Assembly (NCBI GenBank): GCA_038087875.1 | Contig: CM075988.1 | Coordinates: 5,704,001 to 5,768,000 of the forward strand | Reading direction: 5' to 3' | DNA: 64,000 nucleotides | Source of the DNA: Malacoraja senta | Taxonomy: Eukaryota | The notes under the pieces: generated by a model | The model's input: the letters and a program-made list of their open reading frames with translations, nothing else | Databases searched by the model: none | Told to the model about the DNA's origin: nothing | Shown here: positions 1 to 64,000 of the stretch, piece by piece | Layout: each line of letters starts with the position of its first letter | How positions within the stretch are numbered: position 1 is the stretch's first letter | Translations under genes and position numbers: made by a program

Positions 1-129
1 CCCTCTCTTCCCTTTCTCCCTCTCACTCACTCACTCTCTCCCTCTCTTAGTCACTTGTTCACTCTCTCTCTTTCTCTACCACCCACTCTCAGTCTCTCCC
101 TCTCTCCCTCTCTCTCGCTCTCATTCTCT

Positions 130-203
<74 letters not shown>

Positions 204-253
204 CTCTTTCTCTCTCTCTCTCACTCACCCTCTTTCTCACCCTCTCTCTTTCT
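1..253. repeat. (CT)n microsatellite
   Basis: Visible dinucleotide tract. Confidence 0.95.
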
Positions 254-463
254 AGGTCAGCCATGATTGAATGGTGGAATAGACTTGGAGGGCCTAATGG
301 CCTGATTCTGCTCCTATGACCTTATGAACGGATGCTGGGCTCAGCTGGTGCTCCCTCTCCACACGGAGGCAAGGGGGCCTTTGACGTGGCTGCTACTTTG
401 GAGGTCACTGCAGTGAAGCCACCATGTTTCCATGGCGTGATCAGAGGCCAGGCTGGATTTTGT

Positions 464-781
464 AGAGATACAGCATGGAAGCAGGCCCTTCGGCCCACCC
501 AGTTAATACTGACTATCGAATACCTGTTCACACCGGTGTGATGTTATCCCACATTCACATACACTCCCTACACACTAGGGACAATTCACAGAGGGCCAAT
601 TAACCTACAAACCCACACGTCTTTGGGATGTGGGAGCAAACCGGAGAACCCGGAAGAAACACACGCAGACAGTGGGAGAATGTGCAAACTCCACACAGAC
701 AGCACCCGAGGTCAGGAATGAACAAAGCCGGGTCTCTGGCGCTGTGAGGCAGCAGCTCTACCCGCTGCACCACTGTGCCCG
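464..781 (-). mobile_element. tRNA-derived V-SINE (HE1-like)
   Basis: Reverse complement has a tRNA-like head, the V-domain-like core ccgggttctccggtttgctcccac and the tail gggccgaagggcctg...tgtatctcta. Confidence 0.8.
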
Positions 782-1170
782 CTGGCTTCTGTAAATTGTC
801 CCTAGTGTGTAGGATAGAGTTAGTGTACGGGATGATCGCTGTCCGGTGCAGCCTGGTGGGCTGAAGGGCCTGTTTCCGTGCTGTTTCTGTATTTCTAAAG
901 CAGGTTGAAGAGCTGATAACCTGGTCATTTTCATTCAGAGCCAGCACAGAACTGGAAGAAGAACCATGGGCGGAATCAGCAGCTGGGATGTTGATTGGGC
1001 CCACTATAGAGTGACTGACAAGGAAGAAGTGGTATCATTCAGTTTAACATCACTCCATCATCTTGGTCGACATTAAAGCAAACTTTGGGAGTGTAGTTTG
1101 AAGATACCCAGTGTGGCAGGGGAGGCTGGAGATGCTTGTAGATTCTCAGCATGTCATGAGGTCTCCAAGC

Positions 1171-1476
1171 TTAGTTTCGAGAAACAGCATGGAAACAGGC
1201 CCTTCGGCCCACCGAGTCTATACCGACCATCGATCACACCAGTTCTATGTCATCCCACTTTCTCATCAACTCCCTGCACACTGGGGGCAATTTACAGAGG
1301 GCAATTAACTTACAAACCCGCATGTCGATGGGATGTGGGAGGAAACCGGAGCGCCCGGAGAAAACCCATGCGGTCACAAGGAGAGCATGCAAACTCCACA
1401 CAGACAGCGCCTGAGGTCAGGATCGAACCCGGCGCTGTGAGGCAGCAGCTCTACCAGCTGTGCCTCTGTGCCGCCC
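1171..1476 (-). mobile_element. V-SINE (HE1-like)
   Basis: Same head, core and tail as the other copies. Confidence 0.75.
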
Positions 1477-3443
1477 TGATTATGAGAAGCCTGGCTTCTA
1501 GTGGCCGCCCATAGCCGGGGTCTACTTCAAGGGGAGGTCGAAGGTGAAGACCAGGGGAGAAGGAAGATGGTGCCACTGTTCCCAACAGAGGCTTCCTGTG
1601 TCCGAGGGAGGAACTTTGGAGAACAAGAAACTCCTCACTTTTTGAAATTGGCAAATAGTGTCAACCATATCAAATGCCATCAGTCTGAAGAAGGGTCCCG
1701 ACCTGAAATGTCACCCATCCTTTATCTCCAGACACACTTTGTGTCTATCTTCATGTTAAATTAGTATCTGCTGTTCCTTCCTAGATGGGTGTCAGAGGTT
1801 ATGGAGAGAAGGCAGGAGAATGGGGTTAGGAGGGAGGGAGAGATAGATCAGCCATGATTGAATGGCGGAGTAGACTTGATGGGCCGAATGGCCTAATTCT
1901 GCTCCTATCACTTATGAACTTCTGATCTTAGACAACATCATATCAATGAATGTTTAAAACTGGAAATAAGCTGTTTTTTATTGATGGTCATGCTGCTACA
2001 GCAGGTTTTGTTCAGTTTAACATTCGTCAGAAGCTGCCGTCTGGTCTTGTCGGTTACTGCCAACTATAAAGCTGTCCGCCCAGCGACAGCACGTAAATCA
2101 CTCGTCGTCAGGGGACCTCGGCAGCTCCCTGGAACCCACCCCTGCTGATGGTTCCCACACGGGCAGCGCACACACAGCTCCTCCGCCAAGCCTGATAAAG
2201 GCCCTCAGTCAGTCGCCTGTCCTGGCGGTCTCAGCCACAAACAGCTGCAGCCCGTGATAACACCCAGGGTAGTAATTCTCCACCTTCGAACCGCTCCACT
2301 GAGCTGTCACCCCCTCACCCAACACTGCCGCCTCCTGCTTCATTTCAAAACCATTTGAAGTCAAGTTTATTCAAGTCAAGTTTATTCGTCACATACACAT
2401 ACGAGATATGCAGTGAAATGAGAATGCCAAGAATTCTCACCCCCCCCCCCCCGATAATTTTCCCACATCCGTCCGTCCCATCCCGGAGAAGAAGACCCCC
2501 GTGGGAGGGGGCTTGATGGATCTCGGCACCGGAGCCCCAGGAGCTTTGAAGGTTGTGTCGGTCGTGCGCAGAGCGATGTTAGCGAGATGTTGGGACCAGC
2601 ATGCTAGTCACAGTCATAGAGTCGTACGGCACGGAAGGTCGGCAGGAACAGGGATAGAATTAGGCCATTCAGCCCATCAAGTCTACTCCACCATTCATTC
2701 AAACATCCTCTCCACACCCACTCTATCCAAGCCTTTCACTATTCTGTATGTTTCAATGAGGTCCCCCCCTCAATCTTCTAAACTCCAGCGAGTACAGGCC
2801 CGGTGCTGACAAACGCTCATCATACGTTAACCTACTCATTCCTGGGATCAATCTTGTAAACCTCCTCTGGACCCTCTCCAGAACCAGCACATCCTTCCTC
2901 AAAAATGGTGCCCAGAATAGCTCACAATATTCTAAATGCTGCCATACCAGCGCCCTATGGAGCCTCAACATCAACAGAAACAGGCCCTTTGGCTCACCTT
3001 GCCCACACCGGCCAACATGCCCCATTTTACACTTGTCCCACCTGCCTGCATTTGGCCCATACCCCTCTAAACCCGCCCTATCCATGTACCTGTCAAAATG
3101 TTTCTTCAAACATTGTGTTACTGCCTGGACTCGTTCCATACATCCTGTGTGATAAATGTACTCTTCAGGTTCCTATTAAATCTTTCCCCCACTCACCTTA
3201 AACCCATGTCCTCTGGTTCTTGATTCCTCTACTCTGGGCAAAAGGCTCTGAGCGTCTTCCCGATCTATTCTGGTTCCTGATTTAATTACTCTGGATAAAA
3301 GATTCGGTGCATCTGCCCTAACCCCCCTTGATTTTGTACCCCTCTACAAGATCAACCTCAGCCTCCTGGGCTCTGAATGAAAAAGTTGCCCCTCGGGTTC
3401 CTATTAAATCTTTCTCCTCTCACCTTAAACCTATATTCCCTGG

Positions 3444-3628
3444 TACACAAAAATGCTGGAGAAACTCAGCGGGTGCAGCAGCATCTATGGAGCGAAGGAA
3501 ATAGGCAACGTTTCGGCCCGAAACGTTGCCTATTTCCTTCGCTCCATAGATGCTGCTGCACCCGCTGAGTTTCTCCAGCGTTTTTGTGTACCTTCGATTT
3601 TCCAGCATCTGCAGTTCCTTCTTTAACA
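3444..3628. mobile_element. Penelope-derived fold-back insertion with 13-bp TSD
   Basis: TSD ctatattccctgg at 3431-3443 and 3629-3641. The palindrome 3442-3592 has 75-bp arms, and the sequence matches the pLTR-like motif next to Penelope ORF remnants elsewhere in the window. Confidence 0.8.
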
Positions 3629-4058
3629 CTATATTCCCTGGTTCTTGATTCCCCTACTCTGGGTAAAAGACTGCCCTATCTATTCCCCACATAAGTCCCT
3701 ATAAGATCACTCTCAACCTCCTGCAGTCCAAGGGATGAAGTCTAGCCTGTCTAACCTCTCCCTGTAGCTCAGGCCCTCGAGTCCTGGCAACATGCTCGTA
3801 AATCTTCTCCGCACCCTTTATAGTTTAACCACGTCATACTGTTTGATGTTCTGCCGGAGGTCTTGAGAGCCTGTGCGTGCTCCTGCTTGACCAATGAGGT
3901 GCACAAAGTCTGCATGGAAATCCCCAGTAGAGTGCAATATCTGAGAGCCCGTCATTTCTCACCCTTACCACAGTCGAGGACAATGAAACAAAGCCTGGTG
4001 TTGACCCACTGCTATACCCAGCCTGTCTGCTCCACAAATCATCTAACATTTCCACAAG

Positions 4059-4876
4059 GCGGCAGGGTGGCGTAGTGGCAAAGCAACTGCCTTGCAGCGC
4101 CAGCGACCCGGGTTCGATCCTGACTACGGGTGCTGTCTGTACGGAGTTAGAGTACATCCTCCCATATAACCATATAACCATAACAGCACGAAAACAGGCC
4201 ATCTCGGCCCTTCAAGTCCGTGCCGAACACTTTTCCCTTTTTTTTTCTTTTTTTTTTAAATTTACTTCCCCCTAGTCCCATCTACCTGCACTCAGACCAT
4301 AACCCTCCATTCCTTTCCCGTCCATATACCCATCCAATCTATTTTTAAAGGATAAAATCGAACCTGCCTCCACCACTTCCACTGGAAGCTCATTCCACAC
4401 AGCTACCACTCTCTGAGTAAAGAAGTTCCCCCTAATGTTACCCCTAAACTTCTGTCCCTTAATTCTCAAGTCATGTCCCCTTGTTTGATTCTTCCCTACT
4501 CTCAATGGGAAAAGCTTATCCATGTCCACTCTGTCTAACCCGCTCATAATTTTAAAGACCTCTATCAAGTCCCCTCTTAACCTTCTGCGCTCCAAAGAAT
4601 AAAGACCTAACTTGTTCAACCTTTCTCTGTAACTTAGTTGCTGAAACCCAGGCAACATTCTAGTAAACCTGTGACCTGTGTGGATTTTCTCTGAGATCTT
4701 CAGTTTTCTCCCACAGTCCAAAGATGTACAGGTTTGTAGGCTAATTGGCTTGGTATAAATGTAAAATTGACCCCAGTGTGTGTAGGATAGTGTTAATATG
4801 TGGGGATCGCTGGTCGGTTTGGACTCAGTAGGCCGTAGGGCCTGTTTCCGCACTGTATCTCTAAACTAAACTAAAA
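4059..4876 (+). mobile_element. V-SINE interrupted by an antisense CR1 3' fragment (about 4148-4668)
   Basis: SINE head at 4059-4147, resuming near 4669. The insert encodes the CR1 ORF2 C-terminus (RFTRMLPG...LYSLERRRLRGDLIEVFK). Confidence 0.8.
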
Positions 4877-4976
4877 AGATAATTGTTAGCTCTTTGAAGG
4901 TGACAATTATACCCAGCCTGTCTGCTCCATAAATCATCTAATATTTCCACATCTACAACACTCTGTCTCAACTTTT

Positions 4977-5822
4977 AGATTTAGGTTTAGGTCTATTATT
5001 GTCACATGTGCAGTGAAAAGCTTTGTTTTGCATGCTATCCAATCTTTTCAGATAATAATGTACATAAAGACAAATCAAGCCAACTCAAGTGCAACAGATG
5101 AACACAGAGGAAGATACAGGGTGCAGAATATAGTTCTCAGCATTGTAACGCATCAGTTCCAGAGACAAGGTTCAATGTCCACAATGGGGCGCAGGTGAAT
5201 CAGACAGTGCCCTAGCTAATGGAAGGACCATCCAGAAGCATGATAACAGAGGGGGGGGGGCTGTTCTTGAGTCTGGTGGTGTTCTTTGTCAAGCTTTTGT
5301 TTCTTCTGCCCAATGAGAAGAGGGAGAAAAAGGAATGACCAGGGAGGGACAAGACTTTGATTATGTTGGTTGCATTTCCAAGAAGAGTGAAGTGTAGATG
5401 GATTCAATGGCGAGGAGTGTGGACTGTGTGATGGACTGGGCTCCATCTACAATGGCGGGGAGTCTGGTCTGTGTGATGGACTGGGCTCCATCTACAGCTC
5501 TCTGCAAGTACCTGCAGTCTTGGGCAGAAATGTTCCCAAACCAAGCTGTGAAGCAACCCGTGGCACATCTATGGCGCATCTGTCGAAGTTTGTAAGAGTC
5601 AATGGAGATATACCAAACTTCATCAGTCTCCTGAGGAGGCAGAGGCATCGGTGTGCTTTCTTGGTTGTCTCATCTATAGGGTTGGTCCATAACAGATCAT
5701 TGGTATATATTGACTCCAAGGAACGTGAAGCTTTCAACCACTTCCACTTCGGCACCATTGATTCTGATCGGGGCATGTACACCACCATGCTTCCAGAAGC
5801 CAATAACCAGCTCCTTCACCGT
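4977..5822 (-). mobile_element. Rex1/Babar-like LINE 3' fragment
   Basis: Remnant LRRLMKFGISPLTLTNFDRC...GCFTAWFGN; 3' UTR ends ttcactgcacatgtgacaataatagacctaaacctaaa. Confidence 0.7.
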
Positions 5823-5830
5823 GCTGAATA

Positions 5831-6190
5831 GTGAAAGGCTTGGATAGTGTGGATGCGGAGAGAATGTTTCCACTAGTGGGGGAGTCTAGGACTAGAGGTC
5901 ATAGCCTCAGAATTAAAGGACATTCTTTTAGGAAAGAGATGAGGACAAATATCTTTAGTCAGAGGGTGGTGAATCTGTGGAATTCTTTGCCACAGAAGGC
6001 TGTGGAGGCCAAGTCAGTTGATATTTTTAAGGCAGAGATAGATACATTTTTGATTAATATGGGTGTCAGGGGTTATGGGAAGAAGGCAGGAGAACGGGGT
6101 TAGGAGGGGGAGATAGATCAACCATGATTGAATGGTGGAGTAGACTTGATGGGCCGAACGGCCTAATTCTACTCCTATCAATTATGACCT
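5831..6190 (+). mobile_element. CR1 LINE 3' end
   Basis: MKGLDSVDAERMFPLVGESRTRGHSL...QRVVNLWNSLP plus CR1 3' UTR. Confidence 0.85.
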
Positions 6191-6384
6191 TATTGAGGGA
6201 GATGCTATTGTCCTGGCACCATGTCATTAAGTTCTCTTTCTCCTTCCTGTACTCCATCTCCTCATTGTCCATTGTCCGGTCCTCCACAGTGGTGTCATCT
6301 GCAAACTTGTGGATGGAGTTGAATTTGTGGATGGAGGCTGAATTTGCCCAAGCAGTCGTGAGTGAGCGAATGAATGAATGAATA

Positions 6385-7000
6385 CTTTATTGTTTTTTTT
6401 GTTTTTAAATTTTTATTTATTAGAAGTACATTACATTACAACCACATACATTAGTACTCGTCATTTATATCTTCTTACAATTAATGTACTCCATTTATTT
6501 TTTACACTAGAAAAGGAAAAGATTGAAAGAAAGAAGAAAGTGAAGGAAAAAGTGAAAGTGTAGGAAATGTGACAACAAAAAAGGACGAAGACCCTATAAG
6601 AGCAAAATTAAAAACAAAAGAAAAAGAGTTAAGAAATAGACCCTAGGAAAGAAAGAGAGAGAGAAAGAGGAAAAAGAGAGAAACAAATATTTTTATGAGC
6701 ATTACGTAAATGGGACATACCAACTCTTCAACTAGCATCCCCCCTTAAGATCATTTTTATTGCGTTTATTCGGCCTATTAAAGACATCGGGAGCGTTTTC
6801 CAGAATTTAATTAGTGTGTTTAATATATTAAGTAAGGGGTCAAAATTTGCCCTAAACATACCTTGATATGATCTGGTAATTTCGATTCCCAAATATTTAA
6901 AGTTTTCTGTAGCTATTTCAAAAGGGAATTTTAAAAGATGTGTTGAATCTTTCGGTTTTATTGACATAATTTCACTTTTATTCCAATTTATTCTATATCC
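6385..7000 (-). mobile_element. L1-clade LINE remnant (ORF2 fragment plus A-rich 3' end)
   Basis: FKYLGIEIT...WKTLPMSLIGRINAIKMIL is typical of L1 ORF2; AATAAA and an A-rich tail lie near 6390-6425 on the minus strand. Confidence 0.7.
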
Positions 7001-7056
7001 ATTGTGACATGTGAAATTATTTGTTTACATACCCAAGGTATGCGAATAGTCGCCCA

Positions 7057-7716
7057 TAGAAAGTGAATGGTATGTTAGCATTCATAGCAAAGGGATTTGA
7101 GTATAGGAGCAGGGAGGTTCTACTGCAGTTGTACAGGGCCTTGGTGAGACCACACCTGGAGTATTGTGTACAGTTTTGGTCTCCTAATCTGAGGAAAGAT
7201 ATTCTTGCCATAGAGGGAGTACAGAGAAGGTTCACCAGACTGTTTCCTAGGATGGCAGGACTTTCATATGAAGAAAGACTGGATAGACTTGGCTTGTACT
7301 CGCTAGAATTTAGAAGATTGAGGGGGGATCTTATAGAAACTTACAAAATTCTTAAGGGGTTGGACAGGCTAGATGCAGGAAGATTGTTCCCGATGTTGGG
7401 GAAGTCCAGAACAAGGGGTCACAGTTTAAGGATAAGGGGGAAGTCTTTTAGGACCGAGATGAGAAAAACATTTTGCACACAGAGAGTGGTGAATCAGTGG
7501 AATTCTCTGCCACAGAGGTGGTTGAGGCCAGTTCATTGGCTATATTTAAGAGGGTTAGATGTGGCCCTTGTGGCTAAAGGGATCAGGGGGTATGGAGAGA
7601 AGGCAGGTTACAGGATACTGAGTTGGATGATCAGCCATGATCATATTGAATGGCGGTGCAGGCTCGAAGGGCTGAATGGCCTACTCCTGCACCTATTTTC
7701 TATGTTTCTATGTTTC
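7057..7716 (+). mobile_element. Young CR1 LINE 3' fragment
   Basis: LYRALVRPHLEYCVQFWSP...RRLRGDLIETYK; (tatgtttc)n tail. Confidence 0.9.
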
Positions 7717-7789
7717 TAAAGGGCACTTACAAAGCTGTAAGGGGAGTATAGTGGCGGACTGAGAATGCATCTTTGTGGGCTCCGGTGTT

Positions 7790-7932
7790 GAAACATAGAA
7801 ACATAGAAAATAGGTGCAGCAGTAGGCCATTCAGCCCTTCGAGCCTGCACCGCCATTCAATATGATCATGGCTGATCATCCAACTCAGTATCCTGTAACC
7901 TGCCTTCTCTCCATACCCCCTGATCCCTTTAG
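7790..7932 (-). mobile_element. CR1 3' end, inverted near-identical copy of 7574-7716
   Basis: 143-bp inverted repeat with about 1 mismatch. Confidence 0.85.
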
Positions 7933-7959
7933 TTATTGTTTTTTAGTTATAGTTGAGAG

Positions 7960-8332
7960 TTATTGCGGAGGAGGTGTTTTCATATATCCTCACTGATTGA
8001 GGTCTGTGGGTCTTAAAGTCAAGTCTTAAAGTCTTAAAGTCAAGGATCCAGTGGCAGAGGGGAGAGCTGATTCCTAGCTCCACGAGTTTGGAGATGAGTT
8101 TAGATAGGATTCAAAGGCAGAGCTATGGTCAATAAGTAGCAGTATAACATTTGAGTTGGTGTCTCGGTGTTCCAGAGAAGTGGTTGGGGACAGGGAGATG
8201 GGGTCGGCCGTGGACCTGTTGTGACGGTAAGCAAACTGCAGTGGATCAAGACTGGCTGGGAGGTTGTTAATGTGCACCATCAGCAGTCTCTCAAAGCACT
8301 TCATGATGGTGGATGTCAGAGCCACTCGACAG
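7960..8332 (-). mobile_element. Rex1-like RT fragment
   Basis: ALTSTIMKCFERLL...LDPLQFAYRHNRST. Confidence 0.8.
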
Positions 8333-8634
8333 TAGCTCAGAAGGTAAAGGAAATTCTGTCATCAGACTCTTGCAAAGGCCTCTGATCTGACACGGATTAC
8401 TTCCCAATCCTCCAAACTACCAGCTTGTGTCACTTCCACTTTTCCACCTGCACTTTCTCTGCAGCTAGTACAACACAATATTCTGCAATAAGTCTGAACA
8501 AACTATCTTGCCCATTGTTGTTTGAGATAGTGTTGTGTAGGAATAGAGACCATTGCTTTGTTTGCAAGTATCTCAGACTCTCCTTGTCTAAATCTTGCTG
8601 GATTTATGCTTGGGACAAGGACTGATTGGTTTGA

Positions 8635-9430
8635 ACCCTCACTGCACCAGCCTCCGCATCCAACACATCATCCTTCATATTTCAAGCAGTCCTTGCTTTA
8701 CCTCCCTCTCCATCCCCTCCCCCTTCCCAGTTCTCCGACCAGTCTTACTGTCTCCGACAACATTTTATCTCTGTACCGCCCACTCCCCTGGCATCAGTCT
8801 AAAGAAGGGTCTCGACCCGAAACGTCACCCATTCCTTCTCTCCAAAAATGCTGCCTGTCCCACTGAGTTACCCCAGCATTTTGAGTCAAACATCATCCTC
8901 CAACACTTCCAACATGATCCCACCACCAGTGACATCTTCCCATCTCCAACCCTTTCTGCCATCCGCAGGGACCATTCTCTCTGCATCTCTTTGGTTCACT
9001 CATCCCTTCCTACTCAAACCACCCCCTCCCCAGGTCCTTTCTCCTGCAACCGCAGGAGATGTGACACCTCCCCTTATACCTCCTCCCTCACTTCCATCCA
9101 AGGACCCCAGCAACCCTTTCAGGTGAGACAGAGGTTCACATGCACCTCCTCTACTGTATCCGGTGTTCCCGATGTGACCTCCTGTACATCAGAGAGACCA
9201 AGCTTACACTCGGAAACCGTTTCACTGAACACTTACTGTCCTCCAAGGCCTACTGGATCTACTGGTTGCTAACCATTTTAACTCCCCTTCCCATTCCCAC
9301 ACTGACCTTTCTGTCCTGGGTCTCCTCCATTGCCAGAGCGAGGCCACTCACAAACTGGAGGAAACAGCACCTCATATTTCACTTAAAACCCAGCGGTATA
9401 AATGTTGAATCCTCTAATTTTGGGTAACTT
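8635..9430 (+). mobile_element. Penelope-like element remnant (GIY-YIG region plus pLTR-like segment)
   Basis: FSCNRRRCDT...QVRQRFTC and YCIRCSRCDLLYIRETK...GNRFTEHL resemble the Penelope CCHH linker and GIY-YIG endonuclease. Confidence 0.8.
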
Positions 9431-10595
9431 CTACAAACACATCCCTCCCCCTCCTTTCCCTCTCCCTCCCCTCTCTCCCTCCCCATCCCCTTTCCTCCAC
9501 TATAAGTCAGCTAACTAGTTGCACAGTTTGCAATGGTGTCTGTAATTCACAGCTGGTTCTGATCCACAACGCGTGTGACCCACAGCTGGCGTGACCCACA
9601 GCTGGCGTGACCCACATCTGTCTCACGCAGGTGTAGCCACGGTTCTCACGCTTCAGTTTTGGTGAAATTGGGCATGGTTTTTATTTTCGGTGTTCGCTCC
9701 CAGGACCGGTACTGGGCGACAGTGCGATGGTGGTTGTCTGTCCCTCACTGCCCCGGCTGCGGAGCTGTCCACACTGTGGTTCTGGACTCTCACACGGGCC
9801 AAACTGGGGCAGGACCCGAGATCTCCTCCCCCGAACAACATCAGCAGCGCAATGTGTTGTAACAATGCTCTAACCCTTCCTCAGTCTGAAGAAGGGTCTC
9901 AACCTGAAACGCCACCTATTCTTTTTCTCCAGAGATGCTGTCTGATTTACTCCAGCTTTTTGTGTCTATCTTCCTGAGACTGGCTTTGTTTGTTAAAATT
10001 CCAGAACTAACGTGCTTATTACAGTAGGCAGAAGGAACTGCAGATGCTGGTTTGCAAAGAAAGACACAAAGTGCTGGAGTAACTCAGCGGGTCAGGCAGC
10101 ATCTCTGGAGAAGGTGAATAGGCAACATTGTGAGTCTGAAGAAGGGTCCCGACCAAATGTCACCTATCCATCTCCTCCAGAGATGCCACCTGGCCCCCTG
10201 AGTTACTCCAGCACTATGTGCATTTCTTTGCTTACCAGAGCAAGATAGAGGCCATTCATGCCATGCGTCTGTCCCAACCCCAGAAGAACAACCCTATCAA
10301 TCCCACTTGCCCCTCTTCTTATTCTCCTGTACCCCAGAAACTTATACTCTCTCACATGCTTTGATATTTTTGCCACCTGCCTAAACTATTTGAAACATAG
10401 GGGGAAACCGGAGCACCCGGAGGAAACCCACATAGTCCCCTCACAGATAGTCCATGGACTCCACACAGACAGCACCGGAGGTCAGAATGGAACCCAGGTC
10501 TCTGAAGCTGTAAGGCAGCAGTTGTATCAGTCCCATTAATTACAATTCCTACTTCTAGGAACGGCCTTGTGGTGCATGGGAGAGTTGCTGCCTTA

Positions 10596-10823
10596 AGGGC
10601 CTGTCCCACTTTCACGACCTAATTCACGACGTTTTTTACTCGTGGACATTTTTCATCAGGCTAGAAAAACGGCCCGACCTACTTGATGCCACGAGTACCT
10701 ACGACTAGCATCACGGCCTACCTACGACCAACCTACGACCTCGTGACGACCATGCTGCGAGTATGAGTCAAGGGCAAACTCGGCAGAGGTCGTGAATTAG
10801 GTCGTGAAAGTGGGAGGGGCCCT
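10596..10823. mobile_element. PIF/Harbinger-type MITE inserted in a V-SINE head
   Basis: TIR AGGGCCTGTCCCACTTTCACGACCTAATTCACGAC; TSD TTA/TTA. Removing it restores the SINE ttgctgccTTAtagcgccagag. Confidence 0.85.
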
Positions 10824-11462
10824 TTATAGCGCCAGAGACCCAGGTTCGATCCTGACTACAGGTGCTGTCTGTACGGAGTTTGTACGTTCTCCCTGTGACC
10901 GTGTGGGCTTTCCCCGGATGCTCCGGTTTCCTCCTACACTCCAACATGTGTAGCTTGATTGACTTTGGCAAAGATTGTAAATTGTCCCTAGTGTATAGGG
11001 TAGTGCTAGCGCACAGGGATCGCTGGTCAGCGCGGGCACGGTGGGACGAAGGCCCTGTGTCCATGCGGTACCTCTAAATTAAATTTTAAAAACTCTGGAT
11101 CAGTGATGTGTCACTGAAGCGCTGTGCTGCTGCAATTACACGATAACTTAGAAGTTGCAGAAATGGAGATCAGTTCTCAGACACAGTTTGTTGTGTCCAT
11201 TAATTAAACAAATCGTAGTTACCTAATTTGACGAGTTCTCTCAGACTTCCTGGGCCGGCCACCTGTGCCGACTGCACTGAGGACCAGAGGGACTGTCTCG
11301 AGGGGCCGGATGTGTCTCAGGCAATCCTTGAGGGCCATGCACAGCGGATACTTCAGCAGCAGGCCCGGCTGGAGCCAGGAACCTGCCCGGAGTGGGAACT
11401 TCATCCGAGCCCGGCCCTTGCTCGTCCCCGAGAACCGGGAACTGCAGAGGAGGGTGGAGCAG

Positions 11463-11777
11463 CAGGGGCGGAAATCGCTATAAAAACATGGGGGGGGGAC
11501 ACAATTTGGGGGTGCGGCTTCTTAGTGTCCACACGCACACGCACACACACGCGATGTTTCGGAGGTTTCAGCCGTGGGCCCTGTGGATGGTAACATCGGG
11601 AGCTGACCTGGTTGGTGACACCCCCACTGTCTCACGGAAAGTGGAGATTTTAATTAAAAACTTTTCACCGAATTTCAAATTCCGTATTACAAAACATGGA
11701 GGGGATTGTCCCCCACCTCTCAAAACATGTCCCCCATACCCCCCCCCCCCTCCCACCCCCAGGGATTTCCACCCATG
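11463..11777. mobile_element. Possible hAT-like non-autonomous element
   Basis: Imperfect TIRs CAGGGGCGGAAATC / GATTTCCACCCATG; no matching TSD. Confidence 0.4.
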
Positions 11778-12140
11778 TCTGGAGGCGACGGTGGTGATCG
11801 CTGGAACAAAGGGACCAGTAAGAAGAACCAGGGGTTCTTCCCATCCGTGCCTTCAAGATCGGCTGTGGGAGGCGATCCAGGGGCACAAAGGCTGAAGGTG
11901 GCCGGGGAGAGGAGAGGGACGAGGGTTCGGTGGACGATCTGGATGGAGGCGACAGTTACAACTGGCCTTTATGGCCAACTGCAGCTGGGACTTTGAAAAT
12001 GGCGGCAAAACCTGGCGCCTCTTGCATTCTGTAGTTATTTATCTATGGCAATAATTTTACTCAACTGTATGCAGAAAAATAATGTCACTGTAACCTTGGT
12101 ACACGTGGTAATAAAGAACCATTGAGCCATGAGTTGAGAT

Positions 12141-12447
12141 TTTAGTTTAGTTCAGAGATACAGCATGGAAACAGGCCTTCGGGCAACTGAATCCGCGCCG
12201 ACCAGCGATCCCCGCACACTTACACCATCATACACACACAGGGACAATTTACAATTTTACCAAAGCCAATTAATCTACAAACCTGTGCGCCTTCGAAGTG
12301 TGGGAGCAAACCGGAGCTCCTGGAGAAAACCCACGGCAGTACGTACAAACTCCGTACAGACAGCACCCGTAGTCGGGATCGAACCTGCGTCTCTGGCGCT
12401 GTAAGCGCATAAGGCAGTAACTCTGCCACTGTGCCACGGTGCCGCCC
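12141..12447 (-). mobile_element. V-SINE (HE1-like)
   Basis: Full head-to-(ctaaa)n tail copy. Confidence 0.8.
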
Positions 12448-12876
12448 TCAGACATGAGACTCATGTGACTCAGACATCCATGCGGACCTCTTTTGTCCCT
12501 GGATACAGTCTGATTAGTCAGTCGCTCCCAACCTCTGGCTCGGTCACTGCCGGTGATGGGACACCACACACAAGGGCAACTGAGCATCGGGAAGCCGTGG
12601 GAAGATAAGGGTTAAGTGTGCCACTCTAACTGGGCACTCCCATGTGTAGGAAGGAACTGCAGATGCTGGTTTAAACTGAAGATAGACACAAAATGCTGGA
12701 GTCACTCAGTGTGGCCAGGCAGCATCTCTGGAGAAAAGGAATAGATGAAGTTTTAGGTCAAGACCTTTCTTCAGACTTGATCTTCGTTACCTTTTTGCAT
12801 ATATTTCATTCATTTGTCCTTTATCTCTCAACATCACCGTCTATATCTCTCGTTTCCCTTTCCCCTGACTCTCAGT

Positions 12877-12904
12877 CTGAAGAAGGGTCTCGACCCGAAA
12901 CGTC
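12877..12904 (+). ncRNA. Minimal hammerhead-ribozyme-like motif in a Penelope pLTR-like segment (representative copy)
   Basis: CTGAAGA-A-GGGT(CTCG)ACCC-GAAA-CGTC: CUGAnGA box, helix II, GAAA box, palindromic ACGU mini-helix III and GUC site. Confidence 0.6.
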
Positions 12905-15116
12905 ACCCATTCCTTTTCTCCGGAGATGCTGCCTGACCCCCTGAGATACTCCAGCTTTTTGTGTCTACCTCTGGAGAACATGGATAGATGACATTTCTGG
13001 TCGAGGGCCCTTATAACTTAAAATGTAACATCGATGAAAGAGCTAATATGTAGCCAGACAGAACTGCAGATGCTGGTCTACAAAAAAAATACACAAAGTG
13101 CTGGAGTAAGAAGGTGTGCTCAGCTTTTTGTGGGCTCTAGTTCCTATCAGGCCAGAGGACCGTGAGTTAACGTGAGGGCCAGTGTGTGTAATGAATAGGA
13201 GCGGCTGGCAAACCGGCGCTGCATGGCGGATGCTGAAACTCCAGCTGATGTTTTATTGGGCCAGTGTGAAGTGAATGTCTCTGCAATGTGGCTCTTTGCC
13301 AATCAGTTGATTGTAAGTTCAGCTCCAAAAATACAGCCGGGCTGTGATCCCCCTGACCTCCATCAATAAAGAGTTCCCTCAGCCTTTCCCTTGGCAAGCC
13401 AGCAATAACACAGCCCAAATTCTTCCGCCAGCAACCAGCCAGTTTTGTTTTCTTAAGCTCGCACTCTGGGGCTGAGGGAGACCCAGGAAAGAGCCACGCA
13501 TAAGCATGAGCATTGAAGCAGATATGTTCTGTGGCATAAATCTCTGGCCCAGCACTGCGGGGCTTCTGCACTACACGGAGCAAGGGAGGCCCAGGGGGCT
13601 GATCCATCGCACAGTGCAGAGGTCGGCAGTTGTTAACTGTTGCAATCTGCCTCTTCAACCCCGCTCTCTGCCCTCGTCAGTGTATAACTGTGGCTTCACG
13701 TTTCACGGGAGTGTTTTTATAAAATAGCCGGAGTGCCCCAAAGGCCAGGGTTCCCCGACGCTCACTGCAGGCCTCCGCTGCTATCAGTTAACTCGAACAC
13801 GCCTCATTTGCCCCCCTGGTGCTGGTGTGGCTTTAGATGGCAATATTTTCCAGAGTGATGCAGCGTGGTTGCCTGGTCAGCATCCCCTTGCCCACCCTGA
13901 CCTCCCAAGGGTGGTGGGTGTATGGAACGAGCTTCCAGAGGAGGTAGTTGAGGCGTGGACATAGCACCGTTTAAGAAACATTTAGACAGGTACATGGATA
14001 GGACAGGTTTAGAGGGATATGGACCAAACACAGGCAAGTGGGGCTAGTGCAGATGGGACATGTTGGTCGGTGTGGGCAAGTTGGGCCGAAGGGCCTGTTT
14101 CCATGTAGTATGATTTTAAGTATAGACTTGCCGGCTGTTTCATCAAACACACCCTCGGTCTGCCAAGGCCTAGCAGATATCCCGGTTGCTAACCATTTTA
14201 ACTGCCATTCCCATTCCCACACTGACCTTCTGTCCTGGGCCTCCTCCATTACTATATACTGTATTGGTGCCACACACAAAGTGGAGGAACAGCAACTCAT
14301 ATTCCGCTTAGGAAGCTTACAATCCAACGGTATGAACATTGAATTCTCCAATTTTAGCATAGAACTACCCCCACCCCCCCTTATCCAACTCTCTTCCCCA
14401 CACCGCAGCCATTTCCCCCACTATCCCTGTCCCTTCTTCCTGTCCCCTTACACCTAACCTATGTCCTTTCCTCTAGCTTCACATTTCATTCGTTATTTGA
14501 CACCATTTGGCCTTCCTTTTATCTTTAGCCTTTGTCTACCTGCCAATCAAATTCCATCTCACCTATCACTTGCCAGGCCTTGCTCCGCCCCCACCTCGTA
14601 TCCACCTATCACCCCTGCTACATCAATCAGTCTGAAGAAGAGTCCCGACCCCAATTATTATCTGTCCATTCCCTCCACAGATGCTACCTGACCTGTTTAG
14701 TTCCATTAGCACTTTGTGTTTTGCCCAAGATCCCAGCATCTGCTCTTCCTCGTTTCTCTATCTACTTTCATCTGATACAATAGCCCCTAGTTTTTTTAAA
14801 TCTCTTGTCCACTTGTAAATCTATCACTATTTTGCTCATTGCTCTACCTTGACATGGGTACTATAATACTAGTTCAGAGAGATTTGCATGGGTGCATGGA
14901 TAGACATGGTTTAGAGGGATGTGGGCTAAACGCGGGCAGATGGGACTAGCGTAGATGGGGCATCTTGACTGGGATGGGCAAGTTGGGCCGAAGGGCCTTT
15001 TTCCCTGTTGTATGACTCAATCTGTTAAGCTTGTATTTGACTTCATCATATTCTTGTGTAGTATTATCTGATCAGACTGGATATCACACAAACAAAAGTT
15101 TTCACTGTGTCTTGGT

Positions 15117-15245
15117 GGGTGGGAGATTGCAACCTTCATTGTTTCGACGAATGCAATCAACCCAGCGTGCACAATCAAATAAGATCAAATACAACAAGTT
15201 GTCCTACATCTTTAGTCTGTGCACGCCATACGCAAGAAGAAGAAG
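15117..15245 (+). mobile_element. Short RTE-like retroposon 3' end
   Basis: (AAG)n tail; 13-bp TSD actgtRtcttggt at 15104-15116 and 15246-15258. Confidence 0.55.
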
Positions 15246-15342
15246 ACTGTATCTTGGTATATGTGATAATAATAAAGATAAATCTAGATGTCACAAAATT
15301 CACTGGAGATGGAGATTGCCCCCATACAACTTCTCCGCTATT

Positions 15343-15638
15343 TAGGTTTAGGTTTAGAGATACAACACGAAACAGGCCCATCGGCCCATCGAGACGGCAT
15401 CGACCAGCGATTCCCAAATTATAACACTTATATCCTAGGGAGAAATTACAATTTGTACCGAGCCAATTAACCTACAAACCTGTACGTCTTATGATTGTGG
15501 GAGGAAACCGGAGATCTCGGAGAAAACTCATGCAAGTCACGGGGAGAACGTACAAACTCTGTACAGACAAGCACCCATAGTCAGGATCGAACCCGGGGCT
15601 CTGGCGCTGTAAGGCAGTAGCTCTGCCACGGCGCCACT
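15343..15638 (-). mobile_element. V-SINE (HE1-like)
   Basis: Head, core and tail as in the other copies. Confidence 0.75.
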
Positions 15639-15676
15639 GTAAACCAGTGCTTCCTTCCCGCACCAATCCTACTGTA

Positions 15677-16330
15677 CAATACAATACAATTTATTTGTCT
15701 TTTGGACAAATTTGTCATTTGGACCCCGTTGAGGTCCAAACGAAATGTCGATTCTGCAGCCATACATTACAAAACGAAGAAGACCCGAGACACAACACAA
15801 TTTACACATACATCCATCACAGCGCTGTGATGGAAGGCAAAAAAAAAACGTATCTCTCCACTGCACCCCCCCCCCGATGTCAGAGTCAAAGTCAAAGCCC
15901 CCGGCGGGCGATGGTGATTATCCCGCGGCCATTAAAGCCACGCCAGTTATTGCAAGGTCGCGCATCGGGTCTTTGTGTTAGAGCCCCGGTGTGCGCTCGC
16001 AAAGGACCGCGGCCACTCCAAGCCGCGCGGGGCAACGATGTAAAGCCCCGCTCCAGGTGCTCTTCAGCCCCAGGTTGTTCCTGCTGGAGGCCACTCCATG
16101 TTGCCCAGCCCCAACGACAACGGAGACCCGACAAAGAAAAGGTCGGGTCTCCCGTGCAGGGGAAAGATTTTAAAGTTCCCCCCCCCACCCCCACCCCCAC
16201 CCCCCCACACACATACCCTGACAAAAAAATAAATAAAAAACTACATAAAAACGAGACAAAAAATAATAAAAATAATAAAAAGACAGACAGACTGCAGAGG
16301 CCGCTGCAAACGAGAGTTGCGCCGCCCACT
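15677..16330 (-). mobile_element. GC-rich non-coding retroelement (structured family, copy 1)
   Basis: Homologous to 24713-25575; (ttgta)n tail; candidate TSD tactgta at 15670 and 16342. Confidence 0.7.
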
Positions 16331-16986
16331 CAAATCAAGGGTACTGTATATCCCTTGATTTCTCTAATATAGAAAAATCAGGAACTTTTCCCTTGGGTGG
16401 AAATGTCAAGGACTAGACGGCAAAACTTTAAGGTGAGAGGGGAAAAAATTCATGTTGATAGGTGATAGGAGCAGAATTAGGCCATTTGCCCTATCGTCTA
16501 CTCCGCCATTCAATCGTGGCTGATCTATCTCTCCCTTTTAACCCCATTCCCCTGCCTTTTCATAATCCCTGACACCGTACTAAATCTATCTATCTTTGAC
16601 TTCAAAATATCCATTGACTTGAGCCTATGATCTCTGGTCCTAGACAATGGAAACATCCTCTCCACTTCCACTCTAACCAGGCCTTTCACTATTCGGTAAG
16701 TTTCATCCTTCTAAATTCCAGCGAGTACAGGCCCAGTGCTGTCAAAGTGAAAGGAGCTATGCAGGGCAAGTTATTTTACACAGACCGTGATAGGGTGCAC
16801 TGTCAATGGTGGTGTACGAACAAAATATGATACTGCCGTTTAAGAGGCTTTAGATAGGCACCTGGAATGGATGGATATAGGTGGCATGCAGGCAGAGAAG
16901 ATTAGTTTAAGCTGGCACCATGTTTGACACAGGCTTTGTGGGCCGAAGGGCCTGATCCTGTGCGGTACTGTTCTATGTTATATATA

Positions 16987-17053
16987 GACACACAGACACA
17001 CACACACACACACACACACAGATGCACACGCAAACACACATACACACACACAG

Positions 17054-17108
<55 letters not shown>

Positions 17109-17110
17109 TA

Positions 17111-17151
<41 letters not shown>

Positions 17152-17173
17152 ACACACACACACACACAGATGC

Positions 17174-17210
<37 letters not shown>

Positions 17211-17240
17211 TGCACACGCAAACACACATACACACACACA

Positions 17241-17277
<37 letters not shown>

Positions 17278-17288
17278 ACACACACACA

Positions 17289-17362
<74 letters not shown>

Positions 17363-17367
17363 GATGC

Positions 17368-17458
<91 letters not shown>
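16987..17458. repeat. (CA)n microsatellite
   Basis: Visible tract. Confidence 0.95.
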
Positions 17459-17460
<2 letters not shown>

Positions 17461-17475
17461 GTATCTATCTCCGAA

Positions 17476-18001
17476 AGGGGCTGCCCCACTAGGGCGACCT
17501 ATTGGCGAGTTTAGAAGAGTTTGAAAAAATGTTGTTGAAGACCTCCTTCGACTATGTTGAAGACTAGCTTCGACTCGCTATGACTAGCTATGGCTAACTT
17601 CGGGAAAATTGGACACCGAATAATGGAGAGTGAAGACGACCTCCTTCCATCTCCTTCCATCTCCCTTCGACTATGATGAAGACAATCTACGACTACCTTT
17701 GACTACCTTCGACTACCCTCGATTATCTACGACTAACATGCCGACCTACTACGACCTACTACGACTAAACCTACGAGTAAAAAAAGTATAGTTTTTTTCC
17801 ATGGCGACCTTTATTTACTCGAGGGCATTTTTTAACATATTGAAAAAAACGCTGAGGCCTTGAGTACGCAGAGACCACTCTCGAGCATGAAGGAGAGTTA
17901 TGAAAACCTCCTACGACCTTGTGTCGACCATGCTGCGAGTATGAGTCGAGGGCAAACTCGCCTGAACTCGTAGATTAGGTCACCCAAGTGGGACAGGCCC
18001 T
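17476..18001. mobile_element. Longer Harbinger-type non-autonomous element
   Basis: TIRs AGGGGCTGCCCCACT / AGTGGGACAGGCCCT; right flank TAA, left GAA; shares cgaccatgctgcgagtatgagtc..gggcaaactcg with the MITE at 10596. Confidence 0.75.
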
Positions 18002-18565
18002 TAATAATCTCTGGCCGGAAAATGCTCAGTAACTTGGCATTGTCCTCTCAGCGAGAGAATTTGAACAATTTTCTCAGTCTGAGTGATGGACTGTCATCTC
18101 ATCGTATTCCTGACCTCTGATTCTGAGAATGTGACCCTTGGTTCTTGACAACCCCGGCAGAAGAAGTATCTTCCCTGCACCCGCACCAGTCGAGTCTGAC
18201 AACAGTTTGTGTCTTTCTTCACAACTCTGGAGTATACGATCCAGCCATCTTCAGCTCCCCTCCTGTGGCTAACCTGCCAGCACACGGGGAAATATGTTGA
18301 ACTATCTTCTTGTAAAATAAACTTGGGAACTGTTTGTCATTCTTTATTTAACTATTAATATACTGTTATCTTAGTTTAGTTTAGAGATACAGCGCAGAAA
18401 CAGGCCCTTCGGCCCACCTAGTCCGCACAGAACAGCGATCCCCCCACATTAACCCTACCCTACACACTCTAGGGATAATTTACATTTATACCAAGCCAAT
18501 TAACCTACAAGCCTGTATGTCTTTGGAGTGTGGGAGGAAACCGAAGATCTCGGAGAAAACCCACG

Positions 18566-19120
18566 TAGCTCAGGCCATCACACAAACCAACCTCCCTGAA
18601 GAAGCGTCTCGACCTGAAACATCCAACCTGTTCCTTTTCTCCAGAGATGCTGTCTGATTCATTGAGTTACTCCAGCTTTTTGTGCCTATCTCCCTTCCAT
18701 TGACTGCATTTACACCTCACGCTGCCTCGGCAAGGCCAGCAGCATAATCAAGGCTGAGTCGCACCCTGGCCACTCCCTCTTCTCCCCTCTCCCATCGAGC
18801 AAAAGGTATAGAAGTGTGAAAACGCACACAAACAGACTCAGGGGCAGTTTCTTCCCCAGACAATCAGGCAACTGAACCATCCCACCAACAACTAGAGAAC
18901 AGTCCTAAGCTACTATCTACCTCATTGTGGACCCTCGGACTACCTTTAATCAGACTTTACAGAACTTTATCTTGCACTAAACGTTATTCATGTTATTCCT
19001 TTATCATGTATCTATACACTGGCTCGATTGTAACCATGTATTTGTCTTTACGCTGACTGGTTAGCACGCAACAAAGCTTTTCACTGTACCTCGGTATACA
19101 TGACAATAAACTAAACTCAA
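18566..19120 (+). mobile_element. Rex1-like LINE 3' end with a nested Penelope pLTR fragment
   Basis: AQAITQTNLP remnant; 3' end ttcactgtacctcggtatacatgacaataaactaaac. Confidence 0.6.
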
Positions 19121-19265
19121 AATATGTGGGTACAGGGGTGCAGGGGGGTCTGGGTAAGAGGGGGGGTGTACACTTGACTTTGGGGAATTCAACTTTCAAA
19201 TCAGTGGGTTGTAAGCTACCCAAATGGAATATGAGGTGCTGTTCATCCACTTTGTCTATGGAACC

Positions 19266-20021
19266 AATGCACTACAATGTGCTACAATGTGCTACAATGT
19301 GCTACAATGTGCTACAACGCGCTACAATGTGCTACAATGCACTACAATGTGCTACAATGTGCTACAATGTGCTACAACGCGCTACAATGTGCTACAACGC
19401 GCTACAATGTGCTACAATGTGCTACAATGTGCTACAATGTGCTACAGTGTTCTACAATGTGCTACAACGCGCTACAATGTGCTACAATGCGCTACAATGT
19501 GCTACAATGTTCTACAACGCGCTACAATGTTCTACAACGCGCTACAATGTGCTACAATGTGCTACAATGCACTACAATGTGCTACAATGTGCTACAATGT
19601 GCTACAGTGTTCTACAATGCGCTACAATGTTCTACAATGTGCTACAATGTGCTACAATGTTCTACAATGTGCTACAACGCGCTACAATGTGCTACAATGC
19701 GCTACAATGTGCTACAATGTTCTACAACGCGCTACAATGTTCTACAACGCGCTACAATGTGCTACAATGTGCTACAATGCACTACAATGTGCTACAATGT
19801 GCTACAATGTGCTACAACGCACTTCAATGTGCTACAATGTGCTACAACGCGCTACAATGTGCTACAACGCACTTCAATGTGCTACAATGTGCTACAATGC
19901 ACTACAATGTGCTACAATGTGCTACAACGCGCTACAATGTGCTACAACGCACTTCAATGTGCTACAATGTGCTACAATGCACTACAATGTGCTACAATGC
20001 GCTACAATGTGCTACAATGCT
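19266..20021. repeat. 10-bp minisatellite (GCTACAATGT)n, about 75 units
   Basis: Strict 10-nt periodicity with variant units. Confidence 0.97.
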
Positions 20022-21375
20022 GAGAACTGTATTCTGCACTACATCTCCTTCTTACACATGTCATCACCAGCATCTGCAGCTCCTTCCTGCATATCTCGTC
20101 CGCTCCACCGAAGAGGTTCTCCTCTCTCTGACGAGAGTTCTGCTACACCCTCTCCTGCTGCAAACCCCCTGTACATACATTTGTTCTATACCTCTCCACA
20201 CCACCGTCTATATCTCTCATTTCCCTTTCCCCTGGCTCTCAGTCTGAAGAAGGGTCTCAACCCGAAACATCACCAATTCCTTTTCTCCAGAGATGCTGCC
20301 TGACCCACTGAGTTACTCCAGCTTTTGGAGTCTATTCTCAGTAGCTTCCCCTTTTGTTCTGCCTGTTGTACACAAGTTTGGCATGATTGTACTTATGTAT
20401 AGTATTATTGATTGGGCAGCATGCAAAACAAAGCTTTTCACTGTACCTCAATGCACGCGGCAATAATAAACCTAGGTAGGTTACAATGACAGGCAGCACC
20501 CTTGTGTAGTGGAGCAGAGAGCCTGTGTTGCAGGTGAGAGTGGGTACAACCCCATCACTCCAGAAGCTCCATCTTCATAGAGTTACACAGCAAGAAGACA
20601 GGCCCTTCAGCCCAGCTCATCCTTACTGCCCCATCTAAGCTAGCCCTGCATTTGGCTTGTAACCCTCCAAACATTTGCTATCCATGGACCTGTCCAAATG
20701 TATTTTAAATAGAGTCAAATGTCATTGAGTCATACAGCACAAACCGCATTGAAACAGGTCCTTCAGCCCAACTCATCCATGCCGACCAGGATGCCACATC
20801 TACACTAGTCCCAATGGCCTGCATTTGGCCCACATCTCTTTCAACTTTTCCTCGCCATGTACCTGTCCAGGTGTCTTTAAACTGTTGTTATAGTACCTGC
20901 CACAACAACCTCGTTCCACACACCCAGCCCCCTCTGACTGCTATTCTTGCTATTATAAATCTTGTTATTAAATTGTTGTTATTCTGAAGCCTAGTTATTG
21001 ACAATGACAGGGCAAGTTTTGGAAATAAAGACTATACCACCCAGGATCGCTGATAAAGAGGCCTTTGATTCAGGAATAGTTTCATTTCATTTCATTTAGT
21101 TGAGTTTAGTTGGTTTGAGTTGAGTTTAGTTTCTTTAGAGGTTCAGCATGGAGTCAGGCCCTTTGGCCCACCTAGTCCAGGCTGACTATCGAACGCCCAT
21201 TCACACTGGCTCTATGTTACCCCACTTTCTCGTCAACTACCCGCACACTAGGGGCGATTTATAGAGGCCAATTAACCAACAAACCCACACGCCTTTGGGA
21301 TGTGGGAGGAAACCGGAGCACCCAGAGAAAACCCACATGGTCACAGGGAGAATATGCAACTCCACACAGACAGCA

Positions 21376-22028
21376 TGTGTGTGTGTGTGTGTGTATGTGT
21401 GTATGTGTATGTCTGAGTGTGTGTGTGTGTTTGTTCATGAATGTGTCCGTGTGCGAGGGTGTGAGTGTATGAGTATGCATGCATATGTGTGTGTGTGTGT
21501 GTGTTTGTGTTTGTGAATGTGTGCGTGTGTTTATATGTGTAAGTGTGTTTGTGTACATGTGTGATTGTGTGAGTGTGTGTATATGTGTGATTGTGTGAGT
21601 GTGTGCACGTGTGTGTGAGCATGTGGATGTGAATGTGTGAGTGTGCGCGCGTGTGTGTGTGTGTGTGTGTGCATGTGTGTGTGTGCGTGCTCGTGCATGT
21701 GTGTGTGCGTATGAGAGTGCGCGTGCATGTGTGTGTACGTGTGAGTGTGTGTGTGTCTGTGTGTGTGTGTGTGAGTGTGTGTGTCTGTGTGTGTGTGAGT
21801 GTGTGTGTGTGCATGTGTGTGTGTGTGTGTGTGTGCTCGTGCATGTGTGTGTGCGTATGAGAGTGCGCGTGCATGTGTGTGTACGTGTGAGTGTGTGTGT
21901 GTCTGTGTGTGTGTGTGTGTGTGAGTCTGTGTGTGTCTGTGTGTGTGTGAGTGTGTGTGCGTGAGTGCGTGAGTGTGTGAGTGTGTGTGTGTGTGTGTAT
22001 GTGTGTGTGTGAGTGAGTGTGTGTGTGA
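21376..22028. repeat. Degenerate (GT)n microsatellite
   Basis: Visible tract. Confidence 0.9.
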
Positions 22029-22845
22029 GTTTGCCAGGTTGGCTTCCACTTTAGCAGCAGCCTACGAGGCTGTGGCCCTTTAAGTGGGAACAGGCTGTGT
22101 GCCGCGGGGCTGCAGTGCCTGGTTGTAACTCAGTGCCTCTGCCTCGCTCTGACCCTCACATACCCGCCTGCCTCCACTGCACTCTGCAGGTCTGTTCTGC
22201 ATTTTCCCGGCTAATACCCAGACTATGAAATCATCCAGTCAATTCCCCAGCCACCACAGAAGTCGTGACAAATTTCCTTCATATTTATGGCAGAGGGAGC
22301 CAGAAGATCAGGGTGGTGGAATATTGCCCAGCATTGTCCCTGCTTCCCTGGGTGAGTTAAACACACATTGAGAGGTCACTCCCTGGATGCTGGCAACAGC
22401 TCCCAACACATGCTGAATTTATTAGAGAGAAGGAAGTGAAACCTGACATTACTGACACTTCGCACCCTCTCCATATCCTGTCTGCTAGACGACAATAACA
22501 TGCCCAAAGTATGTTTGATGACACGGACACATTTATATCCTTTATCCAAAGAGAAGGATCCTTTTCAACGTGGGCTGTAACCCCCTCACCGTGATCAGAG
22601 CTAATCGTGGTCTCGGTAGGAAGTTGTTGCAGCAATGCTGGGAGGGAAATGTAATTCCTTCTCCCGCGAGTAGGTTGAGGCACGGGGTGGTCCGCACATT
22701 CCTGTGTTTAACGGGAACTTTGCCAAAGGTCTCTTGGGGAAAAGCTCAGACCAAAACCCCCAGATGCCTCTGGTATTTTTATGAATGGGTTTTCACAGAA
22801 AACACAACATGTCTGAACCTAAACTGTGTTTTTGGGGGAGGTCTT

Positions 22846-24150
<1,305 letters not shown>

Positions 24151-24618
24151 ACGCGTGATGTACTCATTTGCTTTTACCTACACAGGTGTGTTTTATCTGT
24201 GGAGGCTCAACAAATTGAAGATACATAGATACATAGATACATAGAAAATAAGTGCAGGAGTAGGCCATTCGGCCCTTCGAGCCTGCACCGCCATTCAATA
24301 TGATCATGGCTGATCATCCCTCAGTATCCCGTACCTGCCTTCTCTCCATACCCCCTGATCCCTTTAGCCACAAGGGCCACATCTAACTCCCTCTTAAATA
24401 TAGCCAATGAACTGGCCTCAACTACCCTCTGTGGCAGAGAGTTCCACAGATTCACCACTCTCTGTGTGAAAACATTTTTCCTCATCTCGGTCCTAAAGGA
24501 TTTCCCCCTTATCCTTAAGCTGTGACCCCTTGTCCTGGACTTCCCCAACATCGGGAACAATCTTCCTGCATCTAGCCTGTCCAACCCCATAAGAATTGTG
24601 TACGTTTCTATAAGATCC

Positions 24619-24693
24619 AAAGGACAAAGGACAAAGGACATTTATTGTCACATACACCAAATGGTGTAGTGAAATTTGTTCTTGCCATGCAGC
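24619..24693 (-). mobile_element. 75-bp LINE 3' tip inserted in CR1
   Basis: TSD aagatcc at 24612-24618 and 24694-24700; stem-loop, AATAAA and (tgtcctt)n tail. Confidence 0.75.
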
Positions 24694-24712
24694 AAGATCC
24701 CCTCTCAATCTT

Positions 24713-25575
24713 GGTTGGTTGAGTTGGTTGCAGCGACTTGGTTGCAGCGGCCTCTGCAGTCCGTCTGTCTTTTTTATTATTATTATTTTTTTTTGTTTCG
24801 TTTGAGTTTTGTTTTTAGTGTTTTTTTAACGGGGTATGTGTGGGGGGCGGGGGGCGGGGGGTAGGGAGGGGGGAACTTTTAAAATCTTTTCCCTGCACGG
24901 GAGAACCGACCTTTCTCTGTCGGGTCTCCGTTGTCGTTGGGGCCTAGCACCGTGGAGCGGCCTCCAACCGGAACGACCTGGGGCTCCAGTCGCGGAGCCT
25001 GCGGACTTCTCACCATCGTGGAGCTGCCCGACTTCGGAGCGGGAGGGGCTGTGGTGGCGCGCGGCTGCGACCCGACCCCGGAGATTTGGAGGCTTCAGCC
25101 GCGGGACTGGTGGACGGTAACATTGGGAGCCCGCGGGTCCATGATGGGAGACCGCTTTTCGGAGCTCCCGCAACGGCAGCTACTCCCGCCCGAGTTGCGG
25201 GGTTGAAGATGACCTGGAGCGTGGTCTGGCATCGCCCGGTGCGGCATTGGTGGCCGTGAGACTTGCTGGCGCTACCGGAGGCTACAACATCAAGACCCGG
25301 AGCGGGGTCTGGCTTCGCCCGGCGCGGCTTTGGTGGCCGCGGGATATGTTTACAGTCGCCCGCCGGGGGCTTTGACTCTGACATCGGGAGGAGAATGGAG
25401 TGCAGGGGAGAGATAAGACTTTGTCTTCCATCACAGTGAGGAGGAGACTCACTGTGATGGATGTTTGTGTAAATTGTGTTGTGTCTTTTTTAATTGTTTG
25501 TATGACTGCAGAAACAGAATTTCGTTTGAACTTAGGTTCAAACGACAACAAATAAATATCTAAAAATCTAAAAAT
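24713..25575 (+). mobile_element. GC-rich non-coding retroelement (structured family, copy 2) inserted in CR1 ORF2
   Basis: Splits CR1 tcaatctt|ctaaattctagcgag; AATAAA plus (atctaaaa)n tail. Confidence 0.8.
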
Positions 25576-28500
25576 CTAAATTCTAGCGAGTATAAGCCAA
25601 GTCTATCCAGTCTTTCTTCATATGAAAGTCCTGACATCCCAGGAATCAGTCTGGTGAACCTTCTCTGCACTCCCTCTATGGCTATAATGTCCTTCCTCAG
25701 ATTTGGAGACCAAAACTGTACGCAATACTCCAGGTGTGGTCTCACCAAGACCATGTACAACTGCAGTAGAACCTCCCTGCTCCTATACTCAAATTCTTTT
25801 GCTATGAAAGCAAACATACCATTCGCTTTCTTCACTGCCTGCTGCACCTGCATGCCTACTTTCAATGACTGGTGTACCATGACACCCAGGTCTCGCTGCA
25901 TCTCCCCATTTCCTAATCGGCCACCATTTAGATAATAGTCTGCTTTCCTGTTTTTGCCACCAAAGTGGATAACCTCACATTTATCCACATTATACTGCAT
26001 CTGCCAAACATTTGCCCACTCACCCAGCCTATCCAAGTCACCTTGCAGTCTCCTAGCATCCTCCTCACAGCTAACACTGCCCCCCAGCTTAGTGTCATCC
26101 GCAAACTTGGAGATGTTGCCTTCAATTCCCTCATCCAGTTCATTAATATAAATTGTAAATAGCTGGGGTCCCAGCACTGAGCCTTGCGGTACCCCACTAG
26201 TCACTGCCTGCCATTGTGAAAAGGACCCGTTTACTCCTACTCGTTGCTTCCTGTTTGCCAGCCAGTTCTCTATCCACATCAATACTGAACCCCCAATTCC
26301 ATGTGCTTTAAGTTTGTATACTAATCTCTTATGTGGTACCTTGTCGAAAGCCTTCTGAAAGTCCAGATACAACACATCCACTGGTTCTCCCCTATCCACT
26401 CTACTAGTTACATCCTCGAAACATTCTATAAGATTCGTCAGACATGATTTACCTTTCGTAAATCCATGCTGACTTTGTCCAATGATTTCACCACTTTCCA
26501 AATGTGCTGCTATCCCATCTTTAATAAGTGACTAGCAGTTTCCCCACTACCGATGTTAGACTAACTGGTCTGTAATTCCCTGTTTTCTCTCTCCCTCCCT
26601 TCTTAAAAAGTGGGGTTACGTTTGCTACCCTCCAATCCTCAGGAACTACTCCAGAATCTAAAGAGTTTTGAAAAATTATCACTAATGCATCCACTATTTC
26701 TGGAGCTACTTCCTTAAGTACTCTGGGATGCAGCCAATCTGGCCCTGGTGATTTATCGGCCTTTAATCCATTCAATTTACCCAACACCACTTCCCGACTA
26801 ACCTGGATTTCACTCAGTTCCTCCATCTCCTTTGACCCGCGGCCCCCTGCTATTTCCGGCAGATTATTTATGTCTTCCTTAGTGAAGACGGAATCAAAGT
26901 AGTTATTCAATTGGTCCGCCATATCCTTGTTCCCCATGATCAATTCACCTGTTTCTGACTGCTAGGGACCTACATTTGTTTTAACTAATCTCTTTCTCTT
27001 CACATATCTATAAAAACTTTTGCAGTCAGTTTTTATGTTCCCTGCCAGTTTCCTTTCATAATCTATTTTCCCTTTCCTAATTAAGCCCTTTGTCCTCCTC
27101 TGCTGGTCTCTGAATTTCTCCCAGTCCTCTGGTATGCTGCTTTTTCTGGCTAATTTGTACGCATCATCTTTTGCTTTGATACTATCCCTGATTTCCCTTG
27201 TTATCCACGGATGCACTACCTTCCCTGATTTATTCTTTTGCCAAACTGGGATGAACAATTTTTGTAGTTCATCCATGCAGTCTTTAAATGCCTTCCATTG
27301 CATATCCACCGTCAACCCTTTTAGAACTAATTGCCAGTCAATCTTGGCCAATTCACGACTCATACCCTCAAAGTTACCTTTCTTTAAGTTCAGAACCGTT
27401 GTTTCTGAATTAACAATGTCACTCTCCATCCTAATGAAGAACTCAACCATATTATGGTCACTCTTGCCCAAGGGGGCACGCACAACAAGACTGCTAACTA
27501 ACCCTTCCTCATTACTCAATACCCAGTCTAGAATAGCCTGCTCTCTCGTTGGTTCCTCTACATGTTGGTTTAGATAACTATCCCGCATACATTCCAAGAA
27601 ATCCTCTTCCTCAGCACCCCTGCCAATTTGATTCACCCAATCTATATGTAGATTGAAGTCACCCATTATAACTGTTTTGCCTTTGTTGCACGCATTTCTA
27701 ATTTCCTGTTTGATGCCATCCCCAACTTCACTACTACTGCTAGGTGGCCTGTACACAACACCCACCAGTGTTTTCTGCCCCTTAGTGTTTCGTAGCTCTA
27801 CCCATACCGATTCCACATCCTCCAAGCTAATGTCCTTCCTTTCCACTGCGTTAATCTCCTCTCTAACCAGCAACGCTACCCCACCTCCTTTTCCTTTCTC
27901 TCTATCCCTCCTGAATATTGAATATCCCTGGATGTTCAGCTCCCAGCCTTGGTCACCCTGGAGCCATGTCTCCGTGATCCCAACTATATCATAATCATTA
28001 ATTGCTATCTGCACGTTCAACTCATCCACCTTATTACGAATGCTCCTTGCATTGAGACACAAAGTCTTCAGGCTTGTTTTTACAACGCTCTTACCCCTTA
28101 TACAATTATGTTGAAAAGTGGCCCTTTTTGATTTTTGCCCTGGATTTGTCTGCCTGCCACTTTTACTTTTCACCTTGCTACCTATTGCTTCCGCCCGCAT
28201 TTTACACCCCTCTGTTTCTCTGCTCACCCATTTAAGAACCCCACCACCTCTTATTCTCTGTTTATTATTGTTTTCTTCTTTCCCCCCTACATGTTGGGTC
28301 TGAGTGCTTTCCTTCTCTGCCTCCTGCCTCACACACTGTCTAATAGCATTCTCTATTTGAGTCCCTCCCCCCAACCATTCTAGTTTAAAGTCTCCCCAGT
28401 AGCCTTTGCAGATCTCCCCGCCAGGATATCGGTCCCCCTCAGGTTCAAGTGCAACCCATCCTTTTTGTACAGGTCGCACCTTTTACTCAAGACTCCAGAT

Positions 28501-29514
28501 GCTGGAGTCTTGAGTAAAAATCAAATGCTGGAGGTACTCAGCGGGTCAGGCAGCATCTGAGGAGGGAATGGACCACAGATGTTTTGGTTCGGGACCCCAC
28601 ATGTGTGTGTGTGTGTGCATTATCTATGTGCGTCCATGTGCTTACAACGTGACGCAGAGTGACACAGTGGCACAGCGGGTAGAGCTGCTGCTTCACAGCT
28701 CCAGAGACCTGGGTTCGAGCCTGACCTCGGGTGCTATCATTGCACCCCATCCATGTGACTGCATGGGATTCCTCCGGGTGCTCCAGTTTCCCCCTACATC
28801 CCAAAGACATGCGGGTGTGTAGGTTTCTGTAAGTTGCCCCCAGTGTGTAGGGAGTGGATGAAAGTGCAATAACATTGAACCAGTGTGAAGTGGTGATCAA
28901 TGGTCGGCATAGACTCGATGGGCTGAAGAGCCTGTTTCCATGCTATATTCCAGGTCTAATATACACGTTTGATCCTCTTTAAAATTCCTTCCCCTCACCT
29001 TAAACCTATGCTCTCTTGTTTGATACTCCATCATGGGTGAAAGATTTTGACTATCTGCTCTATCTATGTTTTTGTTTCAGTTTTAGAGATACAGCGTGGA
29101 AACAGGCCCTTCAGCCCACCGAGTCTGTTCCAACCAACGATCCCTGCACATTAACAACTACCCTACACACACTAGGGACAATTTACATTTATACCAAGCC
29201 AATTAATCTATAAACCTGTACGTCTTTGGAGTGTGGGAGGAAACCAAAGGTCTCGGAGAAACCTTTTTCTCGGAGAAACAGCACCCGAGGTCGGGATCGA
29301 ACCGGGGTCTCTGGCGTTGTGAGCTCTGTGAGGCAGCAACTCTACCGCACCGCCACCGTGCCGCACTTCTAGCAGGTCACCTCTCAGCCTCCTTCGCTCC
29401 AGGGAAACCAAGCCCAGCCTCTCCAGCCCAAGATTTACTCCATGTGGGAGTGTACTCAGGGGGTCTCCACTCACAGTGCCTGGGTTTCCCCTGCTGGTCA
29501 CTGCAGCTAAGAGG

Positions 29515-29809
29515 AACTGTGAGCAAAGAGGCTTTTAGACAGGATTCCCATGAACGTCTACAGGTGTACAGTAGAGAGCATATTGACTGGTTGCATCACG
29601 GCCTGGTTCAACAGCTTGAACACCCAGGAGCGAAGAAGACTGCAAAAAGTGTTGAACACTGCCCAGTCCATCACTGGTTCTGACCTCCCCACCATCGAAG
29701 GGAATTACAGGAGTCGCTGCCTCAAAATGGCAGCCAGCGTCATCAGAGACCCCCACACCACCCTGGCCACACACTCATTGCACGCCTGCCATCGGGAAGA
29801 AGGTACAGG
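29515..29809 (+). mobile_element. Rex1-like ORF C-terminal fragment
   Basis: YRCTVESILTGCITAWFNSL...RLQKVLNTAQSITG. Confidence 0.8.
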
Positions 29810-30575
29810 TATAATCCTGGCTAAATTGGAGCAGATAGGACTTCAAAATGGGGTTAAGTTTCAGTGTTGCTGGGAGATTTGGTCAAATTGGAATTACTCT
29901 GCAGAGCTGGGATGAGCTGCGAAGAGGTGCCAGAGTGTCTGGAGCTTAGATACAATTTGCAAGCAAAGAATGGGAAGATCTGCAAACCCTGTCAATCTAG
30001 TGCAAAATGCATAGAATGGATTGGATGGCTGCAAACCAGACATACACCTTGTAAATAGTTGTAAATAATGTTACAGAGTCTGACTTTGCCAAATGTTGAT
30101 TGGATGAGGTGTTGAGCCTTGTCTGGGCTTTCTGTAAATCAGGGTAAATGTTTCCAAGTTGACCATCTCGAAGTCCGTTTTGAATACAATGTATTGAACT
30201 GTTGTATCATTGGGTTAGGGGAATGCCTGTTATGTATGGGGTTAATCGATATCTGTAATTGGGTTATTGAGAGACCACCCCCATGTGGTTCAGCCCCTCG
30301 AGGTCCTGGGACATATAAAAGTCTGTGATCACTAGGCTCAGGGTCGATCTTCTGGAAGAGCGTTCGGGACTGTGTGAACTTCTGGAGTGCCTCTGTCTGA
30401 GCGAGGCCTAGAGGGCTTGAACAGGCAGACGCGAGGATCGAACCCACGGTGGGATCACAGTGTGTGATCTGTGAAGCGCTTTTGGTAAAATAAAATTTAG
30501 TTGTTTCATGTGCTTGATTCAGTGTTTTTACTGAAACTAGACAAGGGGGAAGCTTAGAAACAAGCAATTATCACA
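29810..30575 (+). mobile_element. Diverged solo LTR related to 34527-35305
   Basis: Shared blocks (ttgtaaatagt..gtaaataatgtt, gagaccacccc, tataaaa, gatcttctggaagagcg, aataaa, agctt); ends in CA; no matching TSD. Confidence 0.65.
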
Positions 30576-31473
30576 CTGTGCGGATGTTCCGTGTATATGC
30601 TGTGCATATATATGTGTGTAATTTTATTTTCCATGCAAATCTATATGTGTATTGTGTGAGTGAGTGTATGTATATTCTTCATCTGTATATATTGTGCATA
30701 TACTTTGTATATGTATATTGTCAGTATTTGGTTGCTTGTTCTCTTGTGTGTGAGAATGTATATTATCAAGTGTATGTGTGTGTGTGTTTATGTGCGTATG
30801 TGTGTGCGTGTATGGTGTGTGTGTGTGTCTGTGTGTTTATGTGCGTGTGGTGTGTGTGTGTGTTTATGTGCGTGATGTGTGTGTGTTTATGTGCATGTGT
30901 GTGTGTGTATAAGTGCTTATGTGTGCATGTATTGTGTGTGTTTATGTGCATGTGTGGTGTGTGTGTGTTTATGTGCGTGTGTGTGTGCGTGTTGGACTCA
31001 TTTGCTTTTACGTACACAGGTGTGTATTATCTGTGGAGACTCAACAAATTGAAGATGCTGGAGTCTTGAGTAAAAACAAATGCTGGAGATAGCGGATCAG
31101 GCAGCATCTGAGGAGGGAATGTCCGACCACAGATGTTTTGGTTCGGGACCCCACACGTGTGTGTGCATTATCTATGTGCGTCCATGTGCTTACAACGTGA
31201 CGCAGAGTGGCACAGTGGCACAGCGGGTAGAGCACCAGAGACCTGGGTTCGAGCCTGACCCCGGGTGCTGTCATTTGCACCTCATCTATGTGACTGCATG
31301 GGTTTCCTCCGGGTGCTCCAGTTTCCCCCTACATCCTAAAGACGTGCGGGTGTGTAGGTTTCTGTAAGTTGCCCCCAGTGTGTAGGGAGTGGATGGAAGA
31401 GTGCAATAACATTGAACCAGTGTGAACGGGTGATCAATGGTCAGCATGGACTCAGTGGGCTGAAGAGCCTGTT
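30576..31473 (+). repeat. Local duplicate of 23577-24222 plus 28501-28936, lacking the CR1 insertion
   Basis: Collinear sequence; reads caaattgaagat|gctggagtcttgag without interruption. Confidence 0.85.
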
Positions 31474-32187
31474 ATATTTCAAAACTCTGAACTCTAAATG
31501 TCTTGACTCTAAATGTCTGGGAATAGCACAGCATGGTGGCGCAGCGGTAGAGTTGCTGCCTTACAGCGCCAGAGACCCGGGTTCGATTCTGAATACGGGA
31601 GCTGTCTGTACGGAGTTTGTACGTTCTCCCCGTGGATTTTCTCCAAAGTGGGAGGAGGTGTAGGTTAATTGGTTTGGTAAATGTAAAATGTCCCGAGTGT
31701 AGGGTAGTGTTAGTGTGCGGTGATAGCCAGTTGCGCGGACTCGGTGGACCCGAAGGGCCTGTTTCCGCGTCGTATCTAAACTAAGCTAAAACTAAACTAA
31801 GCCTTGATCACATTGAATGGCGGTGCTGGCTCGAAGGGCCGAATGGTCTACTCCTCCACCTATTGTCTATTGTCCAAAAGCAGGCCCTTCAGCACAACAA
31901 ATCCATGCTGACTTTTATGCCCATTTATATTAAATTCACTTTCCCACATTAGGTCTGTATCTAGGTCTGGATGTCGAGGGAAACTGGAGCACCCGGAGGA
32001 AACCTATCCAGTCACAGAGATGAGAAAGTACAGGAGCCTGAAAACTGTAACGTCCAGGATCAGGAGCAGCTTCTTCCCTACAGCCATTAGCTATTAAACA
32101 CAACAGCCTCATATAAACTCTGAACTACATAGACTATTATTGTTATTGTTGCATTATTATTCTTTCTTTGTTTATTCTGTGCACACA

Positions 32188-32218
<31 letters not shown>

Positions 32219-34526
32219 TTACTCACATATACATACATATAGACAAAATACTGGAGTAACTCAGCGGGACAGGCAGCACCTTCTCTCCAGAGATGCTGCC
32301 TGTCCCGCTGAGTTACTCCAGCATCTTGTGTCTATCTTCGATTTAAACCAGCTTCTGCAGTTCCCTGTCGAGAGAGTTCCCTTCAAACACTCATCCCTGA
32401 TATACATTGCGTTTTAAAAAAAATAAACAAACACAGCCCCAGATATGAAACATCCACAGAGCAAAGCAAACAATTGCCAGTCTGGAGAAGGGACCCAACC
32501 CCATTTTGTGTCTTTTATTTATCAGGTTTATTGAAGGTGAGGGACACACACACTCTGCTACTCTACAGAATAACTGCTCATTGAACAGAGCATGGGTTAA
32601 TCTGTAACCCAAAGCATGGAATCGTGTGTTAATATAAGTGGGGTAATCATGTTTTAATCAGAAAGTGGGATAAAGCAGAGATGAATGATCTATTATGCTT
32701 GTTGCTGAATTCACAGCACTGCCAGCTTCTAAGGTGAACACACTCTACGTTTCGCTAACTTGGGCTCCCACATCCACTGGGCACAGCTGCAGTAAGCTCT
32801 GCGTGTGAATGAAACTGGGTGTTATTGTCGCCCGGTACATATGACAAATCTCTTCAGACTGAAGAAGGGTCTCGACCCGAAACGTCACCCATTCCTTCCA
32901 TCCAGAGATACTGCCTGTACAGCTGAGTTACTCCAGCATTTTGTGTCTATCTTCGGTTTAAACCAGCATCTGCAGTTCCTTCCTACACAATTTATCTCTC
33001 TCTCTTGACCAGTTGTCTCTCAGCCTCTAAGTCCAGATTCACAGTGACAGTGTTAACTCTTAATTTGGCCTCTGCCATGGTCTGGCTAAGCAGCTTCCGT
33101 GCAGGACTGAATGGTGTGGCCCTTGCTACTGATGCCCACATTATGAAATAAAAATATTTAAAGAAATTCCCATATCCTAACAGTCCGCTGGGTGTGACCC
33201 AGGTCCAGTGGCCAGTGATAGCCCCCAGCAGCAGAGTGATGGCCACCGCATAGTGAGAGACCACCGTTTAATGCTCAAGTCACTGGGATGGGCATCCATC
33301 AGCTGCTGTGCAACACGGTGGTGCAGCGGTGGAGTTGCTGCCTTGCAGCGCTTGCAGCACCGGAGACCCTGGTTCGATCGGTGCTGTCTGTACGGAGTTT
33401 GTACGTTCTCCCCATGGTTTGTACGTTCTCCGAGATCTTCGGTTTCCTCCCACACTCCAAAGTGTACAGGTATGTAGGTTAATTACTTTGGGATAAGTGT
33501 AAATTGTCCCTAGTGTGTGTAGGATAGTGTTGGGATCGCTGGTTGGTGTGGGCTCGCTGTATCTCTAAACTAAACTAAGCTCAACACCGCCACCCACTGG
33601 ACATCCTCATGATAACTTTGTACATCTAAAGATACAGCATCTACAGAACGGTTCCAACCCAAAACGTCACCTAAGATAGACGCAAAATAATGGAGTAACT
33701 GGACCAGGCCCAGGCATCATCTGAGAATAGAAGGAATGATTTCAGACTGATCTATCCATGTTCTCCAGAGATGCTCCCTGACCCGCAGCACTTTGTGTAT
33801 TTCTTTGTAAACAAGCATCTGCAGTTCCTGTACAACCATCAGTGGTAAGATTTCAGAATCATAAAATTCTGAGCATCTCACAGATATTGTACCAGCCTTT
33901 AATATCCTCAACGCAAGACAGGACCAGCAGGGCAGCCCCATACATTCGCTCTTACTCATTGGAACTGATGACGCATTTTCACTCTCCCGATCCTAATCCC
34001 TAAATCTTTCCCAATATTAATCCTGATCTTGACGTTAATCCCATCCCAGTCCCAGTCGCAACACTGGTCCGAAAGCAAATTCCAATGAAAAATCTCGCTC
34101 TAATCCCAAACACCCAGCAAAAGCCTTAATTGATCGATTGATTGAAAGTGATTGATTGATTGATTGATTAATCAATTGATTGTTTGATTGATCAATCAAT
34201 TGGTTGGTTGTCGGTTGATTGATCGATCGATTGATTGATGAAAGATACAGCATGTAACACGCCCTTTAAATTGAGAGGGACAAGATTTTATAAGAACATG
34301 ATGGCAAATTTTTCACTCATCAGCCATGATCACAGTGAATGGCGGTGCTGGCTCGAAAGGCTGAATGGCCTACTCCTGCACCTACTGTCTATTGGTGGAT
34401 ATATGGAACAAGCTGCCAGAAGAAGTAGATGAGGCAGGTACCATAACAATACTTAAAAGTCACTTGGACGGGAGTATGGATAGAAAAGGTTCAGAGAGAT
34501 ATGGGCCAGACATGGGCAGGTGGGAC

Positions 34527-35305
34527 TGTTAATATTGACCAAATTAAAGACACCATAAAATGGAGGATCCCTGCATTTGTCAGAATTGCTTATCCTTTGT
34601 CAGTGGAAATTTACAGGTTGTGGATGGCGCCGACCAGTCTGAGCATCAGATTGATATGTAGAGATGAAGGATCCAGGTGTTCTCCTCATTTCCCCTTAAT
34701 CGATAAAATGTATAAAAACTCTGCAAACAAACTTAAATGCATTAATGTGATTGGATTACTGCAAACGAATTGTAAATAGTGTAAATAATGTTGCGAGACA
34801 GTTACCCTGCTGTTTCTTGATTGGACAAAGTGTTAAGCCCTGGCCGGTTTGTTTGAGTTCCAGGGTAAATGTTGCATTGTTCTGTTAAGTTAGCTTCCTT
34901 CCAGAAGCTTCTCCCAGAAACAATGTATGGGAGACTCTGTTATTGGTTTGGGGAACTGTCAATAATGTATTGATGTAATTAATATGTTTGATTGGATTGT
35001 AAAGAGACCACCCCTATGTAATTCAGCCCCTCAAGGTTCGTGGACCTATAAAAGGTGGCTCCATCTTAGATTGAGGTCAATCTTCTGGAAGAGCGCTTGG
35101 GACTGCGTAACCTCTTGGAGTGTTTCTGCTTGCACAAGGCTGAAGGGCTGAAGGGCTTGGCCAGGCAGAGACAAGGATCGAACCTGCGGTGGTTTATGTA
35201 TTGTATAGGGGAATTTGCTGTTCAATCTCAAAATAAAGATTAGTTGTTCCAGTGGTTTTTGACTGAACTAGACTGGGGGGTAAGCTTGAGAAGAGCGTAT
35301 TTACA
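34527..35305 (+). mobile_element. Solo LTR, 779 bp (Gypsy- or ERV-type)
   Basis: TGTTAATA...TATTTACA termini; 4-bp TSD GGAC in a CR1 3' UTR; TATAAAA about 35047; AATAAA about 35232. Confidence 0.85.
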
Positions 35306-37732
35306 GGACTAGCTTCGATGGGGCATCAGTCAGCATGGATAAGTTGGGCTGAAGGGCTTTATGACTCAAGGACTTCTGAAGGAAGGTTTGTTTTACTCGG
35401 AGTCCACTCATAAGCTGTGAAGAAAATTGCAAGGCAGTCTGGAGAAGTAATGACTTGCAGGGCTGTGGTGGTGGTGGGATGGTTGGGATGATGGGACCAC
35501 TCTACTTGGAGCTGGGGTCTACCCAACTGGCTGGAAGGTCTCTTGTGGTGTAATGAATCTCTGATTGAAGGAACAGCACCTCATACTCCACTTGGCAGCT
35601 TGCACCCCAGTGGTATAAATATTGACATCTCTAACTTCAAGTAACCCTTGCTTTCCCTCTCTCTCCATCCCTCCTCTTCCTAGTTCTCCGACCAATCTGA
35701 CTGTCCCTTTGATTATGCTTTGATGTCACCTTCTCCAGCTAACAATGATCTATTCTACATTTTCCTAGTTCACCATACACTTTGATGTCTCGTTTTCACA
35801 CCTTACACTTCCTTATCTCTGTGTCTCCCACTCGCCTGACTCTGAAGAAGGGTCTTGATCCGAAACGTCACCCATTCCTTCTATCCAGAGATGCTGCCTG
35901 TCCCACTGAGTTACTCCAGCGTTGTGTGTCTCCCTGATTCATGGTATCCTTGCCAATTCCATCAACAGTCACACACAGAGGCTGCAATGTGCACCAACTA
36001 CAAAATGCACTGTGGTTACCCATCCGGTAGCCCCCAATCCCTCCACCACCACCTGCAGCCTCTCTAACGTAGAAATAGAACATCGAGCAGTACAGCACAG
36101 AAGCAGCCCCTTCGGCCCGCAATGTCTATGCCAAACATTATGCAAGTTTTAAAAAACTATATCTTTCCATTCTCTGCATATCCATGTGCCTATCTAAATG
36201 TTTCATAAGCTACTATCATATCTGCTTCAACACCAGTCTGGCAGCATGTTCCAGGCTCCCTGCACATCTCCTTTAAACGTAGCGCTTCTCACCTTAAAGC
36301 TATGCCCTTTAATTTGTTTAGTTTAGTTTAGTTTGGAGATACAATGGGGAAGCAGGCCCTTTGGCCCACTGAGTCTGCACCGACCAGCAATCCCTGCACA
36401 TTAACACTACCCTAAACACACTAGGGACAATTTTACATTTATAACCAAGCCAATTAATCCACAAAGCTGTACATCCTTGGTGTGTGTCACGGGGAGAACG
36501 TACAAACTCCACACAGACAGCACCCGTAGTTGGGATGGAACCCGGGTCTCTGGCATTGTAAGGCAGTAACTCTACTGCTAGGCCACCGTGCTGCCCTTAT
36601 CTTTGATATTTCCTCCCTGGGATAAAGGTACTGACTGTCTATCCTAACTATGCGTCTCATAATTTTACCAACTTCTATCAGGTCTCCCCACAACCTCTGC
36701 CATTCTAGCGAAAACAATCCAAGTTTGTCCCTCTCCTTATAGCTAAAACCCTCTAATCCAGGCAGCATTCTGGTAAACCTCTTCTGCACCCTCTCCAAAG
36801 CTTCCACATCCTTCCTGTAATGGGGCGACCAGAACTTCACACAATACTCTACACGCGGCCTAACCAATGTCCGATAAAGCTGCAACATGACTTCCTGACT
36901 CTTGTATTCAATGCCCCGACCGATGAACAGTAAGCAAACTGTTTACCCTTATTTACTACTTGTGCTCCCACTTTCAGGGAGCTATGGACTTGGACCACAA
37001 ATGGTTTTGGAAATGTATTGATGTTCATTACCCATTTCTGGGTGTAAATCCTGAAATTCTATCCCCTTTCCCCTCCCCCCCATCTCCCTCTCCTCCCACA
37101 GCATGGGAGTTCCCTCACCAGGGCTACAACTGTTCAAGAAGGGAGCTCTCCAGCTCTTGTTTGATTGAAAGACACAGCACGGAAACAGGCCCTTCGCCCC
37201 CCCCCCACAAAGTCCACACTGACCAGCGATCACCCATTCACACCAGTTCTATGTTATCCCACTTTCTCATCCACTCCCTACACACTCAGGATGATTTACA
37301 GAGAGCCAATTAAATTACAAACCCACACGTCATTGGGATGTGGGGTGAAACCGGAACGCCCGGAGAAAACCCACGTGGCCACAGGGGGAATGCGCAAACA
37401 CAGACACGCAGACAACACCTGAGGTCAGGATTGAACCCGGGTCTCTGATGCTGTGGGGCAGCTGTTCTACCTGCTGCTCCACTGCGCTGTCCTTGGGGAT
37501 GCACAGTACATGCTGACCCAGCTGAGAAGATCTCGATCCCAAGCTTTAAATGCTGAGTCTGATGCCCTCATGGAGGGGGGGTTTCAAGGAGGCGAGGAAA
37601 TCTGCTTGCACGGAATTCATTACCAATGATGCATTGACGATGCTTCCAATGAGCTCCAATGCTGATGTTCTCCCATCGCCCCACATGAGGTTCTACCATG
37701 CAGTCAGACTTGCTCAGGTTCAATGAACCAGA

Positions 37733-38033
37733 GGGCGGCACGGTGGCGCAGCGGTAGTGTTGCTACCTTACAGCGCTTGTAGCGCTGGAGACCCGGGTTC
37801 GATCCCAACTACAGGTGCTCTCTGTACGGAGTTTGCATGTTTTCCCCGTGACCGCGTGGGTTTTTTCCGAGATCTTCGGTTTCCTCCAACACTCCAAAGG
37901 TTAATTGGCTTGGTATGATTGTAAGTTGTCCCTGGTGTGTGTAGGACTGGTGTGCAGGGATCACTGGTCGGTACGGACTTGATGGGCCAAAGGGCCTGTT
38001 AACGAGCTGTATCTCTAAACTAAACTAAACTAA
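37733..38033 (+). mobile_element. V-SINE (HE1-like)
   Basis: A box tggcgcagcgg, B box ggttcgatccc, core and (ctaaa)n tail. Confidence 0.85.
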
Positions 38034-39137
38034 GATACCAGGTTGCTATTGGGTTCCAGAACAACTATCACTCTCACTGGATTTAATCCCAGCCTACTCC
38101 CAAACTATCCAGCAGTTAAACTGCCCATTCTAGTTTCCACAATGACCATTACGTCCAGTGGGAAGAGGGACATTTTCATCAGTTTCCCCTCAGCCTGTTT
38201 TCAACCCAAGGTGATCTTGATACATTTAGTTTAGGGATACAGCATAGGAACAGACCCTTTGGCCCATCGAGTCCATACTGACCATTGATCACCCGTTCAC
38301 ACTTGTTCTATGTTGTCTGATTTATCATCCACTCCCTAGATACCAGGAACAATTCATGCAGAGGCCAATGAACCTTTAAACCCACACGCCTTTGGGATGT
38401 GGGAGGAATCCGGAGCACCTGGAGGAAACCAGCGTGGTCACCTGGAGACCGTGCAAACTCCACACACACAGCACCTGAGGTCAGAATCAAACGTGGGTCT
38501 GCAATGCTCTGATTCTATTTGAGATGGCAATAGTTCTAAGATCCCGTAACAATGAGAAAAACATGCATCCACCTTGAAGAAATCCATTAATCTTAGACAA
38601 AAGCATGGACAGGAGTCTATTCATGACCGTCGGCATTGCATTAGTAAAAAAAAGAATTTTAACTTCGGAATTAAAACTTCATTTATTATAGATTACATTC
38701 TCAAAAATAATCTGATATCTCAATTTTTAATTCAAGTAATGAAGATTAAAAAAAAATAACATTTGACTTTAAAAATACTCTAATTTTATTGCAGCACTAA
38801 CCTGACAACACAGCAGTTTTGAAAGAGCCTCTATCAGTCATTTCCTTCAGCCATTTGGAATGTGGACGTGGTTGTAAGCTGGACACAAATGCTGGAGCAA
38901 CTCTGCGGGACAGGCAGCATCTCTGGAGAGAGGTGCTGTTTGTCCCACTGAGTTACTCCAGCGTTTTGTGTCGACCTTCTTCGATTTAAACCAGCATCTG
39001 CAGTTCTTTCCTACACTTATTGTGAGCTGGTCTCACTTGGGGAAGTCACACTAAACCTGTCCAGTAGGGGGAGCTCCCTGGATGGGCAATGTTAGCAAGA
39101 CGAGGGGCAACGCAGCAGCGATCTTCTCACACCCAGA

Positions 39138-39448
39138 GTTTAGTTTAGTTTAGAGATACAGCAGGGAAACAGGCCCTTCGGCCCACCGATTCCGCATCGA
39201 CCAGCGATCCCCACACATTAACACTACCCTACACACACTAGGGACAAGTTTACGATTTTACCGAAGCCAATTAACCTACAAACCTGTATGTCTTTGGAGT
39301 GTGGGAGGAAACAGAAGATCTCGGAGGAAACCCACGCGGTCCCGGGGAGAATGTACAAACTCCGGACAGACAGCACCCGTAGTCGGGATCGAACCCGGGT
39401 CTCCAGCGCTGTAAGGCAGCAACTCTACCGCTGCGCTACTGTGCCACC
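39138..39448 (-). mobile_element. V-SINE (HE1-like)
   Basis: Full copy. Confidence 0.8.
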
Positions 39449-39715
39449 CAAAGAGCTACAGGGGAGGGACGGGGCTGGAGTGGGGCACCGGGGCTGAGTC
39501 CGCAGATGGTCACCGCAAATCGGAGCACGGAGAATGAGGACAGGCATGACAGGCAGCAGCCAGGGAGGGTACCAGACCTTGATGTGGGGAGGTTCACTGA
39601 ATGATCACACTGTTCCCTTAAACACCAGTGCAGCATGGCCGACAAAAGGATTGGTGGTAGATCACGCTTGGCAATGAAATGCTGCAGTCTGGCTGCAGCT
39701 AACCTTCCCAGCGTC

Positions 39716-40276
39716 TGCATCCGCTGCTCTAGGTGTCAGCGGCTCTGCATCGGTGAGACCAAGCGTAGACTTGGCAATTGCTTCGCCCAACACCTCCGCT
39801 CGGTTTGCAATAACCAAAGATACTAGAGCGGAGAACTGCAAATGCTGGTTAAATCGATGATAAACACAAAATGCTCTGCTCTATGATCTTTGGCAATAAC
39901 GAACCTGATCTCCCGGTGGCTTAGCACTTCAACTACCCCTCCCATTCCGAATCCGACCTTTCTGTCCTGGACCTCCTCCATGGCCAGAGCGAGTCCCACT
40001 ATAAATTGCAGGAGCAGCACCTCATATTTCGCTTGGGTAGTTTACACCCGAGCGGTATGAACATAGACTTCTCCAATTTCAGGTAGTCCCTCTATTTCCC
40101 TCTTTCCCCTCCCCTTCTCAGCAGTCCCACAGCCCACTGTCTCCGCATCTTCCTTTCTTCTTCCTGTCCCCCCCATCCCCTCATCAGTCCGAAGAAGGGT
40201 CTCGACCCGAAACGTCATCCATTCCTTCGCTCCATAGATGCTGCCTGTCCCGCTGAGTTTCTCCAGCATTTTTATC
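39716..40276 (+). mobile_element. Penelope-like 3' fragment (GIY-YIG remnant plus hammerhead-bearing pLTR-like end)
   Basis: CIRCSRCQRLCIGETKRRLGNCFAQHLRSV, followed downstream by the hammerhead-like motif at about 40189. Confidence 0.8.
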
Positions 40277-40476
40277 NNNNNNNNNNNNNNNNNNNNNNNN
40301 NNNNNNNNNNNNNNNNNNNNNNNNNNNNNNNNNNNNNNNNNNNNNNNNNNNNNNNNNNNNNNNNNNNNNNNNNNNNNNNNNNNNNNNNNNNNNNNNNNNN
40401 NNNNNNNNNNNNNNNNNNNNNNNNNNNNNNNNNNNNNNNNNNNNNNNNNNNNNNNNNNNNNNNNNNNNNNNNNNNN
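40277..40476. other. Assembly gap (200 N)
   Basis: Run of n. Confidence 1.
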
Positions 40477-43400
40477 AGGTTAATTACTTTGGTATAAGTG
40501 TAAATTGTCCCTAGTGTGTGTAGGATAGTGTTGGGATCGCTGGTTGGTGTGGGCTCGCTGTATCTCTAAACTAAACTAAGCTCAACACCGCCACCCACTG
40601 GACATCCTCATGATAACTTTGTACATCTGCACCCAGTCTACAGAACGGTTCCAACCCAAAACGTCACCTAAGATAGACACAAAATAATGGAGTAACTGGA
40701 CCAGGCCCAGGCAGCATCTGAGAATAGAAGGAATGATTTCAGACTGATCTATCCATGTTCTCCAGAGATGCTCCCTGACCCGCAGCACTTTGTGTATTTC
40801 TTTGTAAACAAGCATCTGCAGTTCCTGTACAACTATCAGTGGTAAGATTTCAGAATCATAAAATTCTGAGCATCTCACAGATATTGTACCAGCCTTTAAT
40901 ATCCTCAACCCAAGACAGGACTGCCCCATACATTCGCTCTTACTCATTGGAACTGATGACGCATTTTCACTCTCCCGATCCTAATCCCTAAATCTTTCCC
41001 AATATTAATCCTGATCTTGACGTTAATCCCATCCCAGTCCCAGTCGCAACACTGGTCCGAAAGCAAATTCCAATGAAAAATCCCGCTCTAATCCCAAACA
41101 CCCAGCAAAAGCCTTAATTGATCGATTGATTGAAAGTGATTGATTGATTGATTAATCAATTGATTGTTTGATTGATCAGTCAATTGGTTGGTTGGTCGGT
41201 TGATTGATCGATCGATTGATTGATGAAAGATACAGCATGTAACACGCCCTTTAAATTGAGAGGGACAAGATGTTATAAGAACATGACGGCAAATTTTTCA
41301 CTCATCAGCCATGATCACAGTGAATGGCGGTGCTGGCTCGAAGGGCTGAATGGCCTACTCCTGCACCTACTGTCTATTGGTGGATATATGGAACAAGCTG
41401 CCAGAAGGGGTAGATGAGGCAGGTACCATAACAATACTTAAAAGTCTCTTGGACGGGAGTATGGATAGAAAAGGTTCAGAGAGATATGGGCCAGACATGG
41501 GCAGGTGGGACTGTTAATATTGACCAAATTAAAGACACCATAAAATGGAGGATCCCTGCATTTGTCAAAATTGCTTAACCTTTGTCAGTGGAAATTTACA
41601 GGTTGTGGATGGCGCCGACCAGTCTGAGCATCAGATTGATATGTAGAGATGAAGGATCCAGGTGTTCTCCTCATTTCCCCCTTAATCGATAAAATGTATA
41701 AAACTCTGCAAACAAACTTAAATGCATTAATGTGATTGGATTACTGCAAACGAATTGTAAATAGTGTAAATAATGTTGCGAGACAGTTACCCTGCTGTTT
41801 GTTGATTGGACAAAGTGTTAAGCCCTGGCTTGTTTGTATGAGTTCCAGGATAAATGTTGCATTATTCTGTTAAGTTAGCTTCCTTCCAGAAGCTTCACCC
41901 AAAAACAATGTATGGGAGACTCAGTTATTGGTTTGGGGAACTGTCAATAATGTATTGAGATAATTAATATGTTTGATTGGATTGTAAAGAGACCACCTCT
42001 ATGTAGTTCGGCCCCTCAAGGTTCGTGGACCTATAAAAGGTGGCTCGATCTTAGATCACGGTCGATCTTCTGGAAGTGCGCTTGGGACTGCGTGACCTTT
42101 TGGAGTGTGTCTGCTTGCACGAGGCTGAAGGGCTTGGTCAGGCAGAGACAAGGATCGAACCCGCGGTGATTTAGGTATCGCATAGAGGAATTTGCTGTTT
42201 AATCTAAAAATAAAGATTAGTTGTTCCAGTGCTTGACTCAGTGGTTTTTGACTGAACTAGACTGGGGGGTAAGCTTGAGAAGAGCGTATTTACAGGACTA
42301 GCTTCGATGGGGCATCAGTCAGCATGGATAAGTTGGGCTGAAGGGCCTGTTTCGGTGCTTTCTGACAAGGACTCCTGAAGGAAGGTTTGTTTTACTCGGA
42401 GTCCACTCATAAGCTGTGAAGAAAATTGCAAGGCAGTCTGGAGAAATAATGACTTGCAGGGCTGTGGTGATGGTGGGATGGTTGGGATGATGGGACCACT
42501 CTACTTGGAGCTGGGGTCTACCCAACTGGCTGGAAGGTCTCTTGTGGTGTAATGAATCTCTGATTGAAGGAACAGCACCTCATACTCCACTTGGCAGCTT
42601 GCAACCCAGTGGTATAAATATTGACATCTCTAACTTCAAGTAACCCTTGCTTTCCCTCTCTCTCCATCCCTCCTCTTCCTAGTTCTCCAACCAATCTGAC
42701 TGTCCCTTTGATTATGCTTTGATCTCACCTTCTCCAGCTAACAATGATCTATTCTACATTTTCCTTGTTCACCATACACTTTGATGTCTCGTTTTCACAC
42801 CTTACACTTCCTTATCTCTGTGTCTCCCACTCGCCTGACTCTGAAGAAGGGTCTTGATCCGAAACGTCACCCATTCCTTCTATCCAGAGATGCTGCCTGT
42901 CCCACTGAGTTACTCCAGCATTGTGTGTCTCCCTGATTCGTGATATCCTTGCCAATTCCATCAACAATGACACACAGAGGCTGCAATGTGCACCAACTAC
43001 AAAATGCACTGTGGTTACCCATCCAGTAGCCCCCAATCCCTCCACCACCACCTGCAGCCCCTCTAACGTAGAAATAGAACATCGAGCAGTACAGCACAGA
43101 AGCAGCCCCTTCGGCCCGCAATGTCTATGCCAAACATTATGCAAGTTTTAAAAAATCTATACCTTTCCATTCTCTGCATATCCATGTGCCTATCTAAATG
43201 TCTCATAAGCTACTATCATATCTGCTTCAACACCAGTCTGGCAGCATGTTCCAGGCTTCCTGCACATCTCCTTTAAACGTAGCGCTTCTCACCTTAAAGC
43301 TATGCCCTCTAATTAGTTTAGTTTAGTTTAGTTTGGAGATACAATGGGGAAGCAGGCCCTTTGGCCCACTGAGTCCACACCGACCAGCAATCCCTGCACA

Positions 43401-46400
43401 TTAACACTACCCTAAACACACTAGGGACAATTTTACATTTATAACCGTCAATTAATCTACAAAGCTGTACATCCTTGGTGTGTGTCACGGGGAGAACGTA
43501 CAAACTCCACACAGACAGCACCCGTAGTTGGCGTGGAACCCGGGTCTCTGGCGCTGTAAGGCAGTAACTCTAACGTTTGGCCACCGTGCTGCCCTTATCT
43601 TTGATATTTCCTCCCTGGGATAAAGGTACTGACTGTCTATCCTAACTATGTGTCTCATAATTTTACAAATTTCTATCAGGTCTCCCCACAACCTCTGCCA
43701 TTCTAGCGAAAACAATCCAAGTTTGTCCCTCTCCTTATAGCTAAAACCCTCTAATCCAGGCAGCATTCTGGTAAACCTCTTCTGGCCCCTCTCCAAAGCT
43801 TCCACATCCTTCCTGTAATGGGGCGACCAGAACTTCACACAATACTCTACACGCGGCCTAACCAAAGTCCGATAAAGCTGCAACATGACTTCCTGACTCT
43901 TGTATTCAATGCCCCGACCGATGAACAGTAAGCAAACTGTTTACCCTTATTTACTACTTGTGCTCCCACTTTCAGGGAGCTATGGACTTGGACCACAAAT
44001 GGTTTTGGAAATGTATTGATGTTCATTCCCCATTTCTGGGTGTAAATCCTGAAAAACTATCCCCTTTCCCCTCCCCCTCCCCCCCCCCCCCCCCTCTCCC
44101 TCTCCTCCCACAGCATGGGAGTTCCCTCACCAGGGCTACAACTGTTCAAGAAGGGAGCTCTCCAGCACCTTCGCAAGGGCAATTGTTTGATTGAAAGACA
44201 CAGCACGGAAACAGGCCCTTCGCCACCCCCCCCCCCCCCACCAAGTCCACACTGACCATCAATCACCCGTCCACACTAGTTCTATGTTATCCCACTTTCT
44301 CATCCACTCCCTACACACTCAGAATGATTTACAGAGGGCCAATTAAATTACAAACCCGCACGTCTTTGGGATGTGGGGTGAAACCGGAACGCCCGGAGAA
44401 AGCCCACGTGGCTACAGGGAGAATGCGCAAACACAGACACGCAGACAACACCTGAGGTCAGGATTGAACCCGGGTCTCTGATGCTGTGGGGCAGCTGTTC
44501 TACCCGCTGCTCCACTGCGCTGTCCTTGGGGATGCACAGTACATGCTGACCCAGCTGAGAAGATCTCGATCCCAAGCTTTAAATGCTGAGTCTGATGCCT
44601 TCATGGAGGGAGGGTTTCAAGGAGGCGAGGAAATCTGCTTGCACGGAATTCATTACCAATAATGCATTGACGATGCTCCAATGCTGATGTTCTCCCATCG
44701 CCCCACATGAGGTTCTACCATGCAGTCAGACTTGCTCAGGTTCAATGAACCAAAGGGCGGCATGGTGGTGCAGCGGTAGTGTTGCTACCTTACAGCGCTT
44801 GTAGCGCTGGAGACCCGGGTTCGATCCCAACTACAGGTGCTGTCTGTATGGAGTTTGCATGTTTTCCCCGTGACCGCGTGGGTTTTCTCCGAGATCTTCG
44901 GTTTCCTCCCACATTCCAAAGGTTAATTGGCTTGGTATGATTGTAAGTTGCCCCTGGTGTGTGTAGGACTGGTGTGCAGGGACCGCTGGTCGATGCGGAC
45001 TCGGTGGGCCAAAGGGCCTGTTAACGAGCTGTATCTCTAAACTAAACTAAACTAAGATACCAGGTTGCTATTGGGTTCCAGAACAACTATCACTCTCACT
45101 GGATTTAATCCCAGCCTACTCCCAAACTATCCAGCAGTTAAACTGCCCATTCTAGTTTCCACGATGACCATTACGTCCAGTGGGAAGAGGGACATTTTCA
45201 TCAGTTTCCCCTCAACCTGTTTTCAACCCAAGGTGATCTTGATACATTTAGTTTAGGGATACAGCATAGGAACAGACCCTTTGGCCCATCGAGTCCATAC
45301 TGACCATTGATCACCCGTTCACACTTGTTCTATGTTGTCTGATTTATCATCCACTCCCTAGATACCAGGGACAATTCATGCAGAGGCCAATGAACCTTTA
45401 AACCCACACGCCTTTGGGATGTGGGAGGAATCCGGAGCACCTGGAGGAAACCAGCGTGGTCACCTGGAGACCGTGCAAACTCCACACACACAGCACCTGA
45501 GGTCAGAATCAAACGTGGGTCTGCAATGCTCTGATTCTATTTGAGATGGCAATAGTTCTAAGATCCCGTAACAATGAGAAAAACATGCTTCCACCTTGAA
45601 GAAATCCATTAATCTTAGACAAAAGCATGGACAGGAGTCTATTCATGACCGTCGGCATTGCATTAGTAAAAAAAAGAATTTTAACCAGAATTAAAACTTC
45701 ATTTATTATAGATTACATTCTCAAAAATAATCTGATATCTCAATTTTTAATTCAAGTAATGAAGATTAAAAAAAAATAACATTTGACTTTAAAAATACTC
45801 TAATTTTATTGCAGCACTAACCTGACAACACAGCAGTTTTGAAAGAGCCTCTATCAGTCATTTCCTTCGACCATTTGGAATGTGGACGTGATTGTAAGCT
45901 GGACACAAATGCTGGAGCAACTCTGCGGGACAGGCAGCATCTCTGGAGAGAGGTGCTGTTTGTCCCACTGAGTTACTCCAGCGTTTTGTGTCGATCTTCT
46001 TCGATTTAAACCAGCATCTGCAGTTCTTTCCTACACTTATTGTGAGCTGGTCTCACTTGGGGAAGTCACACTAAACCTGTCCAGTAGGGGGAGCTCCCTG
46101 GAGGGGCAATGTTAGCAAGACGAGGGGCAACGCAGCAGCGATCTTCTCACACCCAGAGTTTAGTTTAGTTTAGAGATACAGCAGGGAAACAGGCCCTTCG
46201 GCCCACCGATTCCGCATCGACCAGCGATCCCCACACATTAACACTACCCTACACACACTAGGGACAAGTTTACAATTTTACCGAAGCCAATTAACCTACA
46301 AACCTGTATGTCTTTGGAGTGCGGGAGGACACCGAAGATCTCGGAGGAAACCCACGAGGTCCCGGGGAGAACGTACAAACTCCGGACAGACAGCACCCGT

Positions 46401-47349
46401 AGTTGGGATCGAACCCGGGTCTCCGGCGCTGTAAGGCAGCAACTCTACTGCTGTGCTACTGTGCCACCCAAAGAGCTACAGGGGAGGGACGGGGCTGGAG
46501 TGGGGCACCGGGCTGAGTCCGCAGATGGTCAACGCAAGTCGGAGCACGGAGAATGAGGACCACACTGAGGGACTCGCGGCGACCAAGGCAGCGTTGATCA
46601 AAGGCAGGCGGGACAGGCATGACGACAGCAGCCAGGGAGGGTACCAGACCTTGATGTGGGGAGGTTCACTGAATGATCACGCTGTTTCCTTAAACACCAG
46701 TGCAGCATGGCCGACAAAAGGATTGGTGGTAGATCACACCTGGCAATGAAATGCTGCAGTCTGGCTGCAGCTAACCTTCCCAGCGTCTGCATCCGCTGCT
46801 CTAGGTGTCAGCAGCTCTGCATCGGTGAGACCAAGCGTAGACTTGGCAATTGCTTCGCCCAACACCTCCGCTCGGTTTGCAATAACCAATGATACTAGAG
46901 CGGAGAACTGCAAATGCTGGTTAAATCGATGATAGACACAAAATGCTCTGCTCTATGATCTTTGGCAATAACCAACCTGATCTCCCGGTGGCTTAGCACT
47001 TCAACTACCCCTCCCATTCCGAATCCGACCTTTCTGTCCTGGACCTCCTCCATGGCCAGAGCGAGTCCCACTATAAATTGGAGGAGCAGCACCTCATATT
47101 TCGCTTGGGTAGTTTACACCCGAGCGGTATGAACATAGACTTCTCCAATTTCAGGGAGTCCCTGCTTTTTCCCTCTTTCCCCTCCCCTTCTCAGCACTCC
47201 CACAGCCCACTGTCTCCGCCTCTTCCTTTCTTCTTCCTGTCCCCCCCATCCCCTCATCAGTCTGAAGAAGGGTCTCGACCCGAAACGTCATCCATTCCTT
47301 CGCTCCATAGATGCTGCCTGTCCCGCTGAGTTTCTCCAGCATTTTTATC
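40477..47349 (+). repeat. 6.9-kb duplicated block, copy B
   Basis: Starts exactly at the gap; collinear with 33476-40276. Confidence 0.95.
41512..42294 (+). mobile_element. Solo LTR (counterpart of 34527-35305)
   Basis: Same termini and GGAC TSD. Confidence 0.85.
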
Positions 47350-47571
47350 TACCTGCGATTGTTCCAGCATCTGCAGTTCCTTCTTAAACACTCCCAGGGT
47401 CTTTCCTCATTTGAGACTGGAGGATTGGTGCTAGTCCACCACGCCACACCTGCTGTTTTGATTGAATTGATTGATAGGTTCAGCGTGGAAACAAGCCCGT
47501 TGGCCCACCGAGTCCACGCTGCCCATCTTCCACTAGTTCTATGTTATCCCACTTTCTCATCCACTCTCCAC

Positions 47572-48060
47572 GAGGTTCACGAGATTGATCCCTGGGATGG
47601 CGGGACTGTCATATGAGGAAAGATTGAAAAGACTGGGCTTGTATTCACTGGAATTTAGAAGGATGTGGGGGGATCTTATAGAAACATATAAAATTATAAA
47701 TGGACTGGACAAGCTAGATGCAGGAAAAATGTTCCCAATGTTGGGCGAGTCCAGAACCAGGGGCCACAGTTTTAGAATAATGGGGAGGCCATTTAAGACT
47801 GAGGTGAGAAAAAACGTTTTCACCCAGAGAGTTGTGAATTTGTGGAATTCCCTGCCACAGAGGGCAATGGAGGCCGAATCACTGGATGGATTTAAGAGAG
47901 AGTTAGATAGAGCTCTAGGGGCTGGTGGAATCAAGGGATATGGGGAGAAGGCAGGCACGGGTTATTGATTGGGGATGGTCAGCCATGATCACAATGAATG
48001 GCGGTGCTGGCTCGAAGGGCCGAATGGCCTCCTCCTACACCTATTTTCTATGTTTCTATT
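47572..48060 (+). mobile_element. CR1 LINE 3' fragment
   Basis: IPGMAGLSYEERLKRLGLYSLEF...; tatgtttc tail. Confidence 0.9.
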
Positions 48061-48910
48061 TTTCTACTAGGGGGGATTTTCTACAGAGGGCCAATTCACC
48101 TTCAAACCCAACATCTTTGGGATGTGTGAGGAAATCGGAGCACCCGGAGGAAACCCACTTGGTCACAGGGCGAACATGCAAACTCCACACAGGCAGCACC
48201 GAAGGTCATGACCAAACCCGGGTCTCCAGCGCTGTGAGGCAGCAGCTCTACCCGCTGCACCACTGCGCTGCCCCAAATGGTGCGAGGGAACCAGAGAACA
48301 TAGGTTTAAGGCGTGAAGGGAAAAAAGTAATAGGAACCTGAGGGGCAACTTTTTTACACAAAGGGTGGTAGGTGTATAGAGGAAGTAATTGAGGCAGGTA
48401 CTATCACAATGTTTAAAAAAGATTTGGACATGTACACGGATTGTACAGGGTTAGAGGGTTATGGGTCAAATGCAAGCAGGTGGGCCTAGTGTAGAAGGGA
48501 CATGTTGGTTGGCAGAGGCAAGTTGGGGGCGAACGGCGTGTTTCCATGACTATGACCATGTATCATCACGGCTGGCGTATGAGACTCCCCTCCCATTATT
48601 ACACCGGGTGTGAGAGAGGCCACCTCTCCCCCCCCCACTCTATCTCACACCTGGCCCAAGAGACCCTTCCATTCATGACACGTGAGCTTGGGCAGTTGAT
48701 CCTTGCTTCACAGCTGACCTGCGTCGTTCCCCTCAGTCTACCCCATCTTGCTGCCACAGCCCCGCCTGGTACCACGGCTGGCCCGTGAGTTGTGCTGAGG
48801 TTGTGCACCCGGAGTACAAGGGCAGCGATCATTGTGGACGGGGTATATAATGACCTGTAAAAGCAGTGAGAGGCACCAGCGCAAGGTTGATCACAGTTTC
48901 AAACACACTT

Positions 48911-50020
48911 TCACATCTTGGTCTCATTGACCTCAATGACCTGCACCGCCAGGTTGTCATAGGACCTCTTCACATTGCCCTTCATCTCCTTCTCAGTCTC
49001 TAGACAGTATGCACAGTGAGGGGTGTCCACCTGCACTGTCTTGCCAAAGTTGGAGAAGTCAACCCTATATTTCCCCTCCTTGGATTTGGAGACAATGGGT
49101 GCGAAGCGGTAGCCCCAGAAGACTTCCTCTGGGATGTAGGATGTCCGGACCTGGCATGTGCCACTGGTGGCTTCTATTGTGCCGTCCAGGAAGACCACCA
49201 GCTCAATATCCTGCTCCTTGATGGTCTCTGCGGACATCTCATAGAAGGGGCTGGTTTTATCAATGATGTGGTAGATGGTGAGCGGGGAGATAAAGAACAG
49301 GTTCTCATTGCCAGCGTCGACTACGAAGTTGATGTTGACCTGGTCCATGATGATGGTCTCGCCCTCCAGCGTCACCGTGGTTTTCAACAGTTTGCCGTAG
49401 ATGTGGCTGCCGATTAGCAGGCTCTTCCTGAGGTTGGCCACTCGGATGAGGAGGCAGAGCTTGCCCCCGCGTTTGCTGATCACGGCGCTCTTGCTGAAGG
49501 TGATGGTCTTGGCCCGCTTCTTGGGCCGGGAGATCTTGGCCAGAATCGCTCCGCACATGAAGGAGTTGACGATGACCCCCAGGATGGACTGAGCCACCAG
49601 CAGGAAGATCGCCTCGCCGCACTGCTCCGTCACACATCGGAAGCCGTAACCGATGGTGACCTGAGTCTCCAGCGAGAAGAGAAAGGCACTAGTCAACCCG
49701 TTGATGTTCTGCACACAAGGGATGTGCTTGAGAGAAGGGGTGAATTCGGGCAGATCCCTGTGCACGTAAGCCACAGCGTACCACAGCAAGCCAAAGAGAA
49801 ACCAACTGCCTAGAAACGCGGTGATGAAGATGGCCATCTGGTACCTCCACTTGAGATCAAGAACCGTTGTCCAAATATCCACAAGGAAGCCAACCTTTGA
49901 ATGCTCCCTCACGTTTCCAAACTCTATGTTACACCTTCCATCCTTGGAGACCAGCCGAGCCCTCCGGCGAACACGCCCTGACTGGTTTCTGGGGAATCTC
50001 CCGCGGAGGTACTTGAACAT
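48911..50020 (-). CDS. KCNJ1: Inward-rectifier K+ channel Kir1.1 (ROMK), single coding exon, ROMK2-like N-terminus
   Basis: Intact 369-aa ORF. It has [18 protein letters not shown], the filter [15 protein letters not shown]2 [37 protein letters not shown] and C-terminal EVNETKM, collinear with mammalian ROMK2. Confidence 0.97.
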
Positions 50021-50043
50021 GACGTGGGGAGATATCCGTTAAT

Positions 50044-50062
50044 CTGTGAAGACAATGCCAAC
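50044..50062 (-). other. Probable splice acceptor of the KCNJ1 coding exon (exon starts at 50043)
   Basis: Minus strand reads ttgttggcattgtcttcacAG|attaacgg..., 23 nt upstream of the ATG. Mammalian KCNJ1 has an acceptor at a similar position. Confidence 0.7.
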
Positions 50063-51279
50063 AAACGTGTTAAACCCATTATTCACACCCCAGTGATCTC
50101 AGAGTACATTCCATACACATTGCGGCCATTAAACTGGGGCCGAAACTAGATTTTATCACGTCTCCCGAAATTACAACCCGCGCCAGTATTTTTATTAAAC
50201 GCTTGACTTCGAGAAAAATGGCCTGCTGAAAGTGCCCGTAAATACTTCAAACAATAACTGGTTACACATTGGGACAAATCGGACCAATGCCGGTTAATGG
50301 TCAACCAGAAGTTAATGCTAAGGTGACAAATGAGGAAGATAAAAGAAGGGAAAGTTCCTCCAGGACATTTTTCATCCTTCAAGCTAAAGTGTGAAGGTTA
50401 CACATCAAGGTAAGGAACCAAGCCACCAAGTTACAAGATTGTGATCACACACCTCCTCTACATCAGTGGGACCGAGAACCACTTCCCCGAACCCTTGCGT
50501 TCTGTCCACCAGGGCCATTTGGATCACCATTTTAACTCCGCTTTCCATTTCCATACCGATCTTTCCTGGGCCTCCTCCACTGCCAGAGTGAGGCCACACG
50601 CAAATTGGAAGAACATCACCTATTCCGCTTGGTATGAACGTTGTATTCTACACTTTCAAGTAAAACCCATGAACATCTCTCTATTTTGCCCTCCTCCACC
50701 CCCACCCCAGTGCGTACACATTTCAGCTAATTCCCCCCACTACCCTTCTCATCTACCCAGTGGCCCACTGCCTTCTTTCACCTTTCTTTCCTCTTTCCTC
50801 TGCACCATCATCGTTCCTTGCCTCTCTTCCATCTCCTCCACCCGTTCTTCTCCCACACCCTCCCCACCCTGGGTCTACCATCATCCCTCCCTCCTTCTCT
50901 AGATCCCAATCCCCATCTTCCTTCTTATCAGGTTCCACCATTTGCATCCTTTTGTCTTCAGCCTTGGTCGCTATCTTCACTTTCTCCCCCCCTCCCCCCC
51001 CCCACCGGACTCATCTGCCCATCAACCCCTCTTCACCTGCTTCCACCAGTCACTTGCCTGACATTGCCCTGTCTCGTGCCCTCACCTCTTCGACCATCCA
51101 TCTCCCTATTACTCCATCAGTCTGAGGAAGGGTCCCAACCCGAAACGTCGTCTGTCCATTTCCCACACAGATGCTGCCTGATCTGCAAACTTCCTCCAGC
51201 AGTTTCCTTTTTGCTCGAGGTTCCAATATCTGCATTCTCTTTCTCTCTAGTCCCTCGTTTAGCTTGGAAAGAGAGAAGA

Positions 51280-51524
51280 GGGCGGCACGGTGGCACAGCG
51301 GTAGAGCTGCTGCCTTTCAGCACTTGCAGCGCCAGAGATTGATCCTGTGTTCGATCCTGACTCTGGCTGCTTATCTGTATGGAGTTTGCATGCTCTCCCC
51401 GTAACCTTCGGTTTCCCCCCACATCAATGTAAAATTGCGAGTATGCGGAGATCACTGGTCGGTGCGGACTCGATGGGCCGAAGGGCCTGTTTCCACGCTG
51501 TATCTCTAAACTAAACTAAACTAA
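51280..51524 (+). mobile_element. V-SINE, internally deleted
   Basis: Head and (ctaaa)n tail. Confidence 0.7.
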
Positions 51525-51879
51525 GGCCTTGCATATAATAATGAGCTAGTCCTAAATTCTCCCAAAGAAGAGGAATTATTTTTGCAATTTAGAAAATATA
51601 GCAGACAATTTTCATGCAGCAAACAGCCATAGACATTTGTCTGATAATCAGCATGTAATCGGGGTCAAGGAAAGAGCGTTCACGTCACGGACCTGTTTCC
51701 AACATTCTTTCCATCGCTACGCACAAGAAGCGACAAGACAGACACCATTGCATGCAGATGCCGAGAAGTGTGTTCAGCTCTGGCTGAACAATGTCTAATC
51801 TTATGTGTGGACATGAAATTTAGAAAATATAGCAGCCAATTTTCATGCAGCAAACAGCCATAGACATTTGTCAGATAAT

Positions 51880-52570
51880 GGCCGCCTCGTCAGCAGTCTG
51901 TCTTGTCCCTTCTCTGTTTTAATTATTTTACGTGTCTTGAATGTTTGTTTTAATGTCTCTTGGTATGTTTTCTGTGGGGGGTGCGGGGGGGGGGGGGCGG
52001 ATCAGGGAAAACTTTTTCCAGTCACTTACCTCGACGGGAGATGTGATTTTTCTCCATGTCGCATCCCCGTCCTCACCTGCGGCCTTTCCTGGAGGCCGGC
52101 CCGGAGCTTCAAGCTGCAGGCGCGGAGCGGACTTACAACCACGGAGCCTGGGATCTTTTGCCGAGGATCGCCAGTGTAGGAGCTCCAACCACGGGGCATG
52201 TGGACTTTAACAGCGTGAAGCCGCGGTCTCCGGTAAGAGGCGGCTGATTCGGGAGTGTTCCGATCCGTCCCTACTCGGAGTTTCGATCATCCCAACGAGA
52301 GGGCTTGAAGAGCGGACCGTCGGCAATGGCAAATGCGGAGGGTTCAGTCCCAACCACGGGTGAACAAAGGAGGCAGGTGACTGAACTTTATTGCCTTCCA
52401 TCACAGTGAGGATTGTGGATTCCCCTGTGGTGGATGTTTATGTTAAATTGTATTTTATGTGGCTGTGTGTATTGTTGCTTTTCTCACTTAGTATGGTGTA
52501 TGGTAACTCAAATTGCACTGTACCTTAATTGTTACATGTGACAATTAAATTGAATCTTGAATCTTGAATC
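51880..52570 (+). mobile_element. GC-rich non-coding retroelement (structured family, diverged copy 3)
   Basis: Same order of modules: gcagtctgtct, T-tract, G-tract, hairpin, ccttccatcacagtgag, 3' stem-loop, (ttgaatc)n tail. Confidence 0.65.
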
Positions 52571-53110
52571 TAATCTGGTCTTCGTTTGTGCGGATTGATT
52601 GTTCAATACTGGAGATAACTTAAACATAGGGAACTGCAGATGCTGATGAAGGGTCGTGATGTATAACATCGCCTATCCATGCTCTCCAGAGATGCCAATC
52701 TACCTATCAACCCCCCCCCCCCCTCTTGTATCCATCTATTATTTGCAGACTTTGTCCTGCCCCTCCTCGCTTCCACTTTACTTCCCCCTCCGACCACACA
52801 ACTGGTCTTTAGAAGGGTCCCTATCCATGTTCTCCAGAAATGCTGCCTGACCCGCTTCGTATCTCCAGCACGTTGTGGTTTTTACTAACAATAACTTCCT
52901 TGTTCTTCTTCAAGATGGATCTTTTACATCCACCAGAGAGGGCAAAAGGAGACTCCAGTTAATGCCGAACCTAAAAGGTAGCTAAACAGAGGTCAATGAT
53001 TCATAGGAGTCTTTAAAGGAGACAAGTATGGCATGACGAATGCAGGTTTGGAATTGGAGTTGACATTGGGGACTGGAGAAGATTGCATGAACTCAGCATA
53101 GATCAAGTTG

Positions 53111-53400
53111 GGCAGCACACTGGTGCAGCGGTAGAGTTACAGCCTTACAATGCCAGAGACCCGGGTTCGATCCTGACTACAGGTGTTATTGGTACTGAGT
53201 TTGTACGTTCTCCCTGTGGTCACGTGGGTTTCCTCCGGGTGCTTTTTTCCCTCCCACATCCCAAAGACGTGCGGGTTTGTAGGTTAATTGGCTTCGATAA
53301 AATTGTCCCTAGTTTGCAGGACCGTGCTAGCGTATGGGGTCGGCACTGGTCGGCACGGACTCGGTGGGCCGAAGGGCCTGTTTCCATGCTGTATCTCTAA
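53111..53400 (+). mobile_element. V-SINE (HE1-like)
   Basis: Full copy. Confidence 0.8.
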
Positions 53401-56400
53401 ATTCAATGTTTAAAAGTGAAGTCTAAGTCTAAAGGTGTTCCATCCGTTGCTCCCATCCTTGGCCCCATAGCAGAAGCGTCCAGGTCGCGGGGGTGGAAAC
53501 TGGAAGTATCCCGAGCTAATTCTGCTACTACCATCATCTATTATGACAAGTGATGGCTTCCACTGATTGTCACCGGAAGCTTGCGTCCTTTTCAGGACGG
53601 ACGATGACAGCGAGGCCAACATTTGTACCAAGATGGACACAAAAAAAAAGAAGAAGCTCCCCTCTATACAGTGACCCCTCACTCACTCTGCTACCTCGAT
53701 GATCTTTGCCAGACTGGCACTGAGAATATAAAAGGATGTCATGAGGGAGGCTGGAGACACGGTTAAATAAATCAACTTAGTGATGACAGTTTAAGGAAGA
53801 AAAGTCTGTGGAGACCAAGTCAGTGGATATTTTTTAGGCAGAGATAGATAAATTCTTGATTAGTACGGGTGTCAGGGGTTATGGGGAGAAGGCAGGAGAA
53901 TGGGGCTAGGAGAGATAGATCAGCCATATCTGAATGGCGGGGTAGACTTGAGGGGCCGAATGGTCTAATTCTGCTCCTATCACTTCTGAAAAGAAGGAAG
54001 GAAAAGCTGTTCCAGATAGATTGGCTGGGTAGAGCAGGGCACAAAGTTAGGGCCAGGCAATAACCTGGAGGAGAAGAGGCTGCAGATACAAGGAACATTG
54101 AAGAGGCTTTTAGATAGACACGTGGATATGGAGGGATATGGATCATGTTTTATATATATTATCCAGTTTTCACTCCATATTAAACACAATTCCTACAATA
54201 CCAGGGTAGAATTGTCAAAGACTTGAGGGCAAAGCTTTAAAATGAGAGGTGCACAGTTTAAAGATGTGTGGGGCAGGTTGTTTACATGGGATGGTGGGTG
54301 CCTGGAATGCATTGTCAGGGCTGGTGGTGGAGGCAGATACGATAGTGGCATTTGAAAGATTTTCAGACAGGCACGTGGATATGCAGGAATATGGATCATG
54401 TATATGTAGGAAGGAACTGCAGATGCTGCTTTAATCCAAAGATAGACACAAATAGCAGGAGTAACTCAGCGGGTCATTCAGCATCTCTGGAGAAGAAGAA
54501 TAGGTGATGTTTTGTGTAGAAAAGAAGGGTCTCGACCCGAAAAGCCACCTATTTCTTTTCTCCAGAGATGCTATCTGACCCGCTACTCCAGATTTTTGTG
54601 TCTAGCTTTAGTTTCACATCATGTTCGGCACAGATATTGTGAGCCGAAGAGCATGTTCCTGTGCTGTAATGTTTGCTCTATGCTCTATAAACAGCATTCA
54701 GGGGGCAGCAGGGGCAGGGAAGGCTTTACAGCTGAGGATTAAGGTTCAAAGGTAGAGGGTTGAGGGTCATGAGGATGTGTCACAGAGTCAACGAGTCATA
54801 CACATAGTCCCATCAGCCCACATTTGGCCCATATCCCTTTAAACCTTTCCTATCCATGTACCTGTACAAATGTGTTTTAAATGTTGTTATTGTACCTGCC
54901 TCTAATACCTCCTCTGGCACCTCGTTCCACAATCCCACCGCATTCTGTGCGATAAAACTTCTACCCAGGTTCCTAATAAATCTTTCCCCTTTCATCCAAA
55001 ACCTATGTCCTCTGGTTCTTGATTTTGTGAATATCTTCGGTGTAAACCAACATCTGCAGTTCCTTCCCACACTAAAAGCATGTTTTATTTGGTATTTCTG
55101 CCTAGGTAGGTTTTATTGGTATCCCTCCTAGACAGGTACATGGATTGGATAGGTTTAGAGGGATATGGGCCACAAGCAATTGCAATGGTGCCTGCATCAA
55201 CTACCTCTTCCGGTAGCACGTTCCATACAACCACCACCCTTTGTGTAAAAAGGCTACCCCTCAGATTATTACTAAATCTATCCCCTTCACCTTAAACGCA
55301 TGTCCTCTGGTTCTCAATTCCCCTAGTCTTGGCAAAAGACTGTGCCTTCACCCCATCTATTCCCCTCATGATTTTATATCACCCCTCATCCTCCTGCACT
55401 GCAAGAAATCCTTTTTACAGCAAAATGACATCCTTCCTACAGCAGGGTGACCGAAACTGACCACAATACTCCAAATGTGGCCTCACCAACGAGTTGCACA
55501 ACTGTAGCATGACATCCCAACTCTATACTCAATACCCTGACTGATGAAGGCCATTGTACCAAAAGCTTTCTTGACCACCCAATCTACAATGAGGCCACTT
55601 TCGGGGAACTATATACCTGCACTCCTAGATCCTTCTGCTCTGCAGCACTCCCAGCACCCTACTATTCACTATGAAGTTCCTGCCCTGCTTAGACTTCCCA
55701 AAATACAACACCTCACACTTACCTATATTAAACTCCATTAGCCATTCTTCAGCCCACTTGCCCAGCTGATCAAGATCCCGCTGTAATTTGTGATAGCTAT
55801 CTTCGCTGTCTAGGAAACAACCCACTTTAGTGTCGTCTGCAAATCAGATTAGCTCATGTTTTTTTCAAGAATGAAGATGGGAAGTGTGTTTCATGTATGT
55901 TGAGGCATTGGTGAAGACAGCAGAGAGTGTAAGACGTTTCCCAGATGTTGTAAGGTTCTTGGCTACAGATGTTGGATAAAAATTCCACTTCAGTCTGAGG
56001 AGTGAGTTTGGGATGGTATTGATATGAGACCCACAGTCAGCTGACACTTCCTGACTGTTTGAGTTGTAAACACTGACTCTGGGTTGAAACTGGGTCGGGT
56101 AGACTGGTATCATTAGCCTAAGAAGTACACCATTTTTCTATTGTGTGCTGTTCTCATTTATTACTCATCGTACCTGAACTAAATCACCTCTGGAATATTG
56201 CAAAGTTAAATATAATAATTTTATGCGGGATTTGGATGCTTCTTGAAAGTTTCTCCTCTCGTTGGAGATCCTGAGTTTGTACATCATCTAATCTGGTATG
56301 TTTTTATTCTGCTGCCATTATTTAGCTTATCATTTGAGACCCTGACTATCTATTTAAATGGGCATAAGGGACCCTAAAGCACCATTCAAGGCATAATTCA

Positions 56401-58165
56401 CCAGTGAGAATGTGAGATAACATAGAACTAGGGTGAATGGGTAGAGCCATGGAGTGATACAGCATGGAAACAAGCCCTTCGGCCCAACTTGCCCACATTG
56501 GCCAACATGTCCCAGCTACAATCAGTGGGCCGAAGGACCTGTTTCCATTTTGCATCTCTAAACTAAACTAAACTAAACTAACCATGTCCTGCTTGACACA
56601 TTGAGTTATTCTCGCTCTGTGTTTTAAGATTCCAACATCTGCTCTTCCTTGTGTCTACAACATTCAATGCTCTAGATTTCACACAACATTGTGGCCACAC
56701 AGAGGTGAAGGTTGGGCGCTGGCCTTCGTGTATTTTGCAGACACTCTTGTGTTGTGTAAAATTCTTTATAGTAACTGTAATTACAGTTCAGGGGTGTCAC
56801 AGTGTCGCAGCTGGTAGTGTGAGAACATGCAAGCTCCAAAGTTTGGCAATAGGGACATGTAGGTAGAGGACTTGGGCTTCGAGAATATTCTGTATAAGAC
56901 ATTATATCCACCAGAAAACGGTAAAGCAAAGAATGGGCCGAAGGGCACTGTATCTCCAAATTAAACTAAACTAACTGAGTGACATTGCAAAGGAGAATTA
57001 CGCCAATAGATCGCTTATTTACTTATGGTTTTTTTCCAGAGCTCTGAGATGAATCTCATAGAGCTATAAAATCATAGTCAGAGAGGAGAGAAACAAGCTG
57101 TTCGGCCCAACTTACCCACACCGACCAACATGCCCCATCTATGCTAGCCCCACCTGCCCGCGTTTGGCCCATATGCCTCTAAACCTTAGAAAGGCACAAA
57201 ACACTGGAGCACCTCAACAGGTCAGGCAGCATCCCTGCAGAACATGGATAGGTAACGTTTTGGGTCAAGACCAGTTTTTAGACTGAAGAAACCTTTCAAT
57301 CTTTCAACCTTCGATCCTCTAAACCTTTCCCATCTCTGTGAATGCAGCTTGAGAAATGCGTTCCTCTCTGAGATTGATGGTTATTTTGAATAAAAGTCAA
57401 CTTTTATTTGTAATAAGTCTTGACTCTTCATAGATGCCAACAGGACAGCGTGAGCCCTTCCCTCCTCCCGAGCTGGGAAATCTGCTTCCAGTGTGAGCCG
57501 GGATAGACCTTTACACTCTTGGCACACTGCCAAGTGGACGGGGGCATCAGCTCTCTAGGGAAAGGCATCCTTATCTGTTAGTTTTACTCATTTGGGTTGA
57601 CATTTTAGTTGACATTTCGTGCACGATTGTGCTCTAAGGCTGTAAAATCATAAAGAACAAGAAGAATATTTTTCATGTTTTTATGAGTATTTTTGTTTTC
57701 TGTGGCCACGAGCATTACTGACTGCTTGTCCCAGATGATTCAGTGGTGCTCACCACCACAGTGACGGGGATGGAGGCTGGGGTTGACCGGCTGTCAAAGC
57801 CATCGTGTGGGAGCAGCCACTTGTGCAGTGCTCGGCTGGGCTGTTGTGGAGTGGGTTCGACAAAGGACACAGGACACAGGACACTGTACCAGGCCACACT
57901 GGAACACCCAGCAAGACTCTGGGATGGGCCAAAGCAAAATCCCCCCCCCCCCGACATATTCATGAGATGAGTGTGTGAACTAATTGCAGAAACATGTATA
58001 ATGGCACACACACACACACACACGGCCCTAGTGCATTTATAATGGCACAAATTAGTAAGTTTGCAGATGACAAGAAAGTGAAAACAGCAATGGCGCATCT
58101 ACCCTCTCTATTCCCCTCATGAACTTATACACCACTATAAGATCACTCATCCTCCTGCTTGCTAA

Positions 58166-58401
58166 AGGGCCTGTCCCACTTTCACGACCTAATTCACAAC
58201 CTTTTTTACTCGTGGACATTTTTCATCAGGCTAGAAAAACGCCCGACCTACTTGATGCCATGAGTACCTACGACTAGCATCACGGCCTGCTACGACCTAC
58301 CTACGACCTCCTGCGACCTCGTGACGACCATGCTGCGAGTACGACTCAAGGGCAAACTCGGCAGAGGTCGTGAATTGGGTTGTGAAAGTGGGACAGGCCC
58401 T
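58166..58401. mobile_element. PIF/Harbinger-type MITE inserted in CR1
   Basis: Highly similar to 10596-10823; TSD TAA/TAA. Confidence 0.85.
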
Positions 58402-58404
58402 TAA

Positions 58405-59790
58405 AGGAATAAAGTCCTAACCTGGTCAACCCCTCGCTACAGCTCAACCCCTCAAGTCCTGGCAACATCCTCGTGAATGTTCTCTGCACTCTTTCCTACT
58501 GCAGGGTGACCAAATTTGAACACAATACCCCAAATATGGCCTTACCAACATCTTGTACAACCATAACATAGCATCCCAAGTTCCACACTCAATACCCTGA
58601 CTGATGAAGTGTTACGAAAGCCTTCTTGACCACCCTATCAACCTGTGATACCACTTTCAAGGAACTGTGCACCTGCCCTCCTAGATCCCTCTGCCCTACA
58701 ACACTCCCCTGAGCCCTGCCATTCACTTTGAATGTTCACCAGTATTAAATGGTGATTCATATTTCTCAGCTAGGGCATCTGCAATTTCTTCTCCAACTTC
58801 CCACAGTGTCTGTGGATATGTTTGATCAGGCTCGGGAGATTTGTCTACATTCATATGCCTTACAATGTTCAACATCCTCTTGACTGTAAGCTCGACCGTT
58901 TCCATTAACTATCCCCAGTTCCCCTGTCTTTGTGTCTTTCTCTATGGTAAAAACAGCGGAGAAATATTCATTGAAGACCTTGCCCATCATCCGTGGCTCT
59001 ACACAGAGGTGACCACTTCAGTTTCTGAGGGGCCCTATTCTCTCTCTAGTCACCCTCTTTCCATTAATGTACTTGTAAAATCTCTTTGGATTTCCCATAA
59101 TATTATCTGCCAGAGCTATCTCCTGCCCAACTTTTGCCCTCGTGACTTTCTTCTTAAATATGCTCCTCGGGTCCCGAAATCCCTCCAGGGATACGCTTGA
59201 TCCCAGCTGTCTGTACCTGTCCCATGCCTCCTTTTTCCTGACCACAGATTCAATTTCCCCCATCATCCAGGCTTCCTTACTCCCACCTGCCTGGCCCTTC
59301 ACTCAAACAGGAACATGCATGCCCTGAACTCTTGTCACCGCACTTTTAAATACATCCCACTTTCCGGACTTCCTTTGCCCGCAACCAACCTGCTCCAATT
59401 AACTTCAGCACGGTCCTGTCTAATACCTTGCCCCATTTCAGTATTTTTACTCATAACCCCATCCTGTCTTTATTCGTAATTATTTTAAAGCTATTAGAAC
59501 AGTAGCCACCGTTCCCAACAGGCTGGCACACAGGCACCTCAGTCCCAATTTCCAAGAGTAGATCAAGCTATGCCTTTTCCCATGAAGGGCCCTCTACATG
59601 TTGCCTGAGGAAACACATTGAACGCAATTGACAAATACAACCTTGTCTAAGTCTTTTGCACTATGACACTATATTGGGAAAGGTAAAATCCTGTACTATC
59701 CAAACCTTATTAGTCTTGCAGCTGCCTGCAACCTCCTGGCATATTTGTCCTTCTAATTCCCATTGACTGTTTGGGGGCCTGTAGTAGATT
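58405..59790 (-). mobile_element. Old degraded CR1 ORF2 fragments
   Basis: NPKRFYKYINGKRVTRERIGPL and VDKSPEPDQTYP remnants. Confidence 0.7.
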
Positions 59791-61046
59791 CCCTTTTTTT
59801 TTAAATTTCTCAGGATGTTGGGGAATCTTTGGGAATTCCCTCTCCCAGAGCTGTGTTGGCCCAGTCACTGTGTTCCCTCAAAGCGGAAATCAACAGATAT
59901 CTGGATGATGAAGCAAAATGGGGGCAGTCCAGGAAAACGGTGCTGAGGCCAAAGATCCATCTTGATGTTAGCGATGGTATGGTGGAGCAGGCTTGGAGAG
60001 GAGGGGATGGCTCCTCTTGCTCTTATGCCCGGCTGTGAAAGAAGGTGAATGTACCTCTCTCTGGATCCAGCGTCGAGTTGCTTGACCATCTAGGTTTAGT
60101 GTGACGTGGCTGCAGAAGGGTTGCTCCTCTGGTGTTAGCTGAGTACACTAGGAGGAAGCATCCTGACTCACTTTCAATGTCCCCATCCTGGCCCGACCAT
60201 CATTCTGCCGACCCAGAGTTGTAAGATATGATTCAAAGGGATTGGAGACTGGGCTCAGTGAATCTCTGACACCGTTGCAGTTGAGCCTGGATGAGGAAGT
60301 GAGCCACATTGACTCCTGGACACGTCCTTCACAGAGAGCAAGCAACTTGAAATTTGGATAGACACAAAATGCTGGAGTAACTCAGCGGGACAGGCAGCAG
60401 CTCTGGAGAGAAGGAATGGGTGACGTTTCTGATCAAGACCCTTCTTAAGAAGACCATTCTCCAGAGAGGCTGCCTGTGCCGCTGAGTTACTCCAGCATTT
60501 TGTGTCTATCTTTGGTTTAAACCAGCATCTGCAGTTCCTTCCTACACAACATGAAATCTGGTTTGGCTGAATTTGGAGCATTTGTACAGATCTAGTGACC
60601 CCTTTACAGGAAGCATGTGGAGGCTTTGGAGATAGGCGTGCAGAAGAGGATGACCAAAATGCTAATAAAAATGAACTGCAGACTCTGGGTTTATACCAAA
60701 GATAGGCCCAAAATGCTGGAGTTACTCAACGGGTCAGGCAGCATCTCTGGAGAAAATAGACATGTGACATTTCGGCTCGGAACCCATCTAAAAAACAGGA
60801 TCACCATTCATTACCAAAATGCTGCCTGGATTCGAGGGTCTTAGCTATAAGTAGGGTTTGGACATATTTCGATTCTTTTCTCTGGAGTGATAGAAGGTGA
60901 GGGGGAGATATAATGGAAGATAATAAAATTAGGAGAGGTATATAGACGGTCAGAACCTTTTTCCCCAGGGTGGAAATGTCAAAGACTAGAGGGGATGACT
61001 ATCTGGTCAGAGAGGGGAAGTTTAACGGAGATTAAAGTGAGAATAG

Positions 61047-61278
61047 TCAAGTCAAGTCAAGTCACATTTATTTATATAGCACATTTAAAAAACAACTCTC
61101 GTTGGCCAAAGTGCTTTACATTTGTTATAAGAATAATATAAACAAACAAACTACATACATATATACATATAGCCCTCGCTCAGAGGACGTCAAGAAAGGC
61201 TTGGGAGTATAGATACGTTTTTAGTCTTGACTTAAAGGAGTCGATGGAGGGGACAGTTCTGATGGGAAGGGGGATGCT
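61047..61278 (-). mobile_element. L2 LINE 3' end
   Basis: SFKSRLKTYLYSQAF remnant; tgtaaagcacttt...gctatataaataaa; (gactt)n tail. Confidence 0.75.
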
Positions 61279-62096
61279 TCTGCAATGTGTAAGAAGAATA
61301 GGTGCCTGGAACACGCTGCCAGGGGTGGTGGTGGAAGCAGATACGATAGTGACATTTTATAAGCTTTCAGATAGACACATGAGTGTGCAGTGAATGGAGA
61401 GATGTGGAACATATGCAGGCAGAGGGGATTAGTTTAAACAGGCATCATGGTCAGCACAGACATCGTGGGCCGAAGGGCCTGTTCATGCTGTACTGTTCTA
61501 CGTTCTGTTTATGAACAGGCAAGCAGGTACTCAGTGCCTCCCAGTGATCAACCATCCAATTTGCAGAAACAAGAGATGGTGTTTGTGAATGTGTGTGTCT
61601 CTCTCTCTCTCCCTCTCCCTCTCCCTCTCCCTCTCTGTCTCACTGAGATTTCTAATTCAGGAACAGTAAGCAATGCTAAGATGACATTACATTGAAGGAA
61701 CAAGGAGGAAATAGATCATTGCAGAAAATCAACTCAGCGGGACAGGTAGCATCTCTGGAGAGAAGGAATGGGTGTCGTTTCAGGTCGAGATACTTCTTCA
61801 GTCTGAAGAAGGGTCTCGATCCCCAAACGTCACCCATTCCTTCTCTCCAGAGATGCTGCCAGTCCCGCTGAGTTACTCCAGCTTTTTGTGTCTATCTTCG
61901 GTTTAAACCAGCATCTGCAGTTCCTTCTTACACATTGCAGAAGATCAGTTCAGTCTAGTTTATTGTCACGTGTACCGAGGTACAGTGAAAAGCATTTGTT
62001 GCGTGCTAACCAGTCAGCAGAAAGGCAATACATGATTACAATAGATCCATTGCAGATACATGATAAAGGGAATGACGTTTAGTGCAAGGTTTAGTG

Positions 62097-62853
62097 CAGG
62101 GGTGGGGAACCTGTGGCCTTAAAGTGGCACGCGGCCTTCTAGGCCATTAATTGCGGCCTTTTGAATGAATCCACATTTTGTAGAAGAACTCCTTTTATTT
62201 TTATTAATATGTTTTTGTTTGTCTTTTTTTAAATGAAAGTATTTTAAAATGAAAGTATTTAAAATACCAAAGAGTAAAAGAAGATTCAACGAAATTAGCA
62301 TTTTTTAGCATTCAAATTAGCATTTCAACCTCACCTAGTTGATGTCTCCAAGGCTCCTAAAGAACTATAGATGGAATTGATTGAGCTCTCAGAACACATT
62401 TTAAAGTCCTTATTTGACGCTAAGAAAGATCCGATTGAAATATGGAAAAATGTAATCGAATACCCACATCTTCAGCAACATGCACGAAAAATGCTTTTTT
62501 GCTTTTCAACCACTTATCTACGTTCTCCTACATAACCCAAATCAAGAAGCCCTTAAGGTCACAAATGACGGACACCCATCTAGAAGATCAGCTGAAACTG
62601 CGTACCTCCATGTTGCAACCAAATACTCAAATACTTTCCCACAAAAGGCAGTCACAACAAAGTCATTTAAAGGTTAGTTCACTTTAGAATTAACAGATTT
62701 TTTCATTTTCTTGAAGTTAGTACACAGTAGTTAGATTTTTACAAAATAATGTACATTTTGAAGTATATCTAATTGAAGTTTCTTGGATGCGGCCTTGTTA
62801 GATTACAGCTAATTTAATGTGGCATTCCAACATGAAAAGGATCGCCACCCCTG
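62097..62853 (+). mobile_element. hAT (Charlie/Buster-type) deletion derivative with a transposase C-terminal remnant
   Basis: TIRs CAGGGGTGGGGAACCT / AGGATCGCCACCCCTG; TSD gtttagtg/atttagtc (6 of 8 match, central TA); remnant LRSQMTDTHLEDQLKL...QPN...QSQQSH. Confidence 0.8.
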
Positions 62854-64000
62854 ATTTAGTCCAAGGTAAAGTCAGCAAAGTCCAATCAAGGATAGCCTGA
62901 GGGTCACCAAAGAGGTAGAAGATTCATTCCTACCTACTGCGGAGGTCCTGTTGTTGGCCTGGTCCTTTCCCGGGGCTGTGCCAGTGTGCAAGGCACGTAG
63001 CTGGATGGAAACTATGGGTTTACTCAGCTGCGTACGTTCTAATCCAGGGCACATGCCACAGTTTAAGTGGCGAGAGCACAGAGAGCCCTGTCAGAAAGGA
63101 GAATGTGTCAGCTCCAACCCATTGCACGGATTCCTTGAACAACCTACGTTGTTTATTGCCTTGGTTAGGATTATACAAAGTGATTAAAAACGGATTAAGA
63201 TAACATAAACACATTGGGAGCAGCCCACCTGAAATGGCCCCCGAACTTGCCCTTCTGCTCTGAGGTAAGACCACCATGTTCCCCATACTCCTGCTGTGTG
63301 CTGACCCCACTCGCCTGGACACTGGTCATGCTCCTGACCCACTGCTTCACACTCAAGGACTGTGTCCCCTTTACCAGCTAACCTTTAAAATAAACACCCG
63401 TCAGATGAATGAATTTCACCAACAAATCCTGCACAAACTCCAGAGGACTTTTCGCGGTGGGATGCCAATATCTCAGAACCAAATCTCCGCGTGTTTTATT
63501 CTGCTAGAGAGTCAACATGTGGGTAATCCTTTCAAATGCCTGTATTGTCAACATTGCTGATGGAGGTGAATTATTCAAAATCCAAAGTTCTGGCAGAGGT
63601 TGTCAGGGAGATTGCTGATGGCCACAGCCAAGGGACATGGCTTTCATTAGATGTGTAGGGAAGAACTGCAGATACTGGTTTAAATCGAAGATCAACACAA
63701 AATGCTGGAGTAACTCAGGCATCATCTCCAGAGAAAAGGAATGGGTGACGTTTCGTGCCGAGACCCTTCTTCAGACTGAAGAAGGGTCTCGCCCCGAAAT
63801 GTCACCCATTCCTTTCCAGTGATGCTGCCTGTCCCGCTGAGTTACTCCAGCATTTTGCGTCTATCTTTGGCTTTCATTGGAAATATTTCTTAAGCCAAAA
63901 TACCCAGCAAAGCTCCCATAGTGAGATGGAATAGGCAGATGCATCGAGGCAGAGATTGGAACGTTATAACAGACCCATAACTATGCCTGGATCTTATGGT

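Follow-up and report, generated by a model that had tools for sequence, protein, structure and literature searches.

The window analyzed is a stretch of 64,000 nucleotides of Malacoraja senta DNA (GCA_038087875.1, contig CM075988.1, positions 5,704,001 to 5,768,000 of the forward strand). An intact ORF on the minus strand (48911-50038) encodes an inward-rectifier potassium channel of 374 aa (Pfam), with Kir4.1 as its best solved relative. Also present are a large LINE remnant in which Pfam identifies AP-endonuclease and RT domains (25560-28482, minus strand), LINE 3′ fragments at ~4272-4865, 7060-7719, 24226-24618 and 47537-48066, and an abundant ~300-bp repeat of SINE-like size in both orientations (463-779, 1168-1477, 12129-12448, 39135-39449 and ~20 more), in which ARAGORN detected no tRNA gene. 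A 360-bp near-perfect palindrome (88%) at 7574-7932 is unrelated to the hammerhead element described below; a minisatellite with a 10-bp unit spans 755 bp at 19265-20019, and long CA microsatellites lie at 16988, 21376 and 22846. The block 33476-40276 is repeated directly at 40477-47349 (6.9 kb, 95.3% identity, 164 mismatches, 24 gap openings), with a 200-N gap between the two copies, and is either a haplotype that was not collapsed or a segmental duplication of recent origin. Because of this duplication, the motif copies at 35842/42841, 40189/47262 and 33641/40638 were each counted once.

The feature under study, at 12877-12904 on the plus strand, has the sequence of a minimal type I hammerhead core, with the architecture given in the consulted parts of Cervera and de la Pena, 2014 (PMC4209133). 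Positions were numbered from the predicted cleavage nucleotide, C17 = 0 (window 12904), so that C3 is -27. C3-A9 occupy 12877-12883 and are followed by an extra A (12884), a 4-bp helix II (12885-12888/12893-12896), G12-A15.1 (12897-12900), a palindromic C-G (12901-12902), U16.1 (12903) and C17, after which the cut is predicted. The preceding TCAGT (12872-12876) provides the 5′ strand of a 2-bp helix I, pairing with 12905-12906; it forms a short inverted repeat with CTGA, and the 5′ limit of short copies falls mainly here (-30 to -28). Upstream lies a pyrimidine-rich 3′UTR remnant (12807-12871, plus strand) common to 20174-20240, and downstream the pLTR body of the plus-strand arm (12905-12970, or to 12974 by the pair limits), which ends at ~+65 and has no tail. 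Together with 12643-12778 (minus), the segment 12872-12974 (plus) forms an inverted pair, in which the motif lies on the right arm; the minus-strand arm runs from -30 to ~+101, has a tail and carries a mutated core at 12747-12774.

Allowing up to 3 mismatches, the hammerhead motif was matched 14 times in the window, with 0.00 expected from 100 shuffles, and the recurrence reported in the initial annotation is therefore real. At up to 9 mismatches there were 28 matches (20 plus, 8 minus) against 0.13 expected. That annotation had listed copies on the plus strand only; the 8 of 28 on the minus strand, many of them members of inverted pairs, reveal an architecture that it missed. Exact copies at 12877, 32859 and 47262 and G-U pairs in helix II at 35842 and 42841 were found as it described. 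Of the copies that it listed as mutated, those at 8798 and 9885 should read 8799 and 9886, and the one at 51122 retains both boxes and a full helix II. A profile search (-33 to +104) gave 47 pieces, or 40 once the 7 in the duplicate block were removed, a higher density than the proposed one copy per ~4 kb. Rfam returned no hammerhead family for the window even at E ≤ 10. Its hairpin and miRNA matches were rejected as artefacts of inverted pairs, and a Plastid-psbJ-2 match above the gathering score (32163-32323) as a false positive on a pLTR hairpin. Viral contigs searched for the motif gave 0 matches.

In the longest copies the order is GIY-YIG remnant, pyrimidine-rich 3′UTR, core and ~100 nt. 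As annotated, a GIY-YIG remnant lies upstream of the motif at 39713-40083, and there are four further independent ones, the five independent endonuclease remnants being at 8886-9421, 14128-14355, 35537-35638, 46785-47152 and 50450-50765. The longest 3′ end (46785-47390, plus strand) comprises the GIY-YIG remnant at 46785-47152, 3′UTR, an intact core (47262-47289), body and tail, and its duplicate is at 39713-40276. Endonuclease C-terminus, 3′UTR and core 35842 occur in that order at 35537-35934 (plus; duplicate 42536-42933). Older subfamilies are represented by 14128-14751 (plus), with an endonuclease C-terminus, a longer 3′UTR and a mutated core at 14632, and by 50450-51238 (plus), with an endonuclease remnant, 3′UTR and core 51122, its boxes intact. 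At 8679-9427 (plus) is a partial tandem, in which 3′UTR and a motif with mutated G5 (8799-8826) are fused at ~+60 to a broken thumb-linker-GIY-YIG remnant (8886-9421, plus) with a decayed CX4CxxC. A short copy at 32854-32989 (plus; -32 to +103) starts with a 7-nt inverted stub and has the exact core 32859, with no helix I. Inside the element's own GIY-YIG region, an inverted pLTR tail-end fragment was observed at 46879-46975 (and 39807-39903) with an 11-bp TSD; 86 bases of this insertion were skipped by contigs of four runs.

Two Leucoraja erinacea proteins share 79% (P0001) and 73% identity with remnant 46997-47155, which sets the host among skate-like fishes. The skate remnant P0002 retrieved shark and unnamed proteins with RT plus GIY-YIG, the latter below the Pfam cut-off both in the homologues and in the window remnant (E 0.08); compared with the window in turn, these proteins match the five independent remnants. 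P0001, P0002 and P0003 are annotated skate or shark chimeras that end in PLE endonuclease or 3′UTR translation, and are probably gene-model artefacts. A first protein search with 8886-9152 gave no match; this remnant is 53% identical to P0004, and the last Cys of its decayed CX4CxxC linker is changed. The CX2-5CxxC linker is complete in P0002, P0004 and L005, and a PLE-type RT occupies the same ORF in the homologues P0004, P0007, P0008 and L005; no RT remnant or full-length element was found in the window. The consulted parts of Craig et al., 2021 (PMC8557442) give this linker as a hallmark of Neptune and Nematis that Penelope/Poseidon lack. The CX4CxxC linker therefore indicates a Neptune/Nematis-like element in place of the Penelope clade named in the initial annotation.

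The window copies conform to the PLE-type minimal type I hammerhead, as first proposed: an extra nucleotide follows A9, helix III is palindromic, and the motif lies 3′ of a GIY-YIG remnant. Of 18 copies, 17 have the extra A; helix II has 4 bp and G10.1-C11.1 as its closing pair, and positions 15.2-16.2 are C-G in most copies, with an ACGU duplex of -1.7 kcal/mol only. The CUGAnGA and GAAA boxes with U16.1-H17 are kept in the 12877 copy and in 10 of 22 aligned arms. The complete set of boxes, UH, helix II and palindrome is kept in 5 of 18 copies (12877, 32859, 35842, 47262 and 51122). Weakness of helix I had been noted from the outset as 2-3 bp, and it is greater than that (0-2 bp): among 18 ungapped copies it has 2 bp in 11, 1 bp in 2 and none in 5. 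Both pairs are kept in 3 of the 5 copies with intact cores, while 32859 has no pair and 35842 one.

Distant homologues were sought with a pattern in which helix I was left free, the fixed elements being the boxes, three pairs of helix II and the letters of helix III. It matched 123 stretches in 10 of 64 parts of metagenome contigs, 122 of which were analyzed further, and none of these loci resembles the window element at the DNA level. Among 67 distinct homologous motifs, helix I pairs 1-4 were paired in 88/90/84/60%, compared with 75/50/44/38% after shuffling (tests that ignore relatedness, so that p-values are optimistic); several pair types were used, and pairs 5 and 6 did not exceed chance. 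Helix I is mostly 3-6 bp in distant homologues and at most 2 bp in all 18 window copies. The same endonuclease C-terminus was found 73-574 nt upstream in 25 of 127 metagenome motifs, of which only 59 had an upstream stretch longer than 400 nt. The covarying helix I and the upstream endonuclease indicate that the hammerhead class is genuine; judged by its sequence, the window family is a weak version of it. One of these loci (L005, 1005-3663) is a 5′-truncated PLE that contains RT, GIY-YIG and the CX4CxxC linker; inverted pLTRs lie on either side of it, and both carry a hammerhead with a 4-bp helix I.

Fold prediction gave -3.9 kcal/mol for the hammerhead-like fold of the 12877 copy and -8.3 kcal/mol for a rival hairpin, in which the 5′ strand of helix II would pair with +1 to +4. 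A dimer of this copy is predicted to pair via TCAGTCTGA and not via helix III. The predicted probability of the helix II closing pair was 0.14 at 12877, as against a median of 0.78 in 66 homologues, in which helix I was also rarely predicted (median 0.004).

Decay was evident at CpG sites (29 of 130), G12 among them: 5 of 21 arms have a substitution there, as does 13-16% of the depth of public contigs. The contig variant listing comprised two CpGs and +1 only and omitted the third CpG; it was treated as biased and not taken as a sign of selection. In a strict alignment of 22 arms, which favors arms with intact 5′ boxes, non-CpG box positions differed at 8 of 201 sites and downstream positions at 145 of 1104; with base matching, 8 non-CpG box differences were observed versus 17-24 expected. 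Conservation of the boxes relative to flanks, a point raised in the initial annotation, thus held in the strict alignment and not in a looser one (15.4% versus 14.8%), which ran into non-homologous DNA in core-less arms, so that its null result is contaminated. The boxes are retained across older subfamilies. A zebra-shark protein reads through the motif (LMKGLRPKR, compared with LKKGLDPKR in the window) and continues into unrelated residues; if the translation is a guide, both boxes would persist in sharks. Low box variation in these sequences may leave some room for function, and we read the box pattern as the outcome of selection acting on master lineages while their copies decay neutrally.

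Ten non-redundant head-to-head pairs were identified in the window, two duplicates having been dropped. TSDs of 11-15 bp at a null P ≤ 0.02 surround five of them: 3442-3627, which is folded at ~-11 (14-bp TSD, 3431-3444 and 3629-3642); 61731-61934, centered on -28 at 61802 (TSD 61717-61731 and 61933-61947); 63652-63874, centered on -28 at 63775 (11 bp); 60353-60548 (15 bp, imperfect); and 38876-39016, without a core (11 bp, imperfect; duplicate 45896-46036). One pair is borderline (54405-54616, 7 bp). The other four have no clear TSD, namely the older pairs 10031-10233 and 33669-33830 (duplicate 40666-40827), the core-less pair 32238-32365 and the pair that contains the motif under study (12643-12974). 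Solo copies had a TSD score of at least 10 in 2 of 11 cases. In all 10 pairs one arm ends at +94 to +103, with the tail, and the other at +43 to +75, without it; independent 50:50 ends would give this result with a probability of ~0.001. The same asymmetry was seen in 3 of 3 informative independent distant pairs (L043, L036 and L098), leaving out L109, which repeats L036, and L005, which is uninformative. The PLE tail is 30-40 nt long. The consulted parts of PMC8557442 describe inverted 5′-truncated arms whose 30-40 bp tail is often confined to one of the two ends. In those of Frangieh et al., 2024 (PMC11167929), the tail is set by two RT start sites within the element, both strands are cut and extended, uncleaved RNA is the substrate, ribozyme cleavage requires protein, and cleavage is dispensable for insertion in vitro. 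One tailed and one tail-less arm per pair fits these two RT start sites.

Public contigs extended these observations beyond the window. Contigs of run X1 that align to 46700-47450 numbered 171,504 (88% of the run read), and their summed depth, which is not a copy number, peaks over the motif. Among the loose 5′ ends listed, those at -33/-32 have a pyrimidine-rich consensus (other 3′UTRs), and those at -30 to -28 have heterogeneous flanks (559+523 in X1, 163+167+99 in X18, 106+81 in X20); none of those listed lies at +1, a weak negative given that the listings are incomplete. Window copies likewise contain the uncut cleavage site, spanning C17. Copies that span the cut site, together with no listed ends at +1, point to derivation mainly from uncut RNA. 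The joints listed include none that would mark splicing from the stop-codon region to -28. From its sequence, TCAGT at 12872-12876 is a candidate initiator or 3′ splice site: we take TCAGTC to resemble an initiator, and the pyrimidine tract with CAG to resemble a 3′ splice site. Alternatively, the TCAG/CTGA inverted repeat could simply favor fold-back joining. For D. virilis, the consulted parts of two papers place an intron end at helix I (PMC4209133) and the Penelope promoter inside the pLTR (PMC2377424).

Very probably, then, the motif lies in the terminal pLTR of an abundant EN+ PLE, and the window copies are truncated or head-to-head insertion products, likely made from uncleaved RNA and likely inactive as ribozymes. 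In the mechanism that we propose, the RT-endonuclease would nick both target strands 11-15 bp apart, and one cDNA would be primed at each of the two internal start sites, on either side of the tail, the two being primed on opposite target strands. Reverse transcription would copy through the uncut ribozyme and would usually stop early, often at -30 to -28, after which the two cDNAs may be joined head-to-head, often at short natural palindromes. With arms on opposite strands, RNA from a pair would form a long hairpin and no cleaving dimer in cis. The ribozyme would be under selection in master elements only, where it would need a dimer partner and probably also the protein of the element. A bolder extension holds that the pairs record coupled two-primer integration with the start sites always on opposite strands, that both cDNAs can run off where the RNA has a constant 5′ end (-30 to -28), which an initiator or a 3′ splice site (pyrimidine tract plus CAG) would determine, that this end also sets the 5′ strand of helix I, so that transcription start or splicing switches the ribozyme on or off, and that run-off products became a major skate repeat class; in this full form we consider it rather unlikely.

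Other explanations bear on parts of this account. It is possible, although we lean against it, that the hammerhead of the skate lineage is a dead relic that does not cleave even in master elements, its motif being kept for a promoter, splice-acceptor or protein-binding role; such a relic would concern master elements only and is compatible with the explanation preferred here. It would account for a helix I of at most 2 bp in all 18 copies where distant homologues mostly have 3-6 bp, for the loss of the 12877 hammerhead fold to the rival hairpin and a predicted dimer that avoids helix III, and for the substitutions at G12 (5 of 21 arms; 13-16% of contig depth). However, helix I is also 2 bp in D. 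virilis Penelope (consulted parts of PMC4209133), the anole PLE ribozyme cleaves only with protein (those of PMC11167929), and the boxes are kept across older subfamilies and, as the zebra-shark read-through implies, in sharks.

The initial annotation suggested that the copies may be a ribozyme-bearing non-autonomous family; a distinct family of this kind is not supported. In its strongest version, a SINE- or retrozyme-like family of ~90-130 nt from -30 would propagate itself, being transcribed from its own copies and processed by the ribozyme, which we regard as improbable. Such a family retains what weight it has because of the -30 boundary: many contigs start at -30 to -28 with unrelated flanks, and so sharp a boundary fits a defined short unit. 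The very high abundance (171,504 aligned X1 contigs) is in keeping with it, and retrozymes, which have pLTRs as their source, are present in a chondrichthyan, according to the consulted parts of 10.64898/2026.07.22.740005. Yet 5′ ends, though enriched at -30 to -28, range widely, from the endonuclease ORF to ~+20; short and 3′UTR-bearing arms share one body and adjoin as the inverted pair 12643-12970; and the copies contain an uncut site. Among the 41 TRF rows for the window there was no tandem array of at least 2 units with intact hammerheads, the pairs being on opposite strands, and neither ARAGORN nor Rfam detected a tRNA or other RNA-gene-derived head in the window. Co-option of some copies as active ribozymes regulating the transcript of the neighboring Kir channel is highly improbable. 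Intact cores do flank the ORF, at 47262 and 51122, but all five are on the plus strand, antisense to the minus-strand ORF, none of five scored minus-strand copies is intact, no same-strand partner lies nearby, and copy density reflects a genome-wide repeat. Nothing found links the hammerhead copies to the Kir gene.

A PLE family this large in skate-like fishes would permit a genome-wide test of two-start-site use and inverted-end formation, steps of PLE integration that are still unvalidated in vivo. It could also reveal if a helix I of 2 bp still allows cleavage by a vertebrate PLE hammerhead. The value of the family lies in its copy number; seen as a ribozyme, the motif is nothing unusual, for the consulted parts of PMC4209133 report it by the thousands per genome in fishes, coelacanth and frogs. 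Two searched supplementary files of that paper contain no shark or skate terms, and no account of this family turned up in the literature searched, which took in few subscription papers and did not extend to Repbase.

Comparison with known systems was made with the consulted parts of each source. With the metazoan PLE pLTR hammerheads of PMC4209133 the window family shares both boxes, the extra nucleotide between A9 and G10.1, the G10.1-C11.1 pair and the palindromic 15.2-16.2, together with the pLTR position, mostly solitary truncated copies and close pairs of motifs on opposite strands. The Schistosoma families have a longer helix II (7-8 bp, against 4 bp here) and a longer helix I (4-5 bp, against 2 bp both here and in D. 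virilis). Non-LTR retrozymes (10.64898/2026.07.22.740005) are similarly non-coding and pLTR-derived with a type I hammerhead, but form tandem arrays of at least 2 consecutive intact ribozymes, and no such array occurs here. Neptune/Nematis PLEs (PMC8557442) resemble the window family in 5′ truncation, an inverted arm, an optional 30-40 bp tail and variable TSDs; only the 3′ end is present here, so that the two clades are not separable, and most insertions consist of the pLTR end alone. Poseidon PAc of Anolis carolinensis (PMC11167929) likewise has two 3′ ends a tail apart and uses both strands, and its genomic copies span the cut site with no sign of ends there. It differs in clade, being a Poseidon element without the linker, and its ORF starts at stem II, whereas stem II in the window has no ATG; its mechanism was demonstrated in vitro, whereas here it is proposed from DNA sequence. 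The hammerhead-bearing kind of PLE is already known, and the window family is a further example of it.
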